Below, one piece after another: positions 1 through 64,000 of a stretch of DNA of 64,000 nt; the first letter of the stretch is position 1, and every line of letters starts with the position of its first letter. The position numbers were made by a program, and so were the translations under genes. Origin of the DNA: an uncultured Candidatus Peribacteria bacterium. GTDB lineage: Bacteria; Patescibacteriota; Gracilibacteria; Peribacterales; Peribacteraceae. The notes under the pieces were generated by a model. It was not told the origin of the DNA. It did no database searches and was given only the letters and a program-made list of their open reading frames with translations. The DNA lies in the NCBI GenBank assembly GCA_964628805.1, contig CAZVOK010000001.1:44504-108503 (forward strand), read 5' to 3'.

Positions 1-1
1 T

Positions 2-532
2 GCCGCCATTCACGACAAAGGCGAAGCGTTACAGGTGTACCGCCTCTTTGGGCGTGATACGGCAGCGGCATCGTTCCTGCATTCCGTCACCAAATACCTA
101 CCGAGTTGGGAGGAAGCCGACCATTGGAAATTGCAGGGCGGCAAATGGAGCAAGTTGCAGCGCGATGTGGAAGCACGCATGAAACGACATAGCAAACTAT
201 TGCCGATTCTGACGAAGGGCATTGCGTGGGAGGGTCGCCCTATTCTCATTCACGCTTACAAGTTCGATGCCGACCCCGTTATGAAAGTGGAGTTGGTATT
301 GCCCGAACATCAGAAAACCGTTCCCGAATTGCCATTGAAAGTCGTGGCCTCTGCGTTGCGTTGCCACGAAATGCTGGTACCCAAAGACATCGCAGCCGCG
401 AAGCCGCCGTATGAAAACCACGAGACAAAGTTCCTGACGATTCTTGAGTATGTGGAGAGGAATAGTCCCAAAGGACTCTATGCATCGCACCACCTACCAT
501 CCGCACCGACCTCTGCGCCAGACAGCGCCTAG
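2..532 (+). CDS. Hypothetical protein, 5' partial (reading frame open to the window edge)
   Basis: There is no stop codon in this frame from nt 2, and the ORF-track entry 35..532 is in the same frame. I recognise no motif. Confidence 0.4.
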   Translation, partial: AAIHDKGEALQVYRLFGRDTAAASFLHSVTKYLPSWEEADHWKLQGGKWSKLQRDVEARMKRHSKLLPILTKGIAWEGRPILIHAYKFDADPVMKVELVLPEHQKTVPELPLKVVASALRCHEMLVPKDIAAAKPPYENHETKFLTILEYVERNSPKGLYASHHLPSAPTSAPDSA

Positions 533-612
533 GGCGGGCATTCTTCCTTTTCGCGGATGGGAAGGCGGGATGCCCGTTCTAGGCGTTCTCATACCTCTTT
601 CCCCCCATCCTT

Positions 613-2238
613 ATGGCGCGCAAGGCCAAAAAGAAAATCCCTCGGAAACAGTACTGGATTGGATATTGCCGCAAATCCACTGATGATCCGAAAAAGCAGC
701 AAATGTCGTTGCCCGACCAAGAGAAGAAAATCCGCGAACATTACAATGCTCTGCCAATGGAGGATAAGGCGGGCAGGCCGCTCAAGATTCTTCCTCATGA
801 AAAGCGAAGTGCCTACAAGCCCAATAACCGACCTGTCTTCAATACCATGATGAAGATGGCCGATAATGGAGAGGTGTACGGCGTGCTGGCCGCACAGTCG
901 AATAGGGTCAGCCGCAATAGGCAGGAGAGCGGCATGTTTGAGCAGTACCTTGTAGATGGGCGTATCACGTATTTGGATGCTGTCGCAGATAATCGCCGCT
1001 ATAGCGGCCAGAACTCGGGCGATATATTCATGCTTGGAATTGAGGGCAGCAATAACTGGCGTGACAGTAAAGACAAAGGAACGGTCATCGGGCAGCGCAT
1101 GTACGAACGTGCAAAAGAGGGTAAGCACATGGGTCGCAAGCCGTTCGGCTTCAAGCCGCATTTGGAGATTGGCAAAGATGGCAGCGAAGTACGCAAGACG
1201 GTTGTGGATGAAGAGCGTTTGCCATGGGTTTATCAGATATTCCACTTGGCGGCTTCGGGCGCATACTCGCTGACGAAGCTGGAAGCGTGGGCACAGGATA
1301 AAAAGCGTCAGATTCGCATGCGTCCGACGAAAAAGCACCCCGAAGGCAAGCTGCTATCACGAACCGACATTGCGAACATGCTTCATGACCCGTATTACAA
1401 AGGCTATACGCCATACAAGGGTGGAATCCATCCGTGGACACCAGAACATGCCCCGATGGATGTGCCACCTATCAATGTAAACCTTTGGCAGCGCGCACAG
1501 CAAGCTTTGACAGAGCGCTCCAAAAGCTCTGCACGCCCGAAGACAGAAACGCTGCGGGAACTATTCGTCTGCGGCAGTCTCATAAAATGCGGACGCTGCG
1601 GGCATGTGTTGAGTCCCGAGCGAAAACTCAAGAAATCGAACAATAAAGAATACGTGTATTACTCCTGCAAGAACCCCCGCACAAAGTGCGGCATCTGCGT
1701 CCCGCAAGAAACATTGCTGGCGCAACTTCGGGAGAAAATTGAGCGTTTGGATTTGGCAAATGATGCAGTGGAACAAATCCGGCATGCGCTATTGAACTCA
1801 AACCAAGAACGCATGGAGAGCGACAAAGCATTCCGTAAAACGCTCAACAATGAATATGAAAGTATCAAGGTCACATTGGGCGCCCTATTCGAGCAACGTT
1901 CAACTGCGCAAAAAATGGGCTGCGCCGAAATCCTGGACAGCCGTATCAACGAACTGACCCAACGACATAACGAAGTGCAGCATCTTCTCAATGCGACCCA
2001 CGATGAAGGCAATCAATGGATTGAGCAGGTCATCAAGTGCTTCGAACTCCTGAAAATGGCGCGGGAGGTTCTGACCTTCGGTTCGTGGCTCACTCGGGAG
2101 GCAATGTTGAAGGCCGTCGCTTCGAACTATGCTTGGATCGACGGAAACCTAGTACTGGACTTGCGATCTCCGTTCAGGGAAGCCGCTCTTTCGAGCGAAC
2201 GTCCAGAATGGTGGAGCTTAGGGGATTCGAACCCCTGA
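613..2238 (+). CDS. Large serine recombinase/integrase
   Basis: 541 aa. The N-terminus has a resolvase-type catalytic Ser context (YWIGYCRKSTDD...RVSRN). A recombinase domain follows, then a Cys zinc-ribbon (CGRCGHVLSP...YYSCKNPRTKCGIC) and a C-terminal coiled coil. Confidence 0.85.
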   Translation: MARKAKKKIPRKQYWIGYCRKSTDDPKKQQMSLPDQEKKIREHYNALPMEDKAGRPLKILPHEKRSAYKPNNRPVFNTMMKMADNGEVYGVLAAQSNRVSRNRQESGMFEQYLVDGRITYLDAVADNRRYSGQNSGDIFMLGIEGSNNWRDSKDKGTVIGQRMYERAKEGKHMGRKPFGFKPHLEIGKDGSEVRKTVVDEERLPWVYQIFHLAASGAYSLTKLEAWAQDKKRQIRMRPTKKHPEGKLLSRTDIANMLHDPYYKGYTPYKGGIHPWTPEHAPMDVPPINVNLWQRAQQALTERSKSSARPKTETLRELFVCGSLIKCGRCGHVLSPERKLKKSNNKEYVYYSCKNPRTKCGICVPQETLLAQLREKIERLDLANDAVEQIRHALLNSNQERMESDKAFRKTLNNEYESIKVTLGALFEQRSTAQKMGCAEILDSRINELTQRHNEVQHLLNATHDEGNQWIEQVIKCFELLKMAREVLTFGSWLTREAMLKAVASNYAWIDGNLVLDLRSPFREAALSSERPEWWSLGDSNP

Positions 2239-2285
2239 CCTCTTCCATGCCATGGAAGCGCTCTAGCCAGCTGAGCTAAAGCCCC
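2209..2285 (-). tRNA. tRNA-Ala (anticodon GGC), CCA encoded
   Basis: I folded the reverse complement by hand as GGGGCTT TA GCTC AGCTGGCTA GAGC G CTTCC ATGGCAT GGAAG AGGTC AGGGG TTCGAAT CCCCT AAGCTCC A CCA. The G3:U70 Ala identity pair is present. Length 77 nt. Confidence 0.85.
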
Positions 2286-2299
2286 ACGCCGCGAAGCGG

Positions 2300-2370
2300 A
2301 AGTGATAAGTCCGAAGTGCCAAGTTCCAAGTATTATTTGGAACTTAGAACTTATGACTTGGAACTTTCTG
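2300..2370. repeat. Palindromic word-repeat element (AAGT/CCAAGT words); near-identical copy at 48259..48358
   Basis: The left arm aagtgataagtccgaagtgccaagttccaagt pairs with the right arm ttggaacttagaacttatgacttggaactt. Both arms match the 48.3-kb copy almost base for base. Confidence 0.8.
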
Positions 2371-2380
2371 CGAAGCAGAG

Positions 2381-2458
2381 TGGTGCGCCCGGCAGGATTT
2401 GAACCTACGACTTCCAGATCCGCAATCTGGCGTTCTATCCGGGCTGAACTACGGGCGC
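2381..2458 (-). tRNA. tRNA-Arg (anticodon GCG), CCA encoded
   Basis: I folded the reverse complement by hand as GCGCCCG TA GTTC AGCCCGGATA GAAC G CCAGA TTGCGGA TCTGG AAGTC GTAGG TTCAAAT CCTGC CGGGCGC A CCA. Length 78 nt. Confidence 0.8.
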
Positions 2459-2848
2459 ACGTAAGAATGAAACAAGGATCGAAAAATGCTCCCAGGAGCT
2501 GACAGACGGTACCATTGACCTTTTGGCAGCACAATGGCGATTTTACTACTTTATGGCTCTCAAATTATAAAATGCCCCATTTCCAAAGCGAATCGCTTCG
2601 TTTTTTATAGGGCTTTTCGGGGCAAATCTCTTCTTTAGAACTACTACGCCTGCGCCATCGACAGTGCGAGTGCCATCGGCACAACGAATGACATAACGAC
2701 AAATATTTTCTTCGCAACTGGCATAGAAAAATTTGGGGAAGACACAGGGCATTTTCCTAGCCTGGGGAGGGGGAAGCAATTGAGTGAGTGTGTAAAATGT
2801 AGACCAGTAGTCGTCTGTGTACAGAACTTCACATGATGGTTTTTGTCG

Positions 2849-3469
2849 TCAATTCTTCATGATCAGCTGTTCCACGGTGGCAATAGTCTCATTCAATTTT
2901 CCCTCCGGATTTTTCACAATGTGGTCGCACATTTTTGCGTACTCGAGTTCCTTGTGAGCGCTATCAATTCTTCTCTGTAATTCATCGCCGGTGGTAGGGG
3001 AGCGCTTCGTGATGTGCTGTATCAATTGCTCGATGCTTTCCGGGAAAATAAAGATGGATGTCATCTTGTAGAGTGAAGACTTTTCCTGGGTATTGAAGAG
3101 CACATGACGACGAATGCCATCGAACCCTTGTACATCTACTTCACGTACCACCACTTTGCCTTTTTGAATGTACGGAATAATTTCATCCACCAGTGTGCCG
3201 TAGCGTGCGCCGCCATGGACCGTAGCCCATTCCAAAAGTTTATCCTCTCGGAGCAGGGCATCAAACTCTTCCTCGGACACAAAGTCATACAGCTGCGTGC
3301 CTTCCTTGGGGCGCTTGGCACGAGTGGTGGCGGACTTCGGGAAATGCCATCCTTTATGCTTGCTGCGCAGGTGCCGCAAAATGGCACTTTTCCCTACTCC
3401 GCTGGGGCCTATGACTAAAACCAGTTTCCCTTCCTTTTTGGACGAAGAATGTGCGGCAGAGGCATCCAT
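2849..3469 (-). CDS. gmk: Guanylate kinase
   Basis: P-loop GPSGVGKS, plus SATTRAKRPKEGTQLYDFVSEEEF and EWATVHGGARYGT. The ORF track extends to 3511, but the ATG at 3469 (MDASAA...) fits the family length better. Confidence 0.9.
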   Translation of the reverse strand: MDASAAHSSSKKEGKLVLVIGPSGVGKSAILRHLRSKHKGWHFPKSATTRAKRPKEGTQLYDFVSEEEFDALLREDKLLEWATVHGGARYGTLVDEIIPYIQKGKVVVREVDVQGFDGIRRHVLFNTQEKSSLYKMTSIFIFPESIEQLIQHITKRSPTTGDELQRRIDSAHKELEYAKMCDHIVKNPEGKLNETIATVEQLIMKN

Positions 3470-3510
3470 GGCACAGATCCTAGCCTGCCTGCGTTTCCGT
3501 ATCCAGGGCA

Positions 3511-3539
3511 TTGCAAAAATGGCTCAAATTTGCTACAAT
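3511..3539 (+). promoter_or_regulatory. Sigma70-like promoter, TTGCAA-17 nt-TACAAT
   Basis: Read directly: ttgcaa (3511-3516), a 17-nt spacer, tacaat (3534-3539). It points away from gmk into an ORF-free structured region. Confidence 0.35.
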
Positions 3540-3610
3540 AATTGGATTTGCTCTTTAAAAACACTCTCCCACCTGAAGCAGCGAGAGGCTAGAAAGATCC
3601 GTCTTCTTAG

Positions 3611-3830
3611 CCCCTCCCTGCTTCCACCGCGGCTCGACACCGCGATAGGAGTTCCCTCCTGCGGAGGGATTCCACCTCACAAACACACACCACCCTGCTT
3701 CTGGGGTTCAGAAGCCTCGATGCCCGAAGTTCGGGCTACCTACACACATACACACGAGCCCTGCGTCTCCTGATACGCACGAAGGGTGGGGAGTCTGCAG
3801 CCTCGTCGACTGCAAACCGCCAACTCTTCG
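3611..3830. repeat. Array of diverse GC-rich hairpins separated by CA-rich spacers
   Basis: Hairpins include ccaccgcgg..ccgcgatagg, ccctcctgcggaggg, cttctggggttcagaag and gcccgaagttcgggc. The spacers are cacaaacacacac and ctacacacatacacac. The same module type occurs at 4112 and 15845. Confidence 0.6.
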
Positions 3831-3856
3831 GCCAAACTAGCTGAAGAAAGGCACTG

Positions 3857-3910
3857 CCCCGTACCATTCGGTCTTCCGGGGAAGATCGAATTGGTGCGGG
3901 GCTTTTTTGT
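3857..3910 (+). terminator. Rho-independent terminator
   Basis: A hairpin of about 20 bp (ccccgtaccattcggtcttc cggg gaagatcgaattggtgcgggg) is followed by cttttttgtacttctttttt. Confidence 0.7.
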
Positions 3911-3926
3911 ACTTCTTTTTTGCTTG

Positions 3927-3956
3927 GGGAGCAGGCTTTCTGCCTGCGGTCCCGTG
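3927..3956. repeat. GC-hairpin module, identical 30-mer at 58231..58260
   Basis: gggagcaggctttctgcctgcggtcccgtg occurs identically at both sites. Each copy lies just after an intrinsic terminator. Confidence 0.85.
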
Positions 3957-4111
3957 TCTTTGGGTAAATCCGAATATCGACCCTTCGGTCTGACTCAGGA
4001 TCTATCTCAGATAACTGGCGTGTAGAATTATGGGTCGTACTGAGCCAAGCCGAAGTACGAAATTCGAAGGAAATTCAAAACTTGGAAAATTTTTAAACAA
4101 ACAAAACAGCT

Positions 4112-4215
4112 CACACAAACATCTCCCTCCCGGCGGGAGGGATTAAGGGAGGGGATTCCTACTCCTATAAAATCATCGTGATCCACCGCGGGCTGGAAAC
4201 CCGCTCTGAGGGTGG
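4112..4215. repeat. CA-spacer plus hairpin module (copy of 15911..15974), followed by a second hairpin
   Basis: cacacaaacatctccctcccggcgggagggattaagggaggggattcctactcc is roughly 85 percent identical (by eye) to the 15.9-kb copy. The hairpin ccaccgcgggctggaaacccgctctgagggtgg follows. Confidence 0.7.
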
Positions 4216-4317
4216 TGGTTATTGATGTAGTAATGAGCATTCCTACTCAACAAAATCTGAACAAATTATGTGTACAATTATTTCCACAAGGATTACTATC
4301 TGCCTATACTCTCGCGA

Positions 4318-5310
4318 ATGCCACGCTCCAAGATCGCAGTACTCTACGTCGGCGGATCCATTGGGATGGTGATGAACCAGAAGACGGGGAGGATCGAGCC
4401 TATGGAATCCCTGGGGATGATCCACAAAGCTATTCCGGAAATGCAGAGGGAAGTGGCGCTGGATTTTTATTCCATCGATAACGTCGGTTCCTCCGAAGTG
4501 ACCCCGGAACACTGGGTGACTATCGCTTCCAAGATTGAGGAAATATACGAAGACTACGAGGGCTTTGTGGTGATCCATGGAACCAACACTATGACCTACA
4601 CTGCATCTGCTCTGAGTTTTGCACTGCAGAATTTACGAAAGCCTGTAGTGCTCACGGGAGCATTGCTACCACTCAACGACATCGCCGGAGATGGTCGTAT
4701 GAATTTGATCTTCGCCATCCGCGCCGCGCAGCTGGATATTGCCGAAGTGTGCGTGGCTCTGGGCCCCAAAGTCATCCGCGGTACGCGTGCGAAGAAAGTG
4801 GATGAGTCTCTACTGCAAACATTCGATAGCCCGCGTTTTCCCGCGCTTGCAGACTTCAGCACAGAGGTGCAACTGCATCCCTGGAGAATTGTCCGTCGCA
4901 AGAGAACACTCGAATGCAAACCTACGTTCGACCCCAATGTAGTGGTGGTAACTCTTACTCCGGGTATTCCTCAAAGCTATTTAGATTCTGTCATTGCCGC
5001 TAAGCCAAGCGGCATCGTGCTCCGTGTGTACGGCTCCGGAATGCTCTCGGAGCAAACATTCCCGTGGCTGCAGGAGCTGAAGAAACAGGGGATTCCCGTG
5101 GTGATCATTTCCCAGACACTTCGCGGAACGGTGGATCTGCAGCGTTACAGAAAACAAATTACCATCGAAGATTTGGGAGTGATCTCCGGAAAAAATATGA
5201 GTTTTGAATGTGCGCTCGTGAAACTCATGTGGGCCCTCACGCAATCCAAAACTCCGTCCAGACTCAGAGAGATCATGGAGCGGAGTTTGGTGGGGGAGCT
5301 GGATGAGTAG
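4318..5310 (+). CDS. L-asparaginase type I family protein (divergent catalytic motifs)
   Basis: IAVLYVGGSIGM, VIHGTNTMTYTASALSF and PVVLTGALLPL align to the AnsA/GatD-type asparaginase family. The ORF track starts at 4270; the ATG at 4318 is preceded by TATACT at a 7-nt distance. Confidence 0.8.
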   Translation: MPRSKIAVLYVGGSIGMVMNQKTGRIEPMESLGMIHKAIPEMQREVALDFYSIDNVGSSEVTPEHWVTIASKIEEIYEDYEGFVVIHGTNTMTYTASALSFALQNLRKPVVLTGALLPLNDIAGDGRMNLIFAIRAAQLDIAEVCVALGPKVIRGTRAKKVDESLLQTFDSPRFPALADFSTEVQLHPWRIVRRKRTLECKPTFDPNVVVVTLTPGIPQSYLDSVIAAKPSGIVLRVYGSGMLSEQTFPWLQELKKQGIPVVIISQTLRGTVDLQRYRKQITIEDLGVISGKNMSFECALVKLMWALTQSKTPSRLREIMERSLVGELDE

Positions 5311-5323
5311 TATTCCTCAATGA

Positions 5324-5509
5324 TTACTTCTTATAAGTTCTGCTTATAATTTCATCAACATGTACGGCAACTTCGGCAAGTTTTTTATCCAGTGTCGCAT
5401 TATGACGTTCTTCAGGGGATAAAATTCTTTTCTTCAGTCCTTCGCGAAAAGCATCTGTTTCTACCTGATCTTGCTCGTACCTGGAGCGTTCCCATGCGGT
5501 ATGAACCAT
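5324..5509 (-). CDS. Hypothetical small protein (61 aa)
   Basis: ORF track only. It is on the same strand as, and downstream of, the phosphomannomutase gene. No motif. Confidence 0.3.
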   Translation of the reverse strand: MVHTAWERSRYEQDQVETDAFREGLKKRILSPEERHNATLDKKLAEVAVHVDEIISRTYKK

Positions 5510-5577
5510 AGAATGAAATGGGGAAAAAGTGCGCGCATAGTAAACTCGCTTTGCAGGAAGGCAAGCGTTCGAAGCTC

Positions 5578-5745
5578 CTAGTCCTTCTTTTCTGCATCCT
5601 CTTGCGAAGATTCTTCATCGTCCTCATGCTTCTCCATCATTTTTTTACCTACTATGGAACCAATAGCTCCGCCGATGATTAAACCGACAACCACACGCTC
5701 TACGATGCGTTTTTTCTTCTTTTCACGTTTCTTGAAGGGCCACAT
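5578..5745 (-). CDS. Hypothetical small membrane protein (55 aa; below the ORF-track size cutoff)
   Basis: Hand translation gives MWPFKKREKKKKRIVERVVVGLIIGGAIGSIVGKKMMEKHEDDEESSQEDAEKKD. It has a basic N-terminus, one Gly-zipper-like TM segment and an acidic tail. Confidence 0.3.
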   Translation of the reverse strand: MWPFKKREKKKKRIVERVVVGLIIGGAIGSIVGKKMMEKHEDDEESSQEDAEKKD

Positions 5746-5800
5746 GGGGCAAGTATAGCAGAGGGTGGCGTGAGTGGGGGTGAATTTTTGTGTTTAAATA

Positions 5801-5860
5801 GGGGATTAGGGTTAGGGATTGGGGATTAGTATTTTTGTCATTCCTAACCCCTAACCCCTC
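5801..5860. repeat. GGGATT-word hairpin abutting the stop codon of the 5859..7235 gene
   Basis: The left arm ggggattagggttagggattggggattag pairs with the right arm cctaacccctaacccctc. Confidence 0.75.
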
Positions 5861-7235
5861 ACATAGTCACCTCCGGATACTTCCGCATCTCCGCCCACAC
5901 AATCTCCTCCACTTCCTTCAATTTCTCCAAACTCCGCGCCTCAATACAAACAGACAAACACGGACTCGTATTGCTCTGCCGGATTCCCGCCCACGCGCCG
6001 TCTCCAAAATCAACGCGCGCGCCATCCAGAGTATTCACAGGATAGTTCTTGGAAAACTCTGCAGTCAGCTCAGAAACAATTCGTGTCTTCTCACTGTCCG
6101 GACAAAAAGGACGTTTTTCTTCGGCTTGGAATACTGCGGGGAATTCTTTCACAATTGCGGAGAGGGGAGTATTGCCAATACTTTTCAGTACATTCAATGC
6201 TGCCACAAGTGCGTCATCGTACGAGAAATAATTTTCTCCGCAGAAAAAGTGACCGGATTGTTCTCCTCCCAAAGTAGCATTCACATCTCGCATCGCGTGT
6301 TCCACAAACGAGTGTCCCACTTTGCACATCACGGGATTCCCGCCCCATTTTTTTATTTCCGTTTCCAGTATTCCGGAGTTGCTCACGGTAAAGACCACGG
6401 GGAAACCGGGGTGCCGGGACAAGTGATCTTTGGCGAGCAGCAGCAGCACTTCATCCGCACTGCAGATGCGGCCGTTTTCATCCACCAGCCCCATACGGTC
6501 GCCATCGCCATCAAACGCGAATCCAAGTGATGCTTTTTTCTCTACTACTTCTTTCTGCAAATCTCTGAGTGTATCTCTCTTACTTGGGTCAGCCGGGTGA
6601 TTCGGAAATTCACCATCGGGTTCTATGAAGAGGCCATTCACGGTGCATCCCACTTGGCGCAAAACTTCTGTGTACACAGGCCCTGCCACTCCGTTCCCTC
6701 CGTCCACCACAATGGTTTTCCCAAGGCCAACACCCTGAAATAAATTTTCCAGCACCACGATGTACGGTGTGATGCCATCAATCACTTCCGCAGTTCCTTC
6801 GCCAGTCACAAAATTCTGATTCTCAATTCTTAGTCTGAGTGTCTGCAAATCTTCTCCGCTGTACGCCTCGGCGTCGCGCACTTGCAGTTTGATGCCATTA
6901 TCTTCTTTGGGATTATGGCTCGCCGTGATCTGAATGCCGCCGTCCAGATTCTGATTACAAATTGTAAAATAATTAATAGGACTCGGCGTCTGTCCGATGA
7001 GCAGGACATGACATCCGGTACTCATAAGCCCTTCCCGCATTGCGTTTTCCAGTAGTGGACTGTGAGTGCGTGCATCACGACCCAGTACCACTTTTGGATG
7101 CTCAGTTTTATACATCTCGCGCAGCACCGTTCCAAAGCCCTGACCAATCAGTCGGCAAGCTTCTTCGGTGAGTTGCGTGTGGGCTTTGCCACGGATGTCG
7201 TATGCCCGAAAAATATGAGGATCAATTAAAGTCAT
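5859..7235 (-). CDS. Phosphomannomutase/phosphoglucomutase
   Basis: Active-site motif TASHNP, metal-binding loop FDGDGDRMGLVD, and an N-terminal IFRAYDIRGK typical of the PMM/PGM family. 458 aa. Confidence 0.9.
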   Translation of the reverse strand: MTLIDPHIFRAYDIRGKAHTQLTEEACRLIGQGFGTVLREMYKTEHPKVVLGRDARTHSPLLENAMREGLMSTGCHVLLIGQTPSPINYFTICNQNLDGGIQITASHNPKEDNGIKLQVRDAEAYSGEDLQTLRLRIENQNFVTGEGTAEVIDGITPYIVVLENLFQGVGLGKTIVVDGGNGVAGPVYTEVLRQVGCTVNGLFIEPDGEFPNHPADPSKRDTLRDLQKEVVEKKASLGFAFDGDGDRMGLVDENGRICSADEVLLLLAKDHLSRHPGFPVVFTVSNSGILETEIKKWGGNPVMCKVGHSFVEHAMRDVNATLGGEQSGHFFCGENYFSYDDALVAALNVLKSIGNTPLSAIVKEFPAVFQAEEKRPFCPDSEKTRIVSELTAEFSKNYPVNTLDGARVDFGDGAWAGIRQSNTSPCLSVCIEARSLEKLKEVEEIVWAEMRKYPEVTM

Positions 7236-7250
7236 GTAAAAATGGGGAAA

Positions 7251-7320
7251 GCGCGGCCTGCCAACCGTAGCTCAGCCGCAGCGAGCGAAGGTTGGAAGAT
7301 GTGGGGGTCGAGGGTGGGCA
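7251..7320. repeat. GC-hairpin module (ccaacc..ggttgg variant of the module found at 43730 and 58510)
   Basis: gcctgccaaccgtagctcagccgcagcgagcgaaggttgg parallels cccaccgtagctccagagagcgaaggtggg (43.7 kb) and ccctccgtagtccacagacgaaggaggg (58.5 kb). Confidence 0.6.
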
Positions 7321-7421
7321 TGAATGTGAAGAAAAGAATGACTGATTATTGCATTTTTTTTAGGTATAGAGGCTATCTATTAAAGTTGACTTATTTCAAT
7401 TTACAATTAAAGTATTAATTA

Positions 7422-8129
7422 ATGAGTAGAGAAATATTAGAAGAATATGGTGTAGATGAAGAGGCGTGGGAAAATGGATCTATTCCTGTAGATCCAATAT
7501 TGTATGCTGAAATACTATCAGTTAAACAAGAATTACTAGCAGTTATGGCGACAGCTCAACGAGGTATCGCTTCTCTGAGAAAGAAAAGAAATAAGAATAG
7601 AGTGGAGAAAATATGTAAATATCTCACAGGAAGATATAGGTTAGATCAATTAACAGGTACAAATTTTAGAACCATACACAAAATAATAGATTCATTGGCT
7701 ACATATTCAGATGATCCTGAAGTAGCTCATTTTTTACAGTACATAGATTATGCTCTGGAACATCTTACTGGTATCGAGGGTGAAGTTGGGCGTGGAGAAT
7801 CTTTGATGTATGCGCATGATCCTGATAATGACTGGCTAACGCTCCCTAAAGAATTGAGTGATGCAACTATAAGAAAAGAAATTTTACATGAGCTTCTTGG
7901 GAATCCTTTTCGGCCTGTCACTTGGCAGCCTGAATGGAGAACTCCTACTGTTATAGCTATCGCTCAAGGCATTTATGATGAACAGGCATTCGATCGTTTG
8001 CCCGTGATGGCAGACGCACTGGAGGATGCAGGCTGTGATTTCCTGCCTCTTCTACAGCATTGCCGTGACCACACTCGATGGCATATGCGTGGATGCTTTG
8101 CGGTAGAGGGCGCTTTAGGTAGAAATTAG
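7422..8129 (+). CDS. Hypothetical protein (AT-rich orphan gene with a conserved-looking C-terminal module)
   Basis: 235-aa ORF. The C-terminus reads LLGNPFRPVTW...IAQGIYDEQAFDRLPVMADALEDAGCD...LLQHCR...HMRGCFAV. The first 480 nt or so are visibly more AT-rich than the neighbouring genes. Confidence 0.6.
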   Translation: MSREILEEYGVDEEAWENGSIPVDPILYAEILSVKQELLAVMATAQRGIASLRKKRNKNRVEKICKYLTGRYRLDQLTGTNFRTIHKIIDSLATYSDDPEVAHFLQYIDYALEHLTGIEGEVGRGESLMYAHDPDNDWLTLPKELSDATIRKEILHELLGNPFRPVTWQPEWRTPTVIAIAQGIYDEQAFDRLPVMADALEDAGCDFLPLLQHCRDHTRWHMRGCFAVEGALGRN

Positions 8130-8164
8130 GCTCTGTTTTCCCTATGGGCAAAATGGCGTTTTTT

Positions 8165-8173
8165 TGCTATAAT
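8165..8173 (+). promoter_or_regulatory. Extended -10 box TGcTATAAT, 8 nt upstream of the glgP ATG (near-leaderless mRNA)
   Basis: Read directly: tgctataat at 8165-8173, ATG at 8182. Confidence 0.5.
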
Positions 8174-8181
8174 ATAAGGAA

Positions 8182-9864
8182 ATGTCCCTATCCACACACA
8201 CCTCCCTCCGCGTCGCTTACTTCACCATGGAGATAGCCCCAAAGGTGGGTATTCCGACTTTTGCAGGAGGTCTGGGTGTGCTTGCCGGGGACATTATGCG
8301 GTCTTGTGCGGACCTTGGAGTGAATGCTGCATGTATGACCATGGCGTGGCAGTTTGGATACCTAAAACAGTCACTGAACTCCGATGGGTCACAGAACTAC
8401 GCCGATGTGACGTGGAACTTTGAGGAGCATCTCACTAAGCTTCCGCATCGCGTCACGGTCATGCTCGAAGGCCGAGAGGTTCATGTGGGTGTGTGGGAAC
8501 TGATGCTCCCAAGCCAGAGCCAGGCGCCAGGGTCACACTCTGTGCCCATTTATTTCTTGGACACAAACCTCCCGGAAAATTCTGCGGAAGACCGCGAGAT
8601 CACCAAGCATCTTTATGGAGGTGATCAATCGATGCGTATTAAACAAGAAGTAGTTTTGGGAATCGGTGGAGTAAGAATGCTCCGCGCATTTGGTTACCAA
8701 GATGTCGGTACATACCACATGAACGAAGGTCACTGCGCGTTCCTCACACTCGAACTTCTGAAAGAGAGGGGATTCAATGATGACGCGGTGAGGCAGAATT
8801 GCGCCTTTACGACGCACACGCCTGTGAAAGCAGGGCACGATGTATTTGATTACGATCACGCGTGGAAGATTGTGGGCGATATGCTGCCCTGGCATATCAA
8901 GAAGATTGCAGGGGAGGATGCGCTTTCTATGACGACCCTCGCTATGACTTTGAGCCGCTACACCTGCGGAGTCTCCAAAGTGCACGGGCAAGTGGCACGC
9001 GAGATGCTTGGGAATCCCAACGTGGACTACATCACCAACGGCGTGCATCACATCGAGTGGACGTCTGACGTAATGGCAGCGCTTTTTGATCTGTACATTC
9101 CAGGTTGGCGTCACGATCCATCACTCCTCACAGATGGATCGAAGCATATTCCGGCTGAGGCCCTGTGGAATGCTCACATGACATCCAAGCAAACACTTCT
9201 GCAGGAGGTGAAAGATCGTACGGGTACGGAGCTAGATCCAAATGTTCTGACCATTGCGAGTGCGCGCCGCGTGGTACCGTACAAGCGTCCGGAGCTCATC
9301 TACACAAACCTCATGCGCCTGAAAGAAGTGGCAGGAGGCAAGCTGCAGATCATCCACGCCGGCAACGCTCATCCGCACGATCCTTTTTCCCAGGAAGTAA
9401 TTCATCGCATGATTCAAAGGTCTGAAGAACTTAAAGATTCCGTGAAGATCGTCTACATGCCGAACTACAATCCTGCGCTTGCCAAGCACTTGGTGGCAGG
9501 AAGCGATATTTGGTTAAACACTCCTATGCGCTTGCATGAGGCCTCCGGAACATCTGGTATGAAGGCATGCTTAAACGGTACCATCAATCTCTCCACGCTC
9601 GATGGTTGGTGGGTGGAAGGCTACGGAATGGATTCTCGCTCCGGCTGGAGAATCGGGCCCTTGGCATCAGCCTTGAACCCTGATGACACTCGCATGATGG
9701 ACGCGGAAGATCTGTACACTCAGCTTCAGTACCAAGTGATCCCGGATTACACCATGCAGGACAAATCCCGCTGGATTGAGCGCATGCGCAGGTCTATTTC
9801 TTTGATGGGATACTTTAATAGTGAGCGGTGTGTGAGGGAATATTGTGAGAAGGCGTGGCGATGA
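8182..9864 (+). CDS. glgP: Alpha-glucan (glycogen/maltodextrin) phosphorylase, GT35 short form
   Basis: YFTMEIA...GGLGVLAGD at the N-terminus, TNGVHHIEW, and the PLP-lysine motif EASGTSGMK. 560 aa. Confidence 0.9.
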   Translation: MSLSTHTSLRVAYFTMEIAPKVGIPTFAGGLGVLAGDIMRSCADLGVNAACMTMAWQFGYLKQSLNSDGSQNYADVTWNFEEHLTKLPHRVTVMLEGREVHVGVWELMLPSQSQAPGSHSVPIYFLDTNLPENSAEDREITKHLYGGDQSMRIKQEVVLGIGGVRMLRAFGYQDVGTYHMNEGHCAFLTLELLKERGFNDDAVRQNCAFTTHTPVKAGHDVFDYDHAWKIVGDMLPWHIKKIAGEDALSMTTLAMTLSRYTCGVSKVHGQVAREMLGNPNVDYITNGVHHIEWTSDVMAALFDLYIPGWRHDPSLLTDGSKHIPAEALWNAHMTSKQTLLQEVKDRTGTELDPNVLTIASARRVVPYKRPELIYTNLMRLKEVAGGKLQIIHAGNAHPHDPFSQEVIHRMIQRSEELKDSVKIVYMPNYNPALAKHLVAGSDIWLNTPMRLHEASGTSGMKACLNGTINLSTLDGWWVEGYGMDSRSGWRIGPLASALNPDDTRMMDAEDLYTQLQYQVIPDYTMQDKSRWIERMRRSISLMGYFNSERCVREYCEKAWR

Positions 9865-9936
9865 GGGATTGGGGGTTAGGGATTAGGGATTGGGAATGGA
9901 AGATTTCCAAAACACAGAGCGCGTTTTCTACGCGCG
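9864..9936. repeat. GGGATT-word arm starting at the glgP stop, followed by a GC-hairpin module
   Basis: gagggattgggggttagggattagggattgggaatgg comes first. Then cagagcgcgttttctacgcgcg, whose 19-mer core is identical to 43565..43587. Confidence 0.7.
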
Positions 9937-10002
9937 TTGCGAAGGTGTAGTAAATCCAATCTTCAGAAGACAAATCCTTTGAATCTACGGTACAGTGATC
10001 AC

Positions 10003-10827
10003 ATGGATGCACCCAAGATCATCGGCATTTTGAATGTCACACCAGACTCTTACTTCGACGGTGGCAAATTCACGTCCATTGATGCTGCGCTGAAACAGAC
10101 GGAACAGATGCTTGCCGATGGTGCAGATATTATCGAAATCGGTGGAGAATCAACAGGTCCCAAGGCGCCGGATGTGTCACTCGAGGAAGAGCTGCGTCGT
10201 ACTATTCCCGTGTTGGAAGTGCTGAAGAAACAATTCCCAAATGCGGAATTCGCTATCGATACCTACAAGTCTGCTGTAGCAAAAGAAGCTTTGGATCAAG
10301 GAGTAATCATGATCAACGATGTCACTGCAGGCAGAGGCGATGCAGCGATGTTCTCTGTGATTGCCGCGCATCCTTCACAGCCGAAACTTGTACTGATGTA
10401 CTCCAAAGATTCCACCGCTCGCACCACCATCGCCGATACACAGTACGATGATGTGATTGCAACCGTGAAAGATTTCTTGAGAGCAAAAAAAGAAGAAGCT
10501 GTGAAAGCAGGAGTGAAAGAGGATCGAATTATTTTGGACCCAGGTCTGGGCCATTTTGTCTCGAGCCTTCCTGAATATTCCTTTGAAATCATTGCGCGGC
10601 TCAAAGAATTTTCCGATCTGGGAAGTCCTCTCTATCTCAGTCCTTCACGCAAATCATTTCTTGCTGGAAAAGAGAATTTGAAAACTGTGGATCGGCTGCC
10701 GGGAACAATTGCTGCATCGGTGATGGTGATGCTCAATGGCGCTTCTTACATTCGCACACATGACGTGTTAGAGATCAGGCGAGCCGTGGAAATAGTGCAA
10801 AGCATGCAAGATCGATTGAAAAGTTAA
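10003..10827 (+). CDS. folP: Dihydropteroate synthase
   Basis: IIGILNVTPDSYFDGGKF, GADIIEIGGESTGP, MINDVTAG and ILDPGLGH. The ORF track starts at 9937, but the ATG at 10003 matches the family N-terminus. Confidence 0.9.
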   Translation: MDAPKIIGILNVTPDSYFDGGKFTSIDAALKQTEQMLADGADIIEIGGESTGPKAPDVSLEEELRRTIPVLEVLKKQFPNAEFAIDTYKSAVAKEALDQGVIMINDVTAGRGDAAMFSVIAAHPSQPKLVLMYSKDSTARTTIADTQYDDVIATVKDFLRAKKEEAVKAGVKEDRIILDPGLGHFVSSLPEYSFEIIARLKEFSDLGSPLYLSPSRKSFLAGKENLKTVDRLPGTIAASVMVMLNGASYIRTHDVLEIRRAVEIVQSMQDRLKS

Positions 10828-10884
10828 GTATACATTCCTATACTTTCTTCGGTTGCTTTTCCGTCACTCTCCAGAGGACAAGAC

Positions 10885-11349
10885 ATGCCGGATACTACCA
10901 ACAGGACGGACCCTTTCCCCTTGAAGGGTTTTGCCGTCGCCGGTGCGTTGACGCTGGTGATCATGGGCAGCATCAGCTATGTGAAGCGGCAGAACGCCAA
11001 AGCTGAGCAGGCTCATCTACTGCAGAGTGTCGAAGTGGTCGCCTACCACAAGTACACACCTCTAGGCCGAGACCCAGTCGAGTGGCCCATCTTCGTCACT
11101 GCGGACAAAACCGCTACTGTCGTCCGCATCGGGTCCCTCGGGTCCCAACCGGAAGCGGCTACCCGGGAGCAAGCCCTCGGTTACTCCGGCTCACTCATGA
11201 GAGAGCTCTCTTCCTGGGCTCAAAGGGAGGGCGTCAAGATTCTCTCTGTAGCCGTAGAAGAGACCTTCACGGAACAGAGCAGGTATCATTCTTATGACTC
11301 CAAGATCCCGCTGATGTTCCAGCTCACGGTGGACCGAGGAAAGAACTAG
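10885..11349 (+). CDS. Hypothetical membrane-anchored protein
   Basis: 154-aa ORF with a single N-terminal TM segment (FAVAGALTLVIMGSISYV). No motif. Confidence 0.5.
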   Translation: MPDTTNRTDPFPLKGFAVAGALTLVIMGSISYVKRQNAKAEQAHLLQSVEVVAYHKYTPLGRDPVEWPIFVTADKTATVVRIGSLGSQPEAATREQALGYSGSLMRELSSWAQREGVKILSVAVEETFTEQSRYHSYDSKIPLMFQLTVDRGKN

Positions 11350-11359
11350 CAACCACAAG

Positions 11360-11384
11360 TCCCCCGCACGTCCAATGCGGGGGA
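11360..11384 (+). terminator. Putative terminator hairpin
   Basis: The hairpin tcccccgca cgtccaa tgcggggga lies 11 nt after the stop. The T-tract (gatctttc) is weak. Confidence 0.4.
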
Positions 11385-11410
11385 GATCTTTCATTGCTCA
11401 AGCATCAAAA

Positions 11411-11447
11411 AATCATTCTCAATTTTCCATTCTCAATTTTCAATTTC
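11411..11447. repeat. Word-repeat arm (TTCTCAATTTTC words); complementary word set at 18233..18303
   Basis: aatcattctcaattttccattctcaattttcaatttc abuts the stop of the 11446..12312 gene. Confidence 0.6.
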
Positions 11448-12312
11448 ACCCCAGTCCTGCCGCAATCACAAAGTTCACAAGTGCGTAGCTGATGAGGATC
11501 ACGGCGAGCCCCGTGAGGGAACGGATGATGAGCGACTTTGACTTGGAAATCTCTTCATCGCGGCCGAAGTCCAGGACCATCATGGTACCGGCGTAGACCA
11601 CTACGATGACAGCGGCGAGTGCCATGAAGCTCAGGACGACGTTCAGTACATTCACAATAATCTGAATAATGGGTGCGGGTGTAGGCGTACCCGTGGCGCC
11701 GATGGCAACGGCCAAGAGTTCTTTTCCAAGGATGAGTACAATGCCTGCAGCCACGGCGTAGATCGCTTTGCGCATGGAAGCGATGCCATCTTCGTTATTC
11801 GCCTGAGCTACAGCTTTCACGGCAGTCGTGATGATCATCACAATGGCCAGCACTGCGGCGAGTGTCAGCACCCAGTTGATGATGCCGAGCACTTGTTCTT
11901 CCACAATAGGCACTCCGATGCTGGGGTTCTGCGCCACTTCTCCGCGCACACCATAAAATGCTGCAATGAACGGCTCTATCAGAAACACGAGGACGATGCC
12001 TCCAATACACGCACCGAAAATCTTCTTCACTTTCTCCAATCCATCATCTTCCTGAGCCGTGATCATGCGGAAGCTTGCGATGGCCAGTACCACGGATGCG
12101 AAAATGAAGATCATCGGACGAATGGCCAGCATGATGGTGTAGGCGATGGCCACAAATCCTCCCGAGGATGGACCGGTAAATCCGCCGAGGCCCGGTAGGG
12201 CTCCTCCTACACTGGAGATCACCGCATCAAATACTCCCTGTCCCAAAGCTACTTCCGGGAGGATTAGCAGAGCGAAGACGCACAAGGCCGATACGGACAA
12301 AGGAAACTTCAT
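11446..12312 (-). CDS. Polytopic membrane protein with a signal peptide and three 2-TM repeats
   Basis: 288 aa with signal peptide MKFPLSVSALCVFALLILPEVALG. Three units of TM - acidic/basic loop (AQEDDGLEKVKK, AQANNEDGIASMRK, FGRDEEISKSKS) - TM follow. Confidence 0.7.
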   Translation of the reverse strand: MKFPLSVSALCVFALLILPEVALGQGVFDAVISSVGGALPGLGGFTGPSSGGFVAIAYTIMLAIRPMIFIFASVVLAIASFRMITAQEDDGLEKVKKIFGACIGGIVLVFLIEPFIAAFYGVRGEVAQNPSIGVPIVEEQVLGIINWVLTLAAVLAIVMIITTAVKAVAQANNEDGIASMRKAIYAVAAGIVLILGKELLAVAIGATGTPTPAPIIQIIVNVLNVVLSFMALAAVIVVVYAGTMMVLDFGRDEEISKSKSLIIRSLTGLAVILISYALVNFVIAAGLG

Positions 12313-13088
12313 GAGAAATAGGTAATCAGCGAAGCGACTATCGAATAAGCAGCAATCACCACAGCGGTAGCGATGACGGTCACGCGGATGACGGTCTTTG
12401 CCGTGTCTTTCAAGGATTCATTGATGGACACCACGAGCATGATTCCGGCGATGACCACGGCAGTGACAGCCATGAGTCCAAAGATCGTCAGCATGAAGTT
12501 TGCAATACCAATCATCTCTTCGTTGATCACTCCTGCTCTGGCACCCGGTACCAGGGCTTCCAGGAGAGGATTGATGAGCAGCATAAGTGCGACACCTATA
12601 AATCCTATCACGAGCTGTTTTCGTGCTTTCTCCGTTTGATCTTCCTGCCCCTGTGATGCGATGAGACGCATGGCCTGGATCACGATGTTGGCAATAAGTG
12701 CCAGTGCCAGGAGCGCCTGGAAGTAAAAAATGACGTGACCCGCTGCAGTAGCTGCTGGTGCGGTCTGCACTATGCGACTCCCATTTCCTGCCTGGAATGT
12801 ACGAACCACCAAGTCTGCCAATCCCACCACCATGCCGCCTGTGATCACATAGTAAAAAGACTTTCGTGCATCAGCCACGGCTGCTTCGTCGTTACTGTAC
12901 AGCACCATGTTCAAGGAACTCGTCAGAAGGATCATCACCGCCAAAGCCACAAAGCCGATTTCCATGGCATCGATGATTTTATCCTGCACATATACCACGA
13001 GCCCCATGGCACCGCCTCCACCCCCCGTGCACGGCACGATGGCACACACGGGACCCAGGTTTGCCTGTATTGCTCCAGCGATATCCAT
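12309..13088 (-). CDS. Polytopic membrane protein, paralog of the downstream gene, three 2-TM repeats
   Basis: 259 aa. The loops SNDEAAVADARK, SQGQEDQTEKARK and SINESLKDTAKT each sit between hydrophobic helices. A 4-nt ATGA overlap joins it to the next gene. Confidence 0.7.
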   Translation of the reverse strand: MDIAGAIQANLGPVCAIVPCTGGGGGAMGLVVYVQDKIIDAMEIGFVALAVMILLTSSLNMVLYSNDEAAVADARKSFYYVITGGMVVGLADLVVRTFQAGNGSRIVQTAPAATAAGHVIFYFQALLALALIANIVIQAMRLIASQGQEDQTEKARKQLVIGFIGVALMLLINPLLEALVPGARAGVINEEMIGIANFMLTIFGLMAVTAVVIAGIMLVVSINESLKDTAKTVIRVTVIATAVVIAAYSIVASLITYFS

Positions 13089-13098
13089 AAATCTCTCT

Positions 13099-13107
13099 AT
13101 TATAGCA
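13099..13107 (-). promoter_or_regulatory. Extended -10 box TGcTATAAT (minus strand), 10 nt upstream of the ATG at 13088
   Basis: The reverse complement of 13089-13110 reads ttcTGcTATAATagagagattt followed by ATG. Confidence 0.5.
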
Positions 13108-13152
13108 GAAAATCTGTGATTCTTGAAGGGGCAAATTGGGCTCTTTTTGGCT

Positions 13153-13237
13153 TTAGGATGAGGGATTGGGGGTTTGGGATTAGGGATTAGATAAAGACAA
13201 AAAACCTAGTCCCCCAATCCCCAATCACAAACCCCTC
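13153..13237. repeat. GGGATT-word hairpin
   Basis: The left arm ttaggatgagggattgggggtttgggattagggattag pairs with the right arm ctagtcccccaatccccaatcacaaacccctc. Confidence 0.8.
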
Positions 13238-13238
13238 G

Positions 13239-13247
13239 TGCTATACT
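13239..13247 (+). promoter_or_regulatory. Extended -10 box TGcTATACT, 6 nt upstream of the ATG at 13254 (leaderless mRNA predicted)
   Basis: Read directly: tgctatact at 13239-13247, cctccc, then ATG. Confidence 0.5.
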
Positions 13248-13253
13248 CCTCCC

Positions 13254-13946
13254 ATGACCACTTATCCCACCTCACAAAGCACCCCCATTACCCTCAATTC
13301 CTCAGTGGAAGGCCAAACATATGCCCTTTTGGCCCTCGCTTTAGGCCTCACGGTCGTAGGCGGATACATCGGCGCCTTGTTTGCTCCTGTCCTGTTTGCC
13401 ACTGGAGCGCAGCTGATTCTGCTCTTACTGCAGCTAGGCCTCATTATTTCCGCTCCCTGGTGGTCCCGCACATCGCCGTTGAATTACCTGATGTTCGTGC
13501 TTTTCCCAATCTTCTCCGGTATTTCCATCACGCCGTACATTCTTTCGGTGGTAGCGGGCTACAGCAACGGAACATCCATCCTCTTCAATGCGCTGGCCTC
13601 TACAGTGTTTATGGCCCTAGGAACGGCCGTATTCGCACGTACCACGTCTTTCCGCTTCTCCAGCATCGGCAGATGGCTGATTTTCGCTGTTTTCGGTCTG
13701 ATTGGCCTCGGAATTCTGCAGATCTTCTTTGCAGGACTGCGCACAGGCCCCATGGAACTCCTTATTTCAGGAGCTGGAATGGCCGTATTTGCCGCATTTT
13801 TTGCTTACGACATTCAGCGTCTGCAGGAACAAGGAAAGCTGGGTGCAAACCCCTTTATGCTCGCTTTAAGCCTGTATCTGGACCTCTTCAATCTCTTCTT
13901 GTACGTCTTGAGGTTTATGACGGCGTTGTCTGGAAATAGAGATTAG
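13254..13946 (+). CDS. Bax inhibitor-1/YccA family membrane protein
   Basis: 230 aa with about 7 TM segments. The C-terminus shows the family signature FAAFFAYDIQRL...LSLYLDLFNLFLYVLRF. Confidence 0.85.
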   Translation: MTTYPTSQSTPITLNSSVEGQTYALLALALGLTVVGGYIGALFAPVLFATGAQLILLLLQLGLIISAPWWSRTSPLNYLMFVLFPIFSGISITPYILSVVAGYSNGTSILFNALASTVFMALGTAVFARTTSFRFSSIGRWLIFAVFGLIGLGILQIFFAGLRTGPMELLISGAGMAVFAAFFAYDIQRLQEQGKLGANPFMLALSLYLDLFNLFLYVLRFMTALSGNRD

Positions 13947-14028
13947 GGGTTTGGGATTGGGGATTAGGACAATGGTGCCTTTTTTATTTTGAAATCCCAA
14001 TCCCTAACCCCCAATCCCCAACCCCTCT
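13941..14028. repeat. GGGATT-word hairpin overlapping the BI-1 stop codon
   Basis: The left arm gattaggggtttgggattggggattagg pairs with the right arm aaatcccaatccctaacccccaatccccaacccctc. Confidence 0.8.
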
Positions 14029-14099
14029 CAAGGGGCAAGAAACCCTTTACTTCCGCCAACCCTCCCAGTAATCTCTGCTCTCGTTCACCCTTATTCCTC

Positions 14100-14285
14100 A
14101 TGTCAAAGCGTCCTACCCCCAAAAAACGAAAGGCCAAAGCTGCCGGACGGAGTCAGTACTCTACGTTCGTCACCAAGGAAATGCGGAGACTCAAAAATCT
14201 GCAGAATTCGCCCTACGGGACGCCTACGGAGTCCAAGAACAAAGCTGATAAGGCTCTGAAGAACATTACACGTATCAAGGCTTAA
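14100..14285 (+). CDS. Hypothetical small basic protein (61 aa)
   Basis: The ATG at 14100 gives MSKRPTPKKRKAKAAGRSQYSTFVTKEMRRLKNL.... The upstream part of the ORF-track entry 13989..14285 lies inside the repeat hairpin. Confidence 0.4.
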   Translation: MSKRPTPKKRKAKAAGRSQYSTFVTKEMRRLKNLQNSPYGTPTESKNKADKALKNITRIKA

Positions 14286-14286
14286 C

Positions 14287-14381
14287 GAGGGTTAGGGATT
14301 GGGGATTTGGGATTAGGAAATCCTCATTATCCGATCTTCGTTTTACAAAAGTCCTAATCCCTAACCCTAATCCCCAATCCC
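14287..14381. repeat. GGGATT-word hairpin ending at the nusB ATG
   Basis: The left arm gagggttagggattggggatttgggattagg pairs with the right arm gtcctaatccctaaccctaatccccaatccc. Confidence 0.8.
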
Positions 14382-14783
14382 ATGGCCCGCAGACGTCATC
14401 TCTCGCGCATCGCCGTCATGCAGGTTCTGTTTGAACGTGAGCAGCATCCTGGGTGCGATCCGGAAAAAGCCCTCAAGCGCGATGGATCGGAACTGGGAGA
14501 AATGGATAGCGACTTCGCTGCCGCTCTTTTGAAGGGTGTGCTGGACAAAGAACAAGAAGTGAAAGACGCCGTGCAGACGCACGCGCCACAGTGGCCCATG
14601 GATCGCATGGATCCTATTTCACGCTGCATCCTGCTGGTAGGCGCCTACGAGCTCCTCTTTGGCAACGACGCACCGTTGGCAGTGGTGATGAACGAGGCGA
14701 TTGATATCGCAAAAGAATACGGCACAGAGGAAAGCGGAAAATTTGTGAATGGGGTGCTGAATGCGATTGCGCATAAAAAATAG
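14382..14783 (+). CDS. nusB: Transcription antitermination factor NusB
   Basis: RRHLSRIAVMQVLFE, AYELLF, and VVMNEAIDIAKEYG...KFVNGVLNAI. 133 aa. Confidence 0.85.
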   Translation: MARRRHLSRIAVMQVLFEREQHPGCDPEKALKRDGSELGEMDSDFAAALLKGVLDKEQEVKDAVQTHAPQWPMDRMDPISRCILLVGAYELLFGNDAPLAVVMNEAIDIAKEYGTEESGKFVNGVLNAIAHKK

Positions 14784-14893
14784 GATTGAACGTTAGGATT
14801 TAAAAGAAATAAAAGATTTAAAGGATTGAAAGGACAGGCTCTTGTTTTTCCTAATCCTTTAAATCTTTTAAATCCTTGCCATCCTTTAAATCT
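14781..14893. repeat. AAGGATT/TAAAGG-word hairpin starting at the nusB TAG; related arm at 62281
   Basis: The left arm taggattgaacgttaggatttaaaagaaataaaagatttaaaggattgaaagg pairs with the right arm cctaatcctttaaatcttttaaatccttgccatcctttaaatc. Confidence 0.75.
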
Positions 14894-14945
14894 AAGACTC
14901 AATAATGTCCTTCCATTTCTCCCGCCATCTTTCTACACTCCCTCC

Positions 14946-15641
14946 ATGTCCCCCCAGCCCGCCTCCTTCACTGTTTTGGAAAAACTCATAGGCGTCAGCT
15001 TCCGCAATAAAGAGCTGCTTCTGCAGGCTCTCACACATCGTTCAGCCGTGAAGGAAGTGAATGCGCACGGGCACAATGAACGCTTGGAATTCCTCGGCGA
15101 TGCGGTGTTGGAGCTGGTGACTACCGAACACTTGTTTCAGATCTCCAATAAATCCGAAGGCGAACTCACCAATTGGCGCTCAGCTCTCGTCCAGGGCGAT
15201 CACCTGGCACAGGTGGCGCAAGAACTGAAGCTTGGCGAATATCTCTTCATGAGCCGCGGCGAAGAGGCCAGCGACGGTCGCAGCAAGACTTCTACACTCG
15301 CCAATGCCCTGGAGGCTCTCATCGGAGCCATGTACCTCGATAGAGGCTACGCAGTTGCTCAAGAGTTTTGTGGCAAGTTCATTTTGAATGATTTGCAGAA
15401 TTTGCTGGCTCAAGGAAAGCACCGCGATGAGAAGAGTCACTTCCAGGAGATGGCCCAGGAGAAAATGGGCATCACCCCGCACTACGAAGTAGTGGAAGAA
15501 GAAGGCCCCGATCACGATAAGAGCTTCACCTGCGCAGTGTTCATCGGTGAAGAAAAAGTGGCGGAGGGGAAGGGGAATAGTAAACAAAGAGCGGAGCAGG
15601 CGGCTGCTAAAGAGGCTTTGAAGGTGAAAGAGTGGAAGTAG
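14946..15641 (+). CDS. rnc: Ribonuclease III
   Basis: LLLQALTHRS, NERLEFLGDAVLELV, and a C-terminal dsRBD (KSHFQEMAQ...GKGNSKQRAEQAAAKEAL). The ATG at 14946 is preceded by TACACT at 6 nt. Confidence 0.9.
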   Translation: MSPQPASFTVLEKLIGVSFRNKELLLQALTHRSAVKEVNAHGHNERLEFLGDAVLELVTTEHLFQISNKSEGELTNWRSALVQGDHLAQVAQELKLGEYLFMSRGEEASDGRSKTSTLANALEALIGAMYLDRGYAVAQEFCGKFILNDLQNLLAQGKHRDEKSHFQEMAQEKMGITPHYEVVEEEGPDHDKSFTCAVFIGEEKVAEGKGNSKQRAEQAAAKEALKVKEWK

Positions 15642-15663
15642 AGTGAATAAAAGTTGTGTTCGG

Positions 15664-15974
15664 TTATTTTTAATCTCAGAGCGGGCGTTCCGCCCGCAGT
15701 CCCTTTGGAATAATTTTTTATATCTGGGAGCGGGTGTCCCACCCGCGGTCGTATTTGAAGCATCAGTCTCCGGTGTTCCCCCATCCCCCGACCCCTTCCC
15801 CCTTGCGAGGAGGAAGGGGAGAAAGACTTCAAAAAAGAATTGAAACAAACAATACACAAACATCCCCCCCTCTCCTCGCAAGGGGAGGGGGATAGGGGGT
15901 GGGGAACGCCCTACAAACACATACAAAACATCCCTCTCCCGGCGGGAGAGGTTAGGTGAGGGGATCCCTACTTC
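15664..15974. repeat. Array of GC-hairpin modules and CA-spacer modules
   Basis: The array contains cagagcgggcgttccgcccgca, gggagcgggtgtcccacccgcgg, ccccttcccccttgcgaggaggaagggg, acaaacatccccccctctcctcgcaaggggaggggg, and a copy of the 4112 module. Confidence 0.75.
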
Positions 15975-15982
15975 AATTCTTT

Positions 15983-16387
15983 TTATTCAGCTGTGTCATC
16001 ATAATGATCATGCATTCGTTCCAACATTTCATTCGAGGCGTCATACCAGTTTCTATATAAACGTATGTTTCTTCGTACGGTAGTTTCGTCAGGAGTTCCT
16101 TCTAAAAGGTGGGTACAGAAAGACCAAAGAAGCTCTTCATCTACAGGGGGTCCTATTTCTGTAGGTATTTTAGTAATCTCTGCGTTAAGCGCATCATGCC
16201 AGGCTCTATACCGTGCAATGTAACTTGAGACCATTCCATTCGTTTTAGGCTTTAAGCCACTATCAATAAATCCCTGGATCAAATCCGTATTAACAGGAGG
16301 TCCTCCTTCTCTGAGCACATTCTGTTTTTGTCGAAATAGATTATCTATATCATCGTTGTCCGGCAAAAAGGCATCTTCAACACTCAT
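15983..16387 (-). CDS. Hypothetical protein with an internal duplication
   Basis: Two units of about 45 aa: GGPPVNTDLIQGF...YIARYRAWHDALNAEI and IGPPVDEELLWSF...NIRLYRNWYDASNEML. The ORF track begins at a TTG (16393); the ATG is at 16387. Confidence 0.5.
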   Translation of the reverse strand: MSVEDAFLPDNDDIDNLFRQKQNVLREGGPPVNTDLIQGFIDSGLKPKTNGMVSSYIARYRAWHDALNAEITKIPTEIGPPVDEELLWSFCTHLLEGTPDETTVRRNIRLYRNWYDASNEMLERMHDHYDDTAE

Positions 16388-16412
16388 CTTCAAAAGTGAG
16401 AAAGAAATTCAA

Positions 16413-16826
16413 TTACCCCATCTTAATCTCCACATCCACTCCGCTCGGCAGACTCAAGCTCTGGAGGCTCTCCACAGTCTTGAATGTGGTCTCGCTCAGG
16501 TCGATGAGGCGGCGGTGTGTACGCATTTCGAACTGGTCGCGGGCGTCTTTGTGGACGAATGTACTGCGGTTGACCGTGAACTTACGGATGTTGGTAGGCA
16601 AAGGAATAGGGCCGTGGACTACGGCTCCGCTGCGCTCAGCTGTTTCTACAATCTTCCCGGCTGCTTCATCCAGCACGTTATGGTCAAAAGCACTCAGGCG
16701 GATGCGGATGAGTGAGATTTTTGGCTCTTTCTTGGCTGTTTTCTTCGTATCTACCTCTGGTGCTGCCTTCGCAGATTTTGCGGCTACTGGCTTCTTTGCT
16801 GCTGTTTTCTTGGCTGGGGGATTCAT
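16413..16826 (-). CDS. rpsJ: 30S ribosomal protein S10 with a Lys/Ala-rich N-terminal extension
   Basis: The core reads [39 protein letters not shown]...[12 protein letters not shown]. It is preceded by [36 protein letters not shown]. Confidence 0.9.
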
Positions 16827-16913
16827 GAGAGCGAAGGGGAAAGAGCAAGGGGTAGAGAATTCCTCCAGGCGGAGGCGGGGGATAGTACCCCCGCCTGACC
16901 TGGAAATAAAGGC

Positions 16914-18095
16914 TTATTTGATGATCTTCGTGACAACACCGGCGCCAACTGTGCGGCCTCCTTCGCGGATAGCGAAGCGAGTACCTACTTCCAAGGCGAC
17001 AGCCTGACCCAGGGTGACATTGAACTTGATGTTATCACCTGGCATGACCATTTCTACATTTGGTGGCAATTCTACGGATCCCGTCACGTCTGTCGTGCGG
17101 ATGTAGAACTGAGGCTTGTAACCCTTGAAGAATGGCGTGTGGCGGCCTCCTTCCTCCTTGCTGAGGATGTACACCTCAGACTCGAAGTCTGTGTGAGGAG
17201 TGATGGATCCTGGCTTCGCCAATACCTGACCGCGCTCGATATCGTCGCGTTCAATACCGCGGAGGAGGAGTCCCACGTTGTCTCCAGCCATACCGGAGTC
17301 CAGGAGCTTGTGGAACATTTCTACTCCTGTGACCACAGTCTTCTTTGTGTCGCGCAGACCCACGATTTCAACTTCATCGTTGATATTCACCTTTCCTGTG
17401 TCGATACGACCTGTAGCCACCGTTCCGCGTCCCTTGATGGAGAACACGTCTTCTACGGACATCAAGAATGGCTTATCGGTTTCGCGGACTGGGTCTGGGA
17501 TGTAGCTGTCCAGAGCGTCTACCAATTCCTTGAGCTTGCCGATCTGCTCAGCATCTCCTTCTACAGCCTTCAGAGCGGAACCCTTGATGATAGGGGTCTT
17601 GTCGCCTGGGAAGTTGTACTTGGTGAGGAGTTCGCGGATTTCTACTTCTACGAGCTCGAGGAGTTCTGGATCCTTCACCATGTCTACCTTATTCATGAAG
17701 ACGACGATGTACGGAACGTTCACCTGGCGAGCCAAGAGAATGTGTTCGCGAGTCTGTGGCATTGGTCCGTCAGCTGCGGATACTACGAGGATGGCACCGT
17801 CCATCTGAGCGGCGCCCGTGATCATGTTCTTCACGTAGTCGGCGTGACCAGGACAGTCCACGTGTGCGTAGTGACGCTTAGCGGATTCGTACTCAACGTG
17901 AGATGTGTTGATCGTGATACCGCGCTCTCTTTCTTCTGGAGCGTTATCGATCTGGGAGTAATCTTTCTTTTCTCCTTCTGGGGAGAAGTTAATGGAAAGA
18001 GCCGCAGTGAGCGTGGTCTTTCCGTGGTCGACGTGACCAATCGTACCCACGTTTACGTGAGTCTTGCTTCGGTCGAACTTCTTAGCATCAGCCAT
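16914..18095 (-). CDS. tuf: Elongation factor Tu
   Basis: [17 protein letters not shown] and NKVD motifs. Full-length 393-aa EF-Tu. Confidence 0.97.
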
Positions 18096-18167
18096 ACGAA
18101 GAGAGGGAAAAAGGTGGGTAGAGAATTGCTAGGTGAAATACAAGAATAACCTGCAATAGCGGCGGCA

Positions 18168-18196
18168 GTCTAGAGAATACCGATAAAAGCGTCAAT
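18168..18196 (-). promoter_or_regulatory. Sigma70-like promoter for tuf, TTGACG-17 nt-TAGACT (minus strand)
   Basis: The reverse complement reads ttgacg cttttatcggtattctc tagact, about 70 nt upstream of the tuf ATG. Confidence 0.45.
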
Positions 18197-18232
18197 GCGA
18201 CTTATCCATGAAGAGTGACTTTGGACGTGTTA

Positions 18233-18303
18233 AATGGAGAATTGAAAATTGAAAATGGAGAATTAATTCAAAATGCCCAATACATAAAAAATTCTCAATT
18301 CGT
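18233..18303. repeat. Word-repeat hairpin (GAGAATTGAAAAT words)
   Basis: aaatggagaattgaaaattgaaaatggagaattaatt has a partial complementary arm, aaaaattctcaattcg. The word set is the complement of 11411..11447. Confidence 0.55.
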
Positions 18304-18337
18304 GCTTTGGATGCATATGTATCGTAGAACTAGTGAC

Positions 18338-19021
18338 TTACATGGTGATTTTGATCATACCATCATGATGAGACTCACAAATGCCAGCGATAGCTTCTTC
18401 TGGCTGCTGTGGTGATGATTGCCCTAGAATAAACTTTGCCCTCATTTGATCATATTGACCGATGTTTATCCTGCGTACCGCGACACCATTGTCATCATTG
18501 ATATCGGTCATAACTCCGCCATCCTGAGCGATATCTGCTAATGTTGAACACAATACAATAGAAAAGGATCTTTTCTTTCCTTGTATTTCCTGAGTTAAGC
18601 CTCTCAGTACTTCCCCATAATCACTCGTCCAATAATATTCAGGTTTAGGCTTTTCCGTTGGCTGAGTACGACGAAAGTACAGTACGTATGCTGGATCAAT
18701 ATGCAAATCTTCAGAGAGAATTTTGAGATTTAGCTCACGTCCACTTTCACCTCTTCGAGGAGAGCCATTCTCATGAAAGGTGGGGGGCAAATGGACCTCT
18801 GCTCCTAAAATTTTTTCTTTATCCACCATATTTGCAAATCGACTTGAATGTTCGAGATATTTGGCAAGTGTTTGTGGTTCTTTCATTGAAGGAGGAAGCG
18901 CTGCCAGGAAGTCAGGGTCGCTGAGCGTTTCATAGATCATTGGATGAATGGCGTCAGGAGGACACAGTCTTAATGCTTGTCCCAGTAACTCATTATCTTG
19001 TAGATAAGGTGTTTCATTCAT
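18338..19021 (-). CDS. Hypothetical protein (AT-rich orphan)
   Basis: ORF of 227 aa counted from the ATG at 19021 (MNETPYLQDNELL...). The longer ORF-track start at 19132 would overlap the ABC transporter gene. No motif. Confidence 0.5.
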   Translation of the reverse strand: MNETPYLQDNELLGQALRLCPPDAIHPMIYETLSDPDFLAALPPSMKEPQTLAKYLEHSSRFANMVDKEKILGAEVHLPPTFHENGSPRRGESGRELNLKILSEDLHIDPAYVLYFRRTQPTEKPKPEYYWTSDYGEVLRGLTQEIQGKKRSFSIVLCSTLADIAQDGGVMTDINDDNGVAVRRINIGQYDQMRAKFILGQSSPQQPEEAIAGICESHHDGMIKITM

Positions 19022-19076
19022 AAATAATATTATAACATATAATTTAATAATGTGCAAAACATGCGAATGACATATT

Positions 19077-21041
19077 TTATTCAGCAAGCATCCCTTCGCT
19101 CTGCAATTCCACCATCTCCTTATATATGTCACACGTCTTCAATAGCTCTTCATGAGGCGCGCAGGCGATGAGGTGGCCGTTATCGAACACGGCGATTCTG
19201 TTGACGGAACGTACGGTGGATAGTCTATGAGCGATGATGCAGGCGGTTTTATCGTGGATGAGCTCCTGGATGCCCTGCTGCACGAGTTTCTCAGTCATGG
19301 AGTCTAGAGCACTTGTGGCTTCGTCCAAGACTACAATCGAAGGTTTCTTCAGGATGGCTCTGGCGATAGCTACGCGCTGCCTCTGTCCGCCGGAGAGCCG
19401 GATGCCGCGGTCGCCGATCAGTGTGTTGTAGCCATTGGGTAGACTTTCGATGAACTCCGCAGCAGCCGCACGCCTGGACGCTTCTTGTACTTCTTCCAAG
19501 GTGGCGGACGGGCGCGCGTAGCGGATATTTTCCACGATCGAATCATTGAACATGATGTTCTCCTGCAGCACGAGCCCCACCTGGCTTCTCCACCAATGAA
19601 CATCTAATTCACGCAGATCAATGCCGTCGATGGTAATCTTTCCCTCCGTCACGTCATAAAATCGATTCAGTAGCATCGCGAGTGTGGTTTTTCCTGCTCC
19701 TGAGCGTCCCACAAAGGCGATGTGCTCACCGGGGCGGATATCCAGCGTTACATTGTGCAGTACTTCACCGCTATGGCGGTCTTCGGCATCAGGAGCTTTT
19801 TGATCTTCTGCCTCCATTGGATCGATCGTACTTGTGCCTCGAGGTTCCTGGAGGGAAGACATTGCTTCTTCGTCTTCATCGTGCTGGGTTGTCAGAAGTT
19901 GTGGCACGGGATTAGTTTCTTCCTCTTTTTCTGTGAGCAGAGGCTCAGGTTTATACGAAAAACACACGTTATCCAAAATAATGTTTCCTTTCAGGTCTGG
20001 AATTATTTTTGCATCCGGAATATTTGTCACATCCATCGGGGTTTCCAAGAGCTGCTGTGCCATCCGAATTTTTCCGACATGTTTGTTCCACTGCGGAAGC
20101 AAACTCCCGATCATTTCAAACGGAGTGAGCACACGGAAAAAAGATGACTGAAAGAAATACACTTCGCCGAGTGTCAGGACATCTTTTGTATAAAGATAGA
20201 TTCCTGTGGACACCAGCAAGATGCGTGTGAGGAAGAAAAAGTTGATGCCTTCTACCATCGCCCACCTGCGATTCACCGCCTGCTGCTTTCTGTACGTCTC
20301 TTGATGAACATCGTGCATCACCGAAAGCTCGCGTGCTTCCTGCGCTCCGGATTTTACCGAGTAAATATTGGTGATGGCATCGTACGCACGGCCGATAGAC
20401 TTCACCCAGAGTTTATTGACCTCCTGCTGCAGCTTGTATGTGCGGTTCGTTCCCACAATCGCAATGCCGACGTACAGAACAAGGCCGATCAAAAGAATCC
20501 CTGCCAAGAGTGGACTGATAGTAAAGCCGATAATGAGGAAAGCCGTAGCACTGAGGCACGACGGAATAATTTCGATGAGCAGTCGTCGCTGTAAATCCAC
20601 CATGGTGTCTGCTCCTTCATCTAAAATTTTTACCACTTCACCGGCTTTTTGTTTTGTATGAAAAGAAACCCCCAGCCTCATCACATGATCAAACACTTCC
20701 TCACGCCTATCCAGCACGATGTGATTGTCCAGTTTCCACGCTGTGAATTTATTGAGTGTTTGCAGCAGCGCATGAAACACGAATATCACTCCCCACAATC
20801 CAAAGAGCATCCAGTAATTTACCTCGGCTCCGTCTTTGGCAGACATCAATGTATCGATGGCGTGGCTGGAGTAGAGCGGATCCACGATCCACACAATGGC
20901 AACCGAAAGTATCAGGAAAATCAGAAATACGTACGTGCCGGGATATTTCTTTGCTTGTTGAAACAGGAGCGCTGCAATGAGGCGCAAGCCGCCACCTCGT
21001 TTGGTTGTATCCTGTGGTGTATGAAAAGAAGACCAAGACAT
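19077..21041 (-). CDS. ABC transporter, fused permease/ATPase (MsbA/exporter type)
   Basis: Six-TM exporter domain, Walker A GRSGAGKTT, signature LSGGQRQR and Walker B IVVLDEATSALD. An acidic insertion of about 60 aa sits at the start of the ATPase domain. Confidence 0.9.
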   Translation of the reverse strand: MSWSSFHTPQDTTKRGGGLRLIAALLFQQAKKYPGTYVFLIFLILSVAIVWIVDPLYSSHAIDTLMSAKDGAEVNYWMLFGLWGVIFVFHALLQTLNKFTAWKLDNHIVLDRREEVFDHVMRLGVSFHTKQKAGEVVKILDEGADTMVDLQRRLLIEIIPSCLSATAFLIIGFTISPLLAGILLIGLVLYVGIAIVGTNRTYKLQQEVNKLWVKSIGRAYDAITNIYSVKSGAQEARELSVMHDVHQETYRKQQAVNRRWAMVEGINFFFLTRILLVSTGIYLYTKDVLTLGEVYFFQSSFFRVLTPFEMIGSLLPQWNKHVGKIRMAQQLLETPMDVTNIPDAKIIPDLKGNIILDNVCFSYKPEPLLTEKEEETNPVPQLLTTQHDEDEEAMSSLQEPRGTSTIDPMEAEDQKAPDAEDRHSGEVLHNVTLDIRPGEHIAFVGRSGAGKTTLAMLLNRFYDVTEGKITIDGIDLRELDVHWWRSQVGLVLQENIMFNDSIVENIRYARPSATLEEVQEASRRAAAAEFIESLPNGYNTLIGDRGIRLSGGQRQRVAIARAILKKPSIVVLDEATSALDSMTEKLVQQGIQELIHDKTACIIAHRLSTVRSVNRIAVFDNGHLIACAPHEELLKTCDIYKEMVELQSEGMLAE

Positions 21042-21101
21042 AAAAGAGAATATTCAGGGTAGCGCGAATAATGATATATGTCGACCGTCTGAGGGAAGGT
21101 T

Positions 21102-21377
21102 TTATGCAGTTTGTACAAGGCCTGTATGCTCCTCCAACCGTCGAATCCGTGGCTCATGCTTTTGCTCAACTGTATCAATTTCAATTCTATCCAATCGCTT
21201 GTCGATAGCATCAATCTGGAATGATACATTATCTATTCGGTTAGATAATTTTTCGTCCAAATTATCAATGCGCTTATTCAGTTCTAACTTAAGGCTGCTC
21301 ATTTGAACAGATAAGTCATTTCGATGGGCTTGCATATGATCCAGTACTGTCTGGAGCGTGATACCTTCGTCTGCCAT
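21102..21377 (-). CDS. Hypothetical small coiled-coil protein
   Basis: Heptad-like NKRIDNLDEKLSNRIDNVSFQIDAIDKRLDRIE and a C-terminal HEPRIRRLEEHTGL. The ORF track starts at a GTG (21410); the ATG is at 21377. Confidence 0.45.
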   Translation of the reverse strand: MADEGITLQTVLDHMQAHRNDLSVQMSSLKLELNKRIDNLDEKLSNRIDNVSFQIDAIDKRLDRIEIDTVEQKHEPRIRRLEEHTGLVQTA

Positions 21378-21442
21378 GATGGCATTGTCTGCCACGGTTT
21401 CTACCCTCACAAGATGCTTTTCTTTACTAAGTTTTCAGAGAT

Positions 21443-22441
21443 ATGAAAAAACCGCAGAAGGAAGCGGCTTTCGGACGTTCTTTGTGGTCATGGAACGCCC
21501 AGCATAAACGCACACTTCCGTGGCGGGATTTGAAGGTGAAAGATAATACACAGCGGGCGTATATGATCCTGGTTTCCGAGATCATGTTGCAGCAGACACA
21601 GGTACCCCGAGTGATTGTTATTTATAAGCAATTTTTGGAGAAATTTCCGACACTCAAAGATCTGGCGAATGCATCCAACAAAGATGTGATTTTGGCCTGG
21701 CGGGGAATGGGCTACAACTCCCGAGCTCTGCGTCTGCGAGATGCGGCAAAAATTGTCCTAGAAGAGCACGGCGGAAAATTCCCGAAAGAAATGAAAGAGC
21801 TTTTGGCCATCAAAGGTATCGGTCCCTACACCGCAGGTGCCATCCGCAATTTCGCGTTCAATATTCCCACGCCATGCATCGATACAAATATTCGTAGAAT
21901 CATTCACCGCGTCTTCATCAGGCCTGAAGGGGTCGATGAAGAAACAGGAAAAGAAGTGTGGCAGAAGAATGACCGGGAATTACTGCCACTTGCTTCGGAA
22001 ATATTGACGATCGCTTTGGACACAAAAAATGTACCTACAAACTACCCACTACAAACTACCCCCTCGGCCTGGCACGCCGCCCTCATGGACTTCGGTTCCG
22101 CTGTTTGCAAGAAAATCACGCCCCAGTGCGAGATCTGCCCCATGAAAGACTTTTGTAACTCGGCATTCAAGGTGAAGAAGATCGCCAGGAAGAAAGTAGT
22201 GTCCAAAGAACCGGGACGGTTTGTGGGAAGCAAATTTATTCCCAATCGAATTTTCCGCGGACGCATCGTAGAGCAGTTACGCGATGCGAGTGAGGGATTG
22301 TCATTGGAACAAATTGGTCCATTGATTGCGATTGATTGGAGCGTCGATGAACATCGATTGTGGTTACAGGAATTGTTAGAGAAATTGGAATTGGATCAAA
22401 TGATCAAAAAAACGAGGAAACGTTATGTGTTGGCCGAATAA
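21443..22441 (+). CDS. HhH-GPD base-excision glycosylase, MutY/EndoIII family
   Basis: LPWR, ILVSEIMLQQTQV, WRGMGYNSRA, HhH motif IKGIGPYTAGAI, and an Fe-S motif C-x6-C-x2-C-x5-C (CKKITPQCEICPMKDFC). The C-terminal 100 aa do not look like the MutY NUDIX-type domain. Confidence 0.8.
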   Translation: MKKPQKEAAFGRSLWSWNAQHKRTLPWRDLKVKDNTQRAYMILVSEIMLQQTQVPRVIVIYKQFLEKFPTLKDLANASNKDVILAWRGMGYNSRALRLRDAAKIVLEEHGGKFPKEMKELLAIKGIGPYTAGAIRNFAFNIPTPCIDTNIRRIIHRVFIRPEGVDEETGKEVWQKNDRELLPLASEILTIALDTKNVPTNYPLQTTPSAWHAALMDFGSAVCKKITPQCEICPMKDFCNSAFKVKKIARKKVVSKEPGRFVGSKFIPNRIFRGRIVEQLRDASEGLSLEQIGPLIAIDWSVDEHRLWLQELLEKLELDQMIKKTRKRYVLAE

Positions 22442-22503
22442 TTTGTATACAAAATTGATACAAAATATATTCATATTTATACAAATTACCGCGTGTACAT
22501 CAT

Positions 22504-22533
22504 CGTAGGGGCACGGCTTGCCGTGCCCCTACG
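22504..22533. terminator. Hairpin between convergent genes (13-bp stem)
   Basis: cgtaggggcacgg cttg ccgtgcccctacg. No clear T-tract on either strand. Confidence 0.4.
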
Positions 22534-22549
22534 GGTTACACATTCACAA

Positions 22550-24106
22550 TTATTTTGCCAACTCTTCGTACCTCCTTTCGCGAATCACATTCACTTTGAT
22601 TACTCCCGGATACGTCAATTCCTCCTCTACTTTCTTGGCAATATCTTTGGCCAATTTTTCCTGTGCCAGGTCATCCACCTTGGCGGTATCTACATAAATG
22701 CGTACTTCGCGACCTGCGGAGATGGCGAATGCACGGTGGACGCCTTCGAAGCTCTTTGCCACATCTTCCAATGCGCGGAGGCGCTTGAAGTATTCCTCTA
22801 TAGATTCACGGCGTGCACCGGGGCGGGCACCGGAGATGGCATCGGCAGCAGCCACCACAAAGGCTTCAGCGCTTTCCATCGGGATATCTTCGTGATGCGC
22901 AGCTACACAGTGGATCACCTCCGGGCGGATCTTGTAGCGCTTGCAGATTTCTACGCCGATCTCCACGTGTGTACCCGTCACCTCGTGATCCAGCGCCTTT
23001 CCAATGTCATGGAGCAAGCAGCCTTCTACGACTATCTGCGGATCGGCTCCAATTTCCTCCGCCAGCATGCGGCCGAGGCTGGCCATTTCCACGGAGTGCT
23101 TCAGTACGTTCTGGCCGTAGCTCGTGCGGAAACGCAGGCGTCCGATGATCTTCAGGAGATCTGCAGGGTAACCGGCGATGCCGAGTTCCTCTGTGGCGCG
23201 CTTTCCGAACTCCAGCATCATCTTGCTCACCTGTTCTTTTACCTTCTGCACAATTTCTTCGATACGAGCGGGCTGGATGCGGCCGTCCTGGATCAGTTTC
23301 TCCATGGAAAGCTTCGCGATGTAGCGGCGGACCAGGTCAAAGCCGGAGACCACAATGGCACCCGGAGTGTCATCGATAATCACGTCTACGCCCGTAGCCT
23401 GTTCAAAGGCAGTGATGTTGCGGCCTTCCTTTCCAATGATCTTTCCTTTGATGTCATCACTGGGGATTTGCACCACGGTAGCTGTGGATTCACTGGCTAC
23501 TTCAGAAGCGTAGCGCTGCATGGCTTCGGCCATGAGGTTCTTGGCCTTTTCTTCCACTTCCTGCTCCATTTCTTCGCGACGGAGCTTCATTTGTGCGCCG
23601 TAGAAAGAGGAGAACTCTTTTTCCAGTTCTTCCAGAAGCTGCGCCTTTCCTTCTTCCTGCGTGAGCTTGGCTACTTTTTCCAGCGCCTCGCGGTGCTTGG
23701 CGGAGGATTCCGTGAGCTCTTGCTTGAGCGCGGTGATAGTCTCCTGCTCTTTACTGACCACAGCGCGCTGGCGCTCTACTTCTTTCACTTTGTCATCCAG
23801 GGCTTTTTCCTTTTCTTCCAAGCGGCCATGCTCTTTTTCCAATTTAGCTTCCATTTCGGTAGCCTGCAGACGAGCCTCGCTCAGAATTTCTTTGGCAGTT
23901 GCCTTTGCCTCAGCTTCCGCACTGCGGATTTGGCTTTTGGCTTCGGCAATTTTACTATCGAGCTTACTGAGCTCACGTTCTTTTTCGTTGATCTGGGCCT
24001 GGAGAGCAGAAGAAATCTTTTTCCCCTGACTAAACCAGAACCATCCGGCTGTGACACCGAGGGCTGCTCCTACAAGGAGCGCTCCGAAGGGTAGAATGTT
24101 ATCCAT
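22550..24106 (-). CDS. rny: Ribonuclease Y
   Basis: N-terminal TM segment, long coiled coil, KH motif GKIIGKEGRNI, HD domain LLHDIGKA. 518 aa. Confidence 0.92.
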   Translation of the reverse strand: MDNILPFGALLVGAALGVTAGWFWFSQGKKISSALQAQINEKERELSKLDSKIAEAKSQIRSAEAEAKATAKEILSEARLQATEMEAKLEKEHGRLEEKEKALDDKVKEVERQRAVVSKEQETITALKQELTESSAKHREALEKVAKLTQEEGKAQLLEELEKEFSSFYGAQMKLRREEMEQEVEEKAKNLMAEAMQRYASEVASESTATVVQIPSDDIKGKIIGKEGRNITAFEQATGVDVIIDDTPGAIVVSGFDLVRRYIAKLSMEKLIQDGRIQPARIEEIVQKVKEQVSKMMLEFGKRATEELGIAGYPADLLKIIGRLRFRTSYGQNVLKHSVEMASLGRMLAEEIGADPQIVVEGCLLHDIGKALDHEVTGTHVEIGVEICKRYKIRPEVIHCVAAHHEDIPMESAEAFVVAAADAISGARPGARRESIEEYFKRLRALEDVAKSFEGVHRAFAISAGREVRIYVDTAKVDDLAQEKLAKDIAKKVEEELTYPGVIKVNVIRERRYEELAK

Positions 24107-24450
24107 AGAATCATAGGGCAGGAAATGAGGGTTCCCGCCATTCTCTGCAAGTCCTAATTCTCTAGCGTTTCAAGCCTGTGTTCACGTGTGAGCGAATGCA
24201 TGCGTGTCGAAGAGTGGAAATCTAAAGAGAGAGAATGGTGAAAGTAGGCAAAGTATACACACCATATATGGTGTATGCGAGTGCAGAGGGTTTTGCTCTT
24301 CTTAGAGGCCCAAATTCCTTTTTATGGTTACCCGTTCCATTGGGTCGTAGAACTGATTTTTTGGCTTCCATTAAAGCCTTATGCCATTTTCCAAAAGCAA
24401 ATGCTCAGTCAAGCCTTAAACGCTCGCGAAGAAACCTCTTTCATGGAGCC

Positions 24451-27400
24451 ATGCCTATCCGCCTCCAACCCAGCCCATCGTGGGCGCTCTTATTCTTCAC
24501 GTTCTGCGCGCTCCTCACGGTATTTTTATCGCGCGTACAAGCCAAAGTAGTCATCAGCGAAGTCATGTGGATGGGGTCGGACCTGAGTACCGCCGATGAA
24601 TGGGTGGAACTGGCAGGGCTTGGCTCCGGGACAGGAAATACTACGGATATCAGTGGATTTACGCTGACATCACTCACGAGTACCAAGGGCGAAGTGCCGC
24701 TCATCAAATTTGGAACCGGTACCAGCATTGGTTCCGGACAGTTTATCGTGATCAGCCGCTACGCCGAAGGCGCATCCCGGCTTCTCTCTGCGCCATTTCA
24801 GGCCGTCAGTGATCTATCTCTCCCCAATACGAAGCTCCTCTTGCGGTTGAGAGATACCCAGGGGCAGGTGGTAGATGAAGTAGATGATGGAGTAGGCGAG
24901 CCCTTCGCGGGAACCAATGTCAGCGGTCAGCCGAAAGCGAGCATGCAGAGGAAAGACCTCTGGGCTGCGGGCACCGTGAAAGATAACTGGATGTCCTCGG
25001 TTCTGAGCCTGGGTTTTGATGAGGGATTCTCACTCTTTGGGACACCGGGATTTTCTCCTATAGAAGCTATTATTGAGGATACAGAGCCGCCTGTGGAAGT
25101 CACAGGATTAGCGGCTGAGGGAAAGGAAGAGGACACGGGAGTAACTGTGAAAGCCTCGTGGACGCCTGGTAGTTCTACAGATCTAGTAGTGCAAGAGCTC
25201 ACGCTTACTGCTTCGGGCACCTTGCTCGTTTCAGCAGAACTTCCAGCTACCTCTACAGGACTAACCATCCCAGCAGTGCCGCTCTATCAATCATATCAGC
25301 TTACAGTCCGATCCATAGACGATGATTCCAATATTTCATTTGGATCATCAGTAACGTTTGAGCCCTTATTGAAAACAATAAATCCGAATACATTTTCTAT
25401 TCAATTAGGTGAAGTATTGCCACGCTCTTTGGACGAAAATTCTGCCTGGGTGGAGATCGTTTCCGGTACGTCTGCCACATTGGATCTTTCAGGATGGGCA
25501 CTGGAGTCTTCGGGCAGTACATTTAATCTGACTGGTTCCATTGAAGCAGGGGAGTATCGGTCATTTTCAATGGATCCAGGTGTGCTAAGTCACACCGGAA
25601 CACTTTTACTGACATATTCCGGGTCTACGATGGATCAAGTAGCTATTCCTCTGCTGCCACCCGGAGTGAGTTACAGAAAAGCAGATTCTTCCTGGGGGCC
25701 AGAATGCATGCCGTCGCCTGGTTCGGCGGGAGAGGATTTGGTGTGGCATCCGGAGTTTTCCGTAGAGACACTTTCCAACGCATCCGGATCATTTTTGATC
25801 AAAAGTTTTATACAACTAGATGAAACAATGATCTCTCCTATCGAGTGCGCAGTGGATTGGGGTGACGGAGAGATGGTGAACGGCTGCAACGAGCATCAAT
25901 ACGAATACTTCATTCCAGGCTCTTATACTCTCACTTCTACGATAGTGAATTACTGTGGTACTACGGTAATACAACAGGAGAATGTGGAATTCATGAGGGT
26001 AACTGGCTCAATTTCGTCTTCATTGAGTGTCTCTTCCAGTAGTACATCTTCATCAGCTTCTTTTTCTTCCGTGTCTTCGTCCTCCTCCCAGGTTTCTTCC
26101 GGAAGCCCCTCAAGTTCTGGAGCGAGTGGGGGAGGAGGGACCACGGGCTCATCAGCGTCCTCTTTTAGTTCCAGTAATTCATCGGTTCTATCATCCGGAG
26201 AAGGATTAGTCCTCTACGCAGCTTTTCCCAATCCTAAAGGCACAGATACGGGAAAAGAATGGGTAGAACTCTGGAACAAGAGCAGTAGCATTCTTTTTAC
26301 TAATGGATGGAGCTTGGCTACCAAAACTACTACCAAACCTCTTCCGGAAAGTACTATTTTGCCTGGTGAGGTACTTCGAATATCTATTCCTACAGGGATG
26401 AGCTTAGGAAATACCGATGGTGTGGTGAAGTTAAAAGATCCTCATGGCGCCGAAGTATCAGTTCTTACCTGGCCTACAGCTGGTGATGATGAAGAAATAA
26501 GCTTCCTGCTTTCATCATCTCAGCCTGCAACAGTTACCCGTGTTTTGGATGGAGATACTTTCGAAGTGACTCTTCAGAATGATCCTTTGCAAAAACTGCA
26601 GAAGGTACGGCTCATAGGAGTGGATGCTCCTGAGTTAACGAGTAAAGATTCCAAAGAATTAGGGTACGCAAATGAATCTAAGAAATACACTTCAGACCTG
26701 ATTGAAAACAAAAAAATAGAACTACAATTTGATACAAGAAAGAAAGATGCATATGGAAGAATCTTGGCGTATGTGTACACAGAAGACGGGCAATTTCTCC
26801 AAAAGAACCTTTTAGAACGAGGATTTGCGAGGGTGTATCTTGCTTCTGAGTTTCAAAAGAAGGCAGATTTTCAAGCGTTCGAAAGTACAGCAAAGGAATT
26901 GGGTGTGGGAGTGTGGGGTATCAGTAGTAAGAGTTCTTCGAAAAGTAGTGTATTGAGTAGCAAGTCATCTTCTCAATCCTCTCTTACAGAAGAGGAAATA
27001 GTAGAACAAAAAATTGGTTCAGGGGCACTTATTATTACGGAGATCTACTCTCATCCGAAGAAGTCCGGAACAGGTGTTATGGAACTAGAGGAGTGGGTGG
27101 AGGTATTCAATGCCTCTGACGAACCGATAGATTTATCATTCGTCTTTTTTTCCAAAAGTCCATCTGATACAAAAAAATATAAAATACAAAGTGGAAGTGT
27201 AGTGGATCCACAGAGTTATGAAGTCATATTTCCTCAATCATCAGGGCTGAAATTGAATAACGATGGAGGAGAATTGTCTTTGAAAAATTTTGACGGATCC
27301 TTTGTTGAATACATTTTGTATCCAAAAATAAAAGAGGGGAATGCGTATGCAGATATGTCGGATTTCGATGTGCGAACTAACTGGTGCCTGACACTTCAGC

Positions 27401-27768
27401 CTACTCCCGGCTCCGGGAATATTTGTGAGCTTCCGGAAGTCCCGGCGAAAGCTACAAAAGTAAAAGCAACGAGCACCTCCAAATCGTCAGCTGCTAAAAA
27501 GACAACTATAAAAAAGAGCACTGCAGCCAAAAAGGCTCCAGTGAAAGTGAGTATGATGTACCACAATGTGTCTGCTGAGGAAGAAGGGGTAGGTGCGGGG
27601 AGCGGGGGATTACTAATGCAAGGATCACTGTTTTCGGGTTCCTTTCCTAGTTCAGGTGCTCCTTTAGGCCAGTCATTTCTCTTTATGACTGCCCTGCTTT
27701 TAGGCGTAGGAGCCACTCATTTTTATAACAAAAACGCCCTCAGATATAATAAAGAGGCATCTACTTGA
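24451..27768 (+). CDS. Surface-anchored extracellular nuclease: four lamin-tail domains, a PKD-like domain, an SNase (thermonuclease) domain and a C-terminal TM anchor
   Basis: LTD signatures: VISEVMWMG..DEWVELAG, SAWVEIVSG, GKEWVELWN, LEEWVEVFN. PKD-like: WGDGE..HQYEYFIPGSYTLTSTI. SNase: RVLDGDTFEV..VRLIGVDAPE..YGRILAYVY. The ATG at 24451 precedes the signal/TM segment WALLFFTFCALLTVFL. Confidence 0.85.
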   Translation: MPIRLQPSPSWALLFFTFCALLTVFLSRVQAKVVISEVMWMGSDLSTADEWVELAGLGSGTGNTTDISGFTLTSLTSTKGEVPLIKFGTGTSIGSGQFIVISRYAEGASRLLSAPFQAVSDLSLPNTKLLLRLRDTQGQVVDEVDDGVGEPFAGTNVSGQPKASMQRKDLWAAGTVKDNWMSSVLSLGFDEGFSLFGTPGFSPIEAIIEDTEPPVEVTGLAAEGKEEDTGVTVKASWTPGSSTDLVVQELTLTASGTLLVSAELPATSTGLTIPAVPLYQSYQLTVRSIDDDSNISFGSSVTFEPLLKTINPNTFSIQLGEVLPRSLDENSAWVEIVSGTSATLDLSGWALESSGSTFNLTGSIEAGEYRSFSMDPGVLSHTGTLLLTYSGSTMDQVAIPLLPPGVSYRKADSSWGPECMPSPGSAGEDLVWHPEFSVETLSNASGSFLIKSFIQLDETMISPIECAVDWGDGEMVNGCNEHQYEYFIPGSYTLTSTIVNYCGTTVIQQENVEFMRVTGSISSSLSVSSSSTSSSASFSSVSSSSSQVSSGSPSSSGASGGGGTTGSSASSFSSSNSSVLSSGEGLVLYAAFPNPKGTDTGKEWVELWNKSSSILFTNGWSLATKTTTKPLPESTILPGEVLRISIPTGMSLGNTDGVVKLKDPHGAEVSVLTWPTAGDDEEISFLLSSSQPATVTRVLDGDTFEVTLQNDPLQKLQKVRLIGVDAPELTSKDSKELGYANESKKYTSDLIENKKIELQFDTRKKDAYGRILAYVYTEDGQFLQKNLLERGFARVYLASEFQKKADFQAFESTAKELGVGVWGISSKSSSKSSVLSSKSSSQSSLTEEEIVEQKIGSGALIITEIYSHPKKSGTGVMELEEWVEVFNASDEPIDLSFVFFSKSPSDTKKYKIQSGSVVDPQSYEVIFPQSSGLKLNNDGGELSLKNFDGSFVEYILYPKIKEGNAYADMSDFDVRTNWCLTLQPTPGSGNICELPEVPAKATKVKATSTSKSSAAKKTTIKKSTAAKKAPVKVSMMYHNVSAEEEGVGAGSGGLLMQGSLFSGSFPSSGAPLGQSFLFMTALLLGVGATHFYNKNALRYNKEAST

Positions 27769-27798
27769 CGAATTGTCATTTATGAGTAGCATTTGGCA

Positions 27799-29199
27799 AT
27801 GTCTAGCCTAAAAAACACTCCACCGGCAGATCTCATAGATTCTTCTCTTCCCAGTAAAGAAGTTGTAGAAACTGTTCGAGGCGTTCTTCAAAATATAGAA
27901 GAACAAATTTCTCAGACCCGCGAAAGGTTAGGGGAGATATTGGATAGAAATATTTTCAATGCGGAGATGGCCGAACTTCAGGTGCAGATACTCGGAGTAA
28001 GAGACAAGATTTTTCATGTTATTCATCAGTATCAGGATAGGAACCGGGCATTTGGAGAGGCAGAAGCGGCTATCCAAGAATGGGCTTTGTCTGATCCCGA
28101 TGCAAAAGAAGGCTTGGATGAGTTTATGCAAATAAGCCAGCAGGAAAGAGAGAAAGAGAATAAGGATATGGCTGATCTTGCTGCTTTAGCTATTGAGCTT
28201 CAGCAAAAGTTGGAGAAAGCCTTTGTATCTACCACAAGTCAGAACAAAAAAGCCCTAGAGAAGCATCATGAGGTATCTGTGAATGCTTTGGTAGGATTGT
28301 TTACCAAATTGGGAGGTACAACTACTGAGGAAGAATTAAAGGAATATATTTTCAGTCCTGATGAATCAAAGCTTGAGGAAATTCTCCTGAGCCTTCCTCA
28401 CGAAGATACCAAGCGTAGAGCTAGGGTCTTGCTCAGTTCTTACAAGGCAAAGCTTGTAAGCAGGGACCCAAAAATCGCTGATCTGAGATCCGCCACTATC
28501 GGTTCCAGAATGATGAAAGCGGTAACAGCCACAGACGCAGGTTTGCAGAAAACGCGTTGGCTGGATTCCATCACGGACAAAGAAAAAAATGTGGCGTACC
28601 GTCAGTCTACGGTAAACGTATACACTGATACTGGTTCACATTTTTATTTCTATGTAGATAAAGATGGCGAGGTAGAAGTGACGTTTGCAAAATTCCCAGG
28701 CCAGCAAAATAGCGACGGTCCCTTGAATAAAGAAAGGGCATTGGCAATGTTACAGGCGGAGCAGAATCCTGATGATAAGAGTGTTCCCACATCTTCTGTT
28801 ATTTATGGACATCGATATGAGGAAAACGAAATACAAGATTCTCTGAAAGAAATGGTCAGTGGAGGCAATGTGGTTCTGGATTGCGAAATACTTGTAGACC
28901 CAAAGCCTGTACGTGTCTTCTTGAAGAAGAATGCAGCTGGTGCATTTGAGTATGTGGCACCTACGGAAAATCATCCAAATCTTCCTGCGGCAGAATTAGT
29001 AGCTGCAAACCCTGCCAAATATCTTCGTCCTACGAGCCTCCGTTTCCTCATGAATGGAATGGCTACGAAAGTACTCACTCAGGCAGAGCCACCTGAAGAT
29101 TCTGTTGCTCCTCCTCCTACACATACGGATTCTCATGTTGGAACAAACGGAGTAGCGCACACTGATCACTCTGCTCACGTTCCTGCACATGCTGAATAG
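27799..29199 (+). CDS. Orphan protein A (466 aa), coiled-coil N-terminus, His-rich C-terminal tail
   Basis: Long ORF with no motif recognised. The tail reads THTDSHVGTNGVAHTDHSAHVPAHAE. It overlaps the next gene by 11 nt. The ORF track starts at a TTG (27793). Confidence 0.7.
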   Translation: MSSLKNTPPADLIDSSLPSKEVVETVRGVLQNIEEQISQTRERLGEILDRNIFNAEMAELQVQILGVRDKIFHVIHQYQDRNRAFGEAEAAIQEWALSDPDAKEGLDEFMQISQQEREKENKDMADLAALAIELQQKLEKAFVSTTSQNKKALEKHHEVSVNALVGLFTKLGGTTTEEELKEYIFSPDESKLEEILLSLPHEDTKRRARVLLSSYKAKLVSRDPKIADLRSATIGSRMMKAVTATDAGLQKTRWLDSITDKEKNVAYRQSTVNVYTDTGSHFYFYVDKDGEVEVTFAKFPGQQNSDGPLNKERALAMLQAEQNPDDKSVPTSSVIYGHRYEENEIQDSLKEMVSGGNVVLDCEILVDPKPVRVFLKKNAAGAFEYVAPTENHPNLPAAELVAANPAKYLRPTSLRFLMNGMATKVLTQAEPPEDSVAPPPTHTDSHVGTNGVAHTDHSAHVPAHAE

Positions 29200-30217
29200 T
29201 GCTGAATCTGAAGGGCGACTGGATAGATTTAAAGACACGGTTTTACGCACGAAGATTGTTCAGTCTTCAGTGAGTTCTACTGTGCCAGGTGTACAAAAAG
29301 TAATGGGCCGTTCTTTGTTGAATTTGCTCTGGATGGGGGATCGACATATTCCTGCCAATGCTTCTGAAGCTGAAAAATCTTTTTATAAATCACACGAAAA
29401 AGTCACACCTGAAGCATTAGATCTTTGGGTACAGGCGTGGGCGGGGAATATTTATGTACTGAAAAAAACTGCCAGAGACACGTGGATGGATATTGTACGG
29501 AAGAAAAATTTACTGCCCGAAGGTGGCGACATGTCTGCTCTTATGCAAAATCCTCAAACACTGGATAAAATTTATGAGGGCTTGAGGGAGTTATTGGAAG
29601 AACGGATGTCGCATCAGCCAGTAGTCGCAACACCTCAAGGGCATTCTTCTCCGGTGGCTGCACCAGCTGCAGACACTCATCATACTGCACCTGTAGATAC
29701 ACATGGCCAGACTTCTGCGACAGGATCAGATGTTGTGCCGCTGGTTGTGGCCCCAGTTGACCACGGGAATTCAGGAAGTGATGCATCCCATTCGAGTGCT
29801 GTTAATGTGCATCATAATGTGGCTCCAGATGGAAATGCTTCTCATTCGGCGCAAGGACCAGCCCATGAAGAAGAAGGCCACGGCGGTCATAAAGAGCATG
29901 AAGAACATGAGGAGCACGACGAGCATCATGATGATCATGGAGACCATAGCCATGACCACGCCCACGATGCCCACCACGGGCCATCGCCAGAGCTTCAAAA
30001 GTTGATTGCAAAGGCCAATAATGGTTCCTGGAGCAGTATGGGTCTGCGCGCACTATTGCAACTTCGGGGTGCTATTCCAAACGATTCTCCTCACCATCCA
30101 AAACCCAAGTTTCCTCGCTTTGTAAGGGCTCCAAAGGCAAAAGCGACACATTCTGATCCACATGGACATGGCGGCCATGATGATCATGGTCATGGAGGGG
30201 GTCACGGCCATCATTAA
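29189..30217 (+). CDS. Orphan protein B (342 aa), extremely His-rich
   Basis: Internal HEEEGHGGHKEHEEHEEHDEHHDDHGDHSHDHAHDAHHG and the C-terminal tail HSDPHGHGGHDDHGHGGGHGHH. Confidence 0.7.
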   Translation: MLNSAESEGRLDRFKDTVLRTKIVQSSVSSTVPGVQKVMGRSLLNLLWMGDRHIPANASEAEKSFYKSHEKVTPEALDLWVQAWAGNIYVLKKTARDTWMDIVRKKNLLPEGGDMSALMQNPQTLDKIYEGLRELLEERMSHQPVVATPQGHSSPVAAPAADTHHTAPVDTHGQTSATGSDVVPLVVAPVDHGNSGSDASHSSAVNVHHNVAPDGNASHSAQGPAHEEEGHGGHKEHEEHEEHDEHHDDHGDHSHDHAHDAHHGPSPELQKLIAKANNGSWSSMGLRALLQLRGAIPNDSPHHPKPKFPRFVRAPKAKATHSDPHGHGGHDDHGHGGGHGHH

Positions 30218-30271
30218 GAGGTTTTGCCCATATTGTATGAAGAGCCGTTTTGTGATACAATAAACAGATTT

Positions 30272-33103
30272 ATGTCTGCAGATACACACACATCATCAGC
30301 CGGAGGTGACACTGATATGGAGGATCTGGACATAGGAAGTGAGCTGCCTGGGCATGTAAAAACTATAGCTACTCGCACCGAAGAGGAGATGCTTTTGAAG
30401 CATATGCTTGGTATAGATTTGCATGACAGCGAAAAGCAGATTGCCGCAAAAGTGTTTGAAGTAGTGAGCAGAGTGCGTGAGGATTTGGATGAGCATCATT
30501 TCACTGAACAGCTTGAAAAAAAGCTTACCGCAGCATTTCGTCGGATTAATTATCATGATCCAGAACATCATGGCGCTGTAGAATCGCATGATATTCTGAA
30601 AATCAGAGCTATTGCTGATGCAGTGAAAGAGAGCATTCCAGCAGATGTGCTCTACGAAATTTTCAGAACGCAGTCTTCTGTATTGGATAAAGATGCAGTA
30701 GTACCACCTGATACTGTTCGTGAAAATATTGGAACTTTAGGAGAGGTAAGTGTCGATCTGTCGCATCCTTTTTGGAAAGGAAAAAAGAAATTTACTGTCC
30801 ATGAGTTGGAGCATGAGTTTACGACCAAGGAACTTAAGAGCATTGGCATTTCCATTCCTGGACGTTCACCTAAATATAAGCTGACACTTGCCGAAGCGCA
30901 GGCGATTGCTGCGACAAATTTTGGTATTGTCAGTCCGGACAATGGCTACGGAAAATTTGAGGAAACAATTACAGACCATACGGGACTGGTAGGTATGTAC
31001 AGTGTGGACATCGATGCATTGATTTCAGCAGAAACTACGAATGACGCTCCTGCTGCGAATTTACAAAACTTGCGTATCGGCTCCTGCGATGCGGCGCAGC
31101 TAACATCACTTCTTTTATTTGAAGTGAACGGTGAGTACCCCTACTGGAATCTGCTTGTGAGATCTCCTGCTAATAGCTCTCCGCATCATTTAGTACCTGC
31201 GACTGGCACCCCACCTGCTCCTGTGGCAGCTTATATCGCCTCAGAAGTGTTTGGCTATTTGGGCAAAGATAGAATGAGGCCTATTGCCGGTGAAAATATC
31301 CAGCTGCATGCTCTGCATTCAAAAATGGTAGATAGCACGGATAATCAAGATCGTACTGCATTGTATGAAGGAAGTGATAATCCAATGGGCGCAGCTATTG
31401 CTTATGGACTCATGAATAAGCATCCGGATTTGAAAAATCTTTTGAAGGTCAATCACGATACGAAAAAATCAAAAAAAGAGATAGGTGTCTTGAGACAGAA
31501 GAAAAATTTGTCCGATTTGATTCAAAAAATACCTGCAGGACTCACTGTCACATCTGCTCTCTCACGGAGGCAGGCACAGGATATTCCTGGGCAAGTAAGT
31601 GCTGAAACCACAAAGTTAGATGCTGCCATTCAGTCCGCTCGTATAGCGGCTGCAGGCTCTAAAACTTATCCTCCAGTAAGTCTTACAGTGAACGGAAAAA
31701 CAGTTGGTCCGTTTGATCCTTTATCGCCTCGCGCGGACAGAGCGATTCAATGGTTGGAAGCACAGCAAGAAGAAGCAGAAAAGGCATCTAAAGAGTATGT
31801 AAAAATTGAAGGCCATGTAAAGGCAGTGGCAGAAACTTTATTTCTTTTGAATGAGAAGGAGGCAAAAAAAATGGATATTGTACAATTGTTCAAATTTACC
31901 CCTGCAGTACCTGCTTCTCCCGCTACCGCAACTACTCCTGCTATTCCCGCCACTCCCGCAACGGTCACGATTGATGATACGAAATGGGTATCTGGCTTGA
32001 ATGTTAACTCCATGCTGGCAAAGATAAAAACTATTGCAGATTTCGATGTACAAGAGCCTTCAAAAATTCAGGATGAAATCGACAAAAAAGAAAAGGCATT
32101 AAAAGATGCAAAAAATGCTAAAGGCCCAATTGGCGATAATGCCCAGTTCTTTATAGTAAAAGAATACTTCAAAAAGTACAAAGGCATGACAGATGTAGAT
32201 GCCAAAAAAGCAGCAAATTACCTGCTTGTCAGAAGTACTTTGGATGAAGAGGTAAGCCAGACTGCAGAGGAGTTGATTGAAAGTGTATACGGACATGATC
32301 CAGATAGAGGAGATCAGTTCTGGAACTGGTGGGAAAATACGGGGAATTTTTCTTTCGATGCCGAACGTAGAAGTCGTCGTATTGTGTATCAGGTGGCAAA
32401 AGCTGCAGGCGTCACTGTAGGCAGCGACCAAGACTCATGGGGAGTACGTTGGGAAAGCGCAAAATATCCAGCTTTGCTAAAAGCATATTTCTCAATAAAG
32501 AAACTAGCAGAAGGCGAAGGCCCTGCTGCTATTCGTTTGCAGAATACGAAGTATGTGAAAGCTCAGCTGAAAGAATTATCGAAGGCTATTTTCTCTAAAA
32601 ATATTGAAGACATGGCTCAGTATTTGGGTCCGGATGCTGCAGAAGCAGTACGCAAATTTCCTACGAAAGAAGAAAAGAGAAAAATGTTCAAGAAATTACT
32701 CGAAGGTGATGCACCTGCGAAGAAAGCAGACGAAATCCATCACATCATCGAGCGTGCGGATCAGAAGACGGACTTCTGGAGACGCAAGGTGGCACCATGG
32801 TCCTGGAAAGCTCCTACATATGCCGCAGTAGGAACTGCCAAAACTGGCTATAAAGTAGTGAAAGGTGTGTATTACGATGCTCCAAAATGGGCAATTACAA
32901 ATACTTATGACAAAGTCGCTAAGCCAACAATCAATGTTATAAAGAAGCGTGGTAAAGCAGTGTTTCTTGGAGCACTGATTGGAACATTTGTTTTCCCCGG
33001 AGTTGGTACTGCGGTAGGAACAGCAGTAGGTTCTGTATGGAAAACTAAAACTGATGCAGGTCATGCTTCTGATCACGGACATGGCCACGGTCATGGACAT
33101 TAA
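30272..33103 (+). CDS. Orphan protein C (943 aa), tail-anchored by a Gly-zipper TM segment followed by a (His-Gly)n tail
   Basis: No motif recognised. The C-terminus reads AVFLGALIGTFVFPGVGTAVGTAVGSVWKTKTDAGHASDHGHGHGHGH. The ORF track begins at 30224; the first ATG after the stop of gene B with sensible spacing is at 30272. Confidence 0.7.
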   Translation: MSADTHTSSAGGDTDMEDLDIGSELPGHVKTIATRTEEEMLLKHMLGIDLHDSEKQIAAKVFEVVSRVREDLDEHHFTEQLEKKLTAAFRRINYHDPEHHGAVESHDILKIRAIADAVKESIPADVLYEIFRTQSSVLDKDAVVPPDTVRENIGTLGEVSVDLSHPFWKGKKKFTVHELEHEFTTKELKSIGISIPGRSPKYKLTLAEAQAIAATNFGIVSPDNGYGKFEETITDHTGLVGMYSVDIDALISAETTNDAPAANLQNLRIGSCDAAQLTSLLLFEVNGEYPYWNLLVRSPANSSPHHLVPATGTPPAPVAAYIASEVFGYLGKDRMRPIAGENIQLHALHSKMVDSTDNQDRTALYEGSDNPMGAAIAYGLMNKHPDLKNLLKVNHDTKKSKKEIGVLRQKKNLSDLIQKIPAGLTVTSALSRRQAQDIPGQVSAETTKLDAAIQSARIAAAGSKTYPPVSLTVNGKTVGPFDPLSPRADRAIQWLEAQQEEAEKASKEYVKIEGHVKAVAETLFLLNEKEAKKMDIVQLFKFTPAVPASPATATTPAIPATPATVTIDDTKWVSGLNVNSMLAKIKTIADFDVQEPSKIQDEIDKKEKALKDAKNAKGPIGDNAQFFIVKEYFKKYKGMTDVDAKKAANYLLVRSTLDEEVSQTAEELIESVYGHDPDRGDQFWNWWENTGNFSFDAERRSRRIVYQVAKAAGVTVGSDQDSWGVRWESAKYPALLKAYFSIKKLAEGEGPAAIRLQNTKYVKAQLKELSKAIFSKNIEDMAQYLGPDAAEAVRKFPTKEEKRKMFKKLLEGDAPAKKADEIHHIIERADQKTDFWRRKVAPWSWKAPTYAAVGTAKTGYKVVKGVYYDAPKWAITNTYDKVAKPTINVIKKRGKAVFLGALIGTFVFPGVGTAVGTAVGSVWKTKTDAGHASDHGHGHGHGH

Positions 33104-33116
33104 TCCCTAGAATTTT

Positions 33117-33491
33117 ATGAACACCCACACCCTCTCCCCCACAGGCTTCCCACACATCTTCAGCCAGATGGTCAGTGAGGCTGCCATGGAACTTCCTGCA
33201 CTTACGAGTGCCAAGGACATGCAGTTCCTGCGTGAAGTGACGGCTACGTGCATCGATGCCTTTTGGGCGAATTATCTTTCACTGCAGACTCCGGAGTCGC
33301 AGGCAGAGTACGAAGATGCGTGCGAGAAAGAAGATACAGACAGAATCATCGCTTGGATGACCGCACATGCAAACTTCAAAGCTGATGCGAATGCTGAAGC
33401 ACAGGGGGCAAAAATCTTGGAAGAAATTGCCGCCAAGCTTCCTGAGGCTATGAAAGCAGATTACGCAGATCTTCATTCTTCTCAGTTATGA
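33117..33491 (+). CDS. Orphan protein D (124 aa), small and acidic
   Basis: A 4-nt ATGA overlap joins it to the next gene. No motif. Confidence 0.6.
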   Translation: MNTHTLSPTGFPHIFSQMVSEAAMELPALTSAKDMQFLREVTATCIDAFWANYLSLQTPESQAEYEDACEKEDTDRIIAWMTAHANFKADANAEAQGAKILEEIAAKLPEAMKADYADLHSSQL

Positions 33492-35695
33492 AAACTCTTC
33501 TCCACACGTACGGCCTTGGAAAAATTTCTCTAAAAGAGAAGAGGCTCTGCCATCTGGATTTGCCTACTTCTACGGAAGTGGCGAATAAGATTAAAGATGC
33601 AGGTGAGTACTTGAAGAGAAATATTCAGAGCTTCACAGAAGCTACGGGTGAGATAGTTGGTGCATCTGGAAAATTTTTAGTGGATCTTCCTTCTGGTCTT
33701 GCAAATGGTTTGGTTGAGGCTTGGAAGGAACAAGTGCCATCTATTTCTAAAGAGGATGTCTATAAATTCCTCTACAAGGCGTCTGAATTCTTTACGGGAA
33801 TTCCTTACTTGGGAGAGAAAGTGAATCAGTATTTTAAGGGAAAGGTGAATTTTGAAAAATTGAAGCACTTGGTAGAGCATGCCAACTGGATTGCTGTCTT
33901 TGAGCGTTATCAGGATGTCCTTACAGGACAGAGCGCTGATGATGTAAAGAAGCTTGCAGTGAAAGAAAGAGGTCTTGGAAATCACGGAATGTCTGAAGTT
34001 TTGGATTTCATGGCAACGCTGGATATACAAGACCGGCAGAGGATTTTCGCAGAGTATGTAGGCAAATACATTCCTGAAAATCTTCAGAGTCTTCCACAGG
34101 GGATTGCCCAAGATAAAAATGCAGATTTGAAGCAGAAGTTTGATGCTATCAATACTGCTGGAAAAGTAGGTACCTTCACGAAGGCAATGGGTGGAATGCT
34201 TGGTGTTACCAACAAAGATGAGCTGACAAAAGATCCAGAAGCTCTGAAGATTGCAAAGAGAGCTTTGGAAGGCCGCTATGGACTTGGCGGACCGAATCCT
34301 ACCATTACGAATGGTCTTCTGAATGATTACAAGGGCACGCTCCGTTTCCATCAGTTAGCGGGACTCAAGGCAGTGCGCACGTCTCCTGATGAATTAAAAA
34401 AACAGGCTCCAGATTCTCTTTTCAAAGGAGCGTTGGAACTTGGTGTTATTGATGCTTCGGACTTGCAGGTGCTCAGCAAAGACTTGGCTGATCTGGAAGA
34501 CTTGAAGCAGAAAGCCATTGGCGATGCGCGTAAAAAAGTAAATGTAGTACGTGGCGATATGGATAAGGAATTGCAGAAAGAAGCAAGCACATACATTGAT
34601 GTGTGGAACAACATGGGTGGCGCTGAAAAACTGATTTTGATGGCTGGAGGAATTTATGCAGCGTACAAGTACAAGACTGCAGCCATGCTTGTGGCGCTTG
34701 CTTACTTTGGAAGGAAGTTTCTTTCTAAAGATGATGATCCACTGCACACAGCTTCTGTATGGATGCAGAACGGTGTGAAAAAAGGACAAAATGCATTCAA
34801 TAAACAGTTAGGAATTACAGTGGGAGATGAAGTGGCTACCATGAATTCGCAGGTGACTACCATGGCTGAATTTATTACCAAGCTGCACCCACGTGAGACC
34901 AAAGTGCTTACAGATCAAGCTGCAGTTCTTACCATGATGTACGAGATGCCGCTGAAAGTACTTTCTGCAGGATTCAACATGTGCGGAGGCTTTGGTGAGT
35001 GGTGCTTGGCTGCCCAGCCAGGAAGCGCATTTGATACGCAGATGAAAATAATTGCCGAAAGAAACGGAGTGAAAAATGGCTACAAGCAGCTCTTCTGCGG
35101 ACGCGGAACACAGGTGCAGCCGTGGTTGAATGAGACTATCAGTTTCCTCTTTTATAAGCGTGCAGCGAAAGATCCTGCAAACAAAGAAGATGTAGAAATT
35201 GTAGAAAATGCCATCGCGAAATTTCCTTCTGGTACTTCTCCACAACATGAGTTTGGAAAGCCGGAAAATCAGGAGGCCGCACAGGCGTACATGCGTTTGG
35301 TACGCAAGGGTCACAATGGTGCTGCTGGGGATAATCAGACGATTGGAAGTTTTATTGAAGATGAATTGGGTGCAGAAAATACAAATGTTTCAAAGGAAAA
35401 CAAGGAAAAAGAAAGAAAGCGCGAGATGATGCAAAAACTGCAGCTGAAAATAAAAGAAATGGAAAATAAGGATGAATACAGAAAATATGCCCTGGGAGAT
35501 TTCCATGCTCGCATCTCCGGAGATTTTGTGGAGTACGCAAGTAATTTTGCGGAAATAAGAATCATTGCGAAGAGTCCTGCAGAAAAGTTTTTGAAGAAAT
35601 CCAATAAAGAAATTTTTGAGGCATATAAAAAGTTCCATGATCAAACCATGGCGCTGGCGCCTGGTACGGAACTCGTTAATAAAGATCCTTTGTAA
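33488..35695 (+). CDS. Orphan protein E (735 aa) with a central hydrophobic hairpin
   Basis: The only hydrophobic stretch is KLILMAGGIYAAYKYKTAAMLVALAYFG. The C-terminus has a Lys/Glu-rich coiled coil. No motif. Confidence 0.7.
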   Translation: MKTLLHTYGLGKISLKEKRLCHLDLPTSTEVANKIKDAGEYLKRNIQSFTEATGEIVGASGKFLVDLPSGLANGLVEAWKEQVPSISKEDVYKFLYKASEFFTGIPYLGEKVNQYFKGKVNFEKLKHLVEHANWIAVFERYQDVLTGQSADDVKKLAVKERGLGNHGMSEVLDFMATLDIQDRQRIFAEYVGKYIPENLQSLPQGIAQDKNADLKQKFDAINTAGKVGTFTKAMGGMLGVTNKDELTKDPEALKIAKRALEGRYGLGGPNPTITNGLLNDYKGTLRFHQLAGLKAVRTSPDELKKQAPDSLFKGALELGVIDASDLQVLSKDLADLEDLKQKAIGDARKKVNVVRGDMDKELQKEASTYIDVWNNMGGAEKLILMAGGIYAAYKYKTAAMLVALAYFGRKFLSKDDDPLHTASVWMQNGVKKGQNAFNKQLGITVGDEVATMNSQVTTMAEFITKLHPRETKVLTDQAAVLTMMYEMPLKVLSAGFNMCGGFGEWCLAAQPGSAFDTQMKIIAERNGVKNGYKQLFCGRGTQVQPWLNETISFLFYKRAAKDPANKEDVEIVENAIAKFPSGTSPQHEFGKPENQEAAQAYMRLVRKGHNGAAGDNQTIGSFIEDELGAENTNVSKENKEKERKREMMQKLQLKIKEMENKDEYRKYALGDFHARISGDFVEYASNFAEIRIIAKSPAEKFLKKSNKEIFEAYKKFHDQTMALAPGTELVNKDPL

Positions 35696-35701
35696 CGCAA
35701 A

Positions 35702-35735
35702 GCGCGGAGTCCAGGGACTCCGCGCGGGGGTTTTG
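35702..35735. terminator. Terminator hairpin between convergent genes
   Basis: gcgcggagtc cagg gactccgcgc is followed by gggggttttg on the plus strand, and is preceded by an A/T stretch that serves the minus strand. Confidence 0.6.
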
Positions 35736-35742
35736 ACTGTAG

Positions 35743-36672
35743 CTACTTGATGCGCTTAAAGAACAGGGGTGCCGCCTGCAGGCCGTTGGCCGGCCCCGGC
35801 GATCCCGTGACGGGGTTGAGCTTGGGCAGCGGCTTCTTGCCGATGGTCTTCTGGATGAGCAGGGACGTCCAGTTCTTCGCCCACTCCTTCGTCTCTTCCT
35901 CAGGCCAGTTGTAAGGCAACCGGACGCCAATGTCGTTGTAGGGCTCCGTCTTGCCCTTGTCTGTCAGTTCGCCGTCGAAGTCCACGATCACGGCGGTAAT
36001 GCCTTTGTCGTTCTCGCAGAAGTAGGTGACAGCCTTCACTTTCTTGACCGTCAGGGTACCGGGCGCACCGGTCTTGGTGTAGCGGGTTTCCACCTCGTTT
36101 TTCCACACGTCCTTCGTTGCCTGGTCTAGCAGGCTTTCTTCCACCAGCAAGTTGAAGTACGGGTCGTCCCCGGCCGACAACGAGTTGGTCTGCTCCACGG
36201 CGTTGTGGTGTTGAACGGCGTGGACGAGCTTGGTCAGCGGGGACTCCAGTTGTTGGAACCGGGGCAGGAGGAAGAACCCGAACGTCACCACCATCGCCCC
36301 TGCCATCAGGAAGCTTAGGCACCGCTTGTACTGGTGACCGCCAGCCGCATGAGTGACGCCGTGGTTGTTCAGTGTCCAGCCGTTCACCCAGGCGGCAACT
36401 GCAGCCGTCAGCAGCAGTCCGCCGAAGACCCAGACCACGATGCAGGAAGCCGCGTGGGCCACGGTCAATGCCCAGGACAGCCACCGCCAGAAGGGCTTGT
36501 CGGGAATGTCCGAGGGCATGAGGACCGGGGCCAGCTCACAGATCAGGGCCCAGGAGCAGGCGAAGTACGCCAGCGACCAGAAGGCCGTGGTCAGCTGCAT
36601 CCGGGTTACCCCCACCCACGCGAACACGAACCCCGCCACGATCGCCAGCACCGTCAGGATGAGCATCGTCAT
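35743..36672 (-). CDS. High-GC membrane protein (four N-terminal TM segments plus a soluble C-terminal domain), compositionally foreign
   Basis: 309-aa ORF with strongly GC3-biased codons. Several spurious overlapping ORFs on both strands are typical of high-GC DNA. GAGGTG lies 7 nt upstream of the ATG. Confidence 0.7.
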   Translation of the reverse strand: MTMLILTVLAIVAGFVFAWVGVTRMQLTTAFWSLAYFACSWALICELAPVLMPSDIPDKPFWRWLSWALTVAHAASCIVVWVFGGLLLTAAVAAWVNGWTLNNHGVTHAAGGHQYKRCLSFLMAGAMVVTFGFFLLPRFQQLESPLTKLVHAVQHHNAVEQTNSLSAGDDPYFNLLVEESLLDQATKDVWKNEVETRYTKTGAPGTLTVKKVKAVTYFCENDKGITAVIVDFDGELTDKGKTEPYNDIGVRLPYNWPEEETKEWAKNWTSLLIQKTIGKKPLPKLNPVTGSPGPANGLQAAPLFFKRIK

Positions 36673-36718
36673 CGGAGCACCTCGTAAAAGTAGCCGGTAG
36701 GGTCAAGGAACCTTGTTA

Positions 36719-36746
36719 AATATACAATAAAACGTCAATAAGTCAA
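36719..36746 (-). promoter_or_regulatory. Sigma70-like promoter, TTGACT-16 nt-TATATT (minus strand), for the 35743..36672 gene
   Basis: The reverse complement reads ttgact tattgacgttttattg tatatt, about 45 nt upstream of the ATG. Confidence 0.4.
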
Positions 36747-36833
36747 TATAAACCCATAATCACCAATCTCGTCAAACATGGCTAAAAACCCCATTTTCCG
36801 CTATAATATCTAGAAATCTTCACAAAAACCCAC

Positions 36834-37190
36834 ATGCCAAAAACATCTACAAAAAAGGCAGGTACCAAGGTGAAACATGCTGAAGCAGACCCTATGCAGG
36901 ATGTCTACAACACCTTGATGTTTCAGATAGAACCGGAACTGACTAGCTGGGTACTGCCAGTGCTGAATACTTTGTATGAAACAGAAACAGAGGAGGAAAA
37001 AGAAGAGCGTCGGGGGCGTTACGAGCGTGCGTTTGAAATGTATAACCAGCGTTTTGAAGAGCTCATGAACCTGTGGAAGAGCGAGCTTCATGCATTCAAG
37101 AAAAATGCAGTGAGTGAGTACAAAGTGCAAGAAGCTTCCCGTGAGGAAAAAATTCTCCAGAGTCTGGATCAATCCCTTTCATCTTTCTAA
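36834..37190 (+). CDS. Orphan protein F (118 aa), basic N-terminus and acidic helical body
   Basis: A 2-nt gap separates it from the next gene. A TATAAT box at 36802-36807 lies upstream. No motif. Confidence 0.6.
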   Translation: MPKTSTKKAGTKVKHAEADPMQDVYNTLMFQIEPELTSWVLPVLNTLYETETEEEKEERRGRYERAFEMYNQRFEELMNLWKSELHAFKKNAVSEYKVQEASREEKILQSLDQSLSSF

Positions 37191-37192
37191 GT

Positions 37193-39892
37193 ATGTGTAC
37201 TTTTTCTTCCTCACAGGCACGTGCCTTCTCTGGAAAAGAACAGAGGCTGGTGTTCTTTAAAGCGCCTGATGCACAGCCTTCGCCTGAAGCACAGCAGCTG
37301 AAAAATGCGTTGGACAAAATCCAAAAAGTCAATTCGCCGAAAGCAGAAGAGCTGAAAAAACTTACAGAGGAAATTATTACGTTGGATAATTCAAAATTTG
37401 AAGTTGAAGCAGCAATATTTATGAATGAACTGAGAAAATCATTGCCGGCAGAAGATAAACTTATGGCGCTGCCAGACAGATTGACTAATAAAAAACATTT
37501 ATTGGATCTGATTAAAGTAATGGCAGCTTCTCCAGTTTCCATGCCTGGAACAAGCCCTGAACAGAAACCTTTGAATCCAAATACAGCTCCTGCCGCTCCA
37601 AAGAATGCAGCGGATGTGTTGGATAAAAAAATGCGAGATCAGATGCAGAAGGATAAGCCAACCGAAGGTGATGACATGTCTAAGACAGTGAAAGATTTTT
37701 TGGCCGAAACGGATCCACGTGTGGAGGCACAGACTGCACTACTTCAGAAGCTCAATGCAAAATATACTGTGCCAATGACCTTGGATCGTCAGGGCTTGAG
37801 GGATCTTTTGAACGATGTGAAATGGATCAATAATCAGCAGAAGAGATCTTTGCAGACTCCTGCAAAAGCTCCAGAAGCTGTGCGCGAAGGTCCAAATATT
37901 CTCCAGATTGGAAAAACCTACAGACGCGAATGGGAGAAAGTCCGCAGTATCATTGGTGGAAACGGAGCTTTAAATAGGCCCAATGGACGCATTACCGCAG
38001 CTCTTCGTCCGGTGCTTGCACAGCTTATGTGTTTGCAGAATATGATTAAGAATCACGTGCAGAATGTTCCAGGATATCCACAGACAGCCACCTGGAAAAT
38101 GCCGGATATAGAAGAGCTCATGCACAAAAATAACTTGGGCAAGTATTCGCTCATCTGGAGTTCTGCTGCGAATGAGATTCAGAACTTCCGTGAAGTGAAG
38201 AAAGGTGAAGTAGTGGTGAATGATTTTGATAAGCAGACAAAGCAGTGGACGCGTTACACGGCCGAGCAAGATGGACCTGCTGGTGCTGTAATGGCATCTA
38301 TGAAAGGAAATGTGGAGTCCCCAATGTTTGTAGGAACTAGAAAGGAATCCGAACAGTGGCGCCGCAAGCAGGAAAATCTTCCTCCGCTGGATGAACAGAA
38401 CTGGCAGTGGCAGAATGGCCAGGGACAGTATGGCCGCGAGCCACTGAATACGCTGCCGCCTACGTCTCGCAAGGGAAATACTGCGCAGCCGCTTCCATTT
38501 AATCCGAAGGACAGTGTGAATGCTCCCGTGCAACGCATGCCTAGCGCTATGCCAGCTGCGCCTTCCCGTCCTCGTGATGGAGGCATTCGTGGTGTTCGTT
38601 CTGCTGCACCTATGGATGAATCTTCATCTACTGGAAGTGTGGAGCTCAATGGTGCATCGATGGCTCCTGATTTCCAGAGAGAGCCTGATGCAAAAAATCT
38701 GGAAAGCAAGCAGCGCTCACTGGGACTTCGCATGGGCGAGCTCAAAAATCGTGCGTTCTTGAGAACGGTGTCCGGTCAGCCTGCTGTGTACTCGTTCAAT
38801 CATGATCCAAATAACTTCACGTCCCGCATTCTTCTCACGCTTCCTCCGGAGTACGGATCCCAAGTGATCGACTTTGATACCATCCGAGGGACTGTGACGG
38901 TATCTGGAAATACCGGTGCGAATGCATACGAACTTTTGGTGAATGCCGGAGTGGATATTTCCACTACAGAGATGGGCCGCGCCCAGGGCTCCGGCCGCGC
39001 ACTGCGTCCCACACAGGGGTACGATGTGGTGACGCTCCGCTTCACGCGTCCTGGCCGATTCAATTTCTCCACCCGCGGAGTGAATGACCGCATGCAGTAC
39101 AGTGGTCCTGTGGAAGTGGTGCAGGATGTGTATCAGGAGCAGAGAAAATTTGTGGAAGCGCAGTCGGTTGCCGTGGATAAATGGGCACCGCTGCAGTCCG
39201 GTCTGCCCGGCGTGCTCTACCGCTACAACTCCAGCGACCGTACGTTCTATGCCCAGACGAATGATCCTTCCACAGGTGCGAAAGTGTTCATGAAGATCAG
39301 TCCGGATTATTACTGGAGCAAGTGTCCGGAGCCGGATTTTTCCAATGTGGATAAGGCGAGGGAGACTGCTCACGTTTCACTCCTTACGAAGATCGATGCA
39401 GTATCTTTCGCAAAGCTCAGTCCTGACGTGCAGAAGAATCTTCAAGACGCTTTGAACGAAGCAAAAACGCTCAAGCCAGATAGCAATGGAGTGCTCCGCA
39501 CAAGCAATGGCCGTGAGTTCACGGTAGCTGATGGAAAACTCCTGACGCGCGGCAATCAGAAGGAAGGAACATATTCCGCCAAGTGGAGGAACGTGGCGAA
39601 TTTGGAGGAGGTGTATGTAGGAGAAGCGAATCCTGTGCGCAGCGGAACGGAGGCGATTGCGGCTGTAAATTTGAAAAAATCATCCTCACCGGAAACAACT
39701 GGTGAAATCCAACTTCAGTTGAAAACTGTGGAAACAGACATTAAATCGGCAGAGAAAGAAATTGAAGATCTAAAAAAGCAAATTGGTACTGATGGAGACA
39801 TCCGCGAGTTAATGCTCCAGATTGAAAAAGTGCAGGACAAAATCAAAAAGCTCCGCCAAAAGAAAGATGCGCTGATGGAAAAAGGCAAATAA
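37193..39892 (+). CDS. Orphan protein G (899 aa), soluble, C-terminal coiled coil
   Basis: Long uninterrupted ORF with no TM segment, no signal peptide and no motif recognised. Confidence 0.7.
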   Translation: MCTFSSSQARAFSGKEQRLVFFKAPDAQPSPEAQQLKNALDKIQKVNSPKAEELKKLTEEIITLDNSKFEVEAAIFMNELRKSLPAEDKLMALPDRLTNKKHLLDLIKVMAASPVSMPGTSPEQKPLNPNTAPAAPKNAADVLDKKMRDQMQKDKPTEGDDMSKTVKDFLAETDPRVEAQTALLQKLNAKYTVPMTLDRQGLRDLLNDVKWINNQQKRSLQTPAKAPEAVREGPNILQIGKTYRREWEKVRSIIGGNGALNRPNGRITAALRPVLAQLMCLQNMIKNHVQNVPGYPQTATWKMPDIEELMHKNNLGKYSLIWSSAANEIQNFREVKKGEVVVNDFDKQTKQWTRYTAEQDGPAGAVMASMKGNVESPMFVGTRKESEQWRRKQENLPPLDEQNWQWQNGQGQYGREPLNTLPPTSRKGNTAQPLPFNPKDSVNAPVQRMPSAMPAAPSRPRDGGIRGVRSAAPMDESSSTGSVELNGASMAPDFQREPDAKNLESKQRSLGLRMGELKNRAFLRTVSGQPAVYSFNHDPNNFTSRILLTLPPEYGSQVIDFDTIRGTVTVSGNTGANAYELLVNAGVDISTTEMGRAQGSGRALRPTQGYDVVTLRFTRPGRFNFSTRGVNDRMQYSGPVEVVQDVYQEQRKFVEAQSVAVDKWAPLQSGLPGVLYRYNSSDRTFYAQTNDPSTGAKVFMKISPDYYWSKCPEPDFSNVDKARETAHVSLLTKIDAVSFAKLSPDVQKNLQDALNEAKTLKPDSNGVLRTSNGREFTVADGKLLTRGNQKEGTYSAKWRNVANLEEVYVGEANPVRSGTEAIAAVNLKKSSSPETTGEIQLQLKTVETDIKSAEKEIEDLKKQIGTDGDIRELMLQIEKVQDKIKKLRQKKDALMEKGK

Positions 39893-39893
39893 A

Positions 39894-39945
39894 AATCCCC
39901 GCACCTTGGTGCGGGGATTGCCCGAGCCGTAGCTCGGTTGTTTGC
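39894..39945. terminator. Back-to-back terminator hairpins between convergent genes
   Basis: aatccccgcac cttg gtgcggggatt is preceded by aaaaa, giving a T-tract on the minus strand. ccgagc cgta gctcgg is followed by ttgtttg on the plus strand. Confidence 0.65.
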
Positions 39946-39963
39946 TGTGGTTCTAGTGCCCCT

Positions 39964-41220
39964 TTAGCGGACCTTGACCACCTCACGGACGTGCCAGGGG
40001 ATGAACCCCCGGCGGAACTTGTAGGTGTATTCCCCGTACGGCGCCCCGTAGACGGGGCTGATCTGGACGTAGCCGAACTGGTACGGCCCTACCGTCACCG
40101 GCGGGGTGGGCAACGGAGTGCCCACTTCCAGCTGGTAGTGGAGGTGGATGGTGTCACCCTTGGCCTCCAGGGCCTTGATCCGGTCCGCGTTCTTCTTCAT
40201 CCACTTCTCCAGGGACTCCTTCTCCTCCTTCTGCTGGCGGAGGATCTGTTCGGCGCTGGCCTTCAGGTCGGCCAGGGCGCGGTCGGCGTTGTCCAACCGG
40301 TTATTGAGTGTGCTGCTCAGGCCACGCAGCGTGTTGCCCACGCCGTCGACCTTGAGGGACACGTCGTCCACCTTGGTGTTAAGGTTGCTGAGCGTGCTGG
40401 CCTGCGCCTCCTGCTGGCTCCGGATGGCCTTCAGCTCCTGGTCATGGTTGTTTTGCTTGTCGCGGATCGCCTTCAGTTCCTGCAGCACCCGGTTGTTGCC
40501 GGTGGTCACGTCGCTGGTGGTGGCCACGCCCGTGAGGGCAGTAGTCACATCGGCCTTGGTAGGCAGGGCCGGCAGGTTGCGGGTGTTCACGTCTGTGTTC
40601 ACCAGCCGCTGCATGGCTTCCAGCTCCACCTTGGCCTTCTGGAGCTTGCCCGTGGCGATGGCCAGGGCCTCGTCCTTCTCCGGCTTCTTCGGCTTCATCT
40701 TGGCCAGGTCGGCCTCGGCCTGGGTCTTACTGGTCTGCACCTCGCCCTTCTTCTTGCTGATCTCGGCGATCTTGTTGGTGAGGGACTGCCAGGCGGCCTC
40801 TGCGGCCTTGTACTCGGCCTCGGCCTTGTCGTAGAGCTTCTGGGCCAGATCGATCATGTCCGCGTCCGGAGGGGTGGCCGCCTTCGTGGTGGCCAAGGTG
40901 GCCGCCTTCTTCTTCATCAGGTTGTCCGCGTCGGACTTCCTGATGGCGGCCTTGTTGAGCTCGTCGCCGACCGTCTGGAACTCGTTCTCCAGCCGCTTCT
41001 CCTCGGCGTTCAGTGTCTGGACCTTGCCGGTCAGCTGGCTGAGGTTCTGATTGAAGTGGTCCCACTTGGCCTTTTCGGCCTTGTAGTTCTCCACCTCCTG
41101 CTCGTACTTCTTCCTCAGGATCATCTCGCCGTCGCTCGGCACCGTCGACTGGGCACCCACCATGGGCGCCCCGATCAGCGTGGCCGCGAGGGCCATCAAC
41201 TTGAACCGGTTCATCTGCAC
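39964..41220 (-). CDS. High-GC secreted coiled-coil protein, compositionally foreign
   Basis: 418 aa. Signal peptide MQMNRFKLMALAATLIGAPMVGAQS, about 300 aa of coiled coil, and a compact C-terminal domain (GPYQFGYVQISPVYGAPYGEYTYKF). GAGGAG lies 6 nt upstream of the ATG. Confidence 0.7.
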   Translation of the reverse strand: MQMNRFKLMALAATLIGAPMVGAQSTVPSDGEMILRKKYEQEVENYKAEKAKWDHFNQNLSQLTGKVQTLNAEEKRLENEFQTVGDELNKAAIRKSDADNLMKKKAATLATTKAATPPDADMIDLAQKLYDKAEAEYKAAEAAWQSLTNKIAEISKKKGEVQTSKTQAEADLAKMKPKKPEKDEALAIATGKLQKAKVELEAMQRLVNTDVNTRNLPALPTKADVTTALTGVATTSDVTTGNNRVLQELKAIRDKQNNHDQELKAIRSQQEAQASTLSNLNTKVDDVSLKVDGVGNTLRGLSSTLNNRLDNADRALADLKASAEQILRQQKEEKESLEKWMKKNADRIKALEAKGDTIHLHYQLEVGTPLPTPPVTVGPYQFGYVQISPVYGAPYGEYTYKFRRGFIPWHVREVVKVR

Positions 41221-41569
41221 TCCTCGAGGAAAGGGTCTTACCGTGAGGGTTGTCTAGAATTCCCCACAGCCTCCTCCTTACAGTTTACTTTTATCTGAAT
41301 TGATAACGCCGCTGTGCGTGGCTTGAATACGAAATACTCTTGGGGGTTGTGACAGTAATTATCTGAATGAAGAAACGTTCAACGGTTTGTACTTCTCTGT
41401 ACGAATAAATATAAAGAGGAGGATGTGGGGAGCGGTGGTTTCAAAGGACAAGACACCTATTCTAAGTCTTTTACTGATTATGTCAAGTATCTTTAACACC
41501 TTTAAAACCCTGCTTGTGGCCAAAGATTTGATGCTCTAGGATGCCTGGGATCTCTTTCCTCCTTATTGT

Positions 41570-42673
41570 ATGGCTCGACTCATCTTGGCTGACGGTTCTG
41601 TGTGGGAAGGGGAGTCCTTTGGCGCAGAAACCGATGCAGACGGAGAAGTGGTGTTCAATACAGGCATGGTGGGATACCCCGAAAGCCTTACAGATCCTAG
41701 CTACCGGGGGCAGATTTTAGTGTTTACGTACCCGCTCATCGGTAACTACGGCGTGCCGAGTGCGGACCTGAATGAATGGGGATTTTCCAAGAATTTTGAG
41801 AGTGAAGAGATTCAGATCCGCGGACTCATCGTCGCCACAAATAGTGAAGACTTCAGTCATCAGGCGGCTGTGAGCTCGCTTGGAAATTGGATGAAGCACC
41901 ACAATATTCCAGGAATCACCGGCATCGATACCCGCGCCCTTACGAAACTCCTTCGCGAACATGGAGTGATGCTTGGAAGAATTTCTCAGGATGATTCAAA
42001 AGATGGAAAAGATTTAAAGGATTTAAAAGATCCGAATGAGAATAATTTGGTTGCGGAAGTGAGCTGCAAGGAAGTGAAAGTGTATGAGCCGGAAAATGCG
42101 GGGGCAGATACGCTCACGGTCATCGCGTATGACTGTGGGATGAAGAGAAATATTTTGCGGAGCTTGCTCAAGAGGGGATTGAAAGTAGTTCGAGTTCCTT
42201 GGGATTTTGATATCACGACGTACGAGGGAAAAATTGATGGAGTTTTCTGCAGCAATGGTCCTGGAGATCCAAAGGCATGTGTGCCCACTATCAACGCACT
42301 CAAGTGGGCGATGGAAAAAAATATTGTGACCTTTGGAATTTGTTTGGGAAATCAGTTGCTGGCACTCGCAGCAGGAGGCGATACGTACAAGCTTCCCTAT
42401 GGACACCGCGGGGCCAATCAGCCGTGCATAGAAGAGGGGACGGAGCGCTGCATCATCACCTCGCAAAATCACGGATTCGCCGTGGATGAAAAATTACCCA
42501 AGGATTGGAACGTGTGGTTCCGCAATGCAAACGACGGAACGGTGGAAGGAGTGAAGCACGAGAGCGGCCGCTTCTTCTCCGTACAGTTCCATCCGGAAGC
42601 GACACCGGGACCGGAAGATGCGAACTACCTTTTTGATGCGTTTGTGAGGACGATGAATGAGGCGAGGGTTTAA
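41570..42673 (+). CDS. carA: Carbamoyl-phosphate synthase small (glutaminase) subunit
   Basis: VFNTGMVGYPESLTDPSYRGQILVFTYPLIGNYGV, GATase motif GICLGNQLLALA, and HGFAV. No carB gene is adjacent. Confidence 0.9.
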   Translation: MARLILADGSVWEGESFGAETDADGEVVFNTGMVGYPESLTDPSYRGQILVFTYPLIGNYGVPSADLNEWGFSKNFESEEIQIRGLIVATNSEDFSHQAAVSSLGNWMKHHNIPGITGIDTRALTKLLREHGVMLGRISQDDSKDGKDLKDLKDPNENNLVAEVSCKEVKVYEPENAGADTLTVIAYDCGMKRNILRSLLKRGLKVVRVPWDFDITTYEGKIDGVFCSNGPGDPKACVPTINALKWAMEKNIVTFGICLGNQLLALAAGGDTYKLPYGHRGANQPCIEEGTERCIITSQNHGFAVDEKLPKDWNVWFRNANDGTVEGVKHESGRFFSVQFHPEATPGPEDANYLFDAFVRTMNEARV

Positions 42674-42769
42674 GTAAGGTAGGTATGGTAGGTAAGGTAC
42701 GTACGGTAAGGACGAGATTTTTTCAAATCCCTACCTTACCTACCGTACTTACATTACCTACCTTACTTA
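42671..42769. repeat. GGTAAGG-word hairpin spanning exactly from the carA TAA to the TAA of the convergent gene
   Basis: The left arm taagtaaggtaggtatggtaggtaaggtacgtacggtaagg pairs with the right arm ccctaccttacctaccgtacttacattacctaccttactta. Confidence 0.8.
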
Positions 42770-43483
42770 AATGTATCCTTCCACATGCACATCCTCTTTC
42801 TGCAATCCCCATTTCTCTAACGCCAATTTCTTCACCTCCAGTGTCATCTGCGGATTGCCGCAGGCGTAAAGTTGCACGCCGGTGGCATCACGGATTAATT
42901 CTTCTAACACACTCTGCACACGACCCGTGTGTCCACTCCAGGAGCCAGAGGGTTGCGAGAGTGTGATGTGCAAAAAAAGTGCGGGGTGTTCTTTGGCAAG
43001 AGCTTCCAGTTCCTCTTTCCAGAATAGATCTTCCTCGGTACGCACGCCAAATACCAAATCTACTCGGCTGGGATTTTTTGCGTGAAGCAGCGACACAATG
43101 TGTGTGCGAAAGGGTGCTACTCCGGTACTGGTACCAGCGAAGATGTAGCGTGCCTCTACTGTGGGATCGATGATGAGTCGTCCAAACGGTCCCTGTACTC
43201 GCACCTCCGTTCCTACCTCCGCACGTTTTTCCACCCACTCACTTGCACGGCCGCCGGGGAGGAGACGGATGACGAACAAAAGGTCCGGTTCCTCTGCGGA
43301 AGAGGCGATGGAGAAAGCGCGAGTTTGGATGTCGGTGGGATTGTCTAGCAGTGGAATATCGAAGAGCAGATATTGCCCGGGTTTCCACGTGAGACCGTCC
43401 GGCTTGGAAAACCGCACTTCATACACATCCTTCGCGATGAGCTTTTTTTCCAGGCAGGTGAGGGTGTAGCTGGGGGTGGGCAT
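42767..43483 (-). CDS. Ferredoxin-NADP reductase-like FAD/NAD(P)-binding oxidoreductase
   Basis: FAD-binding RAFSIAS, NAD-binding GTSTGVAPF, and a C-terminal YACGNPQM. 238 aa, with no Fe-S Cys cluster. Confidence 0.75.
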   Translation of the reverse strand: MPTPSYTLTCLEKKLIAKDVYEVRFSKPDGLTWKPGQYLLFDIPLLDNPTDIQTRAFSIASSAEEPDLLFVIRLLPGGRASEWVEKRAEVGTEVRVQGPFGRLIIDPTVEARYIFAGTSTGVAPFRTHIVSLLHAKNPSRVDLVFGVRTEEDLFWKEELEALAKEHPALFLHITLSQPSGSWSGHTGRVQSVLEELIRDATGVQLYACGNPQMTLEVKKLALEKWGLQKEDVHVEGYI

Positions 43484-43493
43484 GAGAGGAAGA

Positions 43494-43502
43494 ATAATAG
43501 CA
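43494..43502 (-). promoter_or_regulatory. Extended -10 box TGcTATTAT (minus strand), 10 nt upstream of the ATG at 43483
   Basis: The reverse complement of 43484-43503 reads gTGcTATTATtcttcctctc followed by ATG. Confidence 0.45.
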
Positions 43503-43807
43503 CAATTATTTCACATCCCAGAGCGGGCGTTCCGCCCGCATTGCTTTGCGATTATTTCGCCTCCGAGAGCGCGTTTTCTACGCGCGGTCGTTATAGGAGA
43601 ATCACACGGGAGGAAGCACCCCGTGATACTTTCTTTTGTCTATCCGACCTCGTCCTTCATAGAAAGTAGATACGAACAAGGCTACGCCGGGCAGGAAACC
43701 CTACTTTTAAAGAGGCCGCGTGCCCACCGTAGCTCCAGAGAGCGAAGGTGGGTGGGTTTGCCTCATGGGCTGTTCCCTCCACGCCGGTAGTAGGATTTGG
43801 TTTTTTT
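43503..43807. repeat. Composite structured repeat of about 300 nt, copy 1 (copy 2 at 58261..58592)
   Basis: Blocks shared with copy 2: caattattt..agagcgggc.ttc.gcccgcattgctttg, tactttcttttg.ctatcc.acct.cg.ccttcat, aaggctacg, ccgtag..gcgaagg, gctgttccctc.acg, tttggttt. Confidence 0.75.
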
Positions 43808-43854
43808 ATTTACAAAATTTCCTAAAATTTCGAATTTGTTTCGGATTTCTTCGT

Positions 43855-44640
43855 TCAAATCAATCCCCGAAACAAATCCTCCTCCTTACTTATCCCCGGC
43901 ACCCACCCTTCCCACTCTTTTACAGTAATTCCATGATCACGGATGATCACTGCAGGCGTGCTCTGTGCGGCGTTTCCCATAAGGAAATTGGCGGCTGTTG
44001 CCAATTGATCGGCGAGGGCTTCGGTGGTGATGCGAAGTTCCTTCCCAAAGAGGTCTTTCCTGCCGACTTGGCTTTGGAGCGGCTGAAATCCGCTGACGGT
44101 CATGGCGAATGCAGAGACTCCCGTGCGTCTGGGTTGGCAGTGGGAATCGGTGATGATGATGCCGATGCGAGGGGCGTGAGCCCCCTGCTCTTTTGGAAAG
44201 GATTCTTCCAGCGCGAGGCGCAGTGACATGGCGGATGCTACGGGATCTTTCGGCCATCCGATGGCGAAGTTTTTCTGCACGTTCGATTCGTCGAGCCCGG
44301 CGTTTGCAATGAGGATGGATCCCCGTGTGAGCCCCGCAGGAGTGACTTCCGTGAGGAGGGCTCCCGGGCACGCATTGATGATGCGTCCGTTCATCTTCTT
44401 TACCTCCTGCACTACGGCCTCGCAGAATGACGGGTTGCGTCCGGTTTCCTTGCTCCACTTGTTCGCCTCTTCTGAAGGGGAAAGCGCAGAGAGGTCGATG
44501 AGCGATCCTGCTGTCATCGATACGACTTTGGAAGATACGACGACAATGTCTTCTTCTTGAATAGTGGCATTCTCACGAAGAACCTTACTCAAGGCATCGC
44601 CTTGTTGCAGTACTGGTGTGTGAATGGGAATCAAAAGCAT
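43855..44640 (-). CDS. CofE-like (F420-0:gamma-glutamyl ligase family) protein
   Basis: IVVVSSKVVSM, ANAGLDESN and IIITDSHCQPRRTG resemble the CofE/FbiB N-domain. The ATG at 44640 (MLLIPIHT) fits better than the ORF-track start at 44706. Confidence 0.7.
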   Translation of the reverse strand: MLLIPIHTPVLQQGDALSKVLRENATIQEEDIVVVSSKVVSMTAGSLIDLSALSPSEEANKWSKETGRNPSFCEAVVQEVKKMNGRIINACPGALLTEVTPAGLTRGSILIANAGLDESNVQKNFAIGWPKDPVASAMSLRLALEESFPKEQGAHAPRIGIIITDSHCQPRRTGVSAFAMTVSGFQPLQSQVGRKDLFGKELRITTEALADQLATAANFLMGNAAQSTPAVIIRDHGITVKEWEGWVPGISKEEDLFRGLI

Positions 44641-44678
44641 GTGTGTCCCTTGGAAGGATAAGCATTGTATACCATTTG

Positions 44679-44767
44679 GAGACTTGAGACATGAGATCTG
44701 AGACATGAGAAATGAGCAGACTTCCTAATACATTCTCAAATCTCAAGTCTCAGGTCTCACATCTCAT
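44679..44767. repeat. GAGAC-word hairpin
   Basis: The left arm ggagacttgagacatgagatctgagacatgagaaatgag pairs with the right arm ttctcaaatctcaagtctcaggtctcacatctcat. Confidence 0.8.
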
Positions 44768-44854
44768 ATTGCTTTGACACTCGCTTCCCATCATGTCTCC
44801 CTCGCACTTCTGAATTTGGAGAGCGCTGCATCACAGTCTAGACTACCCGCCGAT

Positions 44855-47800
44855 ATGTCCTTCCCGCCCGCTTTTCGTAGAGTCGCGATCGGCCTTCTTC
44901 TGACGGTGGCGTTGGGTGTGGTGCTCATTCAGGGAAGTTCGTACTTCGGGCAGAACACAAATTTTTTGGGCCAGACCACGCCCGTGTATGAAGTCTGCGC
45001 TACCGCTACAGGTCCGGTGGCCGATTTATTGGCTGCATCGGCACAAAAATGTTGTTGGGACGAAACCACTCAAAGCCGCACCTTGCGCTGTAAGGAAGGG
45101 TGTCCGGCTGGTACGGTCCAATGTCCCGCGCTCACCACAGGTGCTTTAAATACGGCTTGCTGTGCTGAGGGTCAGGGATGCGGGAACGATGGCGGGGCAA
45201 ACTACTTCTGTACCGGCGATCCCACACCTCCTCCGCCTCCACCCTCCAGTGGCAGCAGTTCCTCGTGCGCCGAGGAAGGAGGAGGCTGCAGCATGACCTC
45301 CGGCGCCAATGGCGGATGTTGTGGAGGGCTTTCGTGCAGCAACGAAGGACCCGAGGATGGAAGCGGACCTTGCAGTCAGCCCGGAGGGTGTCCGGAAGGC
45401 ACAAGCTGTTCGGATTTCTTCGATCCGCCAACATGTTTTCCTTCCGGCGGAGGAGGAGCACCCATTGATGGTCACTGTAGTGCCCTTGGAGGCGGTGGAG
45501 GTGGCGGCGGAGATCCTGGTGGTCCTGCGCCCGCACCCAGCACCAGCCCTTCCCCAAGCCCTTCTCCAGGATTCCCCCCCTCTCCCATCGGCTCCAATCC
45601 TCCCTCACCTCCCAGTTTCCCTGCGCCCTCTACCTCCCCCATCTCCCCCAAGACTCCTCCTTCTCCTTCTCCCACCCCCTCTCCGGGTGGCCCCTCTCCG
45701 TCCCCAAGCACCTCTCCCTCCCCAAGCCCCAGCCCTACCCTCACTCCTCCGCCTCCCACACCTTCCTCCTCGTCGGCAGGGAGCATGCAGAGTGTGGGCA
45801 GTGCGTGTCAGACCACTCCTCCCACCTGTCCGCCCACTGCTCCTGCAGGATGCTCCTGGGGAATTCATATTGCAGGAGATGGCTGTCTCGTGTGTCAGAT
45901 GACCTGCAACCCTCCGGGCAGCAGTGCCGGGGGCGGAAGTTCCGTGAGCTCCCGTTCATCCACGGGGGTCTCCCGTTCGTCCTCATCCGCCTCTTCTCTT
46001 GGTGGAGGCGGTGGTGGAGGTGGTGGACCGACGACTGTTCCTCCTGCAGGTCCTACCCCCAACCCTCCCAGCGGATCTGCCTCTTCGGGAAGCTCCTCGT
46101 CCGACCGTATCGTCATCTCTCCGCTCCCAGGCAGCAGTGCATCATCACAGGGAGCGCGGTGTTTGGGTGTCGAGTGCGCCATCTTCGGCTGTCCCTTTGG
46201 TCAAACATGTCAGCAGGGTGCTCCTGGGGATTACCCGCAGTGCATGCGGTGCATTGATCCTACAAATCCCGGAAGCAGCTCCAGCAGTGTTGGCACCACC
46301 ACGGATCCTGGCTCTTCTTCCAGTGCCGGCTCCACCTCCTCCACCCTCCGCTGCACGGAAAACGCCTGCAGAGATGCCGGAGGCTGTCCGCTCTACTTCA
46401 ACTGCCGCGTGCTTCTCAATGGCACTCCGCCCAATTGCCACGTGTGTGAGCCTGTGGGTGCAAGCTCTGCGTCCGGTCCGGGTGGGTCTTCGGGGTCCAC
46501 CGGATCTTCTGGCTCCAATGGATCATCCGGATCAAGTGGTTCCACTGGATCTACAAGGTCGCAGGGATCTTCTGCCATCAGCGGATCGTCGCGTTCCTCG
46601 GTATCTTCTCGCGCTTCTTCCACCGGTCTCCCCACGGGTCAAACACTCTGCGGAGATGGCATCCGCCAAGCCGGAGAATCGTGCGATCTAGGATCCGTCT
46701 GTACCGGTAGCCCTGCTTCCTGCAATCGAATCCCAGGAACATTCGGCCTCACGTGCTTGTGTGATCCTCGCAACACTGCCACGTGTACCCCTCCTCCAGA
46801 CATGCTCTGGAATCAGGGATGTATGAACCCGCGTTGTGGGGACTCCGTTGTGAACAACATGATTACCTACAGAGGCCAGCAAGTGAACGGACAACTCATC
46901 CGTGAAGAGTGCGACGATGGGAACACGCGTGATGGCGATGGCTGCTCATCAGTCTGCGTCCGGGAATCCATCGGCGGTCCGCGCTGCGGCAACGGAAGGC
47001 TCGACTCTGGCGAACAGTGCGATGACGGGAATCAGCTGAATACGGATCTCTGCACCAATCAGTGCAGGCTGTCCGAGAGAGTAGCCACTGGCCCCACGCC
47101 TACGCCTGCTAGCACCCAGAGTGTGCTTCGCTGTGGTGATGGGGTAGTGACCGCTGGAGAAATGTGCGACAAGGGATCTGCCTGCACTTCTGATCCGGCG
47201 TCTTGCAATAGGCCCGTAGGCACACGCGGAGGAACCTGCACCTGCAATCCCGGGGATCCATCCTGCCCGCTTCTCCCGGGGATCAGCTGGACCAAAGGCT
47301 GCACGCAGGCGAAGTGCGGAGACTCTATTGTCAATAACTGGGCGACGTTTGCAGGAAAGGCTGTGAACTACGAAGGGCTCTCTGAAACCTGCGACAAAGG
47401 AGACTTAAACGGCAAGCCCGGAAGCGGCTGTTCGCAGACGTGCTCACTGGAAAACGCGGCTCTGTGCGGAAACAGCAAGATCGACCCCGGTGAAACCTGC
47501 GACCGCGGCGCTCAGAACGGCAAGCCGGGAGTGGCGTGCACGTTGTCCTGCCAGTCACTCAATCTCGCGCTCTGCGGAAATCAAATTCTGGATTCCGGAG
47601 AAGAGTGTGATGGCACCGAAGGATGCAGTGCCACCTGCCAGAGGGAGGGCTCTTCTCCTCTGTGTGGAAACGAACAAATAGACCCCGGTGAAGAGTGTGA
47701 CTCCACGCAGAATTGTTCCAGTAGTTGTCTGCGTACAGAAGGTGTGTGCGGCGATGGAGTGGTACAGAAACTTTTGGGCGAGCAGTGCGAACCGTCTACA

Positions 47801-48229
47801 CACGATCCCTCGCTCGTCTACGGCTGCGGACAGGATTGCCGGCACCAGAGTGAGTTCTGCGGAAACAGTGTGCTCGACATCGGCGAACAGTGTGACGATG
47901 GAGCACTGAATAATGATTCTCTCCCGGACCGCTGCAGAACCAATTGCTCCTTCTCCCGCTGCGGCGATGCCATTTTGGATTCCGCAGAGCAGTGCGATGA
48001 CGGCAATCATCGCGCAGGTGATGGATGTGACTTGTACTGCCGCAGAGAGAGCGGATCTCCATCGGACTCTTTGGCTCAGACCATCGACTTCCCGGTTCTC
48101 ACCGGAGACCTCACGCCTATCGCGACGTCTCATCCTCCTGCTGGGCAGACAGGCCCTGCTGCCCTGGCGGTAATGGCGGCGGGGGCCGCGGCGGGGTGGG
48201 CGTGGGTGCGACGGAAAAGGAATAAATGA
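44855..48229 (+). CDS. Large cysteine-rich-repeat surface protein (Myxococcus-type Cys-rich repeats), N-terminal TM/signal segment, Pro/Ser/Gly low-complexity region, C-terminal TM anchor
   Basis: At least 8 repeats of the form CG(D/N)G..D.GE.CD.G......C...C. PSPSPSP and poly-Gly tracts are present. The C-terminus reads PPAGQTGPAALAVMAAGAAAGWAWVRRKRNK. The ORF track starts at a TTG (44774); the ATG at 44855 precedes the TM segment. Confidence 0.8.
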   Translation: MSFPPAFRRVAIGLLLTVALGVVLIQGSSYFGQNTNFLGQTTPVYEVCATATGPVADLLAASAQKCCWDETTQSRTLRCKEGCPAGTVQCPALTTGALNTACCAEGQGCGNDGGANYFCTGDPTPPPPPPSSGSSSSCAEEGGGCSMTSGANGGCCGGLSCSNEGPEDGSGPCSQPGGCPEGTSCSDFFDPPTCFPSGGGGAPIDGHCSALGGGGGGGGDPGGPAPAPSTSPSPSPSPGFPPSPIGSNPPSPPSFPAPSTSPISPKTPPSPSPTPSPGGPSPSPSTSPSPSPSPTLTPPPPTPSSSSAGSMQSVGSACQTTPPTCPPTAPAGCSWGIHIAGDGCLVCQMTCNPPGSSAGGGSSVSSRSSTGVSRSSSSASSLGGGGGGGGGPTTVPPAGPTPNPPSGSASSGSSSSDRIVISPLPGSSASSQGARCLGVECAIFGCPFGQTCQQGAPGDYPQCMRCIDPTNPGSSSSSVGTTTDPGSSSSAGSTSSTLRCTENACRDAGGCPLYFNCRVLLNGTPPNCHVCEPVGASSASGPGGSSGSTGSSGSNGSSGSSGSTGSTRSQGSSAISGSSRSSVSSRASSTGLPTGQTLCGDGIRQAGESCDLGSVCTGSPASCNRIPGTFGLTCLCDPRNTATCTPPPDMLWNQGCMNPRCGDSVVNNMITYRGQQVNGQLIREECDDGNTRDGDGCSSVCVRESIGGPRCGNGRLDSGEQCDDGNQLNTDLCTNQCRLSERVATGPTPTPASTQSVLRCGDGVVTAGEMCDKGSACTSDPASCNRPVGTRGGTCTCNPGDPSCPLLPGISWTKGCTQAKCGDSIVNNWATFAGKAVNYEGLSETCDKGDLNGKPGSGCSQTCSLENAALCGNSKIDPGETCDRGAQNGKPGVACTLSCQSLNLALCGNQILDSGEECDGTEGCSATCQREGSSPLCGNEQIDPGEECDSTQNCSSSCLRTEGVCGDGVVQKLLGEQCEPSTHDPSLVYGCGQDCRHQSEFCGNSVLDIGEQCDDGALNNDSLPDRCRTNCSFSRCGDAILDSAEQCDDGNHRAGDGCDLYCRRESGSPSDSLAQTIDFPVLTGDLTPIATSHPPAGQTGPAALAVMAAGAAAGWAWVRRKRNK

Positions 48230-48258
48230 TGACACTCCTGTAATTCTGCATCTGAAGA

Positions 48259-48358
48259 AAGTGACAAGTTCGAAGTGCGAAGTTCCAAGTGTGGAGTTTC
48301 TTTTTTTATAAAAAAAATTCCTTTGTTGGAACTTAGAACTTTGCACTTGGAACTTCAG
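48259..48358. repeat. Palindromic word-repeat element, second copy of 2300..2370
   Basis: The left arm aagtgacaagttcgaagtgcgaagttccaagtg pairs with the right arm ttggaacttagaactttgcacttggaacttcag. The loop is tttttttataaaaaaaa. Confidence 0.8.
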
Positions 48359-48368
48359 CTCGTGCAGA

Positions 48369-48881
48369 TCACCACACCACCATCGTCGACCCCGACAATA
48401 AACGCACATCTGTATCAATTTTTTGTTCAATCATATCAATGTGCTTCACGATTATCTGTAATGGAAACGGAGACCTATGACGAATAGACACATGCTCAGG
48501 CGTTTCTGGCATCCAGAAGGACACCGTCATTCCCTGCGGAAACCGCCAGGCAGACATGGCACCGGAGGCAGTCCGTGACTGCACCTCCGATAGTTCTCCG
48601 TTTCGCACCTCCTTTAATGTCCACGTAGCAGGGAGCGACATCCACACAGGAGCACTGCCCCCTGCAGTCAGTTGCACCATCCCCGAAGCCGTCCCTCTGG
48701 AAATGGCGATTTCCAGAGATGCAGAAGAAGAGGTGACTGTTTCCAGTGTCTGTATTTCTGCCGTAGCGTCCGGTGCATCATTGGCTGTCACTACATACAA
48801 CGCTGCTCCCACAGCCAAAAGTGTGAGGAGCGATGTGAAGCCATGCCGAGTGGCCGGTGAACGGTTACGGGATTCGGGCAT
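48369..48881 (-). CDS. Hypothetical membrane-anchored protein
   Basis: 170-aa ORF with one N-terminal TM segment (FTSLLTLLAVGAALYVV). No motif. Confidence 0.5.
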   Translation of the reverse strand: MPESRNRSPATRHGFTSLLTLLAVGAALYVVTANDAPDATAEIQTLETVTSSSASLEIAISRGTASGMVQLTAGGSAPVWMSLPATWTLKEVRNGELSEVQSRTASGAMSAWRFPQGMTVSFWMPETPEHVSIRHRSPFPLQIIVKHIDMIEQKIDTDVRLLSGSTMVVW

Positions 48882-48910
48882 GAGAGGGGAATGGTAGCGG
48901 AGGAAGCAGG

Positions 48911-49025
48911 TGGAAGGTAGTTGAGTGGGTGGTTAAAGTATGGAAGGTAAGGAGGGTACGGAATGTAAGGATTGTGCATTGGAAAAACCTTCCTTACCTT
49001 CATTACGTTCCATACCTTCCGTACA
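48911..49025. repeat. GGTAAGG-word hairpin (imperfect)
   Basis: gtatggaaggtaaggagggtacggaatgtaagg faces ccttccttaccttcattacgttccataccttccgtac. Confidence 0.65.
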
Positions 49026-49153
49026 TCCATCTCTTTTCCCCTATTTGCACGAACAAAAAGACACCCCACACTTCCACCACTTTTTCCTTGCATCACCCAC
49101 GGTACTGGTAGAATAGAGGGCAACCCGACTTGGGATTTTTCCTCCCTCTTTCC

Positions 49154-49552
49154 ATGGATTTTGATCCGCACACGCTCCAGCAAATTATCCAGCGTATTTA
49201 CCAGCAGATGCGTTGCCCACAGTGCGGCAAGCGCGTGCCGGTAGACTTCACATCCGTACGAATGGCAGCGGATGATTTCATGCTGCTGCAGCTCAAGTGC
49301 GAGACGTGCGATGCGTACATCGTGCTCCATGCGTCACTGCAGGGAACGGAGAACATGAACGCAGGTGCCAAAGAAGGAAGTATGGTCAATGAGTCATCTA
49401 CTCTCAGTATGAAGGAAGAAGAAGTTGCCATGCTCCGCGACGCCCTCTCCGCATCCGGCGGTTCCTTCCAGGAGCTCTTCCAAAAGTTCGGCAAAGCAGA
49501 AGATGCGACCGATACGCACCTGGAATCCAGTAACGACACGGCGATCGTTTAA
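49154..49552 (+). CDS. Hypothetical zinc-ribbon protein
   Basis: CPQCGK...CETCDA (a CxxC...CxxC pair) near the N-terminus. 132 aa from the ATG at 49154. Confidence 0.5.
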   Translation: MDFDPHTLQQIIQRIYQQMRCPQCGKRVPVDFTSVRMAADDFMLLQLKCETCDAYIVLHASLQGTENMNAGAKEGSMVNESSTLSMKEEEVAMLRDALSASGGSFQELFQKFGKAEDATDTHLESSNDTAIV

Positions 49553-49558
49553 AGCGCT

Positions 49559-49840
49559 ATGAAGATTGCTCGATTGCTTCCGGTTTTTCTATGTCTATCA
49601 CTTTTTGGCTGCAGTGAGCCAAATACTAATCAAGCAGGGAATTCACTTGGAACGTTGAAACAGACAACCGGCAGTGCTGCTACAACGTTGCGAGATACTT
49701 TGGAGATGACGAAGAGGGGGATTGATGATGCCAAGAAAACTGCGGAAGAAGTAAAAAAACGAGCGGAGCAGGTAAGTGATGGGGTGAAGAAAGTGGGGGA
49801 GGGGATTTCGAAGGTTAAAAATGGATTGAATGGAGAGTGA
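49559..49840 (+). CDS. Putative lipoprotein
   Basis: Signal peptide with a lipobox, MKIARLLPVFLCLSLFGCS. 93 aa. Confidence 0.6.
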   Translation: MKIARLLPVFLCLSLFGCSEPNTNQAGNSLGTLKQTTGSAATTLRDTLEMTKRGIDDAKKTAEEVKKRAEQVSDGVKKVGEGISKVKNGLNGE

Positions 49841-49860
49841 ATATTTGGTGTGTCTATTAG

Positions 49861-49961
49861 GTCTGGTATGTAAGGTAGGTAAGGTAAGGAACTTATACAT
49901 TTTTAATGTCTTTTAATTGCCCTACCATACGTACCTTACTTACCGTACCTACCTTACCTAA
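49861..49961. repeat. GGTAAGG-word hairpin
   Basis: The left arm gtctggtatgtaaggtaggtaaggtaagg pairs with the right arm cctaccatacgtaccttacttaccgtacctaccttaccta. Confidence 0.75.
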
Positions 49962-49982
49962 CCAAAAAACCACAAATTAATC

Positions 49983-50010
49983 TTGCACTACCTCATTTAT
50001 TCCTTATACT
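49983..50010 (+). promoter_or_regulatory. Sigma70-like promoter, TTGCAC-16 nt-TATACT, upstream of rpoC
   Basis: Read directly, 90 nt upstream of the rpoC ATG. Confidence 0.4.
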
Positions 50011-50099
50011 TCAGCCACATCCCCGACGTTTCTTCCTCTTGGTTAGACTACAAGAGCAAGCAGCGGCGGAATTTCATGCGTTTTTTCTCCCCTTAATTT

Positions 50100-53966
<3,867 letters not shown>

Positions 53967-53969
<3 letters not shown>

Positions 53970-54045
53970 ACTTGAGATAGGAGACCTGAGACTTGAGTAG
54001 TCTCTGTCTCCTCTCTAGTCTTAAATCTCGAGTCTCACGTCTCAA
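53967..54045. repeat. GAGAC-word hairpin beginning with the rpoC TAG stop codon; homologous to 54518..54596
   Basis: tagacttgagataggagacctgagacttgag faces tctctgtctcctctctagtcttaaatctcgagtctcacgtctcaa. Confidence 0.8.
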
Positions 54046-54097
54046 ACACCCCCTGAACCCTTTACTTCCAGCCAAATTCCTCTACTATCACAGCCCC

Positions 54098-54520
54098 ATG
54101 CCAACTATCAACCAGCTCATCCGCAGTCGTCGCCGAGACAAGCGCAAGAAGTCTAAGGCTCCAGCGCTTCAAATGGCTTGGAACTCGCTCCACATGCGCG
54201 ATGTTCCGCTCCCGAAGGGTTCCCCCTTCAAGCGCGGCGTATGCATCAAAGTAACCACCATGACGCCTAAAAAGCCAAACTCCGCCTTGCGTAAGATCGC
54301 CCGCGTGCGTCTGACCAACGGTCACGAAGTGAAGGCCTACATCATGGGAGAAGGTCACAATCTGCAGGAACACAGCGTAGTGATGGTCCGCGGAGGTCGC
54401 GTGAAAGACCTTCCAGGAGTGCGTTACCACATTGTGCGCGGAGTGCTGGATACCGAGGGTGTCCGCGACCGCAAGCAAGGCCGCAGCCGTTACGGTGCCA
54501 AGCGTCCTAAAGCGAAATAG
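54098..54520 (+). CDS. rpsL: 30S ribosomal protein S12
   Basis: MPTINQLIR...[22 protein letters not shown]...[18 protein letters not shown]. The ORF-track start at 53993 lies in the repeat. Confidence 0.95.
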
Positions 54521-54596
54521 ACTTGAGACCTGAGACCCGAGTAGTCTCTGTCTCTCCTCTAAAACTCAAGTCTCTAGTCTCAAATCTCTAGTCTCC
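54518..54596. repeat. GAGAC-word hairpin beginning with the rpsL TAG stop codon
   Basis: tagacttgagacctgagacccgagtag faces tctctgtctctcctctaaaactcaagtctctagtctcaaatctctagtctcc. Confidence 0.8.
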
Positions 54597-54629
54597 TACT
54601 CTCTCCACTTCCAGTCCCATCCCCGTCAT

Positions 54630-55082
54630 ATGTCCAAGCCTATCAAAGCCTACATCCCCGAAGGTTCCGATCCTCTCACGGAGAAGTTCATCAACTGCCT
54701 CATGATGCAGGGCAAGAAGTCCATTGCGCGCCGCATTTTTGCAGATAGCTTGGAAATCATTAAAACTCGAACCAAAGATGCTCCTATGGAAGTGTTCCAG
54801 AAGGCTCTCCTGAACGTGACTCCTTTGGTAGAAGTCCGCCCAAAGCGCGTGGCAGGTTCCGTGTACCAGGTTCCTGTGGAAGTAACCCCCAAGCGTCAGC
54901 AGGCACTCAGCATCCGCTGGATCCTCACCGCAGCACGCGACCGCAAGGGTATTCCTATGGCTCACAAGCTCGCTTTGGAATTGCTCGATGCATCCGCTGA
55001 CCAGGGAAATGCCGTAAAGAAGAAGCAGGATGTGCTGAAGATGGCTCAGGCCAATAAGGCCTTTGCTCACTTGGCGAAATAA
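54630..55082 (+). CDS. rpsG: 30S ribosomal protein S7
   Basis: KFINCLMMQGKKSIARRIF...VEVRPKRVAGSVYQVPVEV...ALSIRW. 150 aa. Confidence 0.95.
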   Translation: MSKPIKAYIPEGSDPLTEKFINCLMMQGKKSIARRIFADSLEIIKTRTKDAPMEVFQKALLNVTPLVEVRPKRVAGSVYQVPVEVTPKRQQALSIRWILTAARDRKGIPMAHKLALELLDASADQGNAVKKKQDVLKMAQANKAFAHLAK

Positions 55083-55165
55083 GAATTAGGGGATTTGAAT
55101 GATGAATTATGGGTCGGAATAAATTACTTCCATTCCCTTACTTCATGATTCATACTTCTTTTCCT

Positions 55166-55432
55166 ATGTCGACCGACCCAGTAGTTCCGGCAACAAAAGA
55201 AGATATTCAAATGCTTATGAATGAAATAGGTAGGCTTTATGATGCGAATGCTGGCTGGCAGAACGAAATGCTTGAAAAACAACAGGGCTGGAAAGACGAA
55301 ATAAAGGACCATTTCGATCTAGTCGCAGAAAACATTTGACACGATGCTTTTGCTGCAAATAGAGAGGAAATTGAGGTGATAAAAGACAATATAAAGGCTC
55401 TACAAAAGCACACAAATTTCATCTCAGTTTGA
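55166..55432 (+). pseudogene. Small coiled-coil protein gene interrupted by one in-frame TGA (55337-55339)
   Basis: The ORF ends ...DHFDLVAENI at the TGA. The same frame continues HDAFAANREEIEVIKDNIKALQKHTNFISV to a second TGA at 55430. The ATG at 55166 has a pyrimidine-rich leader like other genes here. Confidence 0.35.
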
Positions 55433-55443
55433 GTTTTTAACTA

Positions 55444-55482
55444 CAAATCTCAAGTCTCACATCTCTAGTTTCAAGTCTCCTC
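55444..55482. repeat. GAGAC-word arm (C-rich strand only)
   Basis: caaatctcaagtctcacatctctagtttcaagtctcctc. Confidence 0.5.
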
Positions 55483-55554
55483 CAGACCATTGACTTTTTT
55501 ACTACTCACGAGTATAATACTTGCGCTCAATTTCACACTTTTACACAAACATTT

Positions 55555-55947
55555 ATGCCCACTCCTCACTCTATTCCACCCGATATCCCGGCCGATGATT
55601 TGCCACTGTCCTTTTATGAAACAGGACACGTCAGGAAACTGGTAGATATGGAATTTGAGATGAGTCTGTGGAACTTTCTGCACCAAGTGCAGGTGGAACT
55701 GAGCGCTACTGAGGAAACTATGCTACGGGAAGCAGTGATTCCGGGCACACTAGAGGCCCTTTTGGAGGATCCTGCATGTATGGATTGTAAGGGAACCATG
55801 ATGCTGCCCTCTATATACGGCCAGCACAGAATGCACATGCAGGTGCGTATGCGCCTGGAAAGTGCGTTGGAGATGCTGGAAAAGCGAAAAGAAACTGGTC
55901 ATCTCAGCGAGGCGCAGGCCCACTGGTGGGAGCTGAAAGAGGCATAA
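55555..55947 (+). CDS. Hypothetical protein
   Basis: 130-aa ORF inserted between rpsG and fusA. No motif. Confidence 0.45.
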   Translation: MPTPHSIPPDIPADDLPLSFYETGHVRKLVDMEFEMSLWNFLHQVQVELSATEETMLREAVIPGTLEALLEDPACMDCKGTMMLPSIYGQHRMHMQVRMRLESALEMLEKRKETGHLSEAQAHWWELKEA

Positions 55948-56062
55948 AATCCCAAAGGAATGGAAAGGCTTCCTTGCCTTCCTGTGGCTTTTTCTTTATA
56001 TTCTCCGCACTTTAGACTAAGACCGCGGTCTTCCCGCGTGTCTTTCGATTCCCCTCTCCATC

Positions 56063-58168
56063 ATGGACCTCCGAAACGTACGCAATATTGGAATTATTGC
56101 CCACATCGATGCGGGTAAAACCACTACGTCCGAGCGTATCCTGTACTACACAGGCCGCACGCACAAAATCGGCGAAGTGCACGAGGGAGAGGCCACCATG
56201 GACTGGATGGAACAGGAGCGCGAGCGCGGTATCACCATCACATCTGCCGCTACACAGTGCCACTGGCATGCCAAGGATATTACGGGTCAGGAGATCGATT
56301 GCACCATCAACCTCATCGATACTCCGGGACACGTGGACTTCACAGCCGAAGTGGAGCGCAGTCTTCGCGTGCTGGACGGAGGAGTAGTGGTGTTCGATGG
56401 ATCCCAGGGAGTGGAGCCGCAGTCCGAAACCGTGTGGCGCCAGGCCGACAAGTACGATGTGCCACGCCTCGCTTTCGTCAATAAAATGGACAAGACCGGA
56501 GGAGACTTCTTTATGTCCCTAGATAGCATCTACGACCGCCTCAGCAAGAACGCGGTTCCCATCCAGCTTCCTATCGGCGCGGAGAGCGAGTTCTCCGGCA
56601 TCATCGATCTCATTGATCAAAAGGCTTACACGTTCACTGGAAAAATGGGTGAGACACGCGAGGAGATTGCCATTCCAGAAGATATGAAAAACCAGGTGCA
56701 GGAGTACCGCCTGACCCTCATGGAAAAAGTGGCGGAGAACGCCGGCGATGAATTCATGGATCTCTTCTTGCAGAATAATGCTCTGACGGATGATGAGCTG
56801 AAGAGGGGACTCCGTGCTGCAACGGTTGCCAACAAAATCTACCCCGTGCTCTGCGGATCGTCCCTTCAGAACATGGGTGTGCAGCTGGTGCTGGATGCGG
56901 TAGTAGCCTACCTGCCATCTCCTACGGACATCCCTGCTATCAAGGCTACAGACTTGAAGACCAATCAGGAGATCGCCCGTCATGCTACGAACGATGAACC
57001 GATGACCGCTCTGGCCTTCAAGATTGCCACCGATCCGTTCGTGGGAAAGCTCGTCTTCATCCGTGTGTACTCCGGAGTACTGAAGTCCGGAAGCTACGTG
57101 CTCAACTCCCGCACGGGAAACAAGGAACGAATCGGACGCCTCGTGCGCTTGCATGCCAACTCTCGCCAGGAAATCGATCAGATTGAAGCAGGAGACATTG
57201 GGGCTGTCATCGGTCTCAAGGACACTCGCACCGGAGACACTATCTGCGATGAAGCGAACCCTGTGCAGCTGGAGTCCATCACCTTCGCAGAGCCGGTGAT
57301 CATGTTGGCTGTAGAGCCAAAGACTAAGGCCGATCAGGAAAAAATGGGTATCGCCCTTCAAAAATTGGTTGAAGAAGATCCCACACTGCGCGTGCGCACC
57401 GATGAAGAGACGGGTCAGACGATCCTCGCAGGAATGGGAGAGCTGCACCTGGATATCATCACCGACCGCATGAAGCGTGAGTTCAAAGTGGAAAGCAATG
57501 TAGGGAAGCCACAGGTGGCCTACCGCGAGACCATCCAAAAAGAAGTGCAGCACGAAGAGAAATACATCAAGCAGTCCGGAGGCCGCGGTCAGTACGGTCA
57601 CGTGGTGTTTACGCTTCGCCCTCAGGAACCGGGAAAGGGTTATACCTTCACCAACAACATCGTGTCCGGCCGCATCCCACGCGAATTCATCACTCCGTGC
57701 GACAAGGGATTCCAGGAAGGAATGACGCGTGGAATTCAGGCAGGATACCCGGTAGTAGATGTAGAAGTGGATCTCCAGGACGGTTCCTACCACGATGTGG
57801 ACAGTAACGAATTCGCCTTCAAAATGGCCGCATCCATCGGTTTCCAGGAAGCTGCTCGCAAGGCGGATCCTGTGATCTTGGAGCCGATCATGAAAGTGGA
57901 AGTGGTGACTCCAGAGCAGTTCTTCGGAGATATCATGGGAGACATCAACTCCCGCCGCGGAACAGTGCTGGAAACCTCCGACCGTGGAACGGCAAAAGTG
58001 GTGATGGCTCACGTGCCGCTCTCCGAAATGTTCGGGTACGCTACGGACATGCGCTCTATGACCCAAGGTCGTGCGAGCTACTCCATGGAGCCAAGTCACT
58101 ACGCCAAAGTGCCAAAGAATAAGGCAGATGAGATTGCGGCGGAGAGAGCAGGGACAGCCAAGAGATAG
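56063..58168 (+). CDS. fusA: Elongation factor G
   Basis: [17 protein letters not shown] and NKMDK. Full-length, 701 aa. Confidence 0.97.
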
Positions 58169-58190
58169 TTTGAAAATTGTAATTCTAAAA

Positions 58191-58218
58191 GAGCAGCGTG
58201 GGCTGCTCTTTTTGTTTT
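58191..58218 (+). terminator. Rho-independent terminator of fusA
   Basis: gagcagc gtgg gctgctc followed by tttttgtttt. Confidence 0.75.
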
Positions 58219-58230
58219 ATCTATTGATTC

Positions 58231-58592
58231 GGGAGCAGGCTTTCTGCCTGCGGTCCCGTGCAATTATTTTCATCCCCCAGAGCGGGCATTCTGCCCGCAT
58301 TGCTTTGGTATAACTTCATCTCTGGGAGCGGGTGTGTCCCACCCGCGGTTGTTTCACGAGAACCTCATCTGCAGCCACCAAAGGTCGGTACTTTCTTTTG
58401 GCTATCCACCTTCGCCCTTCATTCTTCTAGGCCACTAGAAGGCTACGGTGGACAGGCCCGCTCTCTGTCTTTATTGGTATTGGGAGGAGGGGGAAGGTGG
58501 CCGCCTGCCCTCCGTAGTCCACAGACGAAGGAGGGTGGTTTTGGGTTGTGAAGTAAGCTGTTCCCTCGACGTGTCTGGGAGAGTTTGGTTTG
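58231..58592. repeat. GC-hairpin module (30-mer identical to 3927..3956) followed by copy 2 of the ~300-nt composite structured repeat
   Basis: See 43503..43807. The shared blocks appear in the same order and orientation. Stems differ by paired substitutions. Confidence 0.75.
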
Positions 58593-58653
58593 AGCAAAAG
58601 GGAGGCAATAGCAAAGACAGCAATCTAGTTCCCAGTTCCTAGTACACGAGTTC

Positions 58654-59193
58654 CTAAGCTAAAGACCCCCTCAACTCCTCACCCCTTCGCGCCAATTCCC
58701 GTACACACTTTTTATTCAACTCAAGTAATTCTCCAGACAATTTTTCAAGACTAGATCCTGTGATGGCAGGTGGATTATTCAGTGAAAAAATTTCTCGTAG
58801 CAGCGGACCGCTTTGTTCGTGGTATTGGGTGAGCTTATTGCAGGTGTCTTCATCAATCACAAAGTGTTTCAGAGCAGCTCCGTAGAGCTCACGGTCGGGC
58901 ACTCCGCTGGGTAAAGTCTCGCGGGACATGAGTGTGGCGAAGAGGGCTGGGTCCTGGAACGCTGTATCGCCTTTGGAGACTGCCTCCTTCATGCTGGCTA
59001 CCCAGAGTGTTTGCCGTAAGACGGCATGAAGCTGATGGATGCTGAGGGAGATCACTTCCGCGTAATGCTTCTGACCAAATGCCGCATCAATCTCTTGGAG
59101 GAGACTCTGCTGATGGGCAATGAATTCCTGGAGTCGCGTAAGGCACTCTTGTACTTGTGCTTGCTGTGTCGTATCTAAGGTCAGTGCTGTCAT
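58654..59193 (-). CDS. Hypothetical protein
   Basis: ORF downstream of the protease gene on the same strand. The ATG at 59193 is preceded by cttctcccctctctct. No motif. Confidence 0.5.
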   Translation of the reverse strand: MTALTLDTTQQAQVQECLTRLQEFIAHQQSLLQEIDAAFGQKHYAEVISLSIHQLHAVLRQTLWVASMKEAVSKGDTAFQDPALFATLMSRETLPSGVPDRELYGAALKHFVIDEDTCNKLTQYHEQSGPLLREIFSLNNPPAITGSSLEKLSGELLELNKKCVRELARRGEELRGSLA

Positions 59194-59230
59194 AGAGAGA
59201 GGGGAGAAGTACCTGTAAGACACCTAGAGC

Positions 59231-60445
59231 TTACTCTTCTTTCCATTCTTCCAGTGTTACGGATACATCTCGCGTTTTTCCTGCAGTAGACACTTGGAGT
59301 GTTAAGGCATCGCCTGGGTTTTTACGTTGGATCAGTTGGCTGAAAGAAAGATCTTCCGTGAGCTTTTGGCCGTCTACACTCAGGATAACGTCATTCTCTT
59401 TGATGCCGGCTTTATCGGCAGGGGAGCCGGGAACTATGGCCAGGTCTGCAGGTGTCTCACCGCGGACTACCAAAATGCCGTAGTCATACGCGAGCTTATT
59501 TTTCTCTTTCAATTCCGGAGTGACAGGCGTGTAACGAATGCCGATGTACGGCCGCACAATACGTCCGTACGTTTTGTAGCTCTGTAGCACGCGCTGCAGG
59601 TCACTGGCAGGAATAGCAAACGCGATCCCCTGAGCTCCTCCTGCGACAGCTGTATTCATTCCAATGACCGTGCCATGGGTATCGATGAGCGGACCGCCGG
59701 AGTTTCCTTGGTTGATGGCCGCATCAGTCTGAATGATCTGCGTGAGTTCCTCCGCCTGTCCCGAAGGACTCCCGGCAATGATGGTGCGCTGCAGCCCGGA
59801 AATAACTCCCACGCTCACGGTGTTTCGAAACTCCGCCAAGGCGTTTCCAATGGCAATGGCAGTCTGTCCCAAAAACGGTTCGCTTTGGTTGGACACTTGG
59901 AGGAAGGGGAAATTGTTTCCTTCTACTTTCAGCAGGGCGATGTCTGTCACCGTATCGCGTGCGAGCACAGTGGCTTTCAGCTGGCGTCCATCGTTCAAGA
60001 ACACTGTGTACTCCGCGCTTTCATCATCCACCACGTGGTTATTGGTCATGAGGAGCCCATCTGCAGACACAAAGAACGCCGTACCGCCACCCACTTCCCG
60101 CAGCTGCGTGCCATTCTGGCGGTACTCCGGCATGCTGAAGAATTCTTCGAAGAATGAATCACCAAAAGGACTATTGCCACCGGGCTGCCTGTAGTATCGC
60201 TCAATCACCGGCACATTTTTGCTGATGATCACGCTCACTACAGCCGGCTCCGTTTTCTGTACGGCCGTCACGATGGATTGCTCCTGACTGGACGCAAAAG
60301 AGGGGAGAGAAGACACTGAGTCATTACTGAGAGCCTGGCCCGAAGAAGAGGGCGTAGAAAACGTCTGCGCGGAGGCGAGCACGAGGCCGGATACAACGCC
60401 GGCAGTGATGCCGGAGAGGAGGATGGTTTTGAGGGAGGTGGTCAT
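59231..60445 (-). CDS. HtrA/DegP-family serine protease with a PDZ domain
   Basis: N-terminal TM segment. Catalytic His (TNNHVVDD), Asp (DIALLKV) and Ser (GNSGGPL). C-terminal PDZ domain (GIKENDVILSVDGQ). The ORF track starts at a TTG (60463); the ATG is at 60445. Confidence 0.9.
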   Translation of the reverse strand: MTTSLKTILLSGITAGVVSGLVLASAQTFSTPSSSGQALSNDSVSSLPSFASSQEQSIVTAVQKTEPAVVSVIISKNVPVIERYYRQPGGNSPFGDSFFEEFFSMPEYRQNGTQLREVGGGTAFFVSADGLLMTNNHVVDDESAEYTVFLNDGRQLKATVLARDTVTDIALLKVEGNNFPFLQVSNQSEPFLGQTAIAIGNALAEFRNTVSVGVISGLQRTIIAGSPSGQAEELTQIIQTDAAINQGNSGGPLIDTHGTVIGMNTAVAGGAQGIAFAIPASDLQRVLQSYKTYGRIVRPYIGIRYTPVTPELKEKNKLAYDYGILVVRGETPADLAIVPGSPADKAGIKENDVILSVDGQKLTEDLSFSQLIQRKNPGDALTLQVSTAGKTRDVSVTLEEWKEE

Positions 60446-60606
60446 ACAAGAAAAGGAATACAAATTATACGCGTATCATCAAGGGTAATGATCTCTCTAT
60501 AAGACGTGATTAAGACCTTAAAAATACAAAAGTTTTCCGAGGGTGAAATATTGACATTTATTTAAAAATATGTAAAATATAATCATTAATACTTTTCATC
60601 TTTACT

Positions 60607-60846
60607 ATGAAATTTGTGAGTCCTAAAGCCTTAGAAGGAATTATCAATGCAGGTGCGGATGCAGGGAAGAAAGGCATAGTTGATACAGTAAAACACTTAG
60701 ATGCCATTTCTCGTGATAGAACTGATTTCAATAGGAGAGTAGGTGAATTATTGGGCGATCTGACTGCAGAAAGTGATTACCCAGGTCGTGATGGTGACAA
60801 TGCCATGTGGATGAGGCAAGCTATTGAAGGCGCAATAGAAGACTGA
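60607..60846 (+). CDS. Hypothetical small protein (AT-rich orphan)
   Basis: 79-aa ORF preceded by an AT-rich region containing ttgaca (60551-60556) and -10-like taaaat/tataat boxes. Confidence 0.4.
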   Translation: MKFVSPKALEGIINAGADAGKKGIVDTVKHLDAISRDRTDFNRRVGELLGDLTAESDYPGRDGDNAMWMRQAIEGAIED

Positions 60847-60862
60847 AAGCGCTTTCCTCTTT

Positions 60863-61270
60863 ATGCCTCCTCACAAGCGCTTCACCGACGATAGTTTCAA
60901 GAAGGAACCTTGGTTTCGCTCTCTGTGCGAAGCGATGCTTTCATGTAAAACAGAGGAAGACATGGCCAATTTATTGCGTGATGTAGGAACACTCAGTGAG
61001 CTTCAGGCTTGGAGTGAACGATTGGAAGTAGCAAAGCAGTTAGTGAAAGGACTCAGTTACAGGCAAGTGGCAGAGAATACCGGAGCGAGTACTACAACTG
61101 TCACTCGTGTCGCAAAATTTATTGAAAATGGGATGGGTGGGTACAGGAAATTTTTGAACGCCCACAGGCATCACCGGATGATGACGGCGAAGGAGGCGCC
61201 AAAAAAATCTACTGACATATCCGAAAAGAAGCACGTGTCGGTGTTGCAGAAATATTTGGATAAGAAATAA
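60863..61270 (+). CDS. YerC/YecD (TrpR-related) family DNA-binding protein
   Basis: ELQAWSERLEVAKQLVKGLSYRQVAENTGASTTTVTRVAKFIENGMGGY. Confidence 0.75.
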   Translation: MPPHKRFTDDSFKKEPWFRSLCEAMLSCKTEEDMANLLRDVGTLSELQAWSERLEVAKQLVKGLSYRQVAENTGASTTTVTRVAKFIENGMGGYRKFLNAHRHHRMMTAKEAPKKSTDISEKKHVSVLQKYLDKK

Positions 61271-61272
61271 CT

Positions 61273-62280
61273 ATGATGGATCCGCAGTTCATGCACCGCT
61301 GCTTCGTCCTCGCATCCCTTGGCCGAGGGAAAGTAGGGAATGGCGCTTTGGTAGGATCAGTCCTTGTTCGTGATGGAACAATCATCGCCGAAGGACACCA
61401 CGAAGCATTTGGAAAAGCTCATGCGGAGCGGATGCTTTTGGAAAAATTTTCAGGTGACATTCTTCCGACCGATACACTCTACGTAAATTTGGAACCCTGT
61501 TGTCACACGGGAAAAACTCCTCCGTGTACGGACATTATTCTAGAGAGGGGAGTGAAGCGAGTAGTGTTCGGCATGCTCGATCCGGATACTCGTGTGGCAG
61601 GAAATGGAATCGAGCTACTCAGAAAAAATGGAGTGGAAGTTCTAGGTCCGTGTGAGCGTGCGCTCTGTGAAAAAATGAATAGGGGATTCATCACGGTTCG
61701 TACTAAAAATCGTCCGTGGATCACTCTGAAAAGTGCGCGAAGAAGTGATGGGAAAATTGCGAATGATGATGGATCGCCGCTGAAAATAACTTCCGGTGAA
61801 CAGGACGAGTGGTCACACACATTTTTACGATCCCAACTGGATGCAATCGTCATCGGTATAGGAACAGCACTTGCAGATAATCCATCGTTAACACCTAGAT
61901 TTGCTTCTGATAAGCCAAGTATCTTGAATACAAAAATTGATCAATATCAGCCGTATCGAGTGGTGTTTGATGCGCAGTTACGAATGCCTGCTGAATCAAA
62001 ATTGCTGACAGACGAATGGAAAGAAAAAACTATTCTCATTTGCAGCTCTGGCATTGATGAAGAAAAGAAACATATTTTTCAGAGCAGGGGAGTGAAGATT
62101 TTTTCCGTTTCCACTACCAATGGATTTTTTGTGTGGGAGGAATTGTGGAAGGCACTCACGAGTCCATCGGAAAATTTTTCCGGCATTACGAGTGTGCTTG
62201 TGGAGGGTGGGGCGAAAACGTGGGAGGTGTTTAAGAAAAATAAAATGATGGATGAGGAAATTTGTTTGATAGGGGCGTGA
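61273..62280 (+). CDS. ribD: Riboflavin biosynthesis protein RibD (pyrimidine deaminase/reductase)
   Basis: Deaminase motifs HAERMLL and LEPCCHTGKTPPC. C-terminal reductase domain (VLVEGGAKTW). Confidence 0.88.
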   Translation: MMDPQFMHRCFVLASLGRGKVGNGALVGSVLVRDGTIIAEGHHEAFGKAHAERMLLEKFSGDILPTDTLYVNLEPCCHTGKTPPCTDIILERGVKRVVFGMLDPDTRVAGNGIELLRKNGVEVLGPCERALCEKMNRGFITVRTKNRPWITLKSARRSDGKIANDDGSPLKITSGEQDEWSHTFLRSQLDAIVIGIGTALADNPSLTPRFASDKPSILNTKIDQYQPYRVVFDAQLRMPAESKLLTDEWKEKTILICSSGIDEEKKHIFQSRGVKIFSVSTTNGFFVWEELWKALTSPSENFSGITSVLVEGGAKTWEVFKKNKMMDEEICLIGA

Positions 62281-62450
62281 GGATTTAAATGATTGAAAAG
62301 AAATAAAGGATTGAAAGGAAATTTGTCATGCTGAGCCGCGTCGAAGCATAGACACTTTGCAATAACTTCCACAGGGATCGTATGTCGCCCTTCGACGCGC
62401 TCAGGGTGACATACTTTCCGTCGTGAATTATTTCTTTCTAAAGTTTTCCC
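62281..62450. repeat. AAGGATT-word hairpin whose loop carries a separate GC-rich inverted-repeat element
   Basis: Outer arms: ggatttaaatgattgaaaagaaataaaggattgaaagg and ttatttctttctaaag. Inner element: gtcatgctgagccgcgtcgaagc ... cccttcgacgcgctcagggtgac. Confidence 0.65.
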
Positions 62451-63115
62451 ATCACCCTCTGCGCTTCTGCGTATACCCACGTCACAAACCTGTGTCCCAG
62501 TGGCAGCTTTCCTGTCTTCGTGAAATCCTCTACAAACCCTGCAAACTTTTTTCCCTTGGCTCGTACCTTCGCGAGGCTTTCCGGGCGCTTATCGAGCACC
62601 AACGTAAACACCCCCTTTCGCTCCGTGCACTTGGCCTCGTAGTAATGGCCCACGATGGTCCCGCCGAAGTAGCGCAAGGATTCTGACACGTGTGCTACTG
62701 TAAAACGCATGAGGCCTCTCCAGGCTGCCCGGGGGGCCCCGCCCGTGAAGATGAAGTAGAAAGGCTTTCCTTTGAATTGCCCTTTGGTGCGCGTGTCTGC
62801 ATCCAGGCCAAAGCTCCCTATGCGGTCGATGGCGTTTTTCAAATGTGCGGGCACGCTGAAATTCCAGATGGGACTGGCAATGATGATGCCGTCTGCTTGC
62901 AGGATGGCATCTTTCAGTATCTGAAAATCTTTCTCTATTTTCTTGGAAGAATCGTAGTGTTCCAAAGTGAAGTGCTCTAGATTCAGATCCCTCAGGTAGA
63001 TCTTTGTCACACTACTGGATCTGTCATATTCCTCTATTCCATGAATAAAGGCTTCTCCCAGCATATCAGCGTTGCTTTGAACGTTTGTTCCAGCGACGAG
63101 AGCGAGAAAATGCAT
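62438..63115 (-). CDS. NAD(P)H-dependent FMN reductase/flavodoxin-like oxidoreductase
   Basis: IIIASPIWNFSVPAHLKNAIDR is typical of the family. 225 aa. Confidence 0.75.
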   Translation of the reverse strand: MHFLALVAGTNVQSNADMLGEAFIHGIEEYDRSSSVTKIYLRDLNLEHFTLEHYDSSKKIEKDFQILKDAILQADGIIIASPIWNFSVPAHLKNAIDRIGSFGLDADTRTKGQFKGKPFYFIFTGGAPRAAWRGLMRFTVAHVSESLRYFGGTIVGHYYEAKCTERKGVFTLVLDKRPESLAKVRAKGKKFAGFVEDFTKTGKLPLGHRFVTWVYAEAQRVMGKL

Positions 63116-63150
63116 AGCGAGTGTGCGGAATTGTAACTTGTGGTTTATTC

Positions 63151-63262
63151 GAATACTGGATTACTGGAATACTAGAGTACTGGGAAAGGCAAAAGAATCC
63201 GAACCTAAATCCTAAAGCCCCAGCCCCCCAATATTCCAGTACTCTATTACTCTAGTATTCCC
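63151..63262. repeat. ATACTGGA-word hairpin
   Basis: The left arm gaatactggattactggaatactagagtactggg pairs with the right arm ccaatattccagtactctattactctagtattcc. Confidence 0.75.
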
Positions 63263-63518
63263 ACCATCAAGACTGCAAAAATGTAACCCAAACTTTCCCT
63301 CGCCAGCCTCGACTTCGCTTTGCAGCCCGCCCTCGTTTGTGTCGCGGCAGTCTATTTTTTTTCAGCGGTTGAGAGTAGTTTTTCTCTCCCTCAAGCCGAC
63401 CGTAGACACTCCCTTTTCCTCGGAATATCGGTCCTTGACCATGGCATTTCAGATCCATATCTTGTATGCTTGTGACTCCAAGGAGTCTACCTATTGTGTT
63501 TCATTCCATTTCTGTCCT

Positions 63519-64000
63519 ATGAACCCCCAGAGCCCGTCCCAGGCGCAGAGCCGCCCTCTTTCGCCGTCCCAGAGTTCCGAGGAACGCGTGATCCAACCGC
63601 TTGGCAAAGGCCTCACCATCGAACGTTTTTTCACGACCCCGGGGAGCGATCCTCTGGAGGAAGTGCGTTACGAAAAGCGTCTCAGTCGCATCGCCAATAC
63701 CGATGGCTCGGTGGTGTTTGAAATGAAAGACGCGGAGATCCCCGCCGACTGGAGCCAGGTAGCCACCGACATTGTAGTGAGTAAGTACTTCCGCAAGGCC
63801 GGGGTGCCTCAGTACGACGAGCAGGGGAATGTGCTCAAAGATGCAAGCGGGGAGCCGATGAAAGGTCCTGAACGCAGTGTGAAGCAGGTAGTGCGTCGTC
63901 TCACAGGATGCTGGAGATACTGGGGTGAAACACACGGATATTTTGAAACGTCTCAGGACGCGCAGGCGTTTGAAGATGAACTCAGCTACATGCTTGTGCA
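63519..64000 (+). CDS. nrdJ: Ribonucleotide reductase, class II (adenosylcobalamin-dependent) type, 3' partial
   Basis: This is a hand-translated open frame running to the window end; it is absent from the ORF track because it has no stop. It reads GLTIERFFTTPGSDPLEEVRYEKR...VFEMKDAEIPADWSQVATDIVVSKYFRKAGVP. Confidence 0.8.
   Translation, partial: MNPQSPSQAQSRPLSPSQSSEERVIQPLGKGLTIERFFTTPGSDPLEEVRYEKRLSRIANTDGSVVFEMKDAEIPADWSQVATDIVVSKYFRKAGVPQYDEQGNVLKDASGEPMKGPERSVKQVVRRLTGCWRYWGETHGYFETSQDAQAFEDELSYMLV

Follow-up and report, generated by a model that had tools for sequence, protein, structure and literature searches.

What do seven closely packed plus-strand genes (P1 to P7), none of which could be assigned to a family when the sequence was first read, encode in a genome of Candidatus Peribacteria, a CPR bacterium? 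The genes lie in a stretch of 64,000 nt, here called the window (Table 1). Our analysis identifies the block as the local version of a position-fixed, extremely fast-evolving locus of the CPR class Candidatus Peribacteria, in which the plan of the island is constant while its sequences turn over.

Table 1. Features of the P1 to P7 block and its borders in the window
Feature	Position	Strand	Length	Description
LTD-SNase gene	24235-27768	+	1177 aa	Membrane-anchored nuclease; conserved upstream border, 30 nt before P1
Promoter-like site	27722-27750	+		TTTATA-17-TATAAT, just upstream of P1; 10/12 matches, a consensus match only, such sites being no commoner in the region than in shuffles
P1	27799-29199	+	466 aa
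P2	29189-30217	+	342 aa	Overlaps P1 by 11 nt
P3	30272-33103	+	943 aa	Large protein; C-terminal Gly-zipper TM segment and His tail
P3 tail-anchor/Gly-zipper segment	32957-33028	+		Residues 896-919; Kyte-Doolittle 1.9
P3 C-terminal His-rich tail	33047-33100	+		...HASDHGHGHGHGH
P4	33117-33491	+	124 aa	Small acidic protein; stop overlaps P5 start (ATGA)
P5	33488-35695	+	735 aa	All-alpha, leader-bearing; central helical hairpin
P5 N-terminal leader	33488-33562	+		MKTLLHTYGLGKISLKEKRLCHLDL; motif HMM match 15.9 bits
P5 conserved helical hairpin	34619-34723	+		Residues 378-412; GxEKLxL...YFGxKF..DPL
Palindromic GC-rich hairpin	35702-35725			Between convergent P5 and membrane protein gene; 10-bp stem, 8 GC pairs
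Polytopic membrane protein gene	35743-36672	-	309 aa	TM-like segments
P6	36834-37190	+	118 aa	Small acidic protein
P7	37193-39892	+	899 aa	Large leader-bearing protein, 2 nt after P6
P7 N-terminal leader	37193-37267	+		MCTFSSSQARAFSGKEQRLVFFKAP; fits anchored leader alignment
P7 domain	38816-39277	+		Residues 542-695; also in two remote proteins, duplicated there
Hairpin	39894-39919			Between convergent P7 and coiled-coil gene; 11-bp stem, 7 GC pairs, minus-strand T run after
Coiled-coil protein gene	39964-41220	-	418 aa	Signal-peptide-like N-terminus and long coiled coil; last island gene before carA
carA	41570-42673	+		Conserved downstream border; Pfam CPSase_sm_chain 1e-49

Organization and Composition of the Block

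All seven ORFs reported in the earlier note are present at the positions and lengths it gave, and an independent gene caller made the same P1 to P7 calls on an identical Logan contig (100% identity). The tight packing was borne out on re-measurement (P1 and P2 overlap by 11 nt and P4 and P5 by 4 nt, ATGA; the gaps are 54 nt from P2 to P3, 13 nt from P3 to P4, and 2 nt from P6 to P7), as was the cassette inserted on the opposite strand between P5 and P6. The outline of the block is redrawn in two respects: it appears to comprise two transcription units, P1 to P5 and P6 to P7, each closed by a strong hairpin, and the LTD-SNase gene upstream on the same strand is part of the conserved neighborhood. 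The spot GC values first quoted were recovered (46.7% and 35.0%); the low GC that they were taken to indicate holds for P1 to P5 (0.444) and less so for P6 and P7 (0.481), the window standing at 0.502. GC3 is 0.35-0.49 in the block (P4, 0.54) versus 0.55-0.69 in carA, rpoC, and EF-G.

An N-terminal hydrophobic signal is absent from all of P1 to P7, as first read, and no Sec or Tat signal was found in any island protein examined (P1 to P7). The hydrophobic elements are again two in number, P3 residues 896-919 and a moderately hydrophobic helical hairpin in P5 (residues 378-412). Because of these tail-anchor and hairpin topologies and the absence of a signal peptide, the bulk of the mass of P3 and P5 would by default be cytoplasmic.

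None of P1 to P7 has a significant match in Pfam, NCBIfam, PHROGs, PADLOC, or PDB sequences, and Foldseek searches with the two proteins modelled, P1 and P5, returned no significant structural match. To call all seven orphans was too strong: P1, P3, P4, P5, and P6 have Peribacteria relatives at 18-46% identity, P7 has an N-terminus and one C-terminal domain in common with other proteins, and P2 is the sole block protein with no detectable relative.

The Block Proteins

The AF2 model of P1 (mean pLDDT 72, pTM 0.68) predicts a long bundle of helices over residues 19-242, followed by an alpha/beta domain at 254-429 and a disordered tail that contains His, and the quality of this prediction argues that the block genes encode real proteins; Foldseek gave no match with E < 0.1 against PDB and BFVD. 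Seven relatives of P1 (20-27% identity) occupy the same island position. P2 consists of 11% His and ends in ...HGHGGGHGHH; the slot after P1 holds non-homologous genes of 271-591 aa in L002/L087, L004, L011, and L012/L084. The P3 family (clusters c3 and c7, linked by hhalign at 99% probability) has 15 relatives in other genomes. Its tail-anchor segment matches Pfam Gly-zipper_Omp weakly (E 0.025), and similar C-terminal elements are present in island proteins of other genomes. P4 has six relatives (33-41% identity), for which the next gene is a P5 homolog in L002/L087, L056, and L081, the loci covered by the adjacency check; P5-family genes are also present in L170 and L204.

Nine relatives of P5 were found (18-29% identity). 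Its AF2 model (mean pLDDT 59) resolves the hairpin into predicted helices at 378-394 and 396-412, and the conserved columns of this region are G378, E380, K381, L382, L384, Y406, K410, D417, and P418. P6 belongs to a widespread uncatalogued family with the motif ..LYxxLMxxIEPELTT..LYxxETxEE.. (alignment A7) and 113 distinct relatives in metagenome loci; neither Pfam nor PDB has a match to the family. With P7 as query, phmmer run exhaustively over 1.84 billion representatives retrieved only P7 itself and two weak matches. The N-terminal 55 residues of P7 are 37.5% identical to those of the protein after the P6 homolog in L083, residues 13-116 match family c11 (hhalign E 1.3e-4), and the domain at residues 542-695 recurs in P0020 (E 1.6e-8) and P0021 (E 6e-6).

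A Constant Plan in a Fixed Slot

RNase Y served to identify the organism and to gather eighty related loci. In these genomes the slot between the LTD-SNase gene, beside RNase Y, and carA holds co-directional large genes. The earlier note had looked to confident matches with known families, or to a lack of conservation in relatives, as grounds for giving up its suggestion of an undescribed system; the position of the block is conserved and no known family was matched, so neither ground applies. The note's further idea of an apparatus or effector set for host interaction finds no support in the observations, which show no export, surface location, or host.

The plan begins with the nuclease gene, followed by plus-strand genes for proteins that often have a membrane element and a His tail at their C-terminal end (in the window P2 and P3, preceded by P1). 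After these comes a large protein bearing the N-terminal leader described below (P5, preceded by P4), then one or two genes on the opposite strand. A P6-family gene, encoding a small acidic protein, is next and is coupled to another large leader protein (P7); most islands close, before carA, with a gene on the opposite strand. Complete carA-bounded islands on this plan were found in L082, L083, L085, and L086, and L087 has the P1-to-P5 gene order of the window up to its contig end; in 11 metagenome loci, too, carA lies next to P6-like genes. RNase Y shows about 78% identity, the ABC exporter 56%, MutY 52%, and LTD-SNase 35%; for the island families identity is 23-46% or undetectable.

A homolog of the LTD-SNase gene occurs in 73 of the 81 loci searched (a total that includes L001, the window's own contig) and is the first gene beside RNase Y in nearly every locus map. 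The protein has Pfam LTD (2e-32) and SNase (2.7e-20) domains, a TM-like segment (residues 80-103), and, on reading the sequence, a hydrophobic C-terminal stretch. In joining lamin-tail domains, an SNase domain, and membrane anchoring it resembles LTD-nuclease proteins of the ExeM type; ExeM of Shewanella has been described as an extracellular nuclease (PMC6085458). The likeness is limited to this gene and says nothing about P1 to P7, the tie between nuclease and island being one of constant adjacency.

No relatives were found for the 309-aa membrane protein, which has no similarity to the positional analogs tested. Other islands have an opposite-strand gene at its place, encoding a membrane protein wherever the sequence was read; one such analog, of family c2, matches SPFH/Band_7 weakly (E 1.3e-4). 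The 418-aa protein gave weak coiled-coil-type profile matches only, and its place is taken in L082, L085, and L086 by non-homologous opposite-strand genes of 175-411 aa.

A Shared Leader and Paired Genes

The first reading overlooked a shared N-terminal leader, a strict pairing of small and large genes, and recurring C-terminal His tails. The leader, of about 25 residues and rich in Arg, Lys, and His, consists of a His/Phe-rich stretch and then [RK]-E-x-R-L-[LIC]-x-F, 13-17 residues from the Met, followed by a Gly/Pro/Ala/Glu-rich linker. P5 and P7 have it, as do at least 16 island families that are otherwise unrelated, and it is the only thing that these families have in common. The carriers number 46 proteins in at least 16 clusters, with mostly 14-17 residues from Met to Glu; within the P5 family M1, E17, R19, and L20 never vary, and C21 is conserved to at least 90%. 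Of 248 island genes 44 carry a leader, as against 2 of the 434 control genes taken from the other flank (Fisher p = 1.6e-18), the motif HMM matches almost exclusively the N-termini of island genes, and the predicted starts were borne out by exact look-ups and third-party gene calls. The bodies that follow the leader at the same position in different genomes are unrelated, falling into at least 16 clusters with no profile-profile link. No nuclease, ATPase, protease, toxin, or other enzymatic domain was found in P1 to P7 or in 47 leader proteins; one leader protein of the metagenome set has a DnaJ domain (1.7e-9).

In the genome loci each of the 15 distinct P6-family genes has a large gene after it at -4 to +5 nt, and about 13 of these large genes begin, by eye, with a clear leader. 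In an independent metagenome set a leader protein follows 76 of the 93 P6-like genes that have a downstream ORF, most commonly with junctions of -4 and -1 nt. A second P6/leader pair lies beyond carA in L082 and L086, and two P6-like genes are present in each of 11 fetched metagenome loci. Before many other leader proteins the preceding gene is not a small acidic one but LTD-SNase or a His-tailed gene. Since this is so and P4 and P6 are not homologous (hhalign probability 0.2), a single "chaperone plus substrate" rule does not cover the whole island. The products of genes upstream of leader proteins often close with a membrane element, either a Gly-zipper or a Trp-rich one, and with a tail in ...GGHH, like P2 and P3; C-terminal His tails, typically ...GGGHH, were seen in at least nine non-homologous genes directly upstream of leader proteins.

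Possible Roles of the Locus

We tentatively favor, at somewhat less than an even chance, a role in which a targeting tag and small acidic adaptors serve diversifying membrane or envelope cargo. The leader would act as a targeting or assembly tag, read by a machine encoded outside the island, and P6, perhaps also P4, would be a dedicated adaptor or chaperone binding it. Charge complementarity (pI 4.5 for P4 and 5.2 for P6 versus the basic leader) is consistent with the adaptor role, and the linker after the leader with a tag-like layout. Against this reading, neither the island nor the adjoining window contains a gene for a secretion ATPase, a channel, or a protease, Sec and Tat signals are lacking, and the topologies of P3 and P5 would by default keep their bulk in the cytoplasm. 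The DnaJ domain on one leader protein counts against membrane or envelope cargo; DnaJ-domain proteins normally work in the cytoplasm. Weak sequence constraint on coiled-coil or disordered structural proteins would account for the fast divergence as well.

The P6/leader pairs resemble the chaperone-substrate pairs of type III (class I), type VII (Lap/LXG and PE/PPE), and type VI (Eag) systems: the gene for a small acidic protein (about 110-125 aa) directly precedes, and is coupled to, that for a large variable protein, of which only the N-terminus is conserved, with several pair copies per genome and highly diverse large-protein bodies. In contrast, the island proteins have no homology to those families; the conserved part is just about 25 residues with a fixed E-x-R-L core rather than an LXG, PE, PPE, or prePAAR domain, reading the island sequences revealed neither a WXG nor a YxxxD/E motif, and no cognate secretion machine was seen in the window. 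We know of no type III, VI, or VII system in CPR bacteria. A short conserved terminal peptide and a Pro/Gly/Glu-rich linker on unrelated cargo also recall microcompartment encapsulation and encapsulin cargo-loading peptides, but the leader motif is unrelated in sequence, no shell or encapsulin gene is present in the island or window, and the cargo (400-1900 aa) is partly membrane-anchored and has no recognizable enzymatic domain. Double-glycine leaders are likewise N-terminal, span about 15-25 residues, and conserve a Glu and hydrophobic positions; Ala-Gly or Gly-Gly comes next in some island leaders, and an ABC exporter gene lies three genes away. However, the spacing to Gly does not fit the -8/-7/-4/-2/-1 register, Gly-Gly is missing from most island leaders, the exporter has no C39 peptidase domain, and the island substrates are far larger than the known cargo of such leaders.

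Less probable, and on the whole unlikely, is an intracellular membrane-attached scaffold or cytoskeleton-like structure, in which large helical and coiled-coil proteins would be held on the inner face of the membrane by the tail anchor and hairpin, the leader being a docking tag for assembly rather than export. The mostly helical P1 and P5, the membrane elements of P3 and P5 in the absence of signal peptides, and the Pro/Glu-rich linkers and low-complexity tails of homologs are consistent with such a structure, as is rapid divergence, since coiled-coil and disordered proteins diverge fast without positive selection. The analogy, a functional one only, is with the terminal (attachment) organelle proteins of Mycoplasma (HMW1-3, P65, TopJ), likewise lineage-specific and rapidly diverging: in a small-genome bacterium they form a group of large proteins, helical or coiled-coil and Pro/acidic-rich, that lack signal peptides. 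TopJ, a J-domain protein, is part of that organelle, and the DnaJ-domain leader protein would be its parallel. Yet there is no sequence similarity and no Pfam match to the EAGR box or any cytoskeletal family, and we know of no counterpart there of the leader or the small-partner pairing. Unrelated leader bodies at one position are unusual for one-to-one structural parts, and multi-copy, arrayed P6/leader pairs resemble cargo more than fixed structure.

It is improbable that the slot is a variable defense or conflict hotspot that gathers changing anti-phage or toxin-type modules, LTD-SNase included. Its fixed position and variable content would suit such a hotspot, as would the GC3 below that of core genes, the match of LTD-SNase to the PADLOC candidate model "SNc+LTD" (2.4e-22), and an insertion of ORF6N and ParE-like genes behind the nuclease gene of the L084 island. 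Against this, P1 to P7, the membrane protein, and the coiled-coil protein match none of 5027 PADLOC models, enzymatic and toxin domains are lacking in P1 to P7 and in 47 leader proteins, no phage homologs were found for P3 or P5, and the block has no mobile-element genes, repeats, or DGR signs; the gene order and the small-large pairing have been inherited and kept throughout the class and do not form a mosaic of unrelated systems. Least of all do we expect the helical proteins, P1 above all, to be ClyA-type or tripartite (AhlABC-like) alpha-helical pore-forming or membrane-attacking toxins against a host cell: P1 is a long helical bundle with a head-like domain, its top 40 Foldseek matches include ClyA (6mrt, 2wcd, 4phq) and AhlC (6r1j), and several adjacent genes could form a multi-component toxin, but none of these matches reaches significance (E at least 1.4, probability at most 0.30, query TM-score at most 0.23), they lie among designed helical bundles, as expected of any long bundle, P1 has no hydrophobic beta-tongue or hairpin, and searches gave no sequence or profile similarity.

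If the leader is a targeting tag, the tagged proteins may be cargo that diversifies and can be exchanged, brought to or through the membrane in which the tail-anchored, His-tailed proteins and the P5 hairpin would lie, and may end up outside the cell, on its surface, or on the inner membrane face. With this plan, the locus looks like an undescribed protein-targeting system of Candidatus Peribacteria.

Anatomy of the Island

The seven plus-strand ORFs (P1 to P7) reported in the earlier note are present where it placed them, and an independent gene caller made identical calls on a public-run contig that matches at 100% identity. They occupy the slot (hereafter the island) between carA and a nuclease gene that adjoins RNase Y. 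This nuclease (LTD-SNase) is a membrane-anchored protein of 1177 aa with lamin-tail and SNase nuclease domains, encoded on the same strand 30 nt upstream of P1; the other genes of the window are housekeeping genes (EF-Tu, EF-G, RpoC, RNase III, CarA, a MutY-like glycosylase, and an ABC exporter). The packing is as tight as claimed, with an 11-nt overlap of P1 and P2, a 4-nt ATGA overlap of P4 and P5, and spacings of 54 nt (P2/P3), 13 nt (P3/P4), and 2 nt (P6/P7); the inserted opposite-strand cassette encodes a polytopic membrane protein of 309 aa. Strong hairpins lie 3′ of P5 and P7, and the block is therefore read as two units, P1–P5 and P6–P7.

Kyte-Doolittle scanning of the first 60 residues found no N-terminal hydrophobic segment in P1–P7, in agreement with the reported lack of signal peptides. 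Both hydrophobic elements described previously were recovered: the C-terminal Gly-zipper segment of P3 (residues 896–919) and a moderately hydrophobic helix-turn-helix in P5 (residues 378–412). The low spot GC values were reproduced (46.7% and 35.0%), and GC at third codon positions is 0.35–0.49 across the block except in P4 (0.54); in carA, rpoC, and EF-G it is 0.55–0.69. The reported difference in start contexts also holds, pyrimidine-rich stretches preceding the ATGs of core genes and being absent from island genes. The stretches ttctcccctt, cccctctcc, and tttcctcctt abut the ATGs of carA, rpoC, and EF-G, where a purine-rich Shine-Dalgarno sequence is absent.

Several other features of the window were recorded (see table). 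Shadow ORFs of 228–533 aa with biased composition, lying antisense to RNase Y and a 418-aa coiled-coil gene, are not genes. A 541-aa protein with a Resolvase N-terminal domain (serine recombinase) adjoins tRNA-Ala(GGC) and tRNA-Arg(GCG); this recombinase gene and the tRNAs may mark the edge of an integrated element. A protein of 1151 aa, unrelated to the island, carries a Cys-rich DUF4215 repeat (7e-15) and is of the kind of the large exported cysteine-rich proteins noted for Peribacteria (PMC4736985).

Positions of features in the window and in loci of related genomes
Sequence	Feature	Positions	Strand	Remark
Window	Resolvase-domain protein, 541 aa	613-2238	+	
Window	Second interval at the Resolvase gene and tRNAs	2209-2458	-	
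Window	Two T4SS_pilin genes	11446-13088	-	15 kb upstream of island
Window	Shadow ORF	22493-24094	+	
Window	RNase Y	22550-24106	-	
Window	P1-P7	27799-39892	+	
Window	Hairpin 3′ of P5	35702-35725		
Window	Cassette, 309-aa protein	35743-36672	-	
Window	P7 residues 542-695	38816-39277	+	
Window	Hairpin 3′ of P7	39894-39919		
Window	Shadow ORF	39991-41298	+	
Window	Shadow ORF	40148-40834	+	
Window	Pre-ATG stretch, carA	41545-41569		
Window	1151-aa DUF4215 protein	44774-48229	+	
Window	Pre-ATG stretch, rpoC	50075-50099		
Window	Pre-ATG stretch, EF-G	56038-56062		
L057	Member of family c2	2569-3936	+	
L082	Modules beyond carA	17724-19881, 19965-20330		
L084	Insertion	8803-9928		Between LTD-SNase and P1 homologue
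L086	Modules beyond carA	17328-19804, 19859-20357		

Conservation across Related Genomes

RNase Y of the window shares 65–87% identity with its counterparts in 80 representative genomes, almost all of which bear the label Candidatus Peribacteria, Peribacteraceae, or Peregrinibacteria. Of the 81 loci searched (the window's own included), 73 have an LTD-SNase homologue, which is almost always the first gene in the 10 kb beside RNase Y and is followed by large co-directional genes that carry no annotation. Iterative HMM searches of these RNase Y flanks identified relatives of P1 in seven loci, P3 (15 in other genomes, in two BLAST clusters joined by hhalign, 99%), P4 (three loci at first, six relatives later), P5 (nine loci), and P6 (11 loci); the same searches gave none for P2, P7, the 309-aa membrane protein, or the 418-aa coiled-coil protein. 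The relatives of P1, P3, P4, P5, and P6 keep the order and strand of the window, so that for these families the block is conserved and syntenic, one of the points on which the earlier note had made its reading depend. Identity to the window is ∼78% for RNase Y, 56% for the ABC exporter, 52% for MutY, 35% for LTD-SNase, and 23–46% for the island families.

Exact-protein look-ups recovered six fuller islands. Four of the related loci (L082, L083, L085, and L086) end with carA followed by a FAD/NAD oxidoreductase gene, as does the window, and in another (L087) P1, a gene in the P2 position, P3, P4, and P5 follow in the window's order to the contig end. A common plan emerges: LTD-SNase is followed by one to four plus-strand genes and a large gene whose product bears the N-terminal leader described below, then by one or two opposite-strand genes (encoding membrane proteins wherever the sequence was read), and finally by a P6-family gene, the second large leader-bearing gene with which it is coupled, and carA; most islands have an opposite-strand gene (175–418 aa) between this second leader-bearing gene and carA. 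The locus is vertically inherited, with a constant plan and extreme sequence turnover.

Signs of mobile or conflict genes are confined, among the islands examined, to an insertion in L084 of an ORF6N-domain gene and a weakly ParE-toxin-like gene. The opposite-strand gene before the P6 homologue in many other Peribacteria belongs to a family (c2, 430–570 aa, ∼10 loci) with hydrophobic segments in most of the N-termini read; its L057 member scores 22.5 bits against SPFH/Band_7, for which the cut-off is 23.6. An SPFH/Band 7 scaffold was rejected for the 309-aa protein, which has no Pfam match and to which the near-threshold L057 analogue is not homologous; nor is homology to its positional analogues supported, those tested showing no similarity.

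A Leader on Otherwise Unrelated Proteins

P5 begins with MKTLLHTYGLGKISLKEKRLCHL and P7 with MCTFSSSQARAFSGKEQRLVFF. The shared pattern is Met, a His/Phe/Ser-rich stretch, the motif [RK]-E-[RHK]-R-L-[LIC]-x-[FW], with its Glu 13–17 residues from Met, and then a Gly/Pro/Ala/Glu-rich stretch. This leader stands at the N-terminus of 46 proteins, which fall into at least 16 otherwise unrelated BLAST clusters, and the starts predicted for these genes agree with gene calls made by others. A small HMM of the leader matches almost only within the first 25 residues of island ORFs; counted by a regular expression with a rule for the Met–Glu distance, the leader opens 44 of 248 island genes versus two of 434 in the opposite flank of RNase Y (odds ratio 47, Fisher p = 1.6e-18).

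Polar, Pro-rich sequence follows R-R-L-[LC] in the leader. The lack of a hydrophobic region behind the leader rules out a Sec, Tat, or lipoprotein signal; a Tat reading of "ERRL" lacks its downstream h-region, and a lipobox reading of "RLC" fails on the Leu or Ile that replaces Cys in most families. A double-glycine leader was also rejected, since the alignment is off the −12/−8/−7/−4/−2/−1 register and most members lack Gly-Gly, as was a double-glycine exporter, the neighbouring ABC exporter having ABC_membrane and ABC_tran domains only, with no C39 peptidase. Among 47 leader-bearing proteins aligned from metagenome and genome loci, Pfam recognizes DUF4116 in two (4e-11), DnaJ in one (1.7e-9), and otherwise almost nothing; polymorphic-toxin C-terminal domains were sought in the same search, with none found.

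Small Partner Genes and His-Tailed Neighbours

Each of the 15 distinct P6-family genes in the genome loci has a large gene directly 3′ of it, at a junction of −4 to +5 nt, and about 13 of these large genes open, as judged by eye, with a clear leader. The pairing extends to a metagenome collection scanned with a degenerate DNA pattern of the most conserved P6 stretch. Among the matches listed, 108 of the 120 loci fetched contain a P6-like ORF (113 distinct); 93 of these ORFs have a same-strand downstream ORF in the locus, which opens with the leader in 76 cases (82%), most commonly at junctions of −4 nt (19) or −1 nt (10). The GC of the fetched loci ranges from 0.34 to 0.72; carA adjoins the pair in at least 11 metagenome loci, and at least 11 hold two P6-like genes.

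L082 and L086 each carry, 4–7 kb past carA, a second copy of the pair (a P6-like gene and a leader-bearing protein of 602–710 aa), which makes the modules multi-copy. Each second copy is followed by a small gene of 97–98 aa, not P6-like, and a protein whose N-terminus resembles the leader; partner families other than P6 may exist. P4, the small acidic protein of the first unit, directly precedes P5 in the window, L002/L087, L056, and L081, and two loci (L170 and L204) hold both the P4 and the P5 family; no relation between P4 and P6 is detectable.

P2 ends in ...HGHGGGHGHH, and P3 in its Gly-zipper transmembrane segment followed by ...HASDHGHGHGHGH. In other islands, too, genes of at least nine unrelated clusters that lie directly upstream of leader-bearing genes have at their C-terminal end a Gly-zipper or Trp-rich amphipathic segment and then a His tail, usually ...GGGHH.

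Fold and Family Searches

Profile searches bore out the earlier failure to assign the seven proteins by motif, giving no significant Pfam, NCBIfam, PHROGs, PADLOC, or PDB-sequence match; the two opposite-strand genes likewise gave nothing significant in Pfam, NCBIfam, PHROGs, or PADLOC. PDB sequence and profile searches found none for P5 or P7, nor for family alignments of P1, P3, P5, and P6, and a genome scan with P5 peptides had no match. An AF2 model of P1 from a six-sequence alignment (pLDDT 72, pTM 0.68) consists of a long helical bundle (19–242) and an alpha/beta domain (254–429), for which Foldseek returned no match at E <0.1 in PDB or BFVD; P5 yielded a weak all-alpha model (pLDDT 59), also with no match. 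An aspartic protease was considered from the "TDTGS" of P1 and rejected, its Asp not being conserved in the family.

Exhaustive phmmer searching of P7 against 1.84 billion representatives found two weak relatives only (P0020 and P0021, of 653 and 671 aa), both lacking the leader. P7 residues 542–695 form a domain common to both and duplicated in them (pattern LPPEYG...FTRPG.F...W..L.SG..Y.Y.S.D..FYA); this domain is uncatalogued.

Comparison with Known Systems

Sec, Tat, and lipoprotein signals were rejected for P1–P7, which have no hydrophobic h-region, and type VII substrates for want of a WXG100 or LXG match by Pfam in P4, P5, P6, P7, or the 47 leader proteins; one P6 relative matches WXG100_2 at E 0.04 only. 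In size, acidity, and adjacency to a large gene, P6 would fit a type III class I chaperone; no apparatus genes occur within the 64-kb window. Two adjacent genes match T4SS_pilin (PF18895; 288 and 259 aa, E 2.6e-6 and 5.2e-7), a hint of a type IV secretion-like system in the genome that could be a candidate reader of the leader.

A diversity-generating retroelement target is not supported, as there is no repeat >37 nt and no template-like pair in 24000–41600; the window ORFs scanned include no reverse transcriptase. Nor is a phage or prophage module: PHROGs gave nothing below E 3e-4, with matches only to short low-complexity stretches, and the fixed position of the locus across the class was counted against it. 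P3 and P5 had no tblastn match among 50,697 phage records, and the P1 fold had none in BFVD.

A Possible Tag-and-Cargo Locus

The locus combines a constant plan, a tag with a flexible linker, a dedicated small acidic partner, translationally coupled, for one tagged class, and membrane-anchoring His-tailed C-termini in the genes upstream of the other. The leader may be a targeting or assembly tag, with P6, and perhaps P4, as its adaptor or chaperone, because acidic partners would complement the basic leader; the tagged proteins would then be interchangeable cargo at the membrane or envelope. Such a three-part mechanism of tag, adaptor, and cargo is, we infer, the simplest consistent with all findings. 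The island encodes no machine to read the tag, and the neighbouring ABC exporter is without a peptidase domain. That the leader and its P6-family partner constitute an unrecognised Sec-independent export or delivery pathway of Peregrinibacteria-type CPR, with diversifying very large proteins at host or neighbour contact as cargo and the LTD-SNase–carA island as main depot, is a speculative and rather unlikely extension.

The chief alternative is a membrane-attached scaffold inside the cell, which would account for the topologies of P3 and P5 and for the absence of signal peptides. However, bodies in the same position are unrelated, not merely diverged, and the pairs are multi-copy; for these reasons the tag-and-cargo reading is ranked above it. 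A defence hotspot is less likely: in PADLOC-DB 2.0 no known anti-phage system matches P1–P7 significantly (best E 0.0059 for P6 and 0.05 for P7), the only match is that of the border gene LTD-SNase to a candidate model, and of the flanking genes the membrane-protein gene has no match and the 418-aa coiled-coil gene only weak ones of coiled-coil type (best E 8.9e-4). Less likely too is a pore-forming toxin, P1 having no hydrophobic segment and its best ClyA and AhlC matches (the tripartite alpha-pore type) reaching only E 1.4–3.9, probability ≤0.30, and query TM-score ≤0.23.

CPR bacteria (Patescibacteria) account for a large part of bacterial diversity; roughly half of their genes lack an assigned function, and little is known of their interactions with other cells. 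Unannotated gene clusters are common in their genomes, so the bare observation of one is unremarkable; what is new here is the conserved plan, the tag, and the strict pairing, all concrete and directly testable. P1–P7, the P6 family, and the leader all fall outside the families of Pfam, NCBIfam, PHROGs, PADLOC, and PDB. The locus is not mentioned in the Peribacteria genome paper (PMC4736985), and nothing on it was found in literature on Patescibacteria and LTD nucleases.

The locus offers a tag that can be searched genome-wide, a partner family amenable to pull-down, and a fixed address of cargo turnover. Should the tag be a signal for export or assembly, the effectors or surface proteins of an uncultured lineage could be listed directly from it, and the machine by which it is read could be sought. 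Otherwise the island would still illustrate clearly how a plan can be conserved with hardly any sequence conserved, which would help in annotating the many metagenomic pairs of P6-like and leader-bearing genes, none of which has a Pfam family at present.

Follow-up and report, generated by a model that had tools for sequence, protein, structure and literature searches.

A dispersed mosaic repeat of hairpin modules, probably REP/BIME/REPIN-like, in a Candidatus Peregrinibacteria genome

REP and BIME repeats lie outside genes and are built of short, imperfect palindromes in which compensatory change preserves the stems; in a BIME, REPs at regular spacing and of alternating orientation are combined with other conserved motifs (PMC2817692, PMC3733652). 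A classical REP bears a conserved GTAG (or CGTC) at one end of its palindrome (PMC3733652), and the arrangement in which the gene for a REP-associated tyrosine transposase (RAYT) stands between REP units is a REPtron (PMC2817692, PMC3733652). REPINs are inverted REP doublets with a short spacer between the two units, and they replicate as a unit (PMC3116915, PMC3337134). Another modular repeat is the BOX element of Streptococcus pneumoniae, with the structure boxA-boxB(n)-boxC, which has been interpreted as parasitic yet able to affect co-transcribed genes (PMC3049150).

The window, by which we mean the whole 64-kb stretch of DNA that was analyzed, holds two homologous, non-coding sequences in the same orientation, copy A at 43503-43807 and copy B at 58261-58607. 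We consider it probable (roughly 0.65) that they represent a non-coding mosaic repeat of REP/BIME/REPIN-like type, dispersed in multiple copies through a Candidatus Peregrinibacteria (CPR) genome. This reading draws on the modularity of the sequences, the covariation of their hairpins, their multi-copy state, their unrelated contexts, an empty site in a relative and, in another relative, a RAYT gene flanked by one of the modules. Membership in a strict GTAG-REP family is not claimed; the best reading is that the element works like REP-type mosaic repeats. The original prediction had proposed either a small RNA family or a structured mobile element. The evidence favors the mobile element, and the structured RNA of its headline is not supported.

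Every ordered block listed in that prediction for its two copies of about 300 nt is present, in the same orientation. Column identity between A and B is 78% with one 24-nt indel (MAFFT), and blastn aligns them at 72% over 162 nt (E 8.6e-20) and at 76% over 75 nt (E 5e-10). A profile built from the copies covers 43503-43829 and 58261-58610 (nhmmer). The repeat of copy B, previously given as 58261-58592, begins at about 58224 once an extra H unit is counted and ends at about 58607. The homology of the 300-nt composites stands, but they are mosaics of smaller repeats rather than single indivisible units. Copy A is flanked by two minus-strand genes, one FNR-like (42767-43483) and the other F420-ligase-like (43855-44706). 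Copy B has fusA (56063-58168, plus strand), with its terminator at 58187-58212, on one side and a convergent 189-aa ORF (58654-59223, minus strand) on the other. These contexts are as originally described, and because they are unrelated they support the earlier view that cis-regulation of one particular gene is unlikely.

A protein-coding reading is out, and the statement that no ORF is conserved holds: mismatches between the copies are spread evenly over the codon positions (38/39/39), indels are not multiples of 3, and tblastx segments between A and B switch frame and contain stops. A 97-aa ORF across copy B had no match in the protein databases.

Each composite consists of two or three tandem direct H units (two in copy A, three in copy B), a variable spacer, an inverted P' unit followed by a P unit on the plus strand, and a conserved 3' block, GCTGTTCCCTC-ACG...TTTGGTTT, which closes it. 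Spacers between modules are variable in A and B. The H unit is 47 nt long (period 46-49 nt) and comprises an A/T-rich leader with the consensus AATTATTTCATCCCC and a G+C hairpin of 6-7 bp framed by invariant GAGC...GCGGT. The P unit, CCTG-CCNNCC-GTA-GCTC-loop-GAGC-GAA-GGNNGG, forms one helix of 6 bp and another of 3-4 bp, and between them lies an invariant 3x3 internal loop, GTA/GAA. Units were scored with covariance models R1 (P) and R2 (H), and the modules are as follows.

43503-43550, plus strand: copy A H1, leader CAATTATTTCACATCCCA, hairpin GAGC-GGGCG-TTC-CGCCC-GCATT, stem 43523-43539 (R2, 56.6 bits; alignment and pair counts; terminator-like scan)
43549-43596, plus strand: copy A H2, stem GCGCGT/ACGCGC at 43569-43585 (alignment, pair counts)
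43597-43631, plus strand: copy A variable spacer with a local hairpin CACGGG/CCCGTG that is not conserved in B
43632-43701, minus strand: copy A P', degenerate and inverted, with blocks TACTTTCTTTTGTCTATCC, CCTTCAT and AAGGCTACG (R1, 6.8 bits, weak; aligned to the P' of copy B)
43713-43763, plus strand: copy A P, CCTG-CCCACC-GTA-GCTC-CAGA-GAGC-GAA-GGTGGG, hairpin 43723-43752 (R1, 69 bits; pair counts)
43769-43805, plus strand: copy A 3' block, GCTGTTCCCTCCACG...GGATTTGGTTT (alignment, nhmmer profile)
58215-58261, plus strand: copy B H0, the extra unit, directly after the fusA terminator (repeat family D12; R2, 42.7 bits; a unique unitig ends at 58253)
58262-58309, plus strand: copy B H1, stem GCGGGCA/TGCCCGC (R2, 53.8 bits)
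58308-58357, plus strand: copy B H2, stem GCGGGTG/CACCCGC, 5-nt loop (alignment)
58394-58463, minus strand: copy B P', GGCCTG-TCCACC-GTAGCC-[24 nt with its own hairpin]-GGCGAA-GGTGGA (R1, 27.5 bits; E 2e-7 locally, 6e-5 over 143 kb)
58498-58546, plus strand: copy B P, CCTG-CCCTCC-GTA-GTC-CACA-GAC-GAA-GGAGGG (R1, 62.4 bits; pair counts)
58553-58607, plus strand: copy B 3' block, GCTGTTCCCTCGACG...TTTGGTTT, plus tail (unitigs; nhmmer profile; the copy on contig L009 also ends at the position of 58607)

P' and P face each other head to head as an inverted doublet of P-type hairpins, with a spacer of 35-50 nt between them, and P' carries an insertion of 24-29 nt. Of the three full copies, B and the copy on L009 show the doublet clearly, with 27.5 bits for P' and 62.4 bits for P. 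In A it is weak, since P' scores 6.8 bits there beside a P of 69 bits. Two of the shared blocks are explained by this inversion: 'aaggctacg' is the reverse complement of the CGTAGCC half of P, and 'acct-cg-ccttcat' that of its CGAAGG half, and the block AAGGCTACG of the copy A P' is the reverse complement of CGTAGCCTT. The apparent long-range pairings GGCTACG/CGTAGY and CCACCTTCG/CGAAGGNGG arise because an inverted P-like unit lies inside the core. A CRISPR-like array was rejected as a description of the tandem units, which have a 47-nt period, differ in sequence from one 'repeat' to the next and number two or three.

The third full copy was found on L009, a MAG contig labeled 'uncultured Gammaproteobacteria bacterium' that has other repeat families in common with the window genome. 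Over 282 nt it matches copy B at 99.6% identity, and its 3' tail is A-like. It adjoins a Sua5 gene instead of fusA, has a different 5' flank and lies at the very end of its contig. Its 5' junction was seen again in the independent run X10. A search with the L009 transposase led to no long contig besides L009 itself, another 9 kb of which held no further copy. Genome and metagenome contig collections were scanned for TACTTTCTTTTGNCTATCC, with 29 and 32 matches respectively, all at chance level except L009. Exact look-ups of the window's proteins mostly returned no record, and one gave only a 2-kb Logan contig.

Modules also occur outside the composites. H units number 10 in the 64-kb window, all of them intergenic, and the following solitary or differently combined units were found:

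3911-3958, plus strand: solo H after a long terminator hairpin (R2, 45.5 bits)
4177-4224, minus strand: solo H in inverted orientation (R2, 44.7 bits)
7251-7306, plus strand: solo P, CCAACC...GGTTGG at 7261-7295 (R1, 58.7 bits)
9899-9946, plus strand: solo H between two plus-strand genes (R2, 43.2 bits)
15661-15757, plus strand: H1+H2 doublet lacking the P'/P core (nhmmer E 2e-16, matching the first 100 profile positions only; R2, 53.4 and 53.0 bits)
L064, 7402-7452: P unit upstream of fusA in a different Peregrinibacteria species, also present in L065 (R1)

The nearest copy of the copy B H0 unit is that at 3911-3958, which likewise follows a terminator. A further variant of the P stem, CCCGCC, stands at a loose unitig end in run X11, and unrelated loci of two or more species carry P. 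The intergenic regions of the window are packed with several families of hairpin repeats; the H doublet at 15661-15757, for example, is followed at 15780-15904 by a different, MITE-like repeat that is an IS derivative.

The window sequence occurs in wastewater metagenomes, and Logan unitigs of two wastewater runs (~11x coverage) were placed on the copy loci. Flanks had a depth of 10-12, against 40-108 for element blocks at a minimum of 97% identity and a summed 120-300 at a minimum of 80%, which puts the element at 4-10x and 10-25x the depth of its flanks, respectively. These metagenome-based depths suggest about 5-20 copies per block, far fewer than the >100 per genome that are typical of classical REPs (PMC2817692). 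One block had a depth ratio of 51:108 between runs X1 and X3 at equal flank depth, so that part of the copies may come from relatives in the same community. The borders of the element interrupt the unique unitigs, at 58253/58578 for B and at 43547/43797 for A; given k=31, resumption at 58578 places the end of the copy B repeat at about 58607. In copy A, the family boundary lies near 43805, where a loose unitig end marks the divergence of another copy. At high stringency the multi-copy blocks of copy A are 43513-43554, 43597-43652, 43681-43764 and 43779-43834; they are joined by single-copy junctions, and copy A is thus a unique combination of shared blocks. The unitig of its P unit (43709-43764) reaches 5-10x the flank depth, and its H2 block is single-copy at no less than 97% identity (depth 12-20). 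Two nucleotides at 58332, in H2 of copy B, are absent from most other metagenome copies. The family is multi-copy and dispersed.

The best database relatives of the EF-G encoded by fusA are 88% identical and belong to Candidatus Peregrinibacteria / Peribacteraceae. The composite is absent from all seven fusA-centered loci of relatives with 85-88% EF-G identity, L063, L064 and L066 among them, and is not conserved at the syntenic position. Locus L069 has the same order of fusA, a 191-aa homologue of the 189-aa ORF (minus strand) and HtrA (minus strand); its 207-nt spacer holds a terminator but lacks the element, which makes L069 an empty site. H units were detected in two relatives, at 13137-13185 (minus strand) of L068 (36.5 bits) and at 9252-9300 (plus strand) of L070 (33.7 bits, both R2). 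In L070, a 145-aa gene at 9319-9756 (minus strand) matches NF047646, 'REP-associated tyrosine transposase', with 89.1 bits against a cutoff of 80 (NCBIfam), as well as Pfam Y1_Tnp. This RAYT gene is flanked by inverted H units (9252-9300, plus strand; 9797-9846, minus strand), a layout that matches the REPtron, and a third H-like unit lies further left at 9206-9255. L070 is a different species from the window genome, with a fusA 87% identical, and the RAYT link concerns H only. No RAYT or other transposase was found in the 64-kb window among the 30 of ~52 long ORFs that were scanned, nor was any enzyme linked to P or the 3' block, or any RAYT flanked by P units.

Where the H units lie invites a host-serving interpretation, in which they are cis-acting RNA elements of 3' UTRs and operon spacers that terminate transcription or shield mRNA from 3' exonucleases and have been multiplied by recombination. 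Most closely follow a gene or terminator whose orientation they share (3929, 9917, 15679/15728 and 58233-58326 in the window; 7481, minus strand, in L009), and their hairpins with T-rich tails loosely resemble weak terminators on the plus strand in a scan with a loose pattern. REPs themselves are reported to follow coding regions in most cases, in spacers whose two genes converge or point the same way (PMC3733652), a placement we count in favor of this interpretation. Against it, copy A is antisense to both of its neighbors on the strand where its H units would terminate, and fusA already has a strong terminator of its own, of 11 bp, upstream of copy B. Near-identical copies at unrelated loci and the relative's empty site indicate recent spread, and the RAYT gene between H units in L070 suggests that an enzyme drove their origin. 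We regard a primary role of this kind as unlikely; a 3'-UTR role for the host is compatible with a mosaic repeat as a secondary effect.

Another reading is a classical MITE, descended by internal deletion from a DDE-transposase IS and moved via terminal inverted repeats (TIRs). L009 does contain a DDE_Tnp_4 IS with H units next to both ends (6176-6223, plus strand; 7473-7520, minus strand), and the repeat beside the H doublet, at 15780-15904, is a true MITE-like derivative of that IS. The composite differs from a MITE in having neither terminal inverted repeats nor target duplications beyond chance: its ends show an inverted match of 7-8, against a shuffled mean of 7.0-7.5, and no direct target duplications flank it. 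The C-rich/G-rich TIRs of the IS fall within H units and bear no relation to either end of the composite. A MITE origin is accordingly very improbable.

The original prediction rested on paired changes within stems, and these are in the sequence as described: GCGGGCG/CGCCCGC versus GCGGGCA/TGCCCGC in H1, and CCCACC..GGTGGG versus CCCTCC..GGAGGG in P, with CCAACC..GGTTGG in the solo P as a third variant. H2 also retains its pairing while its sequence differs between copies A and B. Across 12 distinct H units, 95% of the cells of the 7-bp stem are paired, with double changes in 4/7 pairs (14 cells) and none of 500 shuffles reaching the observed score; with the 3' partner slid by 1-3 columns, only 27-49% are paired. 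The P stem (6+4 bp) is 97.5% paired, and four of its 10 pairs are compensatory among four distinct sequences. In the helices conserved between A and B, 11 compensatory pairs compare with 4.1 +/- 2.3 in column shuffles. This excess is mainly local and is convincing for H1 and P, H2 having been lost to alignment gaps; part of it lies beyond H1 and P. The RNAalifold consensus of the three full copies, two of which are nearly identical, has a covariation term of +0.7 kcal/mol, breaks many of the long-range pairs and sacrifices the H2 hairpin. Supported covariation is confined to H and P, and the three copies yield no supported global fold. The earlier claim that covariation reflects selection on secondary structure stands for the hairpin stems and is not supported for a structured RNA of ~300 nt.

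Such an RNA would belong to a multi-copy family of ~300-nt sRNA genes, each an independent transcription unit that encodes a conserved multi-hairpin RNA acting in trans. Its H hairpins, being repeated, or the internal loop of P, with its invariant GUA/GAA, might for instance titrate a protein. The covariation of H and P fits this idea, as do the conserved blocks between stems, the compensatory excess between A and B, the placement of the composite's H and P units all on one strand, and the occurrence of G-U instead of A-C in the sense orientation (H pair 29-35 and the P' stem of copy A). The T-rich tails of the H hairpins are terminator-like on that same plus strand, and single-sequence folds have z-scores of about -3. 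Compensatory change is also expected in REP-type DNA hairpin repeats, however, and so alone is no indication of an RNA gene. Both strands fold equally well (plus strand -3.3 and -3.0, minus strand -3.4 and -3.0, relative to shuffles), and fold z thus picks out neither a strand nor an RNA. The consensus-fold covariation term, the occurrence of the modules alone and in other combinations, and the failure of the element to be kept in place in relatives count against an sRNA gene, as do the lack of any promoter-like site common to the copies and of any Rfam match. Genomes of this lineage are ~1 Mb, and 10-25 copies would be unusual for a trans-acting sRNA in such a small genome. A trans-acting structured sRNA family is without any specific support among the lines tested so far, and we hold it to be quite improbable.

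The Rfam comparison suggested with the original prediction returned no match in either copy; at the gathering threshold, the window contains two tRNAs only, both located elsewhere. In E-value mode, matches over A and B were at chance level (E of at least 0.4) and far below gathering scores. Known Rfam families, including ωRNA/HEARO-type RNAs, riboswitches and introns, were rejected accordingly. A tRNA-derived element was also rejected, since no tRNA model matches P despite the likeness of its GTAGCTCAG to a tRNA D-arm. Two metatranscriptomes were nearly empty for the organism, with perfect contigs of 256 nt (X19) and 186 nt (X20), both within fusA. Depth was 0 over the element and equally over neighboring genes in these runs, from which the organism is almost absent. 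GC skew in the window is weak and of mixed sign, and no replication-linked orientation bias is readable from it.

One narrower RNA interpretation concerns P, which could conceivably be a previously undescribed Peribacteraceae RNA motif, the composite then being a transcribed, multi-copy structured RNA that presents protein-binding hairpins. The symmetric GUA/GAA internal loop of P presumably resembles loop-E or sarcin-ricin-like loops, judging by sequence. We consider this improbable; if true, the motif would add to a very small number of candidate regulatory RNAs from CPR bacteria.

A REP-type mosaic repeat accounts for these observations best, with likenesses to and differences from the described systems. 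Like REPs and BIMEs, the element is composed of short, extragenic, imperfect palindromes with stems kept by compensatory change, appears to be present in many copies, forms mosaics with other motifs and lies mostly downstream of genes. H and P are both stem-loops of the palindromic type expected of REPs (about 20-40 bp). A RAYT between inverted H units is a likeness seen in the relative L070 only, and none was seen among the 30 scanned ORFs of the 64-kb window. In contrast to classical REPs, H has no GTAG/CGTC end tag and is framed by GAGC and GCGGT instead, and the GTAG of P lies inside the hairpin at the internal loop rather than at an end. Each H unit further includes a conserved A/T-rich leader, and the host is a CPR bacterium. 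The regular spacing and accompanying conserved motifs recall BIMEs, but the composite's H units are all direct, at a spacing of 46-49 nt, and do not alternate; only P'/P is inverted. The composite core, an inverted P'/P doublet with units able to pair, resembles a REPIN (PMC3116915, PMC3337134), from which it differs in that the left unit P' is strongly degenerate and carries an insertion, and in that P is also found singly.

In having an ordered architecture with a variable number of units, the element finds its closest functional analogy in pneumococcal BOX. Both are ordered, modular elements in the range of 100-400 nt with one module variable in number (here two or three H units), and both are non-coding, intergenic and species-restricted, with extensive predicted secondary structure (PMC3049150). 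BOX has no sequence relation to the composite, and its modules are not RAYT-linked. Expression of BOX has been shown by RNA-seq.

As REP-type elements, the H units would be recognized as single-strand DNA hairpins and may be spread by a RAYT encoded elsewhere in the window genome, to judge from the RAYT seen in L070. The palindromic modules would then be kept as hairpins because the mobilizing or processing machinery recognizes the hairpin. Larger mosaics could have arisen by nested insertion beside existing units, together with recombination or gene conversion between copies, and this would account for identical blocks of 40-80 nt joined by unique junctions. The composite itself may also spread as a unit. 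Upon read-through from neighboring genes, the hairpins may act secondarily as 3'-UTR stabilizers or weak terminators, as REP and BOX elements do.

The finding opens no long-standing question. It carries a lesson for annotation, namely that covariation within palindromic repeat units is not evidence for an RNA gene. It also gives a practical reason why short-read MAGs of these organisms are interrupted at sites of this kind; the contig of L009, for one, stops within a copy of the repeat. Our literature search found nothing on REP/RAYT or REPIN systems in CPR bacteria, and the repeat would thus extend the known range of such elements. Genomes of CPR bacteria (Patescibacteria) are small and usually described as streamlined. 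The window contrasts with this picture, and one of its hairpin families appears to be tied to a RAYT in a related genome.

The surroundings of the H units (47-nt hairpin units with an A/T-rich leader) hold further repeated elements. A MITE-like element at 15780-15904, with inverted ends of 40 nt that are C-rich and G-rich, adjoins the solo H doublet. A full-length insertion sequence that encodes a 319-aa DDE_Tnp_4 transposase and has ends of the MITE-like element's type was found at about 6240-7450 of L009/L067, L009 being the metagenome-assembled contig that carries a third copy of the composite, the ~300-nt mosaic repeat. H units in inverted orientation lie immediately beyond both of its ends. 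In the window, a 52-nt repeat (4117-4168 and 15926-15977; 83% identity between sites) forms the hairpin CCCTCCCGGCGGGAGGG and adjoins H units at both sites. A very long hairpin of about 20 bp followed by a T-run (3844-3917) is located directly upstream of a solo H unit. No ORF of at least 90 aa and no Rfam match were found in the 760-nt gap at 3512-4269.

L009 (CAZPUU010000005.1) is titled 'uncultured Gammaproteobacteria bacterium' in its record. The label appears to be incorrect, since the H, P (a two-helix hairpin with a GTA/GAA internal loop) and C-rich repeat families are common to this contig and the Peregrinibacteria window. The composite copy in L009 runs off the contig end, which shows how such repeats fragment short-read assemblies.

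In L070 (9206-9846; GCA_016196295.1, JACPYA010000072.1), a fusA-centred locus of a related Peregrinibacteria MAG, a REP-associated tyrosine transposase gene sits between rpsG and fusA. Together with its flanking H-type hairpin units, it forms an arrangement similar to a REPtron. The same intergenic region in L064 and L065, loci of a Peregrinibacteria species other than that of the window, has a solo P hairpin in place of this arrangement.

Among the protein genes of the window, 44774-48229 encodes a secreted or anchored protein of 1151 aa. Its linkers are rich in Pro and Ser, and it carries about ten copies of a Cys-rich repeat, 'CGNxxxDxGExCD', which account for the direct-repeat families D4 and D7. 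Its homologue in relatives is assigned to DUF4215 on weak or faint Pfam matches. Two neighbouring minus-strand ORFs of 288 and 259 aa (11446-13088) have weak, above-cutoff T4SS_pilin matches.

Long inverted repeats occur in many intergenic regions of the window, with arms of 21-47 nt that are 72-92% complementary and consist of short periodic low-complexity motifs. Each group of loci has its own recurring motif:

Inverted repeats of the window, by motif
42669-42771, 48935-49024, 49840-49978: GTAAGGTAGG
13149-13234, 13941-14026, 14288-14381: GGGATTGGGG (TTAGGG-like)
2300-2366, 48259-48355: AAGTTCCAAGT
14795-14893: GATTTAAAGGA
63146-63261: TACTGGAATAC
44680-44760, 53968-54043, 54519-54595, 55444-55479: AGACTTGAGAC

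These repeats look like giant versions of bidirectional terminator hairpins. They are unusual, and their novelty may exceed that of the composite repeat.
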